From Geosiphon pyriformis uo1 (taxonomy: Eukaryota; Fungi; Glomeromycota): a DNA stretch of 64,000 nt. The DNA lies in assembly GCA_016748015.1 (NCBI GenBank), contig JAAOMT010000769.1:20657-84656 (forward strand), given 5' to 3'. Both the position numbers and the translations under genes were made by a program. The notes beneath the pieces are model-generated. The model was not told where the DNA came from. It ran no database searches and saw only the letters and a list, made by a program, of their open reading frames with translations. This document shows, one piece after another, positions 1 through 64,000 of the stretch (its first letter is position 1; every line of letters starts with the position of its first letter).

Positions 1-1584
1 TTTTAATTTATTATAATTATAAAAATATATAAATTCAAGATTTTTTATTAATATTATTTTTATTATAATTTTGTTAATTTATTAATTTTATTTATTGTAA
101 TTGTCAATTAAATAATATGTAAAATTCATATTTTGGTAAAAACAGAATTTTTAATATTATTCAATAAAAACAAAAAAAATATTATTAATATTATTTATAA
201 TTTATATATATTATAATTAAAACTGAAATTTTTATTAATATATTAAACAATATTTTTGGTAATGCATAATATATTGTAAAAAAAAACTATATATTTCTGT
301 AAATTGTACTTTATAAAGCTAAATATATTATATAATATATTAATACTTTAACTAAAAATGTTGATCAAAAAAAATTTGTTATAATTTAGTATTCTAATAA
401 TTACATTAAGTTTAAGTTTGTTAACTGCTTAATTGTTGATTTGTAAACTTATTTAATAAAGATTCTACATAAAAAACTTTTAATAATTACAAAAAATAAT
501 TATAAAATTTCAAATATTTAAATATAATATGACAAAATAAAAATATTATATTATATATTTTAAATACTATTGTCAAAAAGAAAAAATTTTGTTTTGTCTT
601 GTTGTTTAATAAGATTTAAATTGCTTTTATAATTTTTAATGTGGTTTAAAATCAATATATTTAAATTTTTACTGATTATTTATAGATAATTGACCAAAAA
701 AAATAATAGTATTTATTCTTAAAAAATACTTAAAGATTAAAAATAGTTAATAAAAATAAAGTGTAAATTAATGTAATTGGTCTTAAAATCATAGTTGCTA
801 ATTTTTCAAAAAAATCCAAAAATAGAAAAATAATTGGTAATTGGTAATAAAAATAATACAGCTGTTATAATTTTTTCAAAAAATATTAAACTGATTTTAA
901 TTAAAGTATTAATTTTAATATTTATGTAATGTATTATAACTATTGATATCTTAACTATTATATTTATTATTTTAAAGTTTAACTGTAAAGTTATTGGTTA
1001 AATTTTGAATAATTTATACATGTATTTATTAATAATGATTAAACACAAATATAAATTGTGTATTTTTTATAACTTAATCCAATTAAGACCCTATTATTCA
1101 AAATTAATAAGATTTAAACAAAAGATAAGTTTGGTTACCTAGATTTAAAACATAAAATAGGATATATATTGGCTTTTGCGAATCTATAAGTTTTAAAAAT
1201 ATCACATTTTTAATCATTTTTTTTTAATTTATTACCACTTTCACAATTTGACAAAACAGCATTATTATTGAAAGTTAAACTGTTTTTTCTTTTTTCTTTT
1301 TAATTTAATTAAAGCCACATTTGTTTACAAAGTATTATGATAGGGGTCTTATGATTAAATCTTATGGTATTTTTATGCTCCACACGAAGGCTAATTTGGT
1401 TTATCATTGTTGTTGTTGTTGTTATTGTTGTTCCGCAAAGAAATTGAACTAGTTATTTAACCAACAATACAATGAGACAATAGGAAACTTTTTCAGTATT
1501 TTGTGTACTATAGCAACTTAAATTTGTTCATAGTTAAACCTATTTAGTATAATGAATAAGGTTTAATAGATTGATTTATTTCTT

Positions 1585-1598
1585 CTATGCGAACATAG
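1585..1598 (+). promoter_or_regulatory. Conserved upstream inverted-repeat motif CTATG-CGAA-CATAG of the kinase family
   Basis: An identical 14-mer lies at 40852-40865. Both copies are 155-156 bp upstream of the kinase ATG (1741, 41007). Function is inferred only. Confidence 0.35.
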
Positions 1599-1740
1599 TA
1601 AGAAACAACATAAATAAGAACTCGTTTTTAAACAAATAATTTTCTAAATGTACTATCAAATAAACCTTTAAAGAAACCCTCTTTGAATAATAACTTATTC
1701 ACTTTTTATCCTTCTTTATCCTTTGTTCTTTATCCACATC

Positions 1741-3310
1741 ATGGAATACAAAGAAATTAATAGATATCGTCCATATGTTCAAGATTGCAACGAATGTAAA
1801 CGGTGTCAAAGGAGTATTAAAAATAATAAAGATTATAATTTGTGTGCGGCATGCTGGTTCATATTTTTTGAAAAACATTATAAAGACTTTTCAAGCGGCA
1901 ATAAAGTAGTTGATGAGATAACTAAAAATCCAAATAATGATAATCGTGTATTCAATTACTATGAATGGATTCCATGGGAGCGTTTGTCGAATATCAATAA
2001 AATTGCTCAAGGAGGGTTCGGTATAATTTATAAAGCAACCCTAATTGATAGATTACTTGATCCCTGGAATATAAAACATCATGGTGAAATGGAATATAAA
2101 AGAGAAAGAATAGGCACAGAAGTAGCAATAAAAATTATAAAAACAAACAGTGAAGAATTGTTTAAAGAGGTAAACAAAGTATTATTATTTATATCTATAT
2201 ATAAAATTAATTCATATTTATCTATTATTTATTTACTGTATATTTTCTATTTACTTTTATACACTGTGTTGATAGTTAAATATTTAAAACACTCGAGTAT
2301 GGAATTGTGATGGAGTTTGCCGAGCATGGAGACATGTGAAAATATTTATCAATAAATTTCCATTCTACGGGTTGGAAATATAAATTAATGATCGCACGTC
2401 ATATAGCTTATGGACTTTCTTCAATTCATGACTCCGGTATGGTTCATCGTGACTTACACTCGGGCAACATAATACAATATAATGAACGATGGGTAGATAT
2501 TGGAGACCTCGGATTATGTCAACCTATAAACAATAAAGCAACAACAACAGAGGAAAAAAAGATATATGGAGTGATTCCATACATTCCACCAGAAGTTTTA
2601 AGAGGAGAAAAATTTACAACAGCTGGTGATATTTATAGTTTTAGCATGTTATTATGGGAATTAGCAACAGGAAAGCCTCCTTTTCATGATTGCTCTCATG
2701 ACGCCATTCTTATAATGGCTATTTTAAATGGTCAAAGACCTGAAATAACCTCCCCACTTATTCCACCTTGTATTGCTGAAATAATTGTAAAGTGTTGGGA
2801 TGTTAATCCTGAGAATCGTCCTACTGCCAGAGAAGTTGTAAATAAGTTGGAGAAATTAGTGGCAGTAATTCCGAGTTTTTAGAATCAGAAAATACGTATT
2901 TGAGATGTTAAAGAACGACTCTACAACAAAACCTTTAGGAAGATTTTCAAAATATATTCAATTTCTTAAAAAAGCAAAGAAACGCGACGAGATAGCAAAA
3001 CCCTCGACGACAACAAAGATAAACATTCATCGAGGAGCAGTTTATACAAGTCGTCTTTTAACTGCACAAATGGTTGATTTTTCAAAAGGTTAGTTTATCT
3101 ATTTTTTGTATTGATTAATTCATTGATTTAATTATTATACAATAGATTAATATTTTACTTTAATTTACTTTACTTCTTAAAAGAATTAGTTTACTTGCCT
3201 GAAAGTAAGAAATTACATCTATCATTAATCATTAATCATTAATGAAATTTATCCTTTTATTTAACGCTTATTTCTTTCATTATCTATTATATTTAGACGG
3301 CTCTTCATAG
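1741..3310 (+). pseudogene. Tyrosine-kinase-like (TKL-type) protein kinase pseudogene, 4 exons (1741-2169, 2276-3088, 3184-3204, 3297-3310)
   Basis: Motifs IAQGGFGIIYKA, VAIK, HRDLHSGN, DLG and GVIPYIPPE are present, with the same intron positions as the intact paralog at 41007. Defects are a ~75-bp deletion at the start of exon 2, a CGA->TGA stop (gacatgTGA ~2337) and frameshifts near 2860-2895. Confidence 0.9.
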
Positions 3311-4453
3311 ATGTAGAAAGTAATTTCTTAAAGACGGAATTTGTATATTATTTATATTGTTTCTCTATGTTAACAAATCACCTAAATTAAAGTTAATCAT
3401 AAATTTCTATTAATTGGTGAATGATTTACCTCCCTAAACTTTCAGATCATTCAAAATTTCTTATTATTTTTTAAAAACACAAGTACTTAATTAAAAATAA
3501 ATTAAATTTGAATATTACATTTTTTAAGTTGTCAATAAATAAAATTATTGAAATAACATAAATAAATAATGGTAAGTCAATTATATATTTTATTGGAATT
3601 TAAAAATGGTAGATAAAATTTATTTTATCAATTTATGCAAATATGTTATTTTGTAACATTTTTGAAAAATTATATTTTCAAAAAAAGAAAATACTGAAAA
3701 TGCGATACAGATTATATATAAATACGTAAATTTTTAAACCCATTTGGTTTTTTAAAGTAATAAATTTTTTTATATTAAACTTAAAATTTTTTTTATTTTT
3801 TTATTTAATTGATTTCTTAAAAAATAACTATAATTTACCTAAGATAAATCAGTACTCGAAAGTTTAATCTAATAAAGAAAATTTAAAAAAGAAATAGCTT
3901 GTACTAAAAATTTATCAATTGTTGATAAAACTTTCACATCTAAATCATAATATAATTTGTAAAAAATACCAATTTTTAGGAATGATTCAAGAATAATTTT
4001 TATAATAATTTGATAAATCAACAAAAATATGTATTTAAAATATTTCAGATAATATAATTATTATTTTAAAACATAATAAATCTTTATCTAAAATAATTCT
4101 TTATGAAAAGATCAAATTTAATATATAGAGTTCAACATAATTATTTATTTAGTACAATTTTAATCTATTAAGAATCATCTAAATATAATAGATAGTAAAA
4201 AATTATATTTACATATTTATATTTTAACTTTCTAAAATACTTCATACCTTTTAAAGGAGAAACAAAAGGTTTTTGAATATCTAAACTATTTAATTTAATG
4301 ATTTTATAAATTAATAATTAACTAAATAAAAAATCTTAATAATATTAAAGCTATTATGAATAAAAAATTTCAAATAAAAACAAAATTATGAATAAACAAT
4401 AATAATTATAAATAAAAATCCAAAAATATTAATCAATATTAATCAAATTAAGT

Positions 4454-4523
4454 NNNNNNNNNNNNNNNNNNNNNNNNNNNNNNNNNNNNNNNNNNNNNNN
4501 NNNNNNNNNNNNNNNNNNNNNNN
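4454..4523. other. Assembly gap (N run); further gaps at 15946-16190 and 34929-34996
   Basis: Runs of N in the sequence. Confidence 1.
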
Positions 4524-6243
4524 TTTAATCATTTATAATAATTGCAAACATTTTTTTAATAACAAAGATTTTAATTATTATTTTATTTTTGTATTTTATT
4601 TTAAAATAATTTATATATCATATTAATGAAATTATTTTTAAAATGATCCAAGTTTTTAATTTGGGTTTAAAATATAAAATATAAAATCTTAATTGTAATA
4701 AATACAATCATTAAAATAAAAAATTAAATTATTAAAAAATTTTGACCAAACTCTAATGGTTTTTTTATACCAAATTTTTAGCCAAAAATAAATATGAAAT
4801 TTTTTACTTAAAAATTTATAATAAATTTTTCTATTTTTAAATATAGTAACTAAATTAAATGTGCATTTATTTAATACTAACTATTTATTTTAAATGTAAA
4901 TTCTTGATGCAAAAACTTAGTTGAAATGTTTTATTTTTTAAGTTACTAATAAAATATTTTTTGACTTTATAAAACAAAATATTTTAAATTGTGAAAAAAA
5001 TCTTTTTTTTAAAATGTTTATTATTATATTATAATTTTGATTAAATATTTTTATATATAAAATTCAATCATAATAAATTTCAAAAATTAAAAATTTTTAT
5101 AAATTATAAATTCAATAATAGTTTTAATATTTTTGTTTGACCAAAATTTAAAAAATGCTTTATAAAATAACTTGAAAAGTATTTGAATAATTATTATAAT
5201 TTGGCAATATTATCAAGTATTTTAATTGAATTTTAAAAAGAGGTTCTTTTTAATTATAAAGTTTTTTTAAACAACTAGTTTTCGAAAAAATTTACTAAAA
5301 AGCAAATATTATGCAAATAAAATAATACAGTAAGTATTTAAATTTTAATAAATAAATATTTTTAAACAATAATATTTTTTTTATCATGCATACATGAGTG
5401 AAGCCCAACCATTGACTATTTATGAATCAACGCTACACTACACTATCTCAAGGGGTTTCCTTATGCTCATCGCGCACATTATTTTTATGATATTTAATTT
5501 TGAAATTTTATATAATGGTTTTTGTATGAAAAATAAATTTACATATTTAATTATTGTGTATTTTTTTTATATTTAAAATTATTTTATCTAATTATTTGAT
5601 ATAAATCAAGCTGTTTTTATTTTATTTTATTTTATAAAGATATTATTACTTTTTATTTACACAGAGTTTTTGATTAAAATTTTAATAACTATTATTTTAA
5701 TTAACCTGTTTCAATAAAAAACATTTATTTGTTTAAAAATTTTAATTTGTGGGAATGATTGCAATTCTTTTTTTATTAAGAATTATAATTGTTTTGTCTT
5801 ATATTGAAATTAATTTTTTTTTTATAAAAAATATAAAAAAAGGACGAATATATATAAATTAGAGTTCAATTACGCCTCAATAATTTCTTGTGACATCATG
5901 TTTACTGTTGTTCCATATATGAAAGATTTTTGGCTTATCAATATTTACCCATAATATTAACCAGACGAAAACCTCGATAATATTCCAATCACAAATGTTT
6001 TCATTCGGTTTTATAAAGATAAGAACTAGAATCTGAGGCATATGGGGTGGATGATAAATTTTTATACTTTGGGCTTCCTATTGTTCGTTTATAAAATCAT
6101 TTCATTAATCAGAGTGATAATAAAAGTTATAACAAAATTGATGCTTTATTATTTCGCCTCCTAGAGAACAAATCAAATTGACCAATTAAAAATTCATATT
6201 ACCCTAACAAGAAAATGTTGGATAAGGCTACATTCAATAAGGC

Positions 6244-6246
<3 letters not shown>

Positions 6247-6277
<31 letters not shown>

Positions 6278-6290
6278 CATCATCATCATA
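6247..6290. repeat. Compound (AAT)n(CAT)n microsatellite in the presumptive 3' UTR of the UBA gene
   Basis: taataataat...aatcatcatcatcat seen directly. Confidence 0.9.
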
Positions 6291-6332
6291 ATAGTATAAT
6301 CCCAATAATTTACATGGAAATTTATCCTATAA

Positions 6333-7936
6333 TTATCCAACATTATCTAACAAGTAATTGGTTGCTTTCTCTAAATTATAATCATATTTTTCCAGGGCAT
6401 CAATCGCTTCTTCCCTTGAAAATCCCATGTTTAAGGTAAGCTGTTTCAATACTTCAGAATCTTCCTTATCTTCAAAACTTTCTGAATGATCATTAATCAC
6501 ACTAGGTATGGGTGTTGTTGACCTTGATTTTGGTAATTCTTCCTTTGGTGGCCTACTAGGGGGTGGTAAGGTGTAGGAAGAATGAGAAGCACTACGGCCA
6601 CGTACAATTGTTCGTGTGGATGATGAAGATAATGAGTTCGAGGAAGGAAGATAGTGTAAAGGGGACTGTAATTGTAATGATGAGCTAGGGCTGGAAGGAT
6701 TGCTGATTGTTTTCAAGTTAGGTGTTGAATTAGAATAAGGCACGGCTTTATTTGGATGGATATGAGAGGGTGGGTTATAGACTACAGGTGATAGTGTGGT
6801 TCCTGCATAACTTTGGTGTGACGGTATCTGTTGTTGAGGGATACTCGATCGTATTTCAATATTGGAAGAGTGTGGAATCATAATTTTATGGCTGTTTCCA
6901 TTAGCTGGCTTAGCAATATCAAGGGGGTTCATTGGTATCGATATAAGTTTGGGTCCAATTAAACTCTCTTGCACAACCGGGAAATCATTTTCAAAAGTTT
7001 TTGAATCCCATGGATTTAAAGATGAATCTTGCTCGAACTCGTTGTAAAGCAGTTCTTGTGAAGATTTCCCCTAGAAAATAATATTTTTATTACAAATTGC
7101 TTATCAAAGAATAAGGGAAATGACAAACCAAGTAAAATTCGATTAATACCTCCGTTGCGTCTACCTCTTTTAATTTTAAGCGCTCAATAACATGATTGGG
7201 CAAATCATCAGATGCTGAATACCCATTTTCCCCATCTTTCGCTATGTTCTTTACGATATTGTAATTATTCTCAATTGGGTTGTTAAGCCGGTGAATTGAA
7301 TTCGAAGCTGGAATTGGTGTGAGAATTCGGCAATTTGTGTCAAGATAACCAGGGGCAATTTTGCGAGCCTCCAACTTCTGTTTGTGAATACGTTCCTCTT
7401 GCAAAGCTCTTACTTGTTCTGCGCGTGTGGCGGATAATGAAACGGCTTCAAGCCGTTCACGCTCTAACTGGGTGATAACATACCTTTCAAGGCGAAAATC
7501 ATAGGATTGCTTTAAAATGTTTAAGATATCCAGTCAGACTCTAAATCAAGAATCTGATTCCATAAAGTCAATTGACAATGACTCACGACTGGTTGTAGAT
7601 CACCAAGAATGGTTTTCAACTCTGGTGGGAGCGTCACCTAATAGACCAAAAGAATTAAATTGAAGGTTTTGAAAGTGCAATTTAGCACCTTTTATGAAAA
7701 CTAACCGGCTTGAGCGAAGAAAATTGCGGAGCTAAAATCAACGGTACGTCCTGTACAGCAGAGTAAATTGAGGAAACTACTTCGGATGGCAGGAAGGTTC
7801 AATTAGAGTGGAATTAAGTCAAAATGAAACTGTTCATAACATCACCGAGAAACTGAGATGCTCTTGCTTAACTCGTAAACGAGAGTCCACCTTACAATAG
7901 GAAGCAAGAAAAGTTTTACTTACAGTGATCATACAT
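6333..7936 (-). CDS. UBAP1-like ESCRT-I subunit (N-terminal UMA-like domain, C-terminal UBA domain); 5 exons approx. 7936-7924, 7776-7706, 7637-7587, 7509-7150, 7070-6333
   Basis: GT-AG splicing gives the continuous frame MYDHFSSIYSAVQDVPLILAPQFSSLKPVTLPPELKTILGDLQPVQSYDFRLERYVI, resembling the UMA pattern DVP...P-V-LP...YDF-LE. A Pro/Ser-rich linker follows, then a canonical UBA (LNMGFSREEAIDALEKYDYNLEKATNYLL). Confidence 0.75.
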
Positions 7937-8477
7937 AACCCGAAGAAAGTATTGATTAAGAGACAGGGTTGACAACGTTTTTGCAGTGACCATTAAATTA
8001 GATGTGCAACAGTACATCAGCCTATCAGCTATCGGCGCTACTATTCCATAGTCATAAAGCTGATGATTAATTAAAAGAAATCCTCATAAGAGTATTTTCA
8101 CTTGATTGAAGAATCTTGACTAAATAGCATAGAAACTGCAAAATTTGAATGTGATATTGAATGCGGTAATTCCATGTACAATTAATGGGTTATTTTGTCA
8201 TCTTCATTGAAGGCGGGAAGCCTATTCGTAATAGAGGATGAATAGAGCTTCCTCGTTATGACTGGTTTAATATCCACATCCGATTTATCTTCAAATCATT
8301 TACTATTCATTATTAACTGATAAGTGAGATTGTGATTCCCACAAAATTTTTTCAACATCACAAAAATATTAATCGACCAATCATGAAACTTTAGGAATCA
8401 CGGGTATTAAAAAATCATTTTCGTTTTCTCTTTAGGCTGTTCATTCTCTACAAAACCGGCAAATCGCTTGAATTCCA

Positions 8478-9477
8478 ATGTAAGTGAGCTAGTCATCGTT
8501 TTAAATTTCTACTGGCAAGAATCTGTTATATTTTAAAGGAACAGCACTGCTTCCTTTCTACGTTGAGAAATTGGTTAAGTCAATACGCTTTTTATGTTCT
8601 GGTTTTGAACAAGGCCGAACCTCAGGAGCCAGAAAAGATTGGCAGCCAGCGTGCTAAGCTGTGGCAAGAGAAAAGTTTGGCTTGATCCGAATGAAGTGAA
8701 TGAAATTTCAAACGCAAACTCTCGTGAGTTAAATATTTACTTCCTGGCAAAATCTTTTGATTGCCATTGTTCAACTAGTCGGTCAAGCTAAAAAAATGGT
8801 TGGACATATTAATTATTCTCTTATATTGGTTTCCCCAGGCCAAAACATCCGTAAACTTGTAAAGGATGGTTTCATAATCAAAAAACCTCAAGTCATCCAT
8901 TCGCGGTTTCGAGTTCGGGAAAAGTTAGAGGCCAAGCGTAAAGGTCGTCATACTGGCCCCGGTAAGAGAAAAGGTACTGCGAACGCACGTATGCCTCATG
9001 CTGTTTTATGGATGAGGAGACAGCGGGTCTTGAGACGTTTGTTGAGAAAATATCGAGAGTCTGGAAAGATTGATAAGCATTTGTAAGATTCACATCAACC
9101 TTGTTTTTAAATTAAACTAAATAGCTTAGTAAAGAATAATAATTTTATAAATTCCCCCTTAGATATCATCAGTTGTATATGAAGGCCAAAGGTAATGTTT
9201 TCAAAAATAAGCGTGTACTAATGGAATACATTCATAAAGCCAAGGCCGAAAAAGCCCGTACTAAACTTCTCGCGTATGTATCTTTTAATCATTCCATTTA
9301 ATTTCCCAAGCTTTTGAAGCTTACTAATTTTGTGTTACTTGGAACAGTGATCAAGCTGAAGCACATCGTCAAAAGACAAAAGCAGCGCGTGAGCGTCGGG
9401 CTCAACGTGTCGCAGACAAGAAAGCTGCTTTGCTCGGTATCGAGGTAGGGGAGGAGGATGTCCCAGAAGAAAAGTAG
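8478..9477 (+). CDS. RPL19: 60S ribosomal protein L19 (eL19); exons 8478-8479, 8614-8723, 8839-9082, 9163-9273, 9348-9477
   Basis: Spliced product [28 protein letters not shown]...[20 protein letters not shown]...[33 protein letters not shown]. All introns are GT-AG. Confidence 0.98.
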
Positions 9478-10078
9478 CAAAGCAGAAGTCAACTGTTACT
9501 AGTTATGACCAATGATTAAAAGCCACACATGGTAAAAAAGTGCTTATTATGGTTGAGCTATCTACATTCATAATAAATTCGAATGTGCTTTTCATTCTAG
9601 TTATCACTAGCATTGATTCCATAGATTTTTTTTGAACGAATTTTACTTTCTCATTATATTTAACATTTTTGACTTCAAATGGCTGATAATATAAATCACT
9701 GTTTTGCCAATTTGCGATGTACAATAATATGAATTGATAATAGTATGCCTAATAGTTAAGCCATTTTGCGAATTTTAGCTACACGACTGGCACAAGAAAA
9801 AAGTGGTATCTGAGGCGTTGATAAGATATATCCATTTCCTAATAGCTATGAGAAATATAACCACATAAACGAAAAGTATTGTAAGCCTATTGATAGACAA
9901 GATATCAAAGACATCAGCTAAGGTTTGAAAGGAACCGACTACAGCAAAAAATGCCAATCTTGACTTATTGAAATTGCGACCACAACTTAAAACCCCAATA
10001 CACACAAATAATATACAAATTGAGAAATTATTAACATTGAAATAAGCTGCCTGTCATCCCTTCAAGACCGTTCTTATT

Positions 10079-11845
10079 CTAGAATGCCATAGCATTAACT
10101 TGTGTAGGGGTTTCCTCTTCATATGCTTGGTTTTCTGAAATAAGCTCAGATTGCTTATGAATTTCATAATCAGAAGCGTCATCAATTTCTTGAGTTCCAT
10201 GAGTTTCTGTATCAGAAACATACTGATCTTCATGACTCTCATTACCAGAAACTGTTTCTTGAACTTCATGAGGGTCGACATCTGAATTAACGGCCGAAAG
10301 ATGAGGATTACCGACTTCATGAGAAGCATGAAAATCTTCATCCAAAGCATGCTCATGGAACTCTTCCTCGTGGGCTTCCCCGGGGTCTACAACAGAATCT
10401 TTTTCATGCGAGGTTTGGGAAGTTTTTTCTTCATTTTCCGAGTCTTTACCATGTAAATCATTATCATGAGATGGGTCATCATCGAATGCTGGTTTTAATG
10501 AACCCTCAGACTCGTCATTAGCAGCGATCTTAACTATTGGTTTAGCTTTAGTTTTCGCATCTTTGGCTTGGTCTAAATTTGACTTCTTAGGCAAGGTCTT
10601 GGTCAATGGCGTTGACTTTTTGACCTCGGTTTTGGGTGCTTCTTTTTTAATGGTTGAGGTTTTGGATTGAGTGGGACCAGCTCTTAAGACGTTGGATGCA
10701 TGGGTGACTGTCTTGGGCCTTCGCTCACCAGTTAAGCCGACGGTAGGTTTGGTGGCAGATGTTCCTGACTTTGGAGCAGAAACTTTAGGAACAGGACGCG
10801 TTGTACCAGTTTTACTGGTGGGTTTTGGTTTTTCGGCTTCCCCAGCTGAGGATGACTTACTCTTATCAACGAAGGCGCCAGAAGTTGAAGTTTTAGTTTT
10901 ATCAGCCGAAGTAGTACGTGAATGAGTCGCAGGACGAGTTGAAGCGGTTGTCTTGTTTAAAGTGGCTGAACTTGTCTTGCTGACAGTAGCTGATGAAGTG
11001 ACAGTTGTTACAGTTTTAGCACTGCTTGGGGACTTAGCGCGAGAAGATATTGAAGGCGTCTTAGTTGAACTTTGTGAGCCTGTGGAAGAAGTGCTCGATT
11101 TTTTGGCATGAGTTGCAGTTACACGATTACCAGAAGTAGCTGAAGAATTGGATGATGACTTTAGGCCAGTCGTTGTGGGCGGTTTCTTCACAGTTGGGAC
11201 GGGATTCGGAGGTTTTTTTCCAACTTTCTTAACTTCTACTGCGCTTGATGGCTTGCTGGATTCTTTTACAGGGGCTGCAGAAGGCTTAAGTTCAGATTCA
11301 GCAGCCTCATTAGCTTGTTCATCATTTTCAATTTCGGCCTCGTTGGTTTGTTCTTCAATTTTGATTTCAGTTCTGTTGGATGGCTCTTCGGGAAGAATGA
11401 GTGACTCTTCAGATACCTTTACAATTTCTATATGATCTGCAACAAGGACCTGTTCGGATGTATTAAAGGTGGTTTCACTGTCTTCACTTGATTCTAGTTT
11501 TTTCTCGATTATTTCAGGAAGCTGAATCTCAATTGAAGTAATTTCCAGCTCTGGAGTGAGCTCTTTGTGTGTTGCTCCGTTTCCATTTAAATTGTCGAAA
11601 TTTATAGCAGCAGTGGTATTTTCAACCTCGTGGCCTGAACTCACACTCGTCCTTCTATCAACCCATGCCTGTCCCTCTTTCGTTATATTTACCGTTGTGT
11701 TCGGTTGGTCAAACTGACCAGGCGCAAGATTTATTTTACCAGGGCTGCGAGGTCTTGGGGCAGGGTGAGTTTGGTCAGTACCGTCTTCAAAACGGTTTAT
11801 AAGAGAAGCCACTGGTGCGAGCTTACTATGGTCTGGAATTACCAT
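10079..11845 (-). CDS. Uncharacterised intrinsically disordered protein (acidic - basic S/T/K/P-rich - acidic blocks)
   Basis: 588-aa uninterrupted ORF with gene-like GC content and intact CpGs. No recognisable globular domain. A splice-acceptor-like TTTTTAG sits just upstream of the ATG. Confidence 0.8.
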   Translation of the reverse strand: MVIPDHSKLAPVASLINRFEDGTDQTHPAPRPRSPGKINLAPGQFDQPNTTVNITKEGQAWVDRRTSVSSGHEVENTTAAINFDNLNGNGATHKELTPELEITSIEIQLPEIIEKKLESSEDSETTFNTSEQVLVADHIEIVKVSEESLILPEEPSNRTEIKIEEQTNEAEIENDEQANEAAESELKPSAAPVKESSKPSSAVEVKKVGKKPPNPVPTVKKPPTTTGLKSSSNSSATSGNRVTATHAKKSSTSSTGSQSSTKTPSISSRAKSPSSAKTVTTVTSSATVSKTSSATLNKTTASTRPATHSRTTSADKTKTSTSGAFVDKSKSSSAGEAEKPKPTSKTGTTRPVPKVSAPKSGTSATKPTVGLTGERRPKTVTHASNVLRAGPTQSKTSTIKKEAPKTEVKKSTPLTKTLPKKSNLDQAKDAKTKAKPIVKIAANDESEGSLKPAFDDDPSHDNDLHGKDSENEEKTSQTSHEKDSVVDPGEAHEEEFHEHALDEDFHASHEVGNPHLSAVNSDVDPHEVQETVSGNESHEDQYVSDTETHGTQEIDDASDYEIHKQSELISENQAYEEETPTQVNAMAF

Positions 11846-12405
11846 CTAAAAAAATTAAAAGCGAGCACTTGTTAAAATATTCGTTCGTTTTCTAGTCACA
11901 AGAATTCATAAGTTGTTGTTACGCGTACATTGGTTTTATTGAAAATGTGGTTTTGTTTAAACCCGAGATTGGCCGTTAATAAAAGAAGTTTTGGGGCGTC
12001 AATTTGGTCACTCTCTAAATAAAGCGCAACGTCATTAGGAAGTAATAACAATAATAAAAATTGGTTTTTTTTGCTGACTAGCAAATGATTAAGGCAAATC
12101 CAATCAAGGAGTTCCATGTGATTGACATAAATGATATCATCATGTGGCATCACCGCCAAGTTCCTTACGGTAGCTGTATATGTATCTGCTCCTTAGGATT
12201 CTCCCACCCGCCATCGACCTTGAATTGGAAAGGCTTTGCTAAGCTTTATAACTATCACACGCTCCTTCACCAATTCAGCTATTCGTTTTTATAATTGATA
12301 CAGTTCTCGTGCCGCACACGTTTTAAGCAGTTTAACGAAGTTATTTTATCTACAGGGGTCTAGAAAAACTCGAGACTTTTTACATAGATTTCTGCATTTC
12401 GCGGG

Positions 12406-13927
12406 ATGGTTTTCTTTACGATTGTGACGGCTTGCGTAAATCTTTTTAGGTCTATTTTGACAGCGATTCTTTATCCATTCACCTCACAAGCTGCTATAGC
12501 CAACAACCAGTCGCAACGGTTGCGAGCTCAGGAGCCACGCGCCGCGGCAGCTCAGTTTAAAAGAGATTTTGAGGAAAAGTATGGAACTCTACACCCTGAT
12601 TTTTTTGAAGGTGGCTACTTACAGGTGCAAAATTTTTACAGTTTTATTTTTTTCTAAAAGGTAATTCATAAAATTAACTTTAAATTAGGCTTTAGAACAA
12701 GCTAAAAGTGAATTACGGTTTTTGATGGTGATACTGCAAACGGACGAACATGACAACACAGAGAAATTCAATAAGTGAGCGAAGGAAATACATGGTGGAT
12801 TTTCATTGGATTGTCTGAGCTATTACTCAATCAACAGAATTACTTTAACAGCGAGACATTAACTTCACAAATCCTAATATCATTTCTGCGCGAGAATAAT
12901 GTATTGGTGTGGGCAGGAAATATCAAAGATGCCGAAGCGTATACAGGTATGCAGGAAAATCTTGTCATTATTTTTAAACTCACTTTTCTTGTAAATCTTG
13001 AAAATGCTGACTGGCTCGGTTTTACATAGTGAATAACAAATTAGAGGCTACTACTTATCCTTTTGCAGGTATTATTGTACTCCAAACACCTCAGTCTGGT
13101 ACAGGAGTAAGTGGGAAGATGGTACTTGTCGATCGTATCGAAGGTAATCAGGACATATTTTGAGTTTTTATCATTTGGGCAATTCAACTTCAGTTTCATC
13201 TTTGCCCTGAAAAAAAAAAAGGATTTTCAACGCCCGACACACTGATCGCACATCTTACCAATCAAATTAATCTACATGATTCGGGGCTGCAACTCATTCG
13301 AAACGAGCGCACAGAAAGAGATTCTGCTCGGCAGATTCGAGAACAACAAGATTATGCATACCTTGCATCATTGCAGGCTGATCAAGAAAAAGAAAGGAAA
13401 GCGCGTGAAACTGCAGAAGCACAAAGATTAGCAGAAGAGCATGCTCGAAAAAAAGAAGCAGAGTTTAAATCGTTGTCCGAAAAGAAAGAAATTTGGAGAA
13501 GATGGGCTTTAAATCAATTGCCTGATGAACCCATCACAAGTGAAAAGAATATTGCTAGGCTGGTATTCAAACTTCGTAATGGGGAGAGACTTATACGGAA
13601 CTTCAGAGGAAACGAATCCGTTGAGGTTGATGCTGTGTGATGAAATGACACATTTTTAAAAATTCAAAAACGTCACTCATTGCATTTTTTCAACAGGCCA
13701 TTTATACTTTTGTCGACACGTATCATCTTCGAACGGAATTGACTTCTACATCCCCCTCATCGCCACCGAATAATTATGTTCATACCTTTGATTTCTTGCT
13801 TGTTTCTCCATACCCTCGTACCATCCATCACCCAGATAGCCAAAAAACGATTAAAGAAGAGCCAGGACTTTGGCCAAGTGCCCAGTTGCACGTTGAAGGA
13901 CTTGTAGAAGAATCAGAGGAAGAGTAA
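12406..13927 (+). CDS. UBX domain protein, FAF2/UBXD8/Ubx3-like Cdc48 adaptor; exons 12406-12624, 12689-12774, 12852-12946, 13030-13143, 13222-13626, 13697-13927
   Basis: Hydrophobic N-terminus; UAS domain (FEEKYGTLHPDFFEGGYLQALEQAKSELRFLMVILQTDEHD, LVWAGNI, TTYPF); coiled coil (RQIREQQDYAYLASLQADQEKE); UBX (ARLVFKLRNGERLIRNF...FLLVSPYPR...GLWPSAQLHVE). An additional upstream exon is not excluded. Confidence 0.9.
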
Positions 13928-16900
13928 AGGTAAATGATTATTGGCCTCCTAAAAACATTTTTCTTTGTGTTGTGGCTTATGAAAGATAAATTTGACTCCT
14001 CGAAGATATAAGGTTTATGATAAATGTTAAACGAGAAATCAAATATCATTATAAGTCAACGTGAAAGTTAATGAAATAAAGTTTATCTGTCTTTGCCATA
14101 TTTCTATAACTGATAAGAATATAAGCGTAAACTTGATTTCTAAAACCAAAGAAAATTTATGCTTAAAATAAAGCGTGAAACGTGACTCGGATGATATTAT
14201 TTTTTCTATTATATATTGGATGATGCTACAAAGTTCTCACCAATTAGATCTTGAAGATAAAAATACATGATACTTTAGTTCGAGCCAATAAAAAGGACTG
14301 CATTGGTCGATCAAGAACATTGTTTATTTTAATTACTCTCAATCATAGATGGCATTAAACAAAACCATCAACATATGTCAATATTTAATTAATTTTTATA
14401 AAAATAAGACACTTATTTTTACTTATTAATCGATTAAATAAAATTTATTTTAAAATCTTTATGCATTAACATTTTTCAAAAAATATTGGCACTAACATAT
14501 AAAAAATAAAACTGAATATATTAATTGGTTTATTTTATTACTTTCTCGTTAATTGCATATTGCATGACATATTTTAATATTAAGCTTTTTTAAAATTATT
14601 TTCTAAGGATAAATCTAAAAACATTTATTATAGATTATTTTGCGAATCTTTAAATTGTAATATGAACATTAATTTTAGGAAATTGAGCAAAAACAAACTC
14701 TTGCTAACACACAAAATTCTCAATTAATAATTATTTTTATGTTAATAAAATATTTAGGTTGACTATTTGAATAATTATCTTTTAAAAGAAACTTACCCAA
14801 ATAATTTAAATATAACTAAGAATATTTTACCAGCAGTTTTAAGATACATAATTATTTTAATTTCCAAAAATAATCTATGAATAAATATTGAAAACGCGCT
14901 TATTTTACAATTCATTTTTTTTTAAAACATTCTTTTACTTTATTATAATAATTACACAAACCATCTATTAAAAATGATTTAAATAATTGATATTGAAAAG
15001 AAAATATTTTTTGCAATGTGTTTAACTATAATTGTTTAACGGAAAAAGTATTTAAATGTCAATAATATTTATAAGAAAATGATTTGCACGAATTTTAATT
15101 TAAATGACATAAATTTATCGATGCCAATGTTTGTGAAAAATGAAAATTCTTAATGGTTAAGGATTTTCTTTCAAGGCTAATTTTTTTCTGGACATATTAA
15201 GCTGTAAGCTTCTTAATTATTAGAATACTCCCCTCTGAATATCACTATACTTAATATGGGTACACAACCTGAAACCATCAAGCTACATTTTTCCTAAGTT
15301 TAGAATTTTTAGCTTTTCTATTTTCAAGAGAAAAAAAACTTTTGTTTTTATCGGATTATCTATTTGGAGTTTCAACATATTTGCCGATTAGTTAACCAGT
15401 TTCTTTCATTTTAATTATAGCAATTCACCAAATTTATAAAAATCATAAAAATTAAAATAAAATGACATTTGAAAAATATGTATAGAATTTCTCATTTTAT
15501 AAAATGAAGTTCGCATTAATTAATGTATACATTTTCTTGAAAGTTTTTGTTTTTTAAATAATAAATAGTTGGTATTAAATAAATGCACATTTAATTTACT
15601 TACTATATTTAAAAATCTAAATTGGTTTAAAAATAGAAAAATTTATTATAAATTTTTTTAAGTAAAAAATTTCATATTTATTTTTGGCTAAAAAGTTAGT
15701 ATAAAAAAACCATTAGAGTTTGGTCAAAATTTTTTAATAATTTAATTTTTTATTTTAATGATTGTATTTATTACAATTAAGATTTTATATTTTATATTTT
15801 AAACCCAAATTAAAAACTTGGATCATTTTAAAAATAATTTCATTAATATGATATATAAATTATTTTAAAATAAAATACAAAAATAAAATAATAATTAAAA
15901 TCTTTGTTATTAAAAAAATGTTTGCAATTATTATAAATGATTAAANNNNNNNNNNNNNNNNNNNNNNNNNNNNNNNNNNNNNNNNNNNNNNNNNNNNNNN
16001 NNNNNNNNNNNNNNNNNNNNNNNNNNNNNNNNNNNNNNNNNNNNNNNNNNNNNNNNNNNNNNNNNNNNNNNNNNNNNNNNNNNNNNNNNNNNNNNNNNNN
16101 NNNNNNNNNNNNNNNNNNNNNNNNNNNNNNNNNNNNNNNNNNNNNNNNNNNNNNNNNNNNNNNNNNNNNNNNNNNNNNNNNNNNNNNNNNAGTTTAGATA
16201 TTCAAAAACCTTTTGTTTCTCCTTTAAAAGGTATGAAGTATTTTAGAAAGTTAAAATATAAATATGTAAATATAATTTTTTACTATTTATTATATTTAGA
16301 TGATTCTTAATAAATTAAAATTGTACTAAATAAATAATTATGTTGAACTCTATATATTAAATTTGATCTTTTCATAAAGAATTATTTTAGATAAAGATTT
16401 ATTATGTTTTAAAATAATAATTATATTATCTGAAATATTTTAAATACATATTTTTGTTGATTTATCAAATTATTATAAAGATTATTCTTGAATTATTCCT
16501 AAAAATTGGTATTTTTTACAAATTATATTATGATTTAGATGTGAAAGTTTTATTAATAATTGATAAATTTTTAGTACAAGCTATTTCTTTTTTTAAATTT
16601 TCTTTATTAGATTAAACTTTTGAGTACTGATTTATCTTAGGTAAATTATAGTTATTTTTTTACCTTTATATTAAGAAATCAATTAAATAAAAAATAATAA
16701 AATTTTTAAGTTTAATATAAAAAAATTTATTACTTTAAAAAACCAAATGGGCATTTTCAATATTTTTTTTTTTTGAAAATATAATTTTTCAAAAATGTTA
16801 CAAAATAACATATTTGCATAAATTGATAAAATAAATTTTATTTACCATTTTAAATTCCAATAAAATATATAATTGACTTACCATTATTTATTTATGTTAT

Positions 16901-17142
16901 TTCAACAATTTTATTTATTGACAACTTAAAAAATGTAATATTCAAATTTAATTTATTTTTAATTAAGTACTTGTGTTTTTAAAAAATAATAAGAAATTTT
17001 GAATGATCTGAAAGTTTAGGGAGATAAATTATTCACCAATTAATAGAAATTTATGATTAACTTTAATTTAGGTGATTTGTTAACATAGAGAAACAATATA
17101 AATAATATACAAATTCCATCTTTAAGAAATTACTTTCTATAT

Positions 17143-18770
17143 CTATGAAGAACTGTCTAAATATAATAAATAATAAAAGAAATAAGCATTAAATAAAAGG
17201 ATAAATTTTATTAATGATTAATGATTAATGATAGATGTAATTTCTTACTTTCAGGCAAGTAAACTAATTCTTTTAAGAAATAAAGTAGATTAAAGTAAAT
17301 TATTAATCTATTGTATAATAATTAAATCAATGAATTAATCAATACAAAAAATAGATAAACTAACCTTTTGAAAAATCAACTATTTGTGCAGTTAAAAGAT
17401 AATTTGTATAAAATGCTCCTGAATGAATGTTTATCTTTATTGTTGAAGGTTTTGTTATCTCATTGCGTTTCTTGGTTATTTTAAAGATTTCAATATATTT
17501 TGAAAATTTTCTTAAAAATTTTGTTGTCAAGTTGTTTTTTAGAATTTTTTTTACGTATTTATCTAATTTTAAAAACTTGGAATTTGTGTCACTAAATTCC
17601 TTCAACTTCTTGTAAACTTCTATTGCAGTAGGACAATTCTCAAGATTAATATTCTAACATTTTACAATTATTTTAGCAATACAAGGTGAAATAAGTAAGA
17701 AGGTAATTTCAGATCTTTAACTATTTAAAATAGCTATTATAAGAATGGTGTCATAAAAGCAATTATGAAAAGAAGACTTTCCTGTTGCTAATTCTCATAA
17801 TAACATTTTATAACTATAAATATTACCAGCTGTTGTAAATTTTTCTCCTCTTAAAACTTCTGATAGAATATATGAAATCACTCTATATATTATTTTTTTC
17901 TCTGTTGTTGTTGCTTTATTGTTTATAGGTTGACATAATCTGAAGTTTCCAATATCTACCTATTGTTCATTATGTTGTAAGATATTGTCCGAGTGTAAGT
18001 TATGATAAACCATACTGGAATTATGAATTGAAAAAAGTCCATAAGCTATATAAAATGTGATTATTAATTTATATTTTCAACCTGTAGAATAGAAATTTGT
18101 TGATAAATATTTTCACATGTCTCTATGCTTAGCAAACTCTATCACAATTCTATACTTAAATGTTTCAGGATTTTATATAATCCCCAATATTAAAAAGATA
18201 TAACTTAAATATATACTTAACAAATATACCACTTTGAATATTTAACTATTAACACAATATATAAAAGTAAATAAATAAATAAATAATAGATAAATATGAA
18301 TTAATTTTATATATAAATATAAATAATAATATTTTGTTTATCTTTTTAAACAATTCTTCACTGTTTGTTTTTATAATTTTTATTGCTACTTCTGTGCCTA
18401 TTTTTTCTTTTTTATATTCCATTTCACCATGATGTTTTATATTCTAAAGATCAAGTAATCTATAAATTAAGGTTGCTTTATAAATTATACTAAACCCTTC
18501 TTAAGCAATTTTATTAATATTTGACAAATGCTCCTATGAAATTCATTCATAGTAATTGAATACACGATTATTATTATTTGGATTTTTAATTATCTTATCA
18601 ACTACTTTATTACCACTTGAAAAGTCTGTATAAAGTTTTTCAAAAAATATAAACCAGCATGCCATACATAAATTATAATCTTTATTATTTTTAATACTTC
18701 TTTAAAACTATTTACATTTGTTGTAATCATGAACATATGGATAATATTTATTAATTTTTTTGTATTCCAT
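17143..18770 (-). pseudogene. Hypermutated inverted copy of the kinase at 1741
   Basis: The reverse complement aligns through all four exons. It has many C->T/G->A changes and stop codons. ORF remnant 17360-17605 ends AQIVDFSKG. Confidence 0.93.
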
Positions 18771-19435
18771 AATGTGAATAAAGAACAATGAATAAAAAAG
18801 AATAAAAAGTAAATAAATGATTATTCAAAGAGAGTCTCTTTAAAGATTTATTTAATAATATATTTAGAAAATTATTTGTTTAAAGATGAGTTCTTATTTA
18901 TGTTGTTTCTTCTATGTTCTCATAGAAGAAACAAATCAATTTTTTAAACCTTATTTATTATACTAAATAGGTTTAACTATGAACAAATTTAAATTGCTAT
19001 ATTATACAAAATACTGAAAAATTTTCCAATTGTCTTATAAGACCCCTATCATAATACTTTGTAAACAAATATGGCTTTAATTAAATTAAAAAAAAAAGAA
19101 AAAACAGTTTAACTTTTAATAATAATGCTGTTTTGTCAAATTGTGAAAGTGATAATAAATTAAAAAAAATGATTAAAAATATGATATTTTTAAAACTTAT
19201 AGATTCCAATATATATCCTATTTTATGTTTTAAATCTAGGTAACTAAACTTATCTTTTTGTTTAAATCTTATTAATTTGAATAATAGGGGATAAAAAAAA
19301 CCTCTTTCTCTCCTTCGTCCAAAATTCCCAAAAAAGAGTCAAAAGTTTTTTCAAAAGAAGTTTTTTACCATTCAGTATGATAAATCAAAACTGTTCTTTG
19401 ATTACGAGACCACTGTTGGCTCTGTTATTGCTGTT

Positions 19436-21219
19436 ATGAAAAAGACTATTAAAGTTTCTGGTTCTGAGAGTGGTTTCAAGGTGGTTGCATTGAATAAGAA
19501 GAAGAAGGAAGGTGTATTGGCAGAGAGTATTGATAATAAAAGGGTTGCTGCTAAAGCTCTTGGTGCTCGTTCATGAAGTTCTAAAACAGGTAACACTACT
19601 GAGTCTGAGAGTATTGACATGGAGGAGGAATGCTTAGTTGAAGAAACCAGTGTTGACTATGGTGAGAGTGGTGCTTTCATGGAAGAGGATCCTAATCAAA
19701 TGCCAAAGAGTTTGCATGTAAAAACCAAAAAGGTGTTAGAGAAGCCTCTGGGTGTAATTGATTATGGTACTGTCAATACAGATGATGATGTGTTAGATGA
19801 TTTCTTTCTTCTCTCACCTCCTCTACCTATCAAACTGTCCATGCAAGTGCCTGTTCGAAAATTCTTTGCTTTAAATATTGATCTTGTGACTGTCATTGGG
19901 AAATCTTCTCAGGAAAAATTAAGTTTTATCAGGAAAATTTTTTCAAGTGTGAATGGTTTTGGGAGGGCTTCTACCTCTTCAAAATTTGGTAGAATTATTT
20001 ATGCAACTTTCACTTCAGAAAAGGCAATGATAGCTGCTGAGAAGTTGGCAAATGATTGTGGTATTGTGGTAAACACTAATCTCAAGCGCCCTGGCAATAT
20101 TCATACAAATCGGGATATTGTGTTAAAAAAAATTTCTGTGGGAACATTAATAGAGGCTGTGTGCACAGCTGTGTCTGAATTTGGGATTATTAAGAAGATC
20201 AGAATGCAGTTGGTGGAATTGTGGCAGAAAGCAATTGTCGAGATGAAAAATCAAAATCAGGCTGATCTCTTGGTAAACAAATAGTCTATTCTTATTGAGA
20301 AAGATGCAGTTTGTGTGGCCAGAGCTGATGTGGATAAACAAACATGGAATTCTAGAGACAGATTTAGGGCATTGCTTTACACTCTTCCCGTGGGTACAAA
20401 TGCTTATAATCTGTGAGATTTTTTGGATTTGGTGGGTGAGAAAACATGCATCATTGATCGCAATCCTGTTGACTACACTTGTGACACTGCACTTCTGTGG
20501 GTTTTGGGTCTGAGGATGTCTTATTGCAGGCTATAGCTAATATGCCTATTATAAAAGGTGTACATCTCCACTAGTCGTGTTTGTCTACTGTCTTGTGTTT
20601 CTCTTGCAATTCTCTTGGTCATACATCTTTGGTTTGTAAGTTGAATGGTGAGTCTTTAGGTCCTAAGAGCAAGAGAACCCCTCTCTCGGCTCAGGATCAG
20701 TTTAGATTGACAAAGATTTATGAGAAAAAGTCTGCACCCGTTTCCCATCCTATGGCTTTTGGTGGTAAGATTTGGGCTTTGGTAGTTGGCTCTCCTTCTT
20801 CAAACACATCTTGTGGATATGATTCCCAACTTGGTTCTATTGGTATTGGTAAACCTCTCCCTCCTGTGGTGAATAATTTGGAAAAACAGTTGGTTACTAT
20901 TAAAAACAGTCTTGTCAGCTTCACAGAACAAATTGGTAAGTTGGCTAAGAAGTTGGATTCATTCACGCTGGCAGTTTCCCAGCCTAGCCCTGGATGTCAG
21001 CTGCCAGTAATCTTCCCATCACAGGATCAGGTGGGTGATATAATAATGAGAGAGAGCTCGGGTGAAGCCACTTATGGCAAAACTGCTATGCTTGTGGATC
21101 TGTCTGTGTCCTCCCAAGTAATCAAGCTAGAAACTATGTTGGAGGGTCTTTCAGCCTCTGTTCTAAGCTTGTCTGCTCACTTTGATGGTTTGGTTCTGGC
21201 TGACAGTGTGCTTCCTTAA
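19436..21219 (+). pseudogene. LINE ORF1 (gag-like; RRM-like region, CCHC knuckle, coiled coil)
   Basis: Zinc knuckle CFSCNSLGHTSLVC at ~20596. RRM-like IVLKKISVGTLIEAVCTAVSEFGIIKKI. Internal stops occur at former TGG codons. Confidence 0.85.
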
Positions 21220-21230
21220 CTCTCTTCTCA

Positions 21231-24200
21231 ATGACCAATCTTTATCTGGAAAATTGCCATGTGTAACATTAGAGATATGAACAATCCTGCCAAACAGAAC
21301 GATATTGTTTAATAACACAAAGATATGAACAATTTGATTTTGATTTTTATGGAGATGAAGTTGAGAAATAAGACTTATCTGTGGTTGGCTAACAAGTTTG
21401 ACGGTGTTCACATGTTCTCTTCTGGTTTGAATTCTGGCTATGTTGGTGCTGGCATCACAATTGTGTTGAACAGTTCTTTGGTTAAGCATGTTTGTAAGGT
21501 TTCTAAGGTTCCGGTTTGACTTCTGTGTATCAGACTTCTTTTCAGAAACAAACTCTCAGTTTCTATTTTGGGGCTTTACACTAGTGTCTCGTCAGCTGTT
21601 TGATTTTTTCAGGCTGGCGAGATTAATTTTTTAATTGCAAAGGCTGTTAATGAATCTTCTTTTGTTGTTCTTGGTGGTGATTTCAACAAGAATGGTTCTC
21701 ATAGATGTGCCAGCTTCAGAAAATGTTTTGAGTTGGGCCTGGTCAACTTTCTGTGTAGAAGCTCATTTGTGAAGACACTGACTTGGTGCAACTCTTGTGG
21801 TGTCAATAAAACAATTGATTATGTTTTTATCTCTTTTAATTTGGTTGGTGTGGTGGTGGATTGCAGTATAGCTAGTGTTGAGGACTTTTTCAACACTAAT
21901 CACAGGGCTGTTTCTGTTTTTGTGGGCTTGAATGGCCTGCTTGATGTCTGGTTAAATTTAAAACGCAAGCAAGCAAATAAGGATCATTGGAAGTATGATA
22001 TCAAAAATGTCAATGAGTTTAAGTGGTCTGAATTTGGAGAGGCCACAGCTGTTAACACTTGTATATTCTCAGATGCTTTTGTTGTGGCTAAGTGGTATTT
22101 GGATTTGGATGCAATGTGAAATATTGTTCACAAAGTTTTGGTTCTTTTGGCTGATGGAACTTTCAGAAGAAAATGATTTAAGTGCTTTGATAGTGTTTTT
22201 AATAAAGTGTCTTCCAGATTTCATAAACTGGAGCTACTTGTGTCTAAACTGGTTAAAGCTTCTCATCTAGTTTCTGGTGAAGACTTTGCTTTTTTGTTGG
22301 ATACTTGGGACAGACTTGATTCTGTGGGTGCTTCTTCAGTGAAGTCTTTATTTTTTGCTGGCTCCGGTTTTGATGCTGTCTATTCTGAGCTGGCTAAGAC
22401 TAGAAAGTTTTACTGCTCTGTTAAATTGAGAGAATCTAAACATGCCAAAGCTTCTCATATAAGACAGGCTATTGAGAGGAGGATGGAGAGTTTTGAGGTA
22501 GACAAGGGTCATACTATCTGGAGTGTTTTGGAGAGGCCATTTTGGAAGGTGGTATTGGATTATCTGATTGTGGGTGAGGATTTGGTCTTAGAGCCTGAGT
22601 TGGTTAAATCTAAGATGGATGTGATTATGGAGAGTTGGACTCAGAAGTGTGTAGTGGTGCCTGACATTTCTAGTAATTGGAAATGACAATTCCAGCCTTT
22701 GGATCATGTCTTTAATGGTGCCTTTACCAACATTATGTGCTCAATTAGTTTTGATGAAATGTTTGGGGTTATTTTCAATTTGCCCAAGGGGAAAGCAGCT
22801 GGTCTTTCTGGTATACTTAATGAATTTTAGAAACATTGTGATAAGTCAGTTTTAGATATGCTTTTGGTACTCTTGAACTTTTGCTTAGTTAGTGAGGCAA
22901 TACCTGGTCCTTGAAGGGAGGCTTGGGTTTCAATGATTCTTAAACCTTATAAGTGGGAGAGTGTTCTTACAAATATTTGTCCCATTGCTCTGATTGAAAC
23001 AGCTCGCAAAATACTTTTCAAGATTCTTTCGGACTGGATCTCTTCAGCTTGTAGTGCTTTTAATGTTCTTTGTGAGGACAATTTTTCTGTTTTGAAAGAT
23101 ACAATTACGCAATTACCCATTTTTGCTATCAGTTCTGTAATTGAGGATGCCTTAGAGAAGAACCAGAAATTGTGGCTGGTGTTGCAAAATATGTGGAAGG
23201 CTTATGATTCTGTTGGTTGGAAGCATCTTAGGAGGAGTCTGGTCAGGATCAAGATGTGTGATAGGTTTATTAGATTCTTTGGTAACATCCATAATGGCCA
23301 TATTAACAGAGTGATGATGGATTTTGGATTGACTGATGGTTATCATGTTCATGATGGTTTGGATCAGAGTGAGATTTTCTCACCTCTTCTTTGGCATATA
23401 TTTTATGATTCACTCTTGTGTAAGATCAAATGACAAGAGAGTATGTGTGGTTACAGGTTGATTTCTCATTTTGTTGTCAGAACCAGCCGCGTGGAATCTC
23501 AGAGTGAGCTGTTATCATTTCTGGCTGCTGGTGCTTTTGTTAATAATACAATTTGGGTTGGTAGCAGCTGGACTACTACTCAATATATTCTGGATATTGC
23601 TAGTGACTTTTTCAGGCCTAATAACATTTCAATTAACAATGACAAGACTGTGGCCATTCCCATCAACTGTAGAGTTGCAAACCCAGTTTTGACTGTTTGT
23701 GGCTTACTTATTTCTATCGCTAAAAAGGGTGTACCTCATTGTTATCTGAGTATATTTGTGTTTTTCAAGATCTAGCCTGGCTAAAGCACATTTGGATGTT
23801 CGGTTTTTTGTTAATCTCGTACTTAGAAAGGCGATTTTGGATAAGCAGTTTGCTTATTTGGTGTTTTTGGTTCTCTTTCCTATTATCAGCTACAGAACTC
23901 AGTTCAGTTTTGTTCCTTTTAGTGTATATAATAAATGGGATGCTTTGATTTGCAAGGACTTGAAATTTAAATCTGGGCTGCTGCTAGATTTTCCCAATGA
24001 TCCACTTCATCATCCTTTCTTGTACAATTTAAAAACTTTTGAGCAAATTCAGGCTGAGAGCAAGTCGGCTTCTGTCATTGCTTTTGTGAATTCTGTTGGT
24101 GTTTTGAGTCATCTGTTTGTTCACCGGTCTCATAACTTCCAGGTTCTCAGCTGGCACCCCCATCACCCTCTATTGCTTCTGGTCCATATTAGTGTCAGCT

Positions 24201-25909
24201 CTTCGAATAACTTTCTGGCAGGTGTGGTTTGTGTTTTTTCTGGATGTAATTTATCTCTAGGTGGCTCTCTGGCTAGTGCTTTTCATCTTTGGGGTGGTAC
24301 TCCTATGTTCTTGGTTCTTGGTAAAAAAGTTTTTTTTAAATAAGTCTCTTTCCTCAGATGTTATGGTATTGCCTTTGTAGAACAGCTTCATAGCTGGGAT
24401 AGTGAAATTTTTGATTGGAAGACTTTCAAGCATTGGAAGAGACTGGATCCCTGTGGCCCAGTTTTCTCGTGGTTTGATCTCTCTGTTTATTTTCTTGGTG
24501 GTGCTGCTTCTTCTTCTGTTTGCTCTTCTCATGTGGAATTTTGTGGTTCTTTGGATGTTCATTGGTCTTTTGGTTTTGGTGCTGTCTGCAACAGTCTGTT
24601 GAATGCTGGTGTCACCCATCTTTCTGTGTATATGGATGGGTTTCTGAGTAACTTGGGTACTATTGACATGAAGGCTGGTGCTGCTGTTTTTTTTGAAGAC
24701 ATTAATTTGAGTCTGGGTGTGGGGGTGTCTGGTTTGGTCTCTTCTACCTTGGTGGAGTTGCAGGCCATTGCTTTGGCTCTTGAGTGTGTTCCTTCTTTCT
24801 GTGTGGTCGACTTGTTCTCAAACAGCCAGGGGGCTCTGGATGCATACAAGTTGGAGTCTTTATTGATTGAACCTGATTACAAAAATCATTGTTGGATCAA
24901 GTGTTATCACATTGTCAATGTCATTCGTCACAAAAATTTGGATGTAAATTGGATTAAGATTAAAGATCATTCAGGCATTTCAGGCAATGAGCGTGCTGAT
25001 GCATTAGCTAGAGATGCTGCTTTCTCTGCTTGGTGTCTGCCCCATTTAGTCAATGAGAAGTTTATTAAGACTGGTATTGATGCAGTTTCTGGTAATTTTA
25101 GACACTTTGTTCATGATGTTTTTAGGTTAATCTATTATGCACATTGAGAGGTTGGTTCCAGTTTCCAGGTTGTTCCAGCTAATTTGCATGCTGATATTGA
25201 TTGGCTGAGATCTTTTCTGGTTTGGCACCCGCACTCTCACTTGGCTTCGAGTTTCACTAGTGCATGAACTGCTGACTTTCAAACATACTTTATGAAGACT
25301 CTTTACTATCAGCTCCCTGTTGTTGTGCAGAAGTGCTTATATGATAGGAGTTATCCCAATGTGGTGTGTTTGTTTTGTGGTGACATTGAGGTCTTGGACC
25401 ATATTTTTTCTTGTTCATTTGAGACTGTTGGTTATGCTCAGCTGTTAGATAATCATGCATTGGCTTGAGAGGTGCACTCTGGTTTGGTTTGGTCTTCTTT
25501 GTGTGTCTCACAATTGCTGTCCACTTGTGTTGCTGATGCTGTAGTTGGTACAGTTCTGTGTAAAGGCTTTGTTTTCAGTGGTTGGTTTTGTAAATCAGTT
25601 TTGGTTTTTAAGGATTTCAAGATTGTGACTTTGGTCATTGTAAATTTCATGTGTGCATTCTGTCTCTCTTTTCGGGATGATATTTGGCTGGTCCGTGCTA
25701 AACACTGGGCTTATATGGAAAAAAATGGACTTATTCTATATGATAGTTCTGTTCCAGTTTCAGTTTTTGGTTCTACTTTGTTGTTTTCTCCTAGTGTAAT
25801 CAGATTGTTGGGTATTGCTGAGGCTTTTGGTGTTGGTTTCAGATTTCGCAAGTTCTGTTTGTTTTTTTCAGGTATTGATGATATAGTCTCTATTCATATA
25901 GGTGCTTAG
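21231..25909 (+). pseudogene. LINE ORF2 (AP endonuclease - reverse transcriptase - RNase H - Zn finger)
   Basis: APE: WKIAMCNIRDMN, VLGGDFN, TIDYVF, FNTNH. RT: QNMWKAYDSV, GLDQSEIFSPLLW, AFVNNT (decayed FVDD). RNase H: VYMDG, ELQAIALAL, WIKIKDHSGISGNERADALAR. C-terminal CLFCGDIEVLDHIFSC. Confidence 0.93.
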
Positions 25910-28677
25910 TGTTGTTTTGGTTGGTCTGAGTGGCTGGTTACGTGTGGAAAATACATGATTCACTTCTAGTTTAGATCATTTGAATAATGTATAGTACTAG
26001 GTTATATTTAGATTTCACTCATTAAACGTAATAAAAAAAAAAATAATAGGGTCTTAATTGGATTAAGTTATAAAAAATACACAATTTATATTTGTGTTTA
26101 ATTATTATTAATAAATACATGTATAAATTATTCAAAATTTAACCAATAACTTTACAGTTAAATTTTAAAAATATAATTTTAATAGTTAAAATATCAATAG
26201 TTATAATACAATACATAAATAATAAAATTAATTATACACTTTAATTAAAATCAGTTTAATATTTTTTGAAAAAATTATAACAGCTGTATTATTTTTATTA
26301 CCAATTTTAAATTATTTTCTATTTTTGAATTTTTTTGAAAAATTAGCAGCTATAATTTTAAGACCAATTACATTAATTTACACTTTATTTTTATTAACTA
26401 TTTTTAATCTTTAAGTATTTTTTAAGAATAAATATTATTATTTTTTTGGTTAATTATCTATAAATGATCAGTAAAAATTTAAATATATTGATTTTAAACC
26501 ACATTAAAAATTATAAAAACAATTTAAATTTTATTAAACAACAAAACAAAACAAAACATTTTTTAAGAAAAAAATGTAAATTGCTTTAGTATAAACTTTT
26601 GCTTTTTAAAACTTTTATAAATTTATTTATCAAATTTTAAAATTTGCCATATCTTTATTAAAGTAAAATTTTTATTGTAAATTCATTTTTATATTAAACA
26701 GTTATGGTTATCAAAATTTAAAAGATAACAAAAAAGTTTTTTTATTACTCATTATTAATTATGACAAAAATAAAAAAAATTAAAAATATTTGTTGTTTTA
26801 TTGTATTTTATAGTTTTTTTTTTGATTTAATTTTTTATTTATAAATTTACTGTAATAAATTTCAATAGCATCTTTTAACTTTAACAATAAAGAGTAAAAA
26901 TTAACTACAAAACACCAAATTTCTTTATAAATTTATAAAATATTTATTATAAAATAATTTATTTTTATTAAACATATTTATATATTTATAAATATTAATA
27001 CTTATAAAATTATTACTAATAATTAAAATTTTTTATATTTAACTTTTAATTTCAAATTAATATTATATTTATAATTTATTAAAAAATTTTAAACAAAAAA
27101 AACAATTTTGAGTTTTTTATTCTATTAAAATTAAACAAATAAACTAACTTTTTAATCCAATCTTTAAAAACAAAGTTTTTAGTAATAATTATATAATATT
27201 TATAAGACTTTAAATTAGTAAGTAAAATATTAATTACAAGTTTTTAAGTATTTATATTTTTTTATTTATATTTTTTTTGACAATAGTATTTAAAATATTT
27301 TTATTTTGTCATATTATATTTGAATATTTAAAATTATATAATTATTTTTTGTAATTATTAAAAGTTTTTTATGTAGAATCTTTATTAAATAAGTTTACAA
27401 ATTAACAATTAAGCAGTTAACAAACTTAAACTTAATATAATTATTAGAATACTAAATTATAACAAATCTTTTTTAATTAACATATTTAGTTAAAGTATTA
27501 ATATATTATATAATATATTTAGCTTTTATAAAGTACAATTTACAAAAATATATAGTTTTTTTTACAATATACAATGCATTACCAAAAATATTGTTTAATA
27601 TATTAATAAAAATTTCAGTTTTATTTATAATATATATAAATTATAAATAATATTAATATTGTTTTTTTTGTTTTTATTGAATAATATTAAAAATTGTGGT
27701 TTTACCAAAATATGAATTTTACATATTATTTAATTGACAATTACAATAAATAAAATTAATAAATTAACAAAATTATAATAAAAATAATATTAATAAAAAA
27801 TCTTGAATTTATATATTTTTTATAATTATAATAAATTAATATTAGATCTTTAGTCGAAATGTTTTTTATAAAAAATAAATCTTTCAATATAATAAATTAT
27901 TTAAATTTAATATTCTGAAAAATGATATTTAAGTATCAAATTATAAAGTTTTATTTTTTGAAAAAAGAACTTAATTTTAATTTAGACAATTAATTTTTTG
28001 AAATAAATAAATAAAATTCAACTGTAATAAGTAATTTTTGTGTTAATTAAAAAAACTCGAATAGAAAGATAAAACAATATTTATTCTTAAATAATTAATA
28101 TAAATAAATTTAATATTTAGCTTCTTTAAATTAAAAGCTCAATATATCATATAAAATAAATAATACTTTATTTATTTTATTAAGTTCTTAATACAGTTAA
28201 TGATGATCTAAATATTTAATTAGATATTTATATAAAATTTTTATAATTCTAAAGAAGTTTTTCTGTATTTATTAGATTAAATATTAAATTTTAATAATTC
28301 TAAAAAATATTATTTTATAATAAAGTTTTTTATTTATAATAAAACGTATATATTTAACAAATAAAAAATTAAAATTATTTTTATTAACAAATTAAACTAT
28401 AAAATATTTAACTTTTAATATTTATTTTGTTTTGTTTAAATTATGTTTCAATTTCATTAATTGAAAATATAACAAATCTATTTGTAAATTTGATATATTA
28501 ATTTAATTTTTTTTAGTTAATTTGTATAATTAATTTATAGAAATATTATTTTTAAAAAGTTTTGTTATGAATAAATCTTTTATTTTTATTTATTTACTTA
28601 GCTATAATTAATTATATATATTAGTTACTAATATCATTAATTAGCCATTTTATTTTTAAAACTTGTTATTGCTATAA

Positions 28678-28785
28678 TTATTAACTTGATTAATAACTTA
28701 ATTATTGACTTAGTTATTAATTTAGTCATTAACCTAATCAATAACTTGATTATTAAACAAATCATTAATGTAATTACTAACTTAA
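28678..28785. repeat. Degenerate 12-bp-period tandem repeat, about 9 units
   Basis: ttattaacttga ttaataacttaa ttattgacttag ttattaatttag tcattaacctaa tcaataacttga ... Confidence 0.7.
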
Positions 28786-30847
28786 TCTTTAATTTTTTTT
28801 TGAGAATATATAAACAAGATTTTTTAAAACTGTAAAAAAACATTTATACTTAAATTATAGATCAATACAATAATATCAATTCTTTTATTTATTTTTTACT
28901 ATTTATTTATTTATTTTTTTTAATTTGTATAATTATTAATTTTTATAAATATATTAAATAAATATTTATTTAAAAATACAATTGCTATTATTTAAAGTAA
29001 AATTATCTATTTATTAATAAATTATTAATTACTATTTAATTTATGTTATTATTATCACTTAATTGAATTATTTTCTATTCTTTGTTCTATCAATAATTTG
29101 TGCTAATAATAATTAATATTTAATTATATTAGAACAATAGCTCTTGATTATAGCTATTAACAGAATACTTATTTTTTAATTTAGTTGTGTTTACTAAAAT
29201 TGATTAAAAAAAGCACTAAAATTATAACATTAAAAATTATTTATTAAAAAACATTAAAACAAAGCATAAAATAAATAATAAAAATTACTTATTAAAAAGA
29301 TATATTTATTAGAATAAATTAGTTATTAAACTGAAAAGTTAGATACTATAATAAATTGTATAAAAAAAAAGCTTTCTTTTTAAAAAAATATATTTTAATT
29401 AGAATGAATCTTTATTTAAACTTAAGTTATTTTTTTTATAAATCAATTCAAATAAAATTTAAATTAAAAAACATAAATCTTTTAATTATTACTTAAATTT
29501 ATTTTTTCTTATTAAATTTTAAAATTAATTAACTATTAATTTTAGTAATTATTAATAACTTCTAAGCCTAAATTTAAAATAATTTTTTAACCCATTTTTT
29601 ATTTTTATAGCAAAATAATTACACATATTTTAAAAAGCTTACAGATAAAATTTTTCTGTAAAAAAATCAACTTTTATCACAAAATTAGCCATTTTATTAT
29701 AAATTCAACAGAATATATAATCTTAAGTATAAAAAAATACTTTTAAAAAAATTAGCTTATTAGAAATTCACAAACTTTTATTAATAACAGATTACAATAA
29801 AACAAATATTAATAATATTAATAAAAAGTAAAAAAACTTTTGGTAACAGCATTTAAAAAATATGTTTTTGTTTTTTCTTTAATAATTATTATATTATTTA
29901 CTATTTATGTTCGGAATTTTATAAATAATTTATAAATTGGCTAATAGTAAATCTTGTTTAATTTTTAGAATTATTAGTTAAAGCAATACAAAAAATCCAA
30001 AAACCTTTAATATTAATCTTATTATAATTAATTATAATAGCTTTAATATAATTTAAAACCTAAAAATTAAGATTTTTTAGTCTGTTATCAATATAAAAAC
30101 ATTGGCTATTTGACATAAAATTGTAATAATTTACTAATGTTTTCTTTAATTATAAGAAATAACAATTAAATTAATAATAAAATTAATAATAGTTAAGCTT
30201 TTAATTCAAATACAAATTAGGCTTATATAAACTTTTTTAAAAAAATTTTTTTAAAAATATAAGTTTTTAAATTAATAAACATATCTTTTAAAAATAAAAA
30301 TACAAGCCAAAAAAAAAAGTTTTTTTGTTTAGTTTTAATTTAATTAATAATAACATAGAATTACAAAAAACTAATAGCAAACTATTAAGTTATATCAGAT
30401 TTAAAAAACAGAAAATAAATTTCAATCTGAATTTTAATACTACTACTTTAAAAATATTCAAAAATTTATCAAAATTAAAACTATCAAAAATTATTCAAAA
30501 ATTAAATTTTTATTTAATAGTTAATGATCTAATAAAAACACCTGTTTATATTATTTTTGATCACTTTATAATTTATTCACAATTCTGAAAAAACTTTCAA
30601 AAATTTTTAATATTCAAAAAATATATCCAAAGATTAACAAATGTTTTTAATAAAATAATATTTCTCTTATTTGTAAAACACAAATATTTAGATATTTTAT
30701 AAATTGATATTAAATACAATTAGAAAAAAAGTTAATAAACTATTAAGAATTAATTTAGTTATAACAACTTATTACAAAAAAAATTTGTAACAACTTCGAA
30801 AAAGCATGTGATTTAATATTTTGACACGTGACTTTATTTGTTTCGTC

Positions 30848-30877
30848 GATCACTGCGCCATATATGGCGCAGTGATC
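30848..30877. repeat. Perfect 30-bp GC-rich palindrome GATCACTGCGCCATA|TATGGCGCAGTGATC
   Basis: Exact self reverse complement. It extends to 30844-30881 with one mismatch. Confidence 0.97.
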
Positions 30878-31299
30878 AACGTCTCAATTTGTTTTAAATT
30901 ATGTAATATTAATTATTTTTATTAGTTAAAAATAATTACATATATTATATTATATAGTTTTTGAATTTGATATATATTATTTGTATATTATAGTACAAAA
31001 ACACATCAAAATTTTTGGTGTAACTGCTTTTATTCTTGCACAACAAAAAGTTTTTTTTGTTTAAACAGTACATAAGTTACAAGAAAAACTTATATATTAT
31101 GAATATAAACATAAAAATTTGTGTACTAAATATAAACTATAAATTTTAAAGTGTTAAAGACAACAAGTTACACAAAATTTAATTCTTCAAACTATTTTAG
31201 ATAATATTCACTTAAATATATTAATTATAATTATAATTGTAATTAATAGTATAATAGCAATTTTAAATATAATCATTTATATGTTATGTATTGTATTAA

Positions 31300-33930
31300 G
31301 ATTAATATTTTAGTATAAATACAAGACAAAAAAATAACCAGTTTGCTTTTAGAGAAAAGTATATATATATTTCCAATAAAAAATTATGTATTAAAAGATT
31401 AAAGTTATTTCTATCCTAATTTAGAATATATTTTTAATGTAAAACTGGTTAATCAATTCCAGAATTATGTCAATAAAAACCTATTTCAATTAAATAATTA
31501 AGTGCTTATAAATAAATATAAGATCTTTGGTTATAATTTTAATCATATTTAGTGTCAAATTTTTTTAAATTTATTTAGCTATAAAATTTTGCACCAGTTA
31601 TGTTTTTGAAACATAAAAAAATATCAATATAATTATAAAGACTTATAATAAACAACAAAAATTTGAAGTTATTTAAAAGAAATTAGAATAATATTCAGAT
31701 GACAGCATTAAATATTGCACTTTTGGATGTAAATTTGGTGACCAATATAAACTAAAAAAAAAGATTAATGTTTAAAATTATTAAAATACCAAATTAAAAC
31801 ATTAAGAATATAGTTGGCATATCAATATTAACTGCACTAAAAACTTACATAAAATAACTCATATTATTTTTAACAATACACATAATTATTTATTATATCT
31901 TAACATTAGAAAATATGCTTTGATATATTAAAAAATTTCAGATAATATTCTTTAAAAAATTTAATTTTTAACAGAATATACAAATTTATTAATTACCATT
32001 CATAAAAAATTATTAAAAGTAAAATTTCTAATAGCATCTATTTTTAATTGTAACTTTATGAATGCATTACAAAGATTTAAAGTTTATGACAATAAAAAAC
32101 ACAATATATTTTACTTGTTAACAACTCTTATAAATTGCAAATCAAATAATTTTAAATAGGTTATAAAATTTAAAATTAATAAAAATTGGCTTACTTGTAT
32201 ATTTTGAATGTCTTCTGTACAAGTTGTTCTTTGGTTAAAGTATTATAATATTGTTCTAAATGACAATACAGCAAAGACTAATTATTATTAGATGTCATTT
32301 TCTCTTTTTTTTATTGTAGACAATAACACAAAATTTTATTTCATTGTACAAGCTCTTATATTAAATGAAACTGCTAAATTGTATAAATAGATTTTAAAAT
32401 GCACAAAAAAAGCAATAATAACAGAACCATTAAGGTTTATTACTAATATTAATTCTATAATAGATACAATAATTGCTTAAGTATACAAAACAATTTATTA
32501 AATTCATTGTATTTTTTACATTAAAAAAAACCTATCAAAATAACTTAAATCAAAGCTTCACAATCAATATAAAAGCTTTGTTTATGAATTTTTTTTATGT
32601 TACAATAGTTTATGTAAAAAAATTTTTATAAACAATGATTACAACTTACTAAAATATATGTTAATACTAAAAATTATCTATTAAGAGCTTTTTATTTCAG
32701 TTGACAAATAATAGTCTATGTATTTATATTAAAATATTTATTACAGAAATTCAAACTATTTCTTACATTAAAGATCTTAATAATATTATTAAATACATGC
32801 TTTTAGCAAATAGCAGTTTGTGATTTTGTTAATACATTAGATATAAACTGGAAAATAAGACAAAATAAAGTTATTTTTTTTGAATATTATATACTTTTAT
32901 TTTGTATAAAAATCATATTAGTTGACCACGATTTTTTTTCTGAGATTAACAAATAAATAATTCAATACTTTATATCTTATATCTTATTTATAAAACATTT
33001 AAAAATGGCAAAATATTTATACTTTATTATAAGTTAATTATTATTGAATATTAATACTTATATTAATAATAAAATTTATTTCTTAATATATTTTTTTAAA
33101 TTATTTATCTAACAACATTTTGATATTTAGGATTTTAATTTTAATATAATAAATAATTTTATTAAAAATGTATATAATATAAAACAAATTTTATTGAAAT
33201 TAATAGTTGCTAAAATCAATAAAAAAACATTAAAAAAGTGTAGAAAGTCACAAACCTATGACCAAAAAACAGCAAATATTTATATTTTATTATAATTATT
33301 AATTCTGTTTCTTATTTTTATTCATGTTTATTTAATATATCTTATAGTATTATTTATTGCTATTATTTTTAAGTGATGTTATATTCAAAAATTGTGAAAT
33401 TTTACATTCAAATAATACTTTTGTAATAGTATACTAATAAAAAAAAGACAATAATTTAATTATTAAAGCTTTTTGCTTTGTAAATTAAGAGACTACAAAA
33501 ATTTTTTCTAATAAAATAGTAATTCCAAATTTTTTAACTATACCTAAAACCATTACTAATGTTTTATATCTTATAACACAAAGAAAACAAAAATAGAATA
33601 AAATGTAAAAACTCACATAACAGGCTGTTTAGTATGCTATTAAACATAACAATTATAATAAGATAATAATATGATTAAAGCAATTTATTAACCAACATAA
33701 AAAAGTAGTGCTTATATTTCAAAATCAAGACTAAGTTCTGGAGAACAATTAAGTTGATAATGTCAATAAAAAAAATAAGTTTGAGCAAATTGAAATCTAT
33801 TAGTATTATTACATAAAGAATGCTTAAAAACCAAACATTATAAGTTTGCTATTGAAAAAAAAACAAAATTATGTACAAAATACACTTTTTGTAAATGTAA
33901 TCTTTTAGGATACAATAATACAAAATATTA
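31300..33930 (+). mobile_element. Fossil MULE (Mutator/FAR1-related) transposase; boundaries approximate
   Basis: 32208-32560 reads MSSVQVVLWLKYYNIVLNDNTAKTNYY*MSFSLF/IVDNNTK...QALILNET..Y.*IL...FITNIN.....I..VY.....IHCIFYIKKNL, matching the MULE core D-T-KTN-Y-MPL, A-DE, TD-D and HC-H motifs after G->A/C->T decay. Confidence 0.8.
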
Positions 33931-35148
33931 AAATTAAATAAGATTTAGTCAATTATTTGTTTATTTTTTACTTTGCAATAACTAAATATTGCATTTATTT
34001 CTAGTAAAATTAATAATATGTATATTAAAATTGATATAAAAGTATTAAAAGCAAAGTATTATACCATAATTTTTGGAATTAAATAGTTAAAAAAAGTAAA
34101 ATTTTTTTTAGATTATAAATTTTATAAATTTACAATTTGTAGTAAAGCCATATTAATTACAATTGAATACTAATATTAAACTATTTTTTTTGTAATAATT
34201 TAACAACAATAATTACACTACAATAATAATAATAAATTTAATAATTTTGATAATTTTAAAGAAAAAAAAGATGGTAAAAAGACCTAATTAATTTTTACTA
34301 TTTTTAATAATAATAAAAAACTTTTAGATAATATATATGTTAATAATCAAATATTGATTGTTAATAGAAAAATCTATTTATTATAATATATTTAAAAGGA
34401 TATTCAAATAACAACTTAAAAAAAAATTTATTAATAATATAGTTTTTGTATATAATACTAATACAACTATTTTTTTACTCCTTAATAATAAATACAAATT
34501 ATGTTTATTATTATTTAAAGATTAAGAATCGGTCAGCTTAATTCTAGATAAAAAAAGCAAAGTAGTATAAAAAACATTTAAAAAAAAGTGTTTAAAATTT
34601 AATTCTTAATAATTAAACATATAAATAAAACCAAAAATATCCAGTCTATTTATTTAAAATATTATTAATTAAATTAACAAAATAATAAATTTATCAAAAA
34701 AAAAATTAAATCAAAAAATTAAAATTTATACAAAAAACCAAGAATCAATGAATATTTTTGTTATAATAATATCTAAGAAAAAAAAAATTATAATTTTGTG
34801 TTTATTATTATTAATTAAATACAATTACTAAAAAAAACATGTATTTTTTACTAAAAATTAATAATAATACTTTTAATCAATTTAATAGCTTAGCATATTT
34901 TACAAAAATTGATTTAACTGTTAAATTTNNNNNNNNNNNNNNNNNNNNNNNNNNNNNNNNNNNNNNNNNNNNNNNNNNNNNNNNNNNNNNNNNNNNAACG
35001 AATTTAATTATAACATTAAATATTGCAAAAAAACAAACAATTAAAACATAGATATTTTATTTCGATTGGTTATTCAGTAAAATAAAACAAATCAGTAAAA
35101 ACTAATAAATTTAATTATTAATAATATATATTAAAACCAAATACAACA

Positions 35149-36250
35149 ATGGACTTAGAAAACTACTTAGCATTTATCAAATTTTTGAATAAAAAATAAT
35201 ACTCACTAAAATATAATTGACATCAAAAAGAACATTTGTAAAAACAATCAAATTTTTATTTGATTTGCCAAAACCAATTATATAAAAAAAAAACCAAAAA
35301 AATCTTAATTAATTACAAAAAATTATTTAATTTAAAAAAAGAGAAATCAGGATTTATAATATACATACCGATTTTTTAACAGAACATTTCAGAAAAACAA
35401 AAACTATTTAAAAAACATTAACACAATATTATTGGTTAATATTAAAAAAAGATATAACAAAATACATTATAACTTATCATATTTGCTAATAAAAAATAAA
35501 TCTAATCGAAAAGAAAACATTTATTCCATATTTGTTAATTAATCTTTTAACAGAATTGAAATTAATGTTGTAAACTACTTAACAATAACCTTTAATAAAA
35601 ATAAAAATATTATAATAGTAACTAATTGCTATTTCAATAGCCAATTTTATCTATGAAAAATTATATATAGATGTAAATATTTTTAAGAATTACTTTCAAA
35701 TAGAAAAAAAGCTTTTTTTAGCTTATTAATAAAAAAACTATTAAAGAAACTTGAAATATATCACAAATTTTTTTCTTTTTATTATTTACAAATTAATAGA
35801 TTAATAAAATATTTTAACTGAATACTTTATAAAACTTTAGCAAAAACTAGTAAAAAAATAAATCTATAGGACAAAGTTTTGTTTTCAGCTTTTTTTGTTT
35901 ATAGAACAGTAAATTATAACATAACTGATTATGAACTTTTTTATTTATTTTATAAATATATAATAATATTATCTATTAAAACTAATATTGAAACAATACT
36001 CTTTAAAGAAATAACAAAATTAAGTTATAAAAACTTTTTACAATAAAAATTTAGAACAATTTTAGACTTTTTAATAAAAACACAAATAATTGTTTATAAA
36101 AAAATAAAAACATTTCAAGAAAAACTTAAAAAAAAGAAAATCAAAACAATATTTTTAGTAACAAATTTTTAAGTTAATAAAAAAATTATTCATAATTAAC
36201 AAAATATTAAACAATAAATTTTATATATTGCAGAATTAATATAAAACAAT
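35149..36250 (+). mobile_element. Fossil retroviral-type integrase (Ty3/Gypsy- or Ginger-like)
   Basis: Decayed HHCC region IHTDFLTEHFRKTKTI...QYYW...KDITKYIITYHIC** followed by SFNRIEINVV (consistent with PFDRIGIDVV). Confidence 0.65.
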
Positions 36251-36257
36251 ATTTAAT

Positions 36258-36315
36258 CTGTCTCTTATACACATCTAATTGTTTTATGGAATATGAAGAT
36301 GTGTATAAGAGACAG
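36258..36315. other. Tn5 mosaic-end (Nextera adapter) pair: library/assembly artefact
   Basis: Exact CTGTCTCTTATACACATCT at 36258-36276 and AGATGTGTATAAGAGACAG at 36297-36315. The 20-bp spacer duplicates 36430-36449. Confidence 0.97.
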
Positions 36316-38062
36316 GAGAAGTGAAGTGGATAATAAAACTGATACCAAAGTAAGAGAAGAATCTACCTTATAATTTACAAGGGGTATAAAACGAGAAATG
36401 GAACAAAACTTTTTTATCGAAAGTCTGAAAATTGTTTTATGGAATATGATGTGTATTTATATCTGTTTTGTAAAGGTTATCATATATGAGAAAATTTAAC
36501 ATTGCACAAAACAATTTGCACACATCAATCGACTTCTTATGATAATGGAATTGGTACTTCACAAGATCAAAGAAAAGCATATGAGCTCTATTCAAAAGCT
36601 GCAGAGACAGGTAAGATAAAGGTACAATAAAATCTTGCACTTTGTTATGCTAATGAAGAAGGAACGACAAAATTTTTTTAAACTCTATTCATCAAAAGCT
36701 GCAGAGACGAGACATTTAAAGGCACAATTCAATCTTGCACTTTGTTATAACAATGAAGAAGGAACAAAAAAAATCAGAAAAATCATTTGAACTCTATTCA
36801 AAAGCAGCAGAGGCAGTGATACAAATGCACAATACAATCTTGCACTTTGTTATGCTAATGAATGGGGAATGACAAAAAATTCAGAAAAAGCATTTGAACT
36901 CTATTCAAAAGCAGCAGAGGCAGTGATACATATGCACAATACAATCTTGCACTTTATTATGCTAATGGATGGGGAACGACAAAAAATTCAGAAAAAGCAT
37001 TTGAACTTTATTCAAAAGCTGCAGAGGCAGGAAGTTTAGTCACAAAAATAGTTCATGGTACATATTACTGAAAACAAATAGAAATAACAAAAGATCTGGA
37101 AATCCGAGTCTACAAAGGAGTATCGAAATATATTATCGAAATGGATGGGGAACAGTAAAAAATTTCAAAGAAACATTTGAATTCTATTTAAAACAGCAGA
37201 GGTGGGAAATCAAAACGCACAATATAACCTTGGATGGTGTCAGGAAAATGTATAGGGAATCACAAAAAACCTAGCAAAGCATTTGAACTCTATTTAAAAA
37301 CAGTGGAAGTAAATGACCTATGTGATTTTTCTGATTTGAATTTCCATGACTTTACTTTAATGAATCCAGACAATCTGGAATATATTATTTTACAATTCCA
37401 AAATCGAAGCTTTAAATACCCAGATAATTTAAGAGTAGAACTTTTAGATTTTGAAACTTTCTTTCATCAGCTTTCAGATGAATTCAAATGTTTTAAATGT
37501 GGCAACCTGGGGCATAATCATTAATGGATCTGCTATATGTCCATTTTGTGAATTTTCATGATTATCAAAGATTTGGAACAAGCAGAAATGATAATATTGA
37601 TCCATATATATAATATACACAGTGTAGTTCTGAAAACTGCGGAGGCGGCCTGAGATTGATTTCTTCTAACGAGATTATATATTTAAATCAGGTAGAAGCG
37701 GGAGTATTTGGTATTTTTAAAGAAGATGGATGAGGACAAGAAAATTCAAAAGTATGAACGAACTGGGGTTACAAAAGTTAAAGTATCTTAAAAATAGTCA
37801 AAATATAAAATATATTAATTCAGATGAGGTATTTCCTTTTAAGAAATCTATGTAATTTTTATTATCCCTATTTCTTTTCTAACACTAAAAATTGTATTTT
37901 TATAGTTTATTGCGCATCATAAAAATGCCGCTTGCAAATACATCCTTGAATGCTATGGAATAACTAAAGATGTTACAACCGATGGATTTGTTATGGTTTT
38001 ACCATTTGGGGAACACGGGAACCTCAGAGCTTTTCTCAAAATGAACGAAAACACTCTTACTT
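36316..38062 (+). pseudogene. Sel1-repeat + protein kinase pseudogene, 3'-truncated
   Basis: About 6-7 Sel1 repeats (KAFELYSKAAEA...AQYNLALCY) at 36570-37310, then Cys-rich CFKCGNLG, then kinase N-lobe remnants (KYLKNSQN; YILECYGITKDVTTDGFVMVLPFGEHGNLRAFL). Multiple frameshifts. Confidence 0.85.
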
Positions 38063-38074
38063 CGTCATATTGTT

Positions 38075-38870
38075 GCCTAAATGAGCTGTGTACAATTTCT
38101 TTTTATAACAACAGCAACAACAACAATAACAGCAATAAGATGATTTAGGCTTCGTTTGAAGCATAAAATATACCGTATTGCTAAAAATTCTTTGTGCACC
38201 AAAAACAGAGAAGTTTATTAACAACCGATTTTAATTCTTTAGATATTACTCTAACCTTCTTTTATGCTTATTCCTATTTATTAATGTAGAAGAAAATTTG
38301 GGGTAAAACCAATCTTAAGTTAAATCAATAGTATAATAACGATATTATTTACTATTAACAAGATTAAAGAAATTAATAAACACGCTTATTTTATCATTGA
38401 TATTGCATTTAATACTATTGATAAACAAGTGGATTAAAGTTTCGTATTGTTCTTAAAATCCGATTTGCCAATCTAGAAAAATACACTTTTGTTCATGATC
38501 TTGAAGATGTAAATTGAATGTTTGCTATGGATGCTTGAATTAATGTTTTTCATTTGGATGTTGATAAATGAAAATTTATTTTTCAGCTATAAAGAGAATC
38601 ATAGTGTTTGCACCTGAGTTATTATGTCTAAAATTGTTTCATATTATTGTTCTAATACTCTTTCAAGTGACCTTTGTTAGAAATATACATGATAAGAATT
38701 AAATGCATAAATGCCAAAGCAATATATTGAAATGTTTCTAAGAAACCATCATTTTCAGTTCAGTAGATTTACTAATTGTATAGCCTCAGTTTTGTAGACT
38801 TCACTGTAATAATTAATATAATCTGCCCTACAAACTCTTTCTTAAGACTTGGATCCAAAAAAATATTTTA
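38075..38870. repeat. Left arm of a second inverted duplication (partner 40215-40795)
   Basis: For example, 38451-38795 is the diverged reverse complement of 40310-40650. The left arm has an extra ~210 bp at 38240-38450. Confidence 0.9.
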
Positions 38871-40214
38871 TAAAAATATATTTCAATAAATTTAATACTA
38901 ATTTATATTAAATCAAATTATACGATTTCAAAAAGTTATTTCTAAATTATAATTAAAACATAAATTATTGTTAATCCGAGAAAAACGCTACAAAAAAATA
39001 AAAACTGGCATGTATTATACTTATTTCATTCATTTTAAATGCTTTCTTGAGATTTTTTACACAAAGAGTAATAATAAATTGTTTTTAGACGAGATTTTGA
39101 ATCTAAAAAATATTCATAGTTTGAATAAAAAATAAAAATAAATAGTTTATTGTTTTAAAAATCGTTTTTTCAAACCCTTTATTAAAATAATTTTTGAAAA
39201 CAATTTTTTAAAAGCAGAGATTATATTTATGTTTTTTTTATATTTACATAGTTTTAAAAATTAATTAGCAATATTATTCTTTAATAAACAGGTTGCAGTA
39301 AGTATAGTACACAAAGATGTTACACAAATATTTTGTTTCATTGTCATGTTATCTAAAAAAGTAGCTTGACTTTTTTCTGAATCAAACATTTATTGAATGA
39401 GCTGAATATGCACAGACTCTCTCCAATATAAATGAGCTGTGAAAAAACTGCAATACACTGGATGCTATAAAAATTAAAATATTTATTTAAAAAATAAAAT
39501 AATATTTGTTATTTTAAGAAATATATTTTATTTACTTTTGGCCATGTAAAATCTGTTCATAATAATCAGAGGCTCATTTTTTTTTGCTTGACATCAACAT
39601 TAAATAAATACGAATTAATTAATTATTCAAATTATTTTGAGAAATATTTTAATTTATTTATTTAATTAAATAAAGTAAGAAACTTTCACACTAATCTTAG
39701 AACAATAAAAAGCTATAAAGCTGATTTTCGAAATAATTTTAGCATTTTTTTTGGTAATTCCTTTTTTTTTGAAATTTTTCAAGAAACTCAATAATTAATT
39801 TCTTTATTAATTAATTAAATAATTTTTAAGATAATTTTTTTGCAATTAATAATATAATTCGCATGTACTTTCAATAATATTTACAAAATATTGTGATTTT
39901 GATAATTTCATTTGATATTTAAGAAAACAAAATAATATTTAAAAATTACCAATAACTATATATTCAATAATTGAAAAATGACAGATTTTTATTGCATGAA
40001 ATTTGTTAAAATAAACTATAATTCTTAAATAAATAAATAAAACATAAATTTAAGCCTTTTTATTATTACTCATTTGTTTAGATATTTTTTGACTTTATAA
40101 GCAACATTTATTATAACATCAAAAAACAAAAAAAAATTGTTAATTTGATACCTTTTTAGTAAAAGCAACATTGTCAAGTATAATCAATAAAAGTGCTTTT
40201 CGCACTTTTAATGA

Positions 40215-40795
40215 GAATATTTTTGTGAATCCAAGTTTTTAAGTGAAGTTTGTAGCGCGGATTATCTTAATTCTTACAGTAAAGTCTATATGACTAAAAA
40301 AAACGGCATGCAAAACTGAGGCTATAAAATTGGTAAATCTACTGAACCTAATGGTTTCTTAGAACCATTTCAACAAATTGCTTTAGCATTTATGCATTTC
40401 ATTCTTATCATGTATATTCCTAACAAAGATCACTTGAAAGAGTATGATGAACGATAATGTGAATCTATTTTTAAACATAATAACTCGGGTGCAAACACCA
40501 TGATTCTCTTATAGGTGAACAATAATTTTCATTATCAACATCCAAGTGAAAAACATTAATTCAAGTATCCATAGCATACATTTAATTTATATCTCAAAGA
40601 TTATGAACAAAAGTGTATCTTTCTATGTTGGCAAATCGGATTTTAAGAATAAAAGCGGTTGTTAATAAACTTTTCTGTTTTGGTGCACAAAGAATTTTTA
40701 ATGATTTTTAGCAATATGGTATCTTTTCTGCTTCACACGAAGCCTAATTCGTGTTATTGTTATTGTTCTACAAAGAAATTAAATACCTATTTAGC
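40215..40795. repeat. Right arm of the second inverted duplication; upstream region of the intact kinase
   Basis: Reverse-complement match to 38075-38870. Segment 40730-40793 is also homologous to 1377-1459. Confidence 0.9.
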
Positions 40796-41006
40796 ATGAT
40801 TTGTAGCGAATCACAGTCTGATGAATAAGGTTAATAAATCGATTGTTTAGACTATGCGAACATAGAGAAACAATATTAATAAGAACTCGCATTTTAGACA
40901 AATTATTTTCTAAAGGTATTCTCAAATAAAGCTTTTAAAAAGAAACCTTTTTCGAATAATAACCTATTTACTTTTTATCCTTTATCCTTTGCTCTTTATC
41001 CAAATC

Positions 41007-42574
41007 ATGGAAAACAAAGAAATTAATAAATATCGTCCAGAAGTTCATGATTGCAACGAGTGTGAAAAATGTCAAGAGAGTATTAAAAATAATAATAATA
41101 ATTATTGTAGTGCATGCCAATTCATATTTTTTGAAAAACTTTACAAAGACTTTTCAAGTGGCAATCAAATAGTTGATGAAACAATTAAGAATCCAATGTA
41201 TATTCCACCTAATGAAGATGAACATAGAATATATAATGGTGAATTGAATTACTATGAATGGATTCCATGGGAACGGTTGTCGAATATCAACGAAATTGCT
41301 AAAGGAGGGTTCGGTATAATCTATAAAGCAACCCTAATTGATGGATTAATTGATGTAAGAAGTATAAAGCATCATGGTTCAATGGAACATGAAAGAAAGG
41401 GAGGGAAGAAAGTAGCTATAAAAATTATAAAAATGGACAGTGAAGAAGTGTTCAAAGAGGTAAACAAACTATTATTATTTACATTTATATTTATATATTA
41501 ATTTTTATTTCTTCACTGTATATTATCTATTTACTTTTTACACTATTTGTAGTTAAATATTCAAAGAGCTATGTTTATTAAGAATCGGTCTTTAAGTGCT
41601 CTTGTCTCTAAAATGTATGGGATTACGCAAAACGCTGCAACACTCGAGTATGGTATTGTTATGGAGTTTGCCGAACATGGAGACATGCGAAAATATTTAT
41701 CAAAAAATTTTCATTCTATGAGTTGGGAATATAAATTATTCATCGCGCGTTTTATAGCTTCTGGACTTGATTCAATTCATTCTTCTGGTATGGTTCATCG
41801 TGACCTACACTCGGGCAACATCCTACAATATAAATCTTTTTACTTTAATGCACGAATTTGCGACCTCGGATTATGTCAACCTACCAACACAAACCATGAA
41901 GCAACAACAACAGAGGAAAAAAAGATATATGGAGTGATTCCATACATTCCACCAGAAGTTTTAAGAGGAGAAAAGTTTACATTGGCCGGTGATATTTATA
42001 GTTTTGCCATGTTATTATGGGAATTAGCAACAGGAAAGCCTCCTTTTCATGATCGTTCTCATGATCACTTTCTTATAATGGATATTTTAAATGGTCAAAG
42101 ACCTAAGATTACTTCCCCACTTATTCCACTTTGTATTGCCGAAATAATTGAAAAGTGTTGGGATGCTAATCCTGAGAATCGTCCTAGTGTGAAAGAAGTT
42201 CGACAGAAGTTGGTTAAACTTGAGGATAATAATTTCGAGTTTTTAGAATCAGATAAATACGTGAAAGAAATGGTAAAGAACGATTCTACAACAACAACAA
42301 CAACAACAAAAAGCATTCATCCAGGAGCAGTTTATACAAGTCGTGTTTTGACTGCAAAGATCGTTGATTTTTCAAAAGGTTAGTTTATATTGATTAATTC
42401 ATTGATTTAATCATTATACAGTATATTACAATTTTCTATCCATTATACTTTATAAAAGAATTAGTGTTTTTGCCTGAAGGTAAGAAGTTACATTAATCAT
42501 TAATCATTAATGCAACTTATTTTCTTGTTTAACGGTATTTCTTTTATTATAAATTATATTTAGATGACTTTTAA
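41007..42574 (+). CDS. Intact TKL-type protein kinase; exons 41007-41459, 41553-42378, 42459-42479, 42564-42574
   Basis: The frame stays open after GT-AG splicing. N-terminal CxxCxxC...CxxC, then IAKGGFGIIYKA, VAIK, HRDLHSGN, ICDLG, GVIPYIPPE, DIYSF, CWDANPENRP and HPGAVYTSR. Two C-terminal micro-exons are conserved with the paralogs. Confidence 0.9.
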
Positions 42575-45500
42575 TACATCTAGAAAAGGATTTCTTAAAG
42601 GCGGAGTTTGATTTATATTATTTATATACTAACAAATCAATTAATAGAAATCATTTACCCTTTCATCAAACTATTATAAAATAATCAAAATCAATATAGA
42701 CATCAGAGATATTTGAAATTTAAACGTGATTTTGACGTCTAAAAAAGTTCTATTGTCCTTCTTTTAATCACCGAAAATTACTTCATAAATTTATTTTATT
42801 AATAATTAAACGTCGGTAGCTTTATCCCTAAACTTTCGGATCATTAAAAATCTCTTATCAAATTAGCCCTAATTTATCATCTTTAGAATTATTCCTCGGG
42901 CATTACAATATCATTTAAAAAAAATAATATTTGATGTTTCAGTTAAAAATTTTCAAGTTATTGTTTCACTTTTATCTCAAGAAATTAATTAAATTATAGT
43001 TTTTAAAAAGCCAAATGGGTTTAAGAATTTTCACTGGTTTTTGATTATTTATATGATCTTTTAAAAATTCAGTATTTTTAAAAAATGTTACAAAATAACA
43101 TATGTGCAATTAATTAATTAAGAGAGTTTAGACTTGAGAATTTAATGTGCATAAATTGATTATTAACTTTTATTTTTTATAGATTTGATATAAAAGCTAA
43201 TAATTTAAATCTTAAATCTAATAAAGAAGTTCTTTGATTGTTAAATATATTGTTAATAAAGTAAAATATGTAGTGCTGCTTAAAAATTTTGTTGTTTTTT
43301 CAAATGAACATAATAGATAGATAAGCTTTTCAACTTTTTTTATTTATTTAAAATCAAAAATAAAATAGTTAATTTATTCCTATTTTGATAAATTTTTCAA
43401 TTATTTTTACATTGTATTGCTTTATACAATGCCTTAATTAAGTGTTTCAAATTAATAAGTTTTTTCAAAACTTTTAAAATTAAGCTTTACTAAGTGGTAA
43501 CATCTTAAATTGGTACAAAAATTCTTTTGTTAGATTTAAAGCTCTTTAATTTAAAAAAATGAGCCTAATATTTATTATAATAAATAAGAAATAAATTATG
43601 AGCTTTATACAGGTAAAAAAAAATTTAATATTAAAACAATTATTTAAACTATTCGAAATTGTAAGGTAAATAGTATATGTAAAACAAAAAATAAATTTGA
43701 TATTTATATCTTGAAATACTTTAAAAATTTTGTATTATTGTTTATAGCTCTGTGAATAATTTTATTATATAAATTAATTATCTTTTTATTAAATATATAC
43801 AAAAGTTTTATGACAATATTTTTTTTAAATAATCATATAGTATTTTTTTAATTGTAAATAAGACTTTATATAATTAAAAATTTTTGGTTAACTAATAAAT
43901 TGTAATACCAATATATAATTAGTAAAAACAGTTTAATAATTGATAATAAAATGGCTTTTTTTATAATATTATTAAGTAATTTAACTAGTTATTATCTTGT
44001 AAATTTAATATTTTATCAAATAAGTAATTTAATTATTATATTATAAAATAGTTTATAATTAAGATATAGTAAATAACAAAATGTTTTTAAATTTCATGTT
44101 TTCTAATAATACAAATAACTATAAATTATTTATAATAAATTTAAGCAATTAAAAATTAATATATTCTTGTTTTATTACAAAAAAGACTTAATCTTATTCT
44201 ATAATTGTTGTATGTTGTCTATTGAAGTGGTTTTAGTTTTTAGGTAAAATAGTTTTGTTTTTTTATAATCAAATATACTTTGCAAAATAATAAGCATAAG
44301 ATAATAAAGTATTAAAAAATAAAATTGTGAATATTTAATAATACTATATATTCAAATTTTTTTATTTTTATTGTATTTAAACTAATAATAAATTTAACTA
44401 ATATTAACTCTTATTTTATTTTATTATTTAATTATAATTTATTGGCTTATAAGTTAATATTGTACTTTGGTAAATAATTTTAAAAGTTTTAATAAATTTG
44501 AAGTTTTAACAATTAAGTTGTAATAATTAATAATATTTAGTGGTTGATTTTTTTGACATATTAACGAGTTTATTTTGGTGTTTATTACTTTTTTGATATG
44601 TATTTTAATATTTAACAAGTTAATTTTATGTTTATTTTTGTATTTTTTACCAGACAATTTTTAATATTGTAATTTTAATGTTTTTTGTAATTAAATATTA
44701 TATACAACAAAACAAAACAAAACAAAACAAAAATAAATAAAATAATAATAATAAATAAAAAATTAATATTTTGTTAATAACTATAATCAAAACTATTGTT
44801 TTAGTGCTGTTAGATTCTTTAAATAGGTGTTATTAGTATTAGTTTTTTTTAATAAACTAAGTATTAATAATAAGTAATTTCAACAAAATAAATATAAGTT
44901 CATGAAATTTGAAATTAAATATTGAATAATAACTTTAATTTTATTAAAATAGACTTTATTTTAAGTACTAAATTTTTTAATTGCTGAAAATACTTAATAA
45001 AAATCAAATTTTAATGATAAAAAATTTTTTTTTTGCTTTTAATATTACTGCTATATATATACATAAATCTTTGTAATATAAAATTCCTAAATATTTTAGT
45101 GATTTTTACACTTTTTGAGTTATTGCTAGAATTTTTAATATTATATTATCTACTAACTTTTAATATTTAATTGGTTATTTATTCTATATATTTTTTCTTT
45201 ATTATTTTATAAATAATACTGGTTAAAAATTTTTAAGTAATTAACAAATAAAGTTTTAACTAGTTAGAAGCATTAATTTAAACACTTCAGAAAAATAGTG
45301 TTTTTTTTAAAATTTTTTAAATAATTTACATTAAATTATACTTAATGTATAAAAAATTGTGCTTGGTGGTTTGTAAACAAAGATAAGGCAAAATATAATA
45401 ATTATAATTATAATTTGACAAGATCATTTTGTAAAGAATACTTTGTATGATTTTTTTTGTAATTCTTATAGTGAAAATTGATTATTTTAAATTCCAATAA

Positions 45501-46699
45501 AAAATATATATATATAATCATATTTTAATAAAAACTTAATTAAAAAATAAATTAAACTTGATAATCAATTTTCTTTAAATACTCTGTTTTTAATTAATTT
45601 AGAAATATAATTGATTGAAAAAAAATATAAAAAGAAATTAACAGATATTTTTTCAATTTTAAACCCTATTTTTTTAATTATTTTTTTTCTAAAAATCAAT
45701 TTTTTTACTTGATTTCTAAAATTATTAAATATTAGTTTTTTTACCATTTAATTGAAAATTAATTAATCATATTTTGAAATCAAATACTTGCAATTTATTA
45801 AAATTTATTATTAAAATTTAGAATTCATATAGTTATTATATTTTTTAAATTAAATTATTATTAAAAATACTTGTATTTGCATTTTTTTGAAAATTTTTGT
45901 ATTAACATCTTTAAAATTTTGATGAAAAAAGTTAATAAAAAAATATTTAGAATATGATAAAACCTGCTTTTAAATACCAGAATCTCAAATTAATCATAAT
46001 AAAATTAGTCAAAAATTATAAATATTTTAATATACAAAGTGATGTTTATTGCCATTTATGATTTTCAAATTATCAAGCGTTTATGAATTTACAAGCTTAT
46101 AATTTACTTAATTTTATTTTAAGATAAATCAGTATTCGAAATTTCAACTTAATAAATAAAATTTTAAAAAAGAATTTGTTTTTATTAGAATTTATCAATT
46201 ATTGATAAAACTTGAATCATTCTCAAATATTAGTATTTTTAAAAATATATTTTTATTTAGATTTGAAAGAAATATTTTTAACGTATATAAATTAATCTAA
46301 TAAATATTTCTAATAAAAATAAAAATAATTTAAAACATAATAAACGTTATCTAAAATATATCCCTGTTAAAAAGATCAAATTCAATCTCATTATAGAATT
46401 ATTTAAAATAATATGCTTATTACATAAAGAGATGACATGATTATTTTTTTAGTATCTAAATATAATCGATAATAAAAATTATACTTTACATGGTTAAATT
46501 TAAATTTCTAACTTCATATCTTTAGGGAGAACCCTAAATTTTTTAAATTATAGAAATCGAAACCCAAAGTATGAATTATTGTAATATAAATGAGAATATG
46601 TGAAATAAATTCATCGAAATCAAACTTTAATAAGAAAAAAATTGAATCAAGATTTAGATAAAAAAAATTGATTGATTAACCTTTGCTCACCTAACTAAG

Positions 46700-47824
46700 A
46701 TGAAGATATTAAAGCATAGAATGGTTATTTAAATTACTATAAATGGTTTCCATGGAAATTTTTGTCGAATATCAACGAAATTACTAGAGAAAGATACCCT
46801 TATTAAAGGATTAATAAATCTGATAAGTATAAAACATCATTGTTCAATGTAATATAAAATAAGAGGAGATTCAGAACTAGCAATAAAAATTATGCCAACG
46901 AACGGTTCAAAAGTGTTTAAAGAGGTAAACAAAGTATCAGTATTTATACTATATTTAATTTATATTTACCTATTATTTATTTGCTGTATATTATTTTTTA
47001 TTTATATTATCTGTTTACTTTTATACACTGTTAATAGTAAAATGTTCAAAGGGCTATGTTTAATAACAGCAATTCAAGTTGTATATCTTCAAAATTTGGG
47101 GTTATGCAAAACGTTAAAACACTCGAGAATGGAATTGTGATGGAGTTTGCCGAACATGGAGACATGCGAAAATATTTATCATTCTACGAGTCGGTCTATT
47201 AAATTAAGGATCGCATCAAATATAGCTACTGGACTTTTTTCAATTCATTCTTCTGGTATGGTTCATCTTGACCTACACACTACAATTGACTACTTATGAG
47301 GCAAATACCAGTAAACCATGAAGGAACAAAAACAGGAAAAGCAAAAAAGAAAAAAAATATTTATGGAGTGATTCCATACATTCCACCAGAAGTTTTAAGA
47401 GGAGAAAAGTTTACATTGGCCGGTGATATTTATATTTTTTCCATGTTACTATGGAAATTAGCAACAGGAAAGACTTCTTTTTATGATCTTTCTCATGATC
47501 ACATTATTATAATTGATATTTTAAATGGTCAAAGACCTGAAATTACCTCCACTTATTCCACTTTCTATTGCCAAAATAATTGTAGAGTGTTGGCATGTTA
47601 ATTATAAAAACCGTCTTAATGCCAAGGAAGTTGAATAGAAGTTGTTGGGACTTGCGGGTTCAGAGTCCGAGTTTTTAGAATCAGCTAAATACGTGTTTGA
47701 AATGTTAAAGAACGGCACAACAATAACAACAACAACGCCAACGCGCATTCATCCAGGAGCAGTTTATACAAGTCCTGTTTTAAGTTTGCAAATGATTGAA
47801 GAAACCGAAGGTTGGTCTATATAA
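46700..47824 (+). pseudogene. Kinase pseudogene, tandem paralog of the 41007 gene, 5'-eroded with deletions and frameshifts
   Basis: Remnants LNYYKWFPW, VFKE|gtaaac intron, VMEFAEHGDMRKYLS, GVIPYIPPEVLRGEKFTLAGDIY and HPGAVYTS. Confidence 0.9.
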
Positions 47825-50800
47825 TTTACAAGTGATAAGCTTTTATATACGTACATAGATTGTATGCATGTTCTAAAGTAAAAGAGGATCGTGGGCTTTT
47901 TATATGTGACTAGCCATCTGGATAAATTTTATTCAATCAAATAATTACTTGTATTTTATTACTTTTAAATATTTAGTTTTTCAATATTTTCAACATTTTT
48001 TTTTAAACTTATAAATAATTAATTTAAATTTATTACTTTAAATTATCCAGTATATCAAAATAATCCTTATTTTATATCATTTTCTTCTTAACCTTAGAAA
48101 TGTTGTGTTTATCAACTTATATCGTTAAATACTTATGTTATATGCATATCTGATTTGATAAATTAAAGGTCAAACATAGCCTCTTTATGAAATTAAAATT
48201 AAACATCCTTGGACATTAATATCAATTTTATCAAATAAGATTTTTAACTTTATGGCTATTTCTCAAATATGTTTTTTATAAAAAAAATTTAATATTCAAT
48301 AATTTAATTTTAAAATCTTAATCACTAATGCTTTTAAAAATAAATCTTCAAATCAAAACAACTCTTTTATAAAAATTAAAGTTCAACCATCTTATGATTA
48401 ATTTTTTAAGAGACAAATGTTTAAAAAAATTTGATTTTAAATCTTGATAAAAAAATATTATTTGATGTTTAAATTCAAACTTCAAATATGTCATTTTATT
48501 TTTTATCTTAAAAGGATTCAATTGATTTTTTAATGTAATGTTTTTAATAATTAATCAAATAATTAGTCATAAATTTTGAATTGTTTTATTATTTTAATAT
48601 GCATAAATTTATTGGATCTGATTGTTTAACTTTAATTTATTAAGTTATTTAAGTTATTTAGAAAATTTTAAATTCTATAATTTTAATATGTCTTGGTTTT
48701 TTGAATAATATTTTTAAAATAACCAAAAAAAAACAATAATAAATTCTTTTTTGGTTTTTTGTAATCAAAACAGAAAATACTTTTTATAAAATATTTATTG
48801 CTATCTTTTTTAATTTTTTTTCAGCTGACAACAATTTATAATCTATTTTAACTAGCCATTTATAATTTAATAAAAAAATATTATTATTTTATGTAATATT
48901 GTATTACATTAATCATATTTTTTAAATCTTATTCATATGTTCATTCAATTCTTACTTCTGTTTTGTTATAACAATATATTTATATTAAATTTTTAAAAAC
49001 AAAGCATATTTTTTCAAAATGACCCATTAAAAACATTATATTTAACAATTAATTTATATCGTCTATTTTATTGATTTTCAATTACAATTAAGATCATTTG
49101 GAAAACATTTTCAAATAACTATTAAATATGCTCTAATTAATTATTAATTTATTATAGAGTTCCCTAAACTTTTAGGATATTTGAAAATGAAACTTTTTCT
49201 GCGGCCCTTCTAATGAAAATTATTATGTATTAAATAGAACTTATGATAGATTGAATTCAAGCCTTCTAGGCATTTTGAATGGTGATATGAGCCAAGCATC
49301 GGATGATGAATAATTGATCAGTTTAAGTGAAACTTGAAAAATATTGAACTCAACAGATAATTGAAGAGCATGGTTAATGTTTAATTATAAACGGTTACAT
49401 ACTGAAAAAAAAAGCCATTCTGTATCGCAAACCTCGAGAGTAAGCTAAGAAAATTAGATCTCAAAAGAGTGCTGCAGAGCATTGGTGGTTATTCTGCGAA
49501 AATTCAAATTTACTATTTATTTTAGCCTAAGCCATTTAATGACGAGAAAAAGTTTTTTATTTATTAAAATTAAATAAATGTTAATAAATATAGAATTTAA
49601 AATATATTTAAACTCAATATTTTCTGGTAATATAAATATAATATTAAGAAATAAGATAAATTGGTTCAAATTCAGTATATAATAAAAATAAAATATTTTA
49701 GAAAAATTAAAAAAAACTCCACCTAATACAAAGTTAAATTCTAATATATTTTAGTGAAAATAGAAGAAAGCAATTTCTTTTGCCTTGGTTTCTTTTTCTA
49801 GGTCAATTAAAATAGACTTTAAAATTATTATAGGAAAAAAAACCTTTTATCACAATAAATTTTTCGATATAAGTGTGTTTAAATTATTTTTATACCAAAA
49901 ATTTTTGAAATTTCTGCAATCGAATTATTCAAAGAAAAACAAATCATAAAAATGTAGTTGATTTATAGATTTTTGGGAAGAAAAATATTTCGTTTGGAAT
50001 CATTTATTTTTCAAGGTAAAATAGATAAAAAACACTAGAAATATAAATTAATTTTTAGGTAAAATTTAGAATAGGTTCTATCATTAATTAACCTGTCGAG
50101 TTGATATTATTATTTTAAAATAAACTGTATATTAAATCTTATAAAGTATAATTTAACTATAATTAAAGTTTTTGTTGAAAAATGTCAATAATAAATTTAA
50201 AATCAATTTTTGATTAGCCTTTGGCTGTTGGCAAAACACTTATTTTGGTTTTGAATAAAAGTTTTTTCTCATTTAAAGTCTCTTCTATGTAATTAACTAA
50301 AATTAGTTTTAATATAGTTATTGTTAACATAAAGAATTTTAAAACTTTTAACAATAAGTTAATAGCCAAATTATCATTTTTTATTTAAAGTCTGTCTCTT
50401 TTTTTGTACAAAATAAGATATTAGTTTTCTTTAAATTTTTATCAATTCTGTTATAATAGTACTAATTACAATATATAATTTTAATTAGCTTTAAACAATA
50501 ATTTTTTCCTAATTAAAATAATAATAGTAGTAATATATTTGTTAAAGCTAATTTTAATTTATATATAATTAATTTCAATTTTTATTAGTTTTAAAAGCAA
50601 GCAAATCATGTTTTCATGTATAATTTGTATTAATTAACTTATTAAATTATTTTATTTTAAAAATTAAACTGATAAAATAAATATTAAACCACTTTTTTTG
50701 CTGTTTTTAAAACACATAATTGGTTTAAAACTAATTATTTAAAACTATGTTAAGTTTTTTGTGTATTTTAAGCTTTTTAAAATACTACTATTTAAATAAA

Positions 50801-51577
50801 ATTTGTTAATTCATTTTTACCACTTTTAAAATTGCAAAATTTTTTATAATATTTATTAATTTTATATAATATTTTTTTGAATGTTTTTTTTAACAAAATT
50901 AAAAATATTTTAAATGTTTTTAGTAAGATTTTAGTTATTAAATTAAAGTCTGTTAGTTTGTGGTAATATATAATTATATATTTTAATATTTTTAAGATAA
51001 TTAAAACTTTTATGTTTTTTAATTAGTTTTAATTATAAAAAATAATATTAAAATCTTTTTTTGTAATTAAAAAAATATTATTATTTTTTAAAATATGTTA
51101 AAGCCAAATTAATCACCTTTTTTTCTGATTATAAAGCTTTTAAAATCAATAATTTGGTTTTTAAAGTTGACTCGTTTTATTTTATGATCATTTATAATAT
51201 AAACTATTTTTTTATTTTCAAATTACTTTTTTGAAAAAATAGTAAGGAAATATTTATGAGATTAATTTTATATATTGAGTTTTTACAAATTTAAATTACT
51301 TATTAAGTTGAATTTATTCTTTTATTATTTTTTTATATATAATATTTGTTTTTTTGCTATTTGTTAACATGTTATTCTAATTTGTAACAATATAATATTA
51401 TTTTTTATGTTAATTTTGTTAATGTTAATTATAATTTCAAAATTAATTCGTATAAATTTTTTAATAAATCCAAATACTTTTTTTGTATTAGTTTAAATAA
51501 ATTCTGTTATAAATTTTAAATCAAAAAATATTTAAAATAATTATTTATTTGCTTTAAAACTTTGGTCAATTCTTAAA

Positions 51578-54500
51578 CAAAAAAAACTTCTTTCTTTTCT
51601 ATATTTAAAATTTTTCAAAGAACAATTTTTGAACAAGAAGTTTTTGTCTTTAGTTGTTTTAGTATTATTACTTTCAATATTTCTCAAGTTAATAATTTGG
51701 AAGCTGCTCTAAGTAGCAATATGTCCAAGAAAAAGTTGTCTAAAAAGCTTTTTATAGTTCTGTTAATGATATTTTTTGTCAAAAAAAAGAGTATTTGTGA
51801 ATAATATCAAGCATTTTGGTAATAAAAAAATCTCTTTGGTTAAATCTAGTCTTGGCAATAGTATATATTTAGATATAAATAACAAATCAAGTAATAATAA
51901 AATTAGTAATGTCTTAATAAGTGCTAATAGTAGTTTTTTTTTGGCTTAGTTATAATAACTTTTAAAGCAAAAATATTTAATATTAACTTAAATTGTGGTT
52001 CTCCTATTGGTATACTTAAATATAAAATAGATAAAAATGAGAAACTTTTCTCTCTTCTTCTTAATATTTCTTTGGAAAAAAAATAGATAAATTACAAGAT
52101 TGTAAAAACCTAAATAAAAGTACTCATTAAAAAATATTTTGTGTTAAATATTAATCTTTTAATTGTTAAAGAAAAGTTAATAATGACAAAAACACAGATA
52201 ATTAGAAAACTTTTTTCAACAATTAATGATTTTGAAAGAGCTATTACCTCCTTAAAATTTGAGAAAATATTAGATTAACATTTGTTTCAGAAAAAAGTAT
52301 AAATAAAACTGTATTATTAGTTAAAAAAAAAAGAATTAAAGTAAAAAAAAATCTCAAAAGACAAGAAGTGTGCTCAGATTGAGCTGTGGTAATTAAAAAA
52401 ATTTCCATAGATATGCCAAAAACTGTAAAAAATTGTAAGATTTAGATGTTTAGAAATTAATTTAAAGCTCTTTTGTTTATTTTTTCTATAGAAACAACTG
52501 CTCATAATCTTAGTGCTCTATTAAAAGGAGCTGGTAGAAAAATTTGTATCATAAATTAATTATTTGAAACTGATAACAGAGTTCACTATGCTGTGATTTG
52601 TTTTGAATTAAATAAAAAACTAGAATTTGCTTTTTGTACAGAACCAATTTTTGGTAGTATAAAACTCTTTTAGATTAGAATAAATTTGATTTAATATAAA
52701 AAATGTAGATGTTTTGGTCATTTTGCTTTGGAGTGTGATGTTTTTAGTTTTTTTAGTTTTTTATTTATAAAAATATTTAAAAAGTTTGTTTTGAATAAAA
52801 ATTGTTTTTAGCTGGCCAAATTATATGCCAAAAAAAACGTTTTTGTTTTTTGTTTTGTTGTTTTTGATGGCAAATCATAGACTCATATAGTTTTGGTGGC
52901 TTCTGTTTCTAATAATTTGTTCTTTGGTTTTTGTTTTGGCTTTTTTTTTTGGTGCTTTGGATTCTAATAGAAAATTTTCTTTCATCTTATTAGATGATTT
53001 TTTTGAATGCTTATTTGGTTTTTTTGGAATGCTCCTTAAAGCTTTTGGCAAATCAAATATTTAGTATTATGCAAAAATTAAGCTTTATGAATCTGGTATC
53101 TTTGGCACCTATCTTTTAAGTTTTATCTCTTACTGTATTTATACTATTAAATTCGAATTAAGATTTGGATATAGTTCTAAATAATCCATCTGTGTTATTT
53201 TTTTTTTCAATTGTGAATAAAAAAACTTCAGATTTAGATTTAAGTAGCTTAAAAATTCTGACCACTAAGATAAACAGTTTGAAAACAAAAATAGTGGCTC
53301 TTAAAATCTTATTTAGTTTGGTTTTGACAAAATTAGATTAATTGTGCTTTGGTTTGGGCTCTTCAATACTCTTATTGTTTTAATAACTGATTTAATATGA
53401 AAATTTGCTACATATAATGCTCAAAATATTAATGTTCCTGCAAAGCAAAAAAATGCTGTTTGTTGACATAAAAGTTAATATAATTTCTATTAGTATAAAA
53501 ACAAAGTTAAAATCTATTGCTCGATTATAGATTATAAATAAATTTGATCAAGTACAAATTTTTACATCTAGTTTAGAAAAAAGTTTTTTTAGCACTGAAA
53601 TAACTATTATTATAAACAATTTTCTAGCTTGGTATGTTTTTAAAGTAGAGAAAGTTTTCAGTTGGGTTATTTTAATAGAGCTTTTTTTTAAAAACAAGTT
53701 TGCAATTTCAATTTTGGATTTATATGCTGGCACTTCTACTAAAACAAGATTAAGTCAAGCCATAGAAATAAATTTTTTTATTGCTAAAACAATTAACTTT
53801 AGCACTTTTGTGGTTTTGAGTAGAAACTTCAATAAAAATAAGTCTAAATAAAATGCAAGTTTCAAGTTCTGTTTAGATTTAAGTTTAGTTAATTTGTTTG
53901 GTAAATATCTATTGGTCAAAGTTTATATTTAAAACTACTTGAAGAGTATTAAAAGGATCATAAATTACATTTTTGTCAGTAAGAGTTTATTATTTATAGT
54001 TGCCAGTTATCAAATTAACTCTGTATTAGACTTCTTTGATACAGATTACAAAGCAGTTTTATTTTTATTAGGCTGAATGATATTTTAAATGTCTATTTAA
54101 ATAGTATATACAAGCAGATCAACAAAAATAGATGAAAATTCAAAATTAAAAACACTGATTCTGCTAAGTAGTTATAGTTTAAAGAGTGTTTTTTGGAAAA
54201 TTATTGTTAAATATGATAAATTTTATTGATACAAAAGACTGTGGTAATTTAGATATAATGTAAAAAATTTTGAAGGAAATAGTAATGGATTTTACCAATA
54301 AGATTTTTTTTAAACATTGGTTTAATAAGTATAAATATTTAAAAAACAAACAATTATCCAAGTTTTTTAAGCTAAAATTATTGGTAATTAAGATTATAAA
54401 AAGTTTAAATTCGAATTGTTCTAGAAAAACTGATTATTTTTTTGATGTCTAAATTATTATAAATAAAAAAAAGCTTCCAAAGTAGACACCATAACTAGCA

Positions 54501-57500
54501 GTAACAAAAAAATAAATAAGATTTTTTATTATTTGTTAAACATTAAAAAAAAGTACTACAAAATTAAATATTATAAATTTAGAGTTGCTAAAGATAATCT
54601 CATCAAAATAATAATAAAAAAACATATAAAAAATTTTTATTTTAACAAAGAACATATAATCAAGAGCATTTTAGAATATTTAATTTGAAAAGTAGTGCTT
54701 GATTACCTGATAGTAAATAACAATTTGGTTTTAAAACTCTGTAAAATTAAGTCTAATATTGGCATAATCATGAAAAAATAGACAAAAAAACATGTAATGC
54801 TCAGTGTTTTGTTAGACTAATGATTCAACCAATATGCTTTTCTAGATTATATTGATAATAATACTTTTTTGGAAATAATATACAATATCAATCTTAATAA
54901 GTTTCTACAAATAGTTAAGAATCTGTCTATTAAAGAAACTGTTAATTTTTTTAATATCTTTAACAAGCTTTGAAAACATAGTAATATGCAAATATTAAGT
55001 AGTTTATTGAATATTTTCAATGTGTATCTAGAGTCAAATACAGTTTTTACACAGTAAAAAAAAGTTTAAATCTCTATTATATTAAAACTATATAACTAGA
55101 AAAGAACTTTTACTAATATTAGACCAATAGTTCTAATTAAAATAGTTTGGAAAATCTTGTTAAAACTTCTCTCAAATAAAATTTTTTAGTATGTATTAAG
55201 CTTAATGTTTTGCATAAAGATAATTTTTTAGTTTTAAAAAACACATCCATACAAATTCCAATATTTACTGTTGAATCTGTGATTAAAAATGCATTAAAAA
55301 AAGACAAAAAGCTGTAGTTGGTTCTGTAAAATATGCATAAAACATACAATTCTGTTAAGTAATATTACTTGAAAAGCAGTTTAACTAAGATCAAAATGTG
55401 TTTTTGTTTTATTAAATTTTTCAGAAATATACACAATAATTGGATTAATTGAATAATAACAAATTTTAGACTCACAGTAGGGTATATTGTTTATAATAAA
55501 CTAAATTAAAATAAAGTTTCTTATTATTACTATAGAGAATCTTTTATGATCTTTTACTTTGTAAAATTAAAAAGTACAACTATGCATATAATTACAGAAT
55601 AAATTTTAAGTTTTTTACACAAATTGACAAACAGGATTTTAGAAATAGCAAAACGTTATTTTTGGCAATTAGAGCTTTTGTAGATAATACAATTTAGATT
55701 AGAAATAGTATAGTTGCTACTCAACATATTTTAGATATAGTTAATGAATTTTTTACATTAATAATATTTTAATTAATATGGATAAAATAGTGACTATTTC
55801 TATTAATTAAAGAGTAAAAAATTCTTATTTAATGATAAGTGGATTGAATATTTTTATAGTAAAAAAAAGTAAAGTTTATTAATATCTAAGTATTTTTTTG
55901 TCTATAGAAGATTTTTTCTGTTTAAGTCTTATTAAGACATATTTTGACATAAAATTTTTCACAAATTTAGTGCTGAGAAAAACTGTTCTAATAAACAATT
56001 TTTGTATCTAATGTCTGCTGTTTTGCAATCTATAATTGATTATAGGCTATAATTTAGTCATATATTAATGAATATATATAAGAAATAAAACAAAATACTA
56101 AGAAAAAGATTAAAACTCAAGACCAATTTACCCAAAAACTTTTTCAAAGAAGCTATTTTCTATCTCAAATTATATAATTTTAAAAAATTCAAAAAAATAC
56201 AGACCGAAAATTTATTGGCTAATTTAGTAACCTATGCCAATTTAAAGAATATTCTTGGCAATTTGTTTAAACACAAAATTATAGATCTATAAGCTATTAG
56301 TTAAATGTTTTGACAATTTTTTAGTTTTTTAATCATGCTATCAATTACTTTTATGAATTGTTTTTTGGTAGGCATGACAAATACTCTGGTATTATGTAAT
56401 TTGTTTTTAAGTAATAACATACTTGATATCTTTTGGATTGGTAAAAATATTGCTATCACAAATGTTTTAGAATTAGAACAATATATGAAAGTGATAAGTT
56501 TACTTAAAAAATTTAGTATTGTTTTTATGAACTAGCTTTTGAACTGTTATAGTATATATTTACATAGAATATATTTTGCAAATAAAAGAGACTGGATTCT
56601 AGAGGTTTGATTCCTAAATGATTTAGTTTATTGGCTAAATTTATTAAAAATAGTAATCTAAATAGCAATTGTACTTTGGCATATTGTTTTATTTTCAATA
56701 GCTACTTATATAATATTGGCTTTATTAAAGAGTGTTTTATAAAAAAAAGAACTAATAAAATAATTGTTTACATGAATAATTTAGTCCAAAATTTGGGATT
56801 TATAAATACTCATAGTAGTGCTGCCATTTATTTTTAAATGCTAATATAAATATAAAAGTTAAAATTTATGACTTACTATTCTTGACTTTTGTAGAGCTAC
56901 AGACTATTGCTTTTGCTTTGGATTGTGTTTTTGTATGCAGTTTGGTAGTGTTGTTTATAAATAATCAAGCATTATTAAATTTATGTGTTTTAAACATGAA
57001 AAATGTCAAACCAAACTTTTACAATAAATTTTAGATAAAAAAAAATATATTCATTAAATTATTGTGTTAAAAATTTGTCAATTAATTAGAACAAAATTAA
57101 GAGTTATTTGGAATTGTTGGCAATAAATATACAGATTTTTTTGCCAATGCCACTATCATATTTAATTCTATACTGCTTATTAAAATATAATGCTGCTTTC
57201 TTGTCATAAAGAGCAAACTTGTCTCCAAAAATGCTTATTATTTTGTTTGAAATTTTTTTGAAGTTATTGGTTTTATTAGCTGGAAATTTAAGTATATAAA
57301 TAATATTGTAAATAAATCTCTTTACAATTTTGTTAATATGTATTAGTTTTTTAGTATATAGTACTTTAATAGTTAAATTCAGTTTGGCTTTACAAGCTTT
57401 ACTTTTGTAACACTTTAATTATATTTTATAAAAGTCTTATATTACTGACTGCTTATAACCAAGAAGAAAAAATTATATAATTTGAGTTATTTTAGTGTAC

Positions 57501-58181
57501 TGTGCATTTGGTGTGAATTAATAAAGAACTTAAACCATATGTTTTTATATATGCATAATAATAATGTCAAGAAAAATTTGATTTCAGATATTATTAGAAA
57601 ATAAATTAATTTGTTGGGTGTCTGTACTGCTAACTATATAATAATCTGTTCTTTTTGTGAAGCTAGATTCTTTAATTTTTTATACATATTATTAGCTAAA
57701 AATTTTATAATAAAAAATTAAGAATTGATATATTGAGTTTATTAAAAAATGAATTAAATAATAGATTATTAGTTATTAAATTGGTAACATTTTGCTGAGA
57801 ATTACAGATCTAACATATGACTACCAATGGCCAAATTGAAAGCACATTATAAAAAACATGATCTATTACTATGTAATAAATTCATAATTTTAGCCATAGT
57901 TAATTTAGTTTTAATATGATCTTATAAAATAATTTACAATTTTGATGTTAAGCTAAATGTTCATATTTGTTTTAATATATATTCTTATTTAAACAATATG
58001 TAGTTTGGTTTTTTGTAAAACTTCTCTGTAATAAATAATTTAGGTATATAGTGCTGTTTTAATTAGTTTGAGTAACTGGTCACATATAAAAAAACATAAA
58101 CTATATTTAATATAAAATTTTATATAATTATATGTTCTTAAATAATAGTTAAACTGTACTCATTAAACTTAATAAAAAAAA
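51578..58181 (+). mobile_element. Heavily decayed full-length LINE related to the 19290 element
   Basis: Similar 5' end (A-run then cttctttcttttct...aagaagtttttt). Colinear remnants of ORF1, APE (~53390), RT (~55100-55800) and RNase H (~56760-57150). 3' end actcattaaacttaataaaaaaaa. No convincing TSD. Confidence 0.88.
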
Positions 58182-58399
58182 TATATTTAAAATAAGTTTA
58201 AATAATTAAATATATATAAAAAACACATAAAAAAATTTATTATTTAACTTTTAAAAATAAAAACAATACAAAAATTAAAAGACTAAACTTAATTAAAACA
58301 AATAAAAATTAAAAATTAAAAACTATTTTATTAAATAATATTGAATATAAATTATTTTTTTTTAAATAATTTAAATAATTTTAAATAATTGTTAAATAA

Positions 58400-58652
58400 A
58401 ATAGTCTGATTGCTTAATGTTATTAAATTTTTGCAATTAGTTTTGGTAAGTATTAGTTGTGCTTTTTTTTTTCTGATTTGATTAATAATATATATGTTTG
58501 AATAAATGTGTAGTATTGTTTTATCTGGTCCAAGTAGTTAGCCATATATAATAAAAATATAAGTCATATTTAATTTGAGTCATTTAGTTTGGTTCTATAT
58601 ACTAAATAGTAGTTGAACTTTACTTATTAAATAAATAATAATAATAAAAAAA
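58400..58652 (+). mobile_element. 5'-truncated LINE 3' fragment (ORF2 C-terminus, 3' UTR, A-rich tail)
   Basis: Aligns with 25795-26041 and with the reverse complement of 59049-59190. Confidence 0.7.
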
Positions 58653-59048
58653 TAGTTTAAATAAAATTTATTAAATAATAAATAATTTATAAATTTTTTG
58701 TTTTTGGATAATTTAAAGATTATAAGTTTTTAGTGATTTTTGTTTTTGATTTGGTTTTTGCTATTGTAGTTTTTTGTAATATTTTTTGGTTATTTTCAAA
58801 AAATGTTTTTAGTGTTTTTAATAAAGTTTTAAATATTAAATTAAAATTTCTTAATTTATAATAATTTATTTTTATGTATTTAAGTTTTTTAATTTTAATT
58901 ATTGACAAAAATTTATTATTATTATTTTTAAATTTAAAAATGTTTTTAATAATACAATATTAAGCTTATATTTTACAAAAATATAATATATTTAATAAAA
59001 AACTTCTTAATAATAATATTATTATAAATTTAAATTTAAAATATTTAG

Positions 59049-61410
59049 TTTTTTTTTTTTATTAAGAGTTTAATGAGTATGGCCCAACTATTATCTAGAA
59101 ATTAAGACCAAACTAAGTGATCCAGGGCTAAATATGATTCACATGTTTACTACATATAACTAGCTACTCGAGCTAGTTTAGGCTATATTATATTGATGCA
59201 CCAGAAGAAAACTTACCCAAAGAAAACATCCTTTGAACAATCTCAAATAATATAGCACTATTATTAACTAATCTAACCAACCACTCAGCTGTCTTAAAGA
59301 CATCAGCCTTTATAGCAGCAAATTCATGTTCTCAAAGAAACATCAAATTAGAAAACATATCATCATCAAAAGATGACAAACTTACATAAGGACCAGACAT
59401 ATCAATGTTCTTAAAACCACACTCAGTTTTTAGAGCAACCACTTTTTGCTCTAACTTACTAACAGTTCTACTAAAGATACTCATGTGAACCAAAATCTCA
59501 TTGACTCTAAGGCCAAGAACAGAACTTGAAACCAGATTACCATTAACAAATTGTTCAAAAACTTTGACTATAGAGCCAATAAACTTAACAATAAATTCAG
59601 CCAAAACAGAAAGCTTGGCCAAATTAGATTTTAGAGATACCAGCCAAGAAAACACCAAAAAATCTACAATAGCAACAGGAGAAGCAACAGCCACCAAAGA
59701 AAGAAACTCAGAAAAAACAGGAGAAACAGATGTCTTTGCATAAGACAAAAAACCAACAAAATGTGGTTTAAACATCTCAAGAGCCTTAGAAGAGGGAGGT
59801 AGAGCAACCTTACAGTCTATGGCCAAGTGGCTTATTTCTTGACACCAAAAATAACACTAACAACCAGGAGTTTCCCACCAGATATGGCACTTTCTTAGTG
59901 TACCAGTTTTAATAACAGCAAGATTCAAATCAGCTCAAAAGCCAAATATAACCAGAGCAAAATAAAAATGATGACCAAAATCAGGAGACCAAGAAATAAA
60001 ACAAGTCTGACCACCAAATTGAGAAACCATATCACTGATTTCAAATACAATGCAGCCAGGAGAAAGGTTAACTAACTTGGCCTTAAACCTATTATGAAAC
60101 ACAATTGTTTCTTGTTGATTTATAAGGAGAAAAATCCAAACACTATTCTTGTCTACCAAAACTGACCAATGATTGAGAGCAAATGTGGCAGCAACCAAAT
60201 TCTCAAAATGGATTACTATATACTGCCAAATGCTGGCAGGTTTCAGCACAACATAAGTAACCACACCAAAAACACTAAGGGCTGCCTTAATGTCAATAGC
60301 AAACACACTTAAAGACATATTATGCAGCACAACAGCAACAGAAAGAGAGCCAGACTCAGAAGCTACCAAAAACTTAGCAATCTTAAAAATGGCAAGGTGA
60401 ACAGAACTTGTAAGCTCAACCAAAAATGCAGCATCCAAAGAGGTTTAAAAAGCAAACTCTACACAAAAAAGCTTCACATTGTCTTTTGCAACTGATTTTG
60501 CACCTAAATAACCATGCACAGACTAAAAAACAGCCTTAACATGAACCAATTTGATCTTGAAAGTAGTACCAAACACCAGAGTAGAGACTACTTATCTAGC
60601 AAACCTTTGACAACTAGAAATAGTTTTCCAGATACCACTAGATATAGCACCAGAAACTGGAGGAAAAAATAATTCAGTTTCCATTTGATTAGTCCAGTTC
60701 TCAAGAACAGATGACTTAACAGAAGGAGATTGTTTTGCTTCCAAAACCAGTAAAGATCTGTCAAAAGATACCACATTTAACAACACAGCCAGTGGTTAAT
60801 CTTGGCTCATTTTGAATAATGTGCCAGATGATGCTCTAGAAATTTCATCTAAGATCTCATTGAAAACCACAAAGGGATTCGGTATAACAATAGCAGAGGC
60901 AAGTAATTGCTCCTACTTTTCTGAACTTTTGGTTTTTTTGACCATTTTTTTTAAAGAGAAGATGCTAAAAGCACCAGATGTTAAAGCTATAGAAAAGAAT
61001 ATCAGCTTATTAACTGGTCTATTATTAAACATTTTTGGGCTCTTAGTAAGGGTAAAGGCAACACTAGAATTAATCCAAGTGTGTCTCTTTAAAGGAACTT
61101 TGACTGGTGAAAAACCAGCCAAAGATGAGAAAGTTGCTTCAGTAGCTACTAAAGGCAGCTTTTCACAATTATTGGATAAAAAAAAGGCTTCTAAAACGTT
61201 TTGCTTAGTTGTTTTTACAACAGAGAAAACTTTTCTGGTTGAAATTTTATTAGATATCTCAGAACAGATATCAAGTGCAGCTTTTTTACTCTTTATTCTA
61301 GTCATGGTCATAAAATTAAAAAGACAAAAAGTTATTTTGGCTTTGTTAATATTTATAGTTTTTAATTATAAAATTATTATTTTTTGATTTAAAAAACTTT
61401 CTGTTAGGCT
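59049..61410 (-). mobile_element. ORF1-only non-autonomous retroelement (HAL1-like) with LINE-type 3' UTR and poly(A); 5' boundary approximate
   Basis: Minus-strand ORF fragments from 61311 to ~59190 are homologous to LINE ORF1 (WSVLVDKNSVWI...RFKAKLVNLSPG...GGQTCFI; knuckle remnant FWCQEISHLAIDC). They run directly into a 3' UTR ending ATACTCATTAAACTCTTAAT(A)12. No ORF2 sequence is present. Confidence 0.75.
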
Positions 61411-62293
61411 TTTTACTACATTTAAAATTAAATTAATTTGGTTTACTGACTTAATATCTTAATTAAAGCAATTATATTTTTATTGTTAAATAATTTTACT
61501 TTTTTTATTATTAATATTAATAAGATATTAAAATTTAAATTGGATTTTTTAAAGTCAAATTTACAAATTTTATTTAATTTAATGAATTTTGTATTAATAA
61601 ATCTATATTTTTATGTTTATTAAAATATTATATAAATATTAAAATCTGTTTTATATTTTTAAAATTAAAATAAAATAAAAGCATTAAATTTTTTTGGTTT
61701 AAAAAATAAAAAAATAATTATAAATAATTATAATTAAAATTACATAATTTATTTTTGTAATAATTAAATTAATTAATAAAAAGATTATATTTTATTAAAT
61801 ATAAAAAAATTTGTGTAATATATTTAAATATTAATAAATTTATTTACATTTAAAAAAAGTTATATAGTTTATTATTAAAAAAATCAAATAAAAAAAGTAT
61901 TAAAAAACTGCTTTTTTGCAAAGCTGTATTTGAAGTTTATATTATATTTATTTATTATTTAATAATTAAATAAAAGTACCAATTATTAATTAGCTATATA
62001 ATATAATATTATTATCATGTTTTATTTTATTTTATTTTGCATAATAAGCATCTTATTAAGTAAATAAAGTTTTGTAATAATATAATATTTTAATTTGAGT
62101 CATAATAGCATTCAAAGCTATTTTTATTAATGTTCTAGTACTTTTTATGTGAATCATGTGATTTAAATCGATCCGATGATCAATGAAGACTAAATTTAAG
62201 GCAATGTCAAAACTCCTTAACATTTTAGATTTTTTCAAAAATAATAAGTTTAGCTTATTAACTAATCTGTGTAATAACCTAGACGAATCAATA

Positions 62294-64000
62294 TTAATCT
62301 GTCCCAAACCATTTTAAGACCCAGCTACGAGCTGAGACTAAGATTTCCTCAAGTTGAGAATTTTGGTTTTCGGAAGCATCTTTTGATATTAATATCTTTA
62401 AAGCCCTTTCCGCTTTTTCATAACATAGTTCCCATTCTTCAGTGAATTCACTCATCACAATTTGGAGATACCCCATCCAGACTGCAATATTCCACTGGGT
62501 GGATTCAAATTTCGAAAAATTTTCAGACTGGTGAAATAGACTTGAAAATTCAGGATTATTTGTGGCTTTGAATTCAATCCTTCCATCAAAAGTTTGTAAG
62601 CCTAAAAAGGCATACAAAGTTTCAACTGATTGATTTTTAGGATTGACACCTAAGCGTTGTAGATGTTATTTTGAGTACATCAATTTAACTGGATGCCGAT
62701 TTAGGATTTTCGTTTTTCACTTTGCTTACCTAATTTTTCCGGCCGAGTTGCTTCGCTAGTGTCTTCAACATTTTCTATACACTCTACTTCGATAGTGTCT
62801 TCATCAGATTCTATCAACTCTGCTTCGGATGTGGGTGTACTCTGAATTTTTGCAGAAGGAACCGTTGGCGGCCTTGGTCTTATCGATAAACTTCTAAAAG
62901 CCCCACCTCTGCCCAAACTCCGAGAAAAAGAGCTTCCAGACACTGCTAGACAAATAGATTATGATTAATTAGCTTAATATTTAATGAAACAATTCAACTA
63001 TGTGGAAAACTTTTCGCGAAGAAACTTGCAAACGGGAAAAATGTTTTGGCTGGTTGCGAGGCTAGGTGTGCGTATTTATGAATGGAAACAAAAATTATGA
63101 ATAACAAAAACTTACATTTCAATACAGCACTATGATCTGGGTGATGCATTTGGTCTTGAGGCGGGACAATTCTTGTGAGTTTAATAGGAATAGCAGTTTT
63201 GGTTTCCTTATCGATTGCGATAAAGCTAAGGTCAATTTTTAAAAATTAGGCCATTAATCAACATTAAAAATTTAATAATTAAATTTAGAAAACGTTACCT
63301 AGTATATCGAGTTACTAAATTAAAAGTAACACCCAAAGAAACAACCTTCTTTCTGATGTGTGATGGCGGCAAATCTTTTCCGTTAAGTTTCGAATGGTAA
63401 TGTAGAAATGAGTTTCCTTCTTCAAGATCCTGAATAAGTTTTCGGGCGGCCAATGTATGGACTTTTGAGCCTTTTAAAATAACCGGATCAACAGGTACCT
63501 GAACCTGTATTGGGCCATCAAGTGATTGAGCACTTAGGGTGATAGTTTTTAAAGGTTCGACGCCTTTTTTGAGAATTGCATAAAGAACGACTCGAGCACC
63601 CGAATAAATCGGAGGAATATTAAATGGTGCTTGAGAAATGTTAAAATCAGGCAAAATCGGTTCTGATTCTAGGATTGTTTCGTTATCACTTGAATTATAG
63701 AAACTAATTATTGGTTTTTCCTCCACGTTTTTCGGGGCCCCCTCGCTATCAAACTGATTATCGAAAATCGGTGCATCAGACCATTTGATTTTGTAATCAC
63801 TGATTGGGGGTTTTATTGCATTTTTCACCATAGCAATGACTTTCTTATCCGGTCGTTCTTCGTTTGTCACAAATTGGGCGTATCCTTTACCAGCACGAGC
63901 TACAGATTCCACTAGATGATGAGAAACGCTTGACCCAATGCCCAGCGCAAACAGTCGAAGGGGATGCTCGTTTGATTCACTCGTGGCCTTATTTACCAAT
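62294..64000 (-). CDS. von Willebrand factor A domain protein (VWA5A/VIT-vWA type), 3' part; the gene starts beyond the window
   Basis: vWA end LRLFALGIGSSVSHHLVESVARAGKGYAQFV, then VHTLAARKLIQDLE and LGVTFNLVTRYT|SFIAID, and C-terminal LQTFDGR...EWELCYEKA. GT-AG introns, e.g. donor at 63298. Confidence 0.9.

What the first reader, a model, noticed from the sequence alone, without database searches (positions are those of the whole stretch)
17143..19289. One-sided RIP-like hypermutation of a duplicated kinase next to a LINE
Seen: aligning 17631-17890 with the reverse complement of ~2563-2822 by hand gives about 29 transitions, all C:G->T:A in the right-arm copy, none in the opposite direction, and only ~3 transversions. 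Only ~2 are at CpG; most are at CpA/TpG, CpC/GpG or CpT, on both strands. The left copy keeps its CpGs. Known: classical RIP (RID-dependent, Pezizomycotina) favours CpA and usually hits both copies, while 5mC deamination favours CpG. Inference: a broad-context, position-dependent cytosine mutator, perhaps spreading from the silenced LINE, acts in this early-diverging fungus. I do not know of such a system being established in this lineage.
Basis: partly seen in the sequence, partly recalled or inferred. Interest (0 to 1): 0.85.

Follow-up and report, generated by a model that had tools for sequence, protein, structure and literature searches.

The report
One-sided C-to-T decay of duplicated kinase
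In a fungal genome that matches Geosiphon pyriformis, one of two mirror-image copies of a dead kinase gene has lost about 30% of its C and G letters to one-way C-to-T changes while its twin is untouched, which shows that the process eroding this fungus's transposons depends on where DNA sits, not on its being duplicated.

Summary
Over the whole kinase body the right copy (R) carries 147 C:G>T:A changes against 9 reverse. Polarised with the 41-kb paralog, that is 107 on the R lineage and 3 on the left (L) lineage.

Both copies share an in-frame TGA, so selection on L does not explain the asymmetry. The signature is the one seen in private mutations of nine LINE copies: CpG about 2x, a 5' T or C about 1.8x, both strands hit equally. 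R was therefore hit by the genome's transposon-eroding process.

The arms are a roughly 20-kb inverted duplication. A dispersed 2.3-kb repeat inside them decayed in both arms (33-37% each), the kinase only in R, and other duplicated stretches hardly at all. So this is not duplication-triggered RIP.

Spreading from the LINE is not supported. The LINE carries about a third of the kinase's load, and the 400 bp between them are less mutated than the kinase. What singled out R is unknown; two R-private lesions lie upstream of the gene.

This scan has flagged the same hypermutation many times elsewhere in this genome. I found no published report of it for Glomeromycotina.

The parts
17096..18964 (-). 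R copy of the kinase pseudogene (the unit homologous to the paralogs). This is the hypermutated copy; the core of the damage is 17350-18910.
   Evidence: Three-way alignment; 147 against 9 differences; 107 polarised C:G>T:A; GC 21.5%, CpG observed/expected 0.22.
1546..3357 (+). L copy of the same kinase pseudogene, unmutated. ATG near 1742; the kinase C-lobe ORF is 2388-2879.
   Evidence: Pfam PK_Tyr_Ser-Thr E=4.8e-32; only 3 polarised C:G>T:A on its lineage; GC 30.4%, 33 CpG.
2337..2339 (+). In-frame TGA (CGA in the paralog) within the conserved EHGDM-R-KYL kinase motif. R has the same stop at 18113-18115 on the minus strand, so the gene was most likely dead before the duplication.
   Evidence: Alignment; positions.
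2284..2285 (+). Site of an L-private 74-bp frameshifting deletion. The missing stretch is present in R and in the paralog.
19290..26041 (+). R-private full-length LINE (6752 bp) with RT and RNase H, a 3' poly(A), and fragmented ORFs. It lies head-to-head with the R kinase, about 520 bp upstream of the kinase ATG.
   Evidence: Pfam RVT_1 and RNase_H; empty site in L and a target-site duplication; genomic copies at 86-88% and 75-77% identity; private load about 9% of C/G.
19280..19289 (.). Target-site duplication AATAATAGGG, left copy. The right copy is at 26042-26051. L has the sequence once, at 1089-1098.
19037..19038 (-). Site of an R-private deletion of about 119 bp (L 1353-1471), 270-390 bp upstream of the kinase ATG. 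Part of the missing stretch is conserved upstream of the paralog.
   Evidence: BLAST blocks; homology of L 1363-1417 to 40715-40767.
1..4841 (+). In-window part of the L arm of the inverted duplication. The arm continues to 16.2 kb before the window start.
15626..35294 (-). R arm of the inverted duplication, interrupted by the LINE.
31128..33432 (-). R-arm copy of a 2.3-kb dispersed repeat (at least 40 genomic copies). It serves as an internal control because it decayed in both arms after the duplication: 145 sites lost in R, 124 in L.
40815..42627 (+). Kinase paralog used as the outgroup for polarisation (79-85% identical to L).

Best explanation
The right-arm copy of an already dead kinase gene was drawn into the same regional, one-way C-to-T hypermutation that erodes transposons throughout this genome. 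Its mirror-image twin lies in a domain that the process does not touch.

Shown: the process acts on double-stranded genomic DNA after integration. It hits both strands equally and all contexts, with about 2x preference for CpG and for a 5' pyrimidine. It is targeted in cis, by position or chromatin state, not by duplication or sequence homology.

Inferred: the chemistry is deamination of cytosine or 5-methylcytosine in silenced, probably methylated, chromatin, carried out or promoted by a DNMT-family enzyme. On the R side the boundary of the silenced domain lies about 4 kb (L-arm coordinates) closer to the central genes.

Possible but unproven: R lost the activity of the kinase promoter. Two R-private lesions lie upstream of the gene, a 119-bp deletion and the LINE. 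The LINE is not shown to be the trigger.
For: The changes are one-sided and polarised: 107 against 3 and 147 against 9.

Selection on L is excluded. The TGA stop is shared, L has its own 74-bp frameshift, and intron and upstream sites are equally spared.

The signature matches that of transposons. In kinase R the rates are CpG 51%, 5'T 37%, 5'C 34%, 5'A 21%, 5'G 19%. Pooled over nine LINE copies the private changes are about 80% C:G>T:A, transitions outnumber transversions about 20:1, and the rates are CpG 21%, 5'T 10.6%, 5'C 7.9%, 5'A 5.4%, 5'G 5.7%, with both strands equal. There is no strand coordination.

The arms supply an internal control. A repeat with at least 40 copies decayed on both sides (YpC 34% and 28%, RpC 23% and 21%). 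The kinase decayed only in R (YpC 35%, RpC 17%, against 2% in L). Other duplicated stretches decayed little.

Of the 29 distinct family copies sampled (L, R and 27 other paralogs), only R has low GC: 21.9% against 29.6-36.1%.

DNMT1-type loci (RFD+BAH+DNMT) and a stand-alone catalytic DNMT exist in the genome. In the related fungus R. irregularis, transposons and nearby kinase and Sel1 genes are heavily CG-methylated.
Against: There are no methylation, chromatin or RNA data for this locus, so the silenced domain is inferred from mutation load alone.

The load in R peaks over the kinase and is lower in the AT-rich stretches on either side (10-15%). A uniform domain does not predict this. Those flanks also have 4-5x fewer transversions, so gene conversion between the arms may have reset them.

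Most events are outside CpG, whereas the methylation known in the related AM fungus is CG.

Why R and not L remains unexplained.
Confidence: 0.65

Rival explanations
1. LINE-nucleated spreading. Silencing set up on the inserted LINE spread into the neighbouring kinase, and the mutator followed it.
For: Only R has a LINE close by: about 520 bp from its ATG, against 8.3 kb from the nearest LINE for L. The R flanks on both sides of the LINE carry loads (10-14%) similar to the LINE's own 9%, and exceed L's (47 against 11 sites). Genes near transposons are highly methylated in R. irregularis.
Against: The kinase load is about 3.3x the LINE's in matched contexts (YpC 35% against 10.6%, RpC 17% against 5%) and equals that of a repeat exposed since the duplication. 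The 400 bp between the LINE and the kinase are less mutated than the kinase (6 of 59 against 147 of 483). Beside the L-private LINE one flank shows only a weak L excess (17 against 8) and the other shows none. Paralogs that abut 7-12% GC deserts keep normal GC.
Confidence: 0.2
2. Classical duplication-triggered RIP: pairing of repeats, RID-type enzyme, premeiotic.
For: The changes are almost purely C:G>T:A, on both strands, in a duplicated sequence. A stand-alone catalytic DNMT gene exists.
Against: One copy is untouched. Duplicated stretches that still differ little between the arms are also barely mutated. There is no CpA preference (CpA 26% against CpG 51%), and a 5' pyrimidine effect is present instead. 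Single LINE insertions decay individually.
Confidence: 0.03
3. Relaxed selection plus ordinary AT-biased mutation. R is a neutral pseudogene drifting towards the genome's AT-rich equilibrium while L is kept by selection.
For: The genome is very AT-rich, with intergenic DNA at 10-13% GC.
Against: L is itself broken, by the shared TGA and a private 74-bp frameshift. R's load is 30% of C/G sites, against about 1% change at A/T sites. Transversions are few. Intron and upstream sites behave like exons.
Confidence: 0.03
4. An AID/APOBEC-like deaminase acting on single-stranded DNA exposed by transcription or replication of the R locus.
For: There is a 5' T/C preference of about 1.8x, and the damaged domain roughly coincides with the transcription unit (profile).
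Against: There are no strand-coordinated runs (72 runs observed, 73 expected), and the two strands are equal. The context preference is weak. No match was found to the APOBEC_N, NAD1 or OTT_1508 deaminase families in the genome; this is a weak negative.
Confidence: 0.09

Closest known systems
Repeat-induced point mutation (RIP) of Neurospora and other Pezizomycotina
   Same: Irreversible C:G>T:A hypermutation on both strands that destroys repeated DNA, lowers GC and leaves AT-rich relics.
   Different: Here duplication is not the trigger: one twin and other duplicated stretches are spared. The context is CpG plus a 5' pyrimidine instead of CpA. Single-copy insertions decay individually. The lineage is Glomeromycotina, where RIP signatures were reported as not detected.
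TCG hypermutation of repeats in Pucciniomycotina (Microbotryum, Puccinia; Horns et al. 2012, as cited in PMC12730594)
   Same: A RIP-like process outside Pezizomycotina in which TCG is the most mutable trinucleotide (60% here). It is thought to depend on a DNMT1-family enzyme other than RID.
   Different: Here 77% of events lie outside CpG, and every trinucleotide is hit (10-39%).
5-methylcytosine deamination in methylated transposons and adjacent genes (CG methylation of transposons and nearby kinase/Sel1 genes in Rhizophagus irregularis, Dallaire et al. 2021)
   Same: Transposon-centred and regional; it can include host genes of expanded families near transposons; CpG is the fastest class here.
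   Different: The reported methylation is CG, whereas most mutations here are non-CG. No methylome exists for this organism.
APOBEC3 editing of retroelements
   Same: C>T with a 5' T/C bias, directed at retroelements.
   Different: APOBEC3 edits single-stranded cDNA, giving a strong strand bias and strong motif specificity. Here both strands are equal, the events post-date integration, the bias is weak, and non-retrotransposed DNA is hit.

Membership tests
Classical RIP | Almost exclusively C:G>T:A transitions, on both strands | tested here: met
   107 of 129 polarised R-lineage changes; 82 G and 74 C sites mutated.
Classical RIP | Triggered by duplication; acts on both copies along the duplicated length | tested here: not met
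   L has 3 polarised C>T against 107 in R. Duplicated segments A and H carry low loads in both arms.
Classical RIP | CpA dinucleotide preference | tested here: not met
   CpA 26%, CpC 28%, CpT 23%, CpG 51%. The 5' neighbour matters instead: T 37%, C 34%, A 21%, G 19%.
Classical RIP | RID/Masc1-type (DNMT4) methyltransferase in the genome | tested here: inconclusive
   A stand-alone catalytic DNMT exists at C657:788280-789372. It was not placed phylogenetically because no RID, Masc1 or DIM-2 reference sequences were on hand.
Classical RIP | Occurs premeiotically in the sexual cycle | not testable with these tools
   No data.
Pucciniomycotina-type TCG hypermutation | Mutations concentrated at TCG | tested here: not met
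   TCG is the top class (15 of 25 sites, 60%), but only 36 of 156 events are at CpG.
CpG-restricted 5mC decay | Mutations confined to CpG | tested here: not met
   120 of 156 events are outside CpG. The LINE copies behave the same way.
AID/APOBEC editing | Strand-coordinated clusters and a strong 5' motif | tested here: not met
   Runs test: 72 observed against 73.3 expected. The motif bias is only about 1.8x.
AID/APOBEC editing | An AID/APOBEC-like deaminase gene present | tested here: inconclusive
   No hit for PF08210, PF18778 or PF14441 in the six-frame genome search. Other deaminase clades were not searched, and two of the three control searches found nothing anywhere.
LINE retrotransposon (the insertion at 19290-26041) | RT domain, poly(A) tail, target-site duplication, empty site in the homologous arm | tested here: met
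   RVT_1 (E 7e-4, 19.7 bits, below the 29.6 cut-off) and RNase_H; A11 tail and a 10-bp target-site duplication; many full-length copies.
Protein kinase (PK_Tyr_Ser-Thr) | Kinase domain with an intact reading frame | tested here: not met
   The domain is recognised in L (E 4.8e-32), but both copies carry an in-frame TGA and L has a 74-bp frameshift. Both are pseudogenes.

The most novel reading that the evidence does not exclude
The mutator reads chromatin state, not repeat identity. Any DNA that falls into a silenced domain, host genes included, is irreversibly converted towards AT. Two initially identical copies can take opposite epigenetic fates, one of which is then fixed as mutation. That would be an epigenetically guided gene- and transposon-killing system in Glomeromycotina, distinct from RIP in both trigger and signature, possibly run by a DNMT-family enzyme acting in all sequence contexts.
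Probability: 0.35. Interest if true: 0.8.

Novelty: new variant of a known kind. Interest (0 to 1): 0.62.

Why it matters
RIP-like genome defence is generally held to be confined to Dikarya and has been reported as not detected in arbuscular-mycorrhizal relatives.

This locus is a clean natural experiment. Two copies that presumably began identical sit 14 kb apart, and the same arms contain a dispersed repeat as a positive control and barely diverged duplicated stretches as a negative control. Together these separate three possible triggers: duplication is excluded, sequence homology acting in trans is excluded, and position in cis is retained. The locus also shows that host-derived DNA can be a substrate.

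It gives a concrete pair of loci, about 10% diverged and so uniquely mappable, on which 5mC, histone marks, small RNAs and transcription can be compared to find what directs the mutator. It also bears on how the 10-13% GC deserts and the 64% repeat content of this genome arose.

Tried and rejected
- Strand-coordination test, for single-strand deaminase events: no signal.
- Majority-rule polarisation of the 2.3-kb repeat using ten other copies: it failed because every copy has eroded independently, so the majority base at ancestral C sites is often T. I used the one-way assumption and independent-loss algebra instead.
- RNA evidence for L against R: no RNA run holds the locus. The runs are unitigs dominated by paralog cross-mapping, and they only confirm that the R sequence exists.
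- Classifying the stand-alone DNMT with the ESM Atlas: it returned only bacterial fragment clusters and was uninformative.
- Looking for LINE or repeat homology within 1.5 kb of 28 paralog loci (27 distinct paralogs): none found, so these paralogs cannot test LINE proximity.
- Relaxed selection, classical RIP and assembly artefact were considered and rejected, as set out under the rival explanations.

Full report
**Anatomy.** The window is G000:C434:20657-84656 in a genome of 128.3 Mb and 792 contigs. Those figures match the published Geosiphon pyriformis assembly: 129 Mb, 795 scaffolds, 64% repeats, 29% GC (PMC9453076). Earlier notes of this scan name the same organism. I did not verify the identity independently.

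The finding lies in a large inverted duplication. The L arm runs from 16.2 kb before the window start to 4841, and the R arm runs from 15626 to 35294. The 10.7-kb spacer holds ordinary genes, including ribosomal protein L19e and a UBA-domain protein, at 35-42% GC.

Each arm has a private LINE. R has a 6752-bp element at 19290-26041 with RT and RNase H, an A11 tail and the target-site duplication AATAATAGGG; L has the empty site at 1089-1098. L has a younger LINE, 73% identical and 43-47% GC, at -13565..-6820.

Each arm also carries one copy of a kinase gene from a family with more than 100 genomic matches. The L copy is 1546-3357 on the plus strand; the R copy is 17096-18964 on the minus strand.

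**The observation.**
- Over L 1089-4900 the counts are 175 against 13.
- Over the kinase body (L 1500-3100) they are 147 against 9, which is 30.4% of C/G sites, compared with about 0.8% transitions and 2% transversions at A/T sites.
- With the paralog at 40815-42627 as outgroup, the R lineage has 107 C:G>T:A among 129 changes and the L lineage has 3.
- A further 19 apparent T>C or A>G changes on the L lineage are better read as parallel C>T in R and in the outgroup.
- R has GC 21.5% and 4 CpGs; L has 30.4% and 33.
- Of the 29 distinct family copies I could cut out (L, R and 27 other paralogs), R is the only one below 29.6% GC.
- Unitigs of a public run reproduce three long stretches of R without a difference.

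**Selection does not explain it.** Both copies carry the same in-frame TGA (CGA in the paralog) inside the conserved kinase core. L additionally has a private 74-bp frameshifting deletion. L is therefore a pseudogene too. Its cytosines are spared in the intron, upstream region and exons alike, so the asymmetry is one of mutation.

**Signature.** In R the mutated fraction is 51% at CpG against 23-28% at CpA, CpC and CpT. By the 5' base it is T 37%, C 34%, A 21%, G 19%. TCG is highest at 60% and GCA lowest at 10%. G and C sites are hit equally, and there are no strand-coordinated runs (72 observed, 73 expected).

I then took nine full-length LINE copies from two subfamilies and counted changes private to each copy. 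About 80% are C:G>T:A, and transitions outnumber transversions about 20:1. Both strands are equal. The preferences are the same as in R: CpG 21% against about 7% elsewhere, and 5' T 10.6%, C 7.9%, A 5.4%, G 5.7%. R was therefore hit by the same post-integration, double-strand process that erodes LINEs in this genome.

**Internal controls in the arms.**
- Segment -6820..-4515 (R 31128-33432) is a 2.3-kb dispersed repeat with at least 40 genomic copies. Since the duplication it has lost C/G in both arms: 145 sites in R and 124 in L. Assuming independent loss, that is 33-37% per arm.
- From about -150 inwards, L is almost untouched (0-5%). R continues to be mutated as far as about L-equivalent 4000.
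- Segments A (-15054..-13565) and H2 (4001-4900) are little changed in either arm.

So duplication alone does not trigger the process. The spared duplicated stretches (L's kinase, its flanks and segment A) presumably began as identical copies, which is an inference. A trans-acting homology signal, whether DNA pairing or small RNAs, would have hit L as well. The targeting is in cis.

**The LINE as trigger.** Two results go against spreading from the LINE.

First, load does not decay with distance from it. It is 14% beyond the LINE's 3' end, 10% in the 400 bp between the LINE and the kinase, 30% over the kinase, then 15%, 8% and 5%.

Second, in matched contexts the kinase carries YpC 35% and RpC 17%. 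That equals the repeat's load since the duplication (YpC 34% and 28%; RpC 23% and 21%) and is about 3.3x the LINE's own load (YpC 10.6%, RpC 5%). If rates are equal, R's decay began near the time of the duplication and the LINE arrived later, into DNA that was already decaying.

The R flanks next to the LINE (10-15%) are compatible with a LINE-age halo, so a contributory role is not excluded. Paralogs that abut 7-12% GC deserts keep normal GC.

**Unexplained.**
- Why R and not L. A second R-private lesion is a 119-bp deletion 270-390 bp upstream of the ATG, partly conserved upstream of the paralog. Together with the LINE about 520 bp upstream, it could have silenced the promoter and removed a barrier, but this is inference.
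- Why the kinase is hotter than its AT-rich flanks. The low-load flanks also have 4-5x fewer transversions (0.3-0.4% against 1.5-2%). They may have been reset by gene conversion between the arms; alternatively the hypermutation causes collateral changes.

**Enzymes.** The genome has DNMT1-type loci with RFD, BAH and DNMT domains (C371, and C702 with stops), plus a stand-alone catalytic DNMT at C657:788280-789372 with a degenerate copy 32 kb away. I could not place the stand-alone enzyme relative to RID, Masc1 or DIM-2. There were no matches to the APOBEC_N, NAD1 or OTT_1508 deaminase families; this is a weak negative.

**Literature.**
- Dallaire et al. 2021 state that RIP signatures were not detected in Gigaspora margarita or Mucoromycotina. 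They also report that transposons, and kinase and Sel1 genes near transposons, are highly CG-methylated in R. irregularis.
- A 2025 survey of AMF transposons that includes Geosiphon does not mention RIP or hypermutation.
- TCG hypermutation of repeats is known in Pucciniomycotina.

**Verdict.** It is one instance, unusually well controlled, of a transposon-eroding C>T process that this scan has flagged many times elsewhere in this genome. What this locus adds is that the process is not set off by duplication or homology, that it can consume host-derived DNA, and that it is position-dependent.

Noticed in passing
L042/L041 (window -13565..-6820, i.e. G000:C434:7092-13837): The L arm has its own private, younger LINE: 6.75 kb, 73% identical to the R-arm LINE, GC 43-47%, ORFs up to 623 aa, with a target-site duplication of about 8 bp (TACTATTA). 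One flank shows a weak L-sided C>T excess (17 against 8); the other shows none.
   Followed up: partly
window 19037/19038 (L 1353-1471): R-private deletion of about 119 bp, 270-390 bp upstream of the kinase ATG. Part of the missing stretch is conserved upstream of the paralog at 40715-40767. It is a second cis difference, besides the LINE, that could have silenced R.
   Followed up: partly
window 1500-3100 against 3101-4900, and -15054..-13565: Transversions and A/T-site changes are 4-5x more frequent in the hypermutated segments (1.5-2%) than in the low-load duplicated segments (0.3-0.4%). Either the arms are a mosaic of gene-conversion ages, or the hypermutation causes collateral non-C changes.
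   Followed up: no
window 4454-4523 and 15946-16190: Runs of N (assembly gaps) lie at homologous positions in both arms, which suggests a sequence there that is hard to assemble. A third gap lies at 34929-34996.
   Followed up: no
window 1546-3357 / 40815-42627: At 19 sites R and the outgroup paralog both have T/A where L has C/G. These look like parallel C>T hits and suggest recurrent hot sites or mild exposure of the paralog as well.
   Followed up: no
G000:C657:788280-789372 (L043) and C657:820713-821336 (L044): A stand-alone catalytic-domain C5 DNA methyltransferase with no RFD or BAH upstream. Its closest solved relatives are DNMT1 catalytic domains (E about 1e-15). A degenerate duplicate lies 32 kb away. 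It is a candidate enzyme for the process but has not been classified.
   Followed up: partly
loci L013, L025, L027, L030 (kinase paralogs): Several kinase paralogs directly abut 7-12% GC deserts yet keep 30-35% GC in the gene body, so the boundaries between eroded and spared DNA are sharp.
   Followed up: partly
window 6000-14000: The spacer between the arms holds ordinary genes (ribosomal protein L19e at 8757-9083, a UBA-domain protein at 6333-6971, and a 587-aa ORF without a Pfam match at 10079-11842) at 35-42% GC. It is an unmutated island between the two arms.
   Followed up: partly
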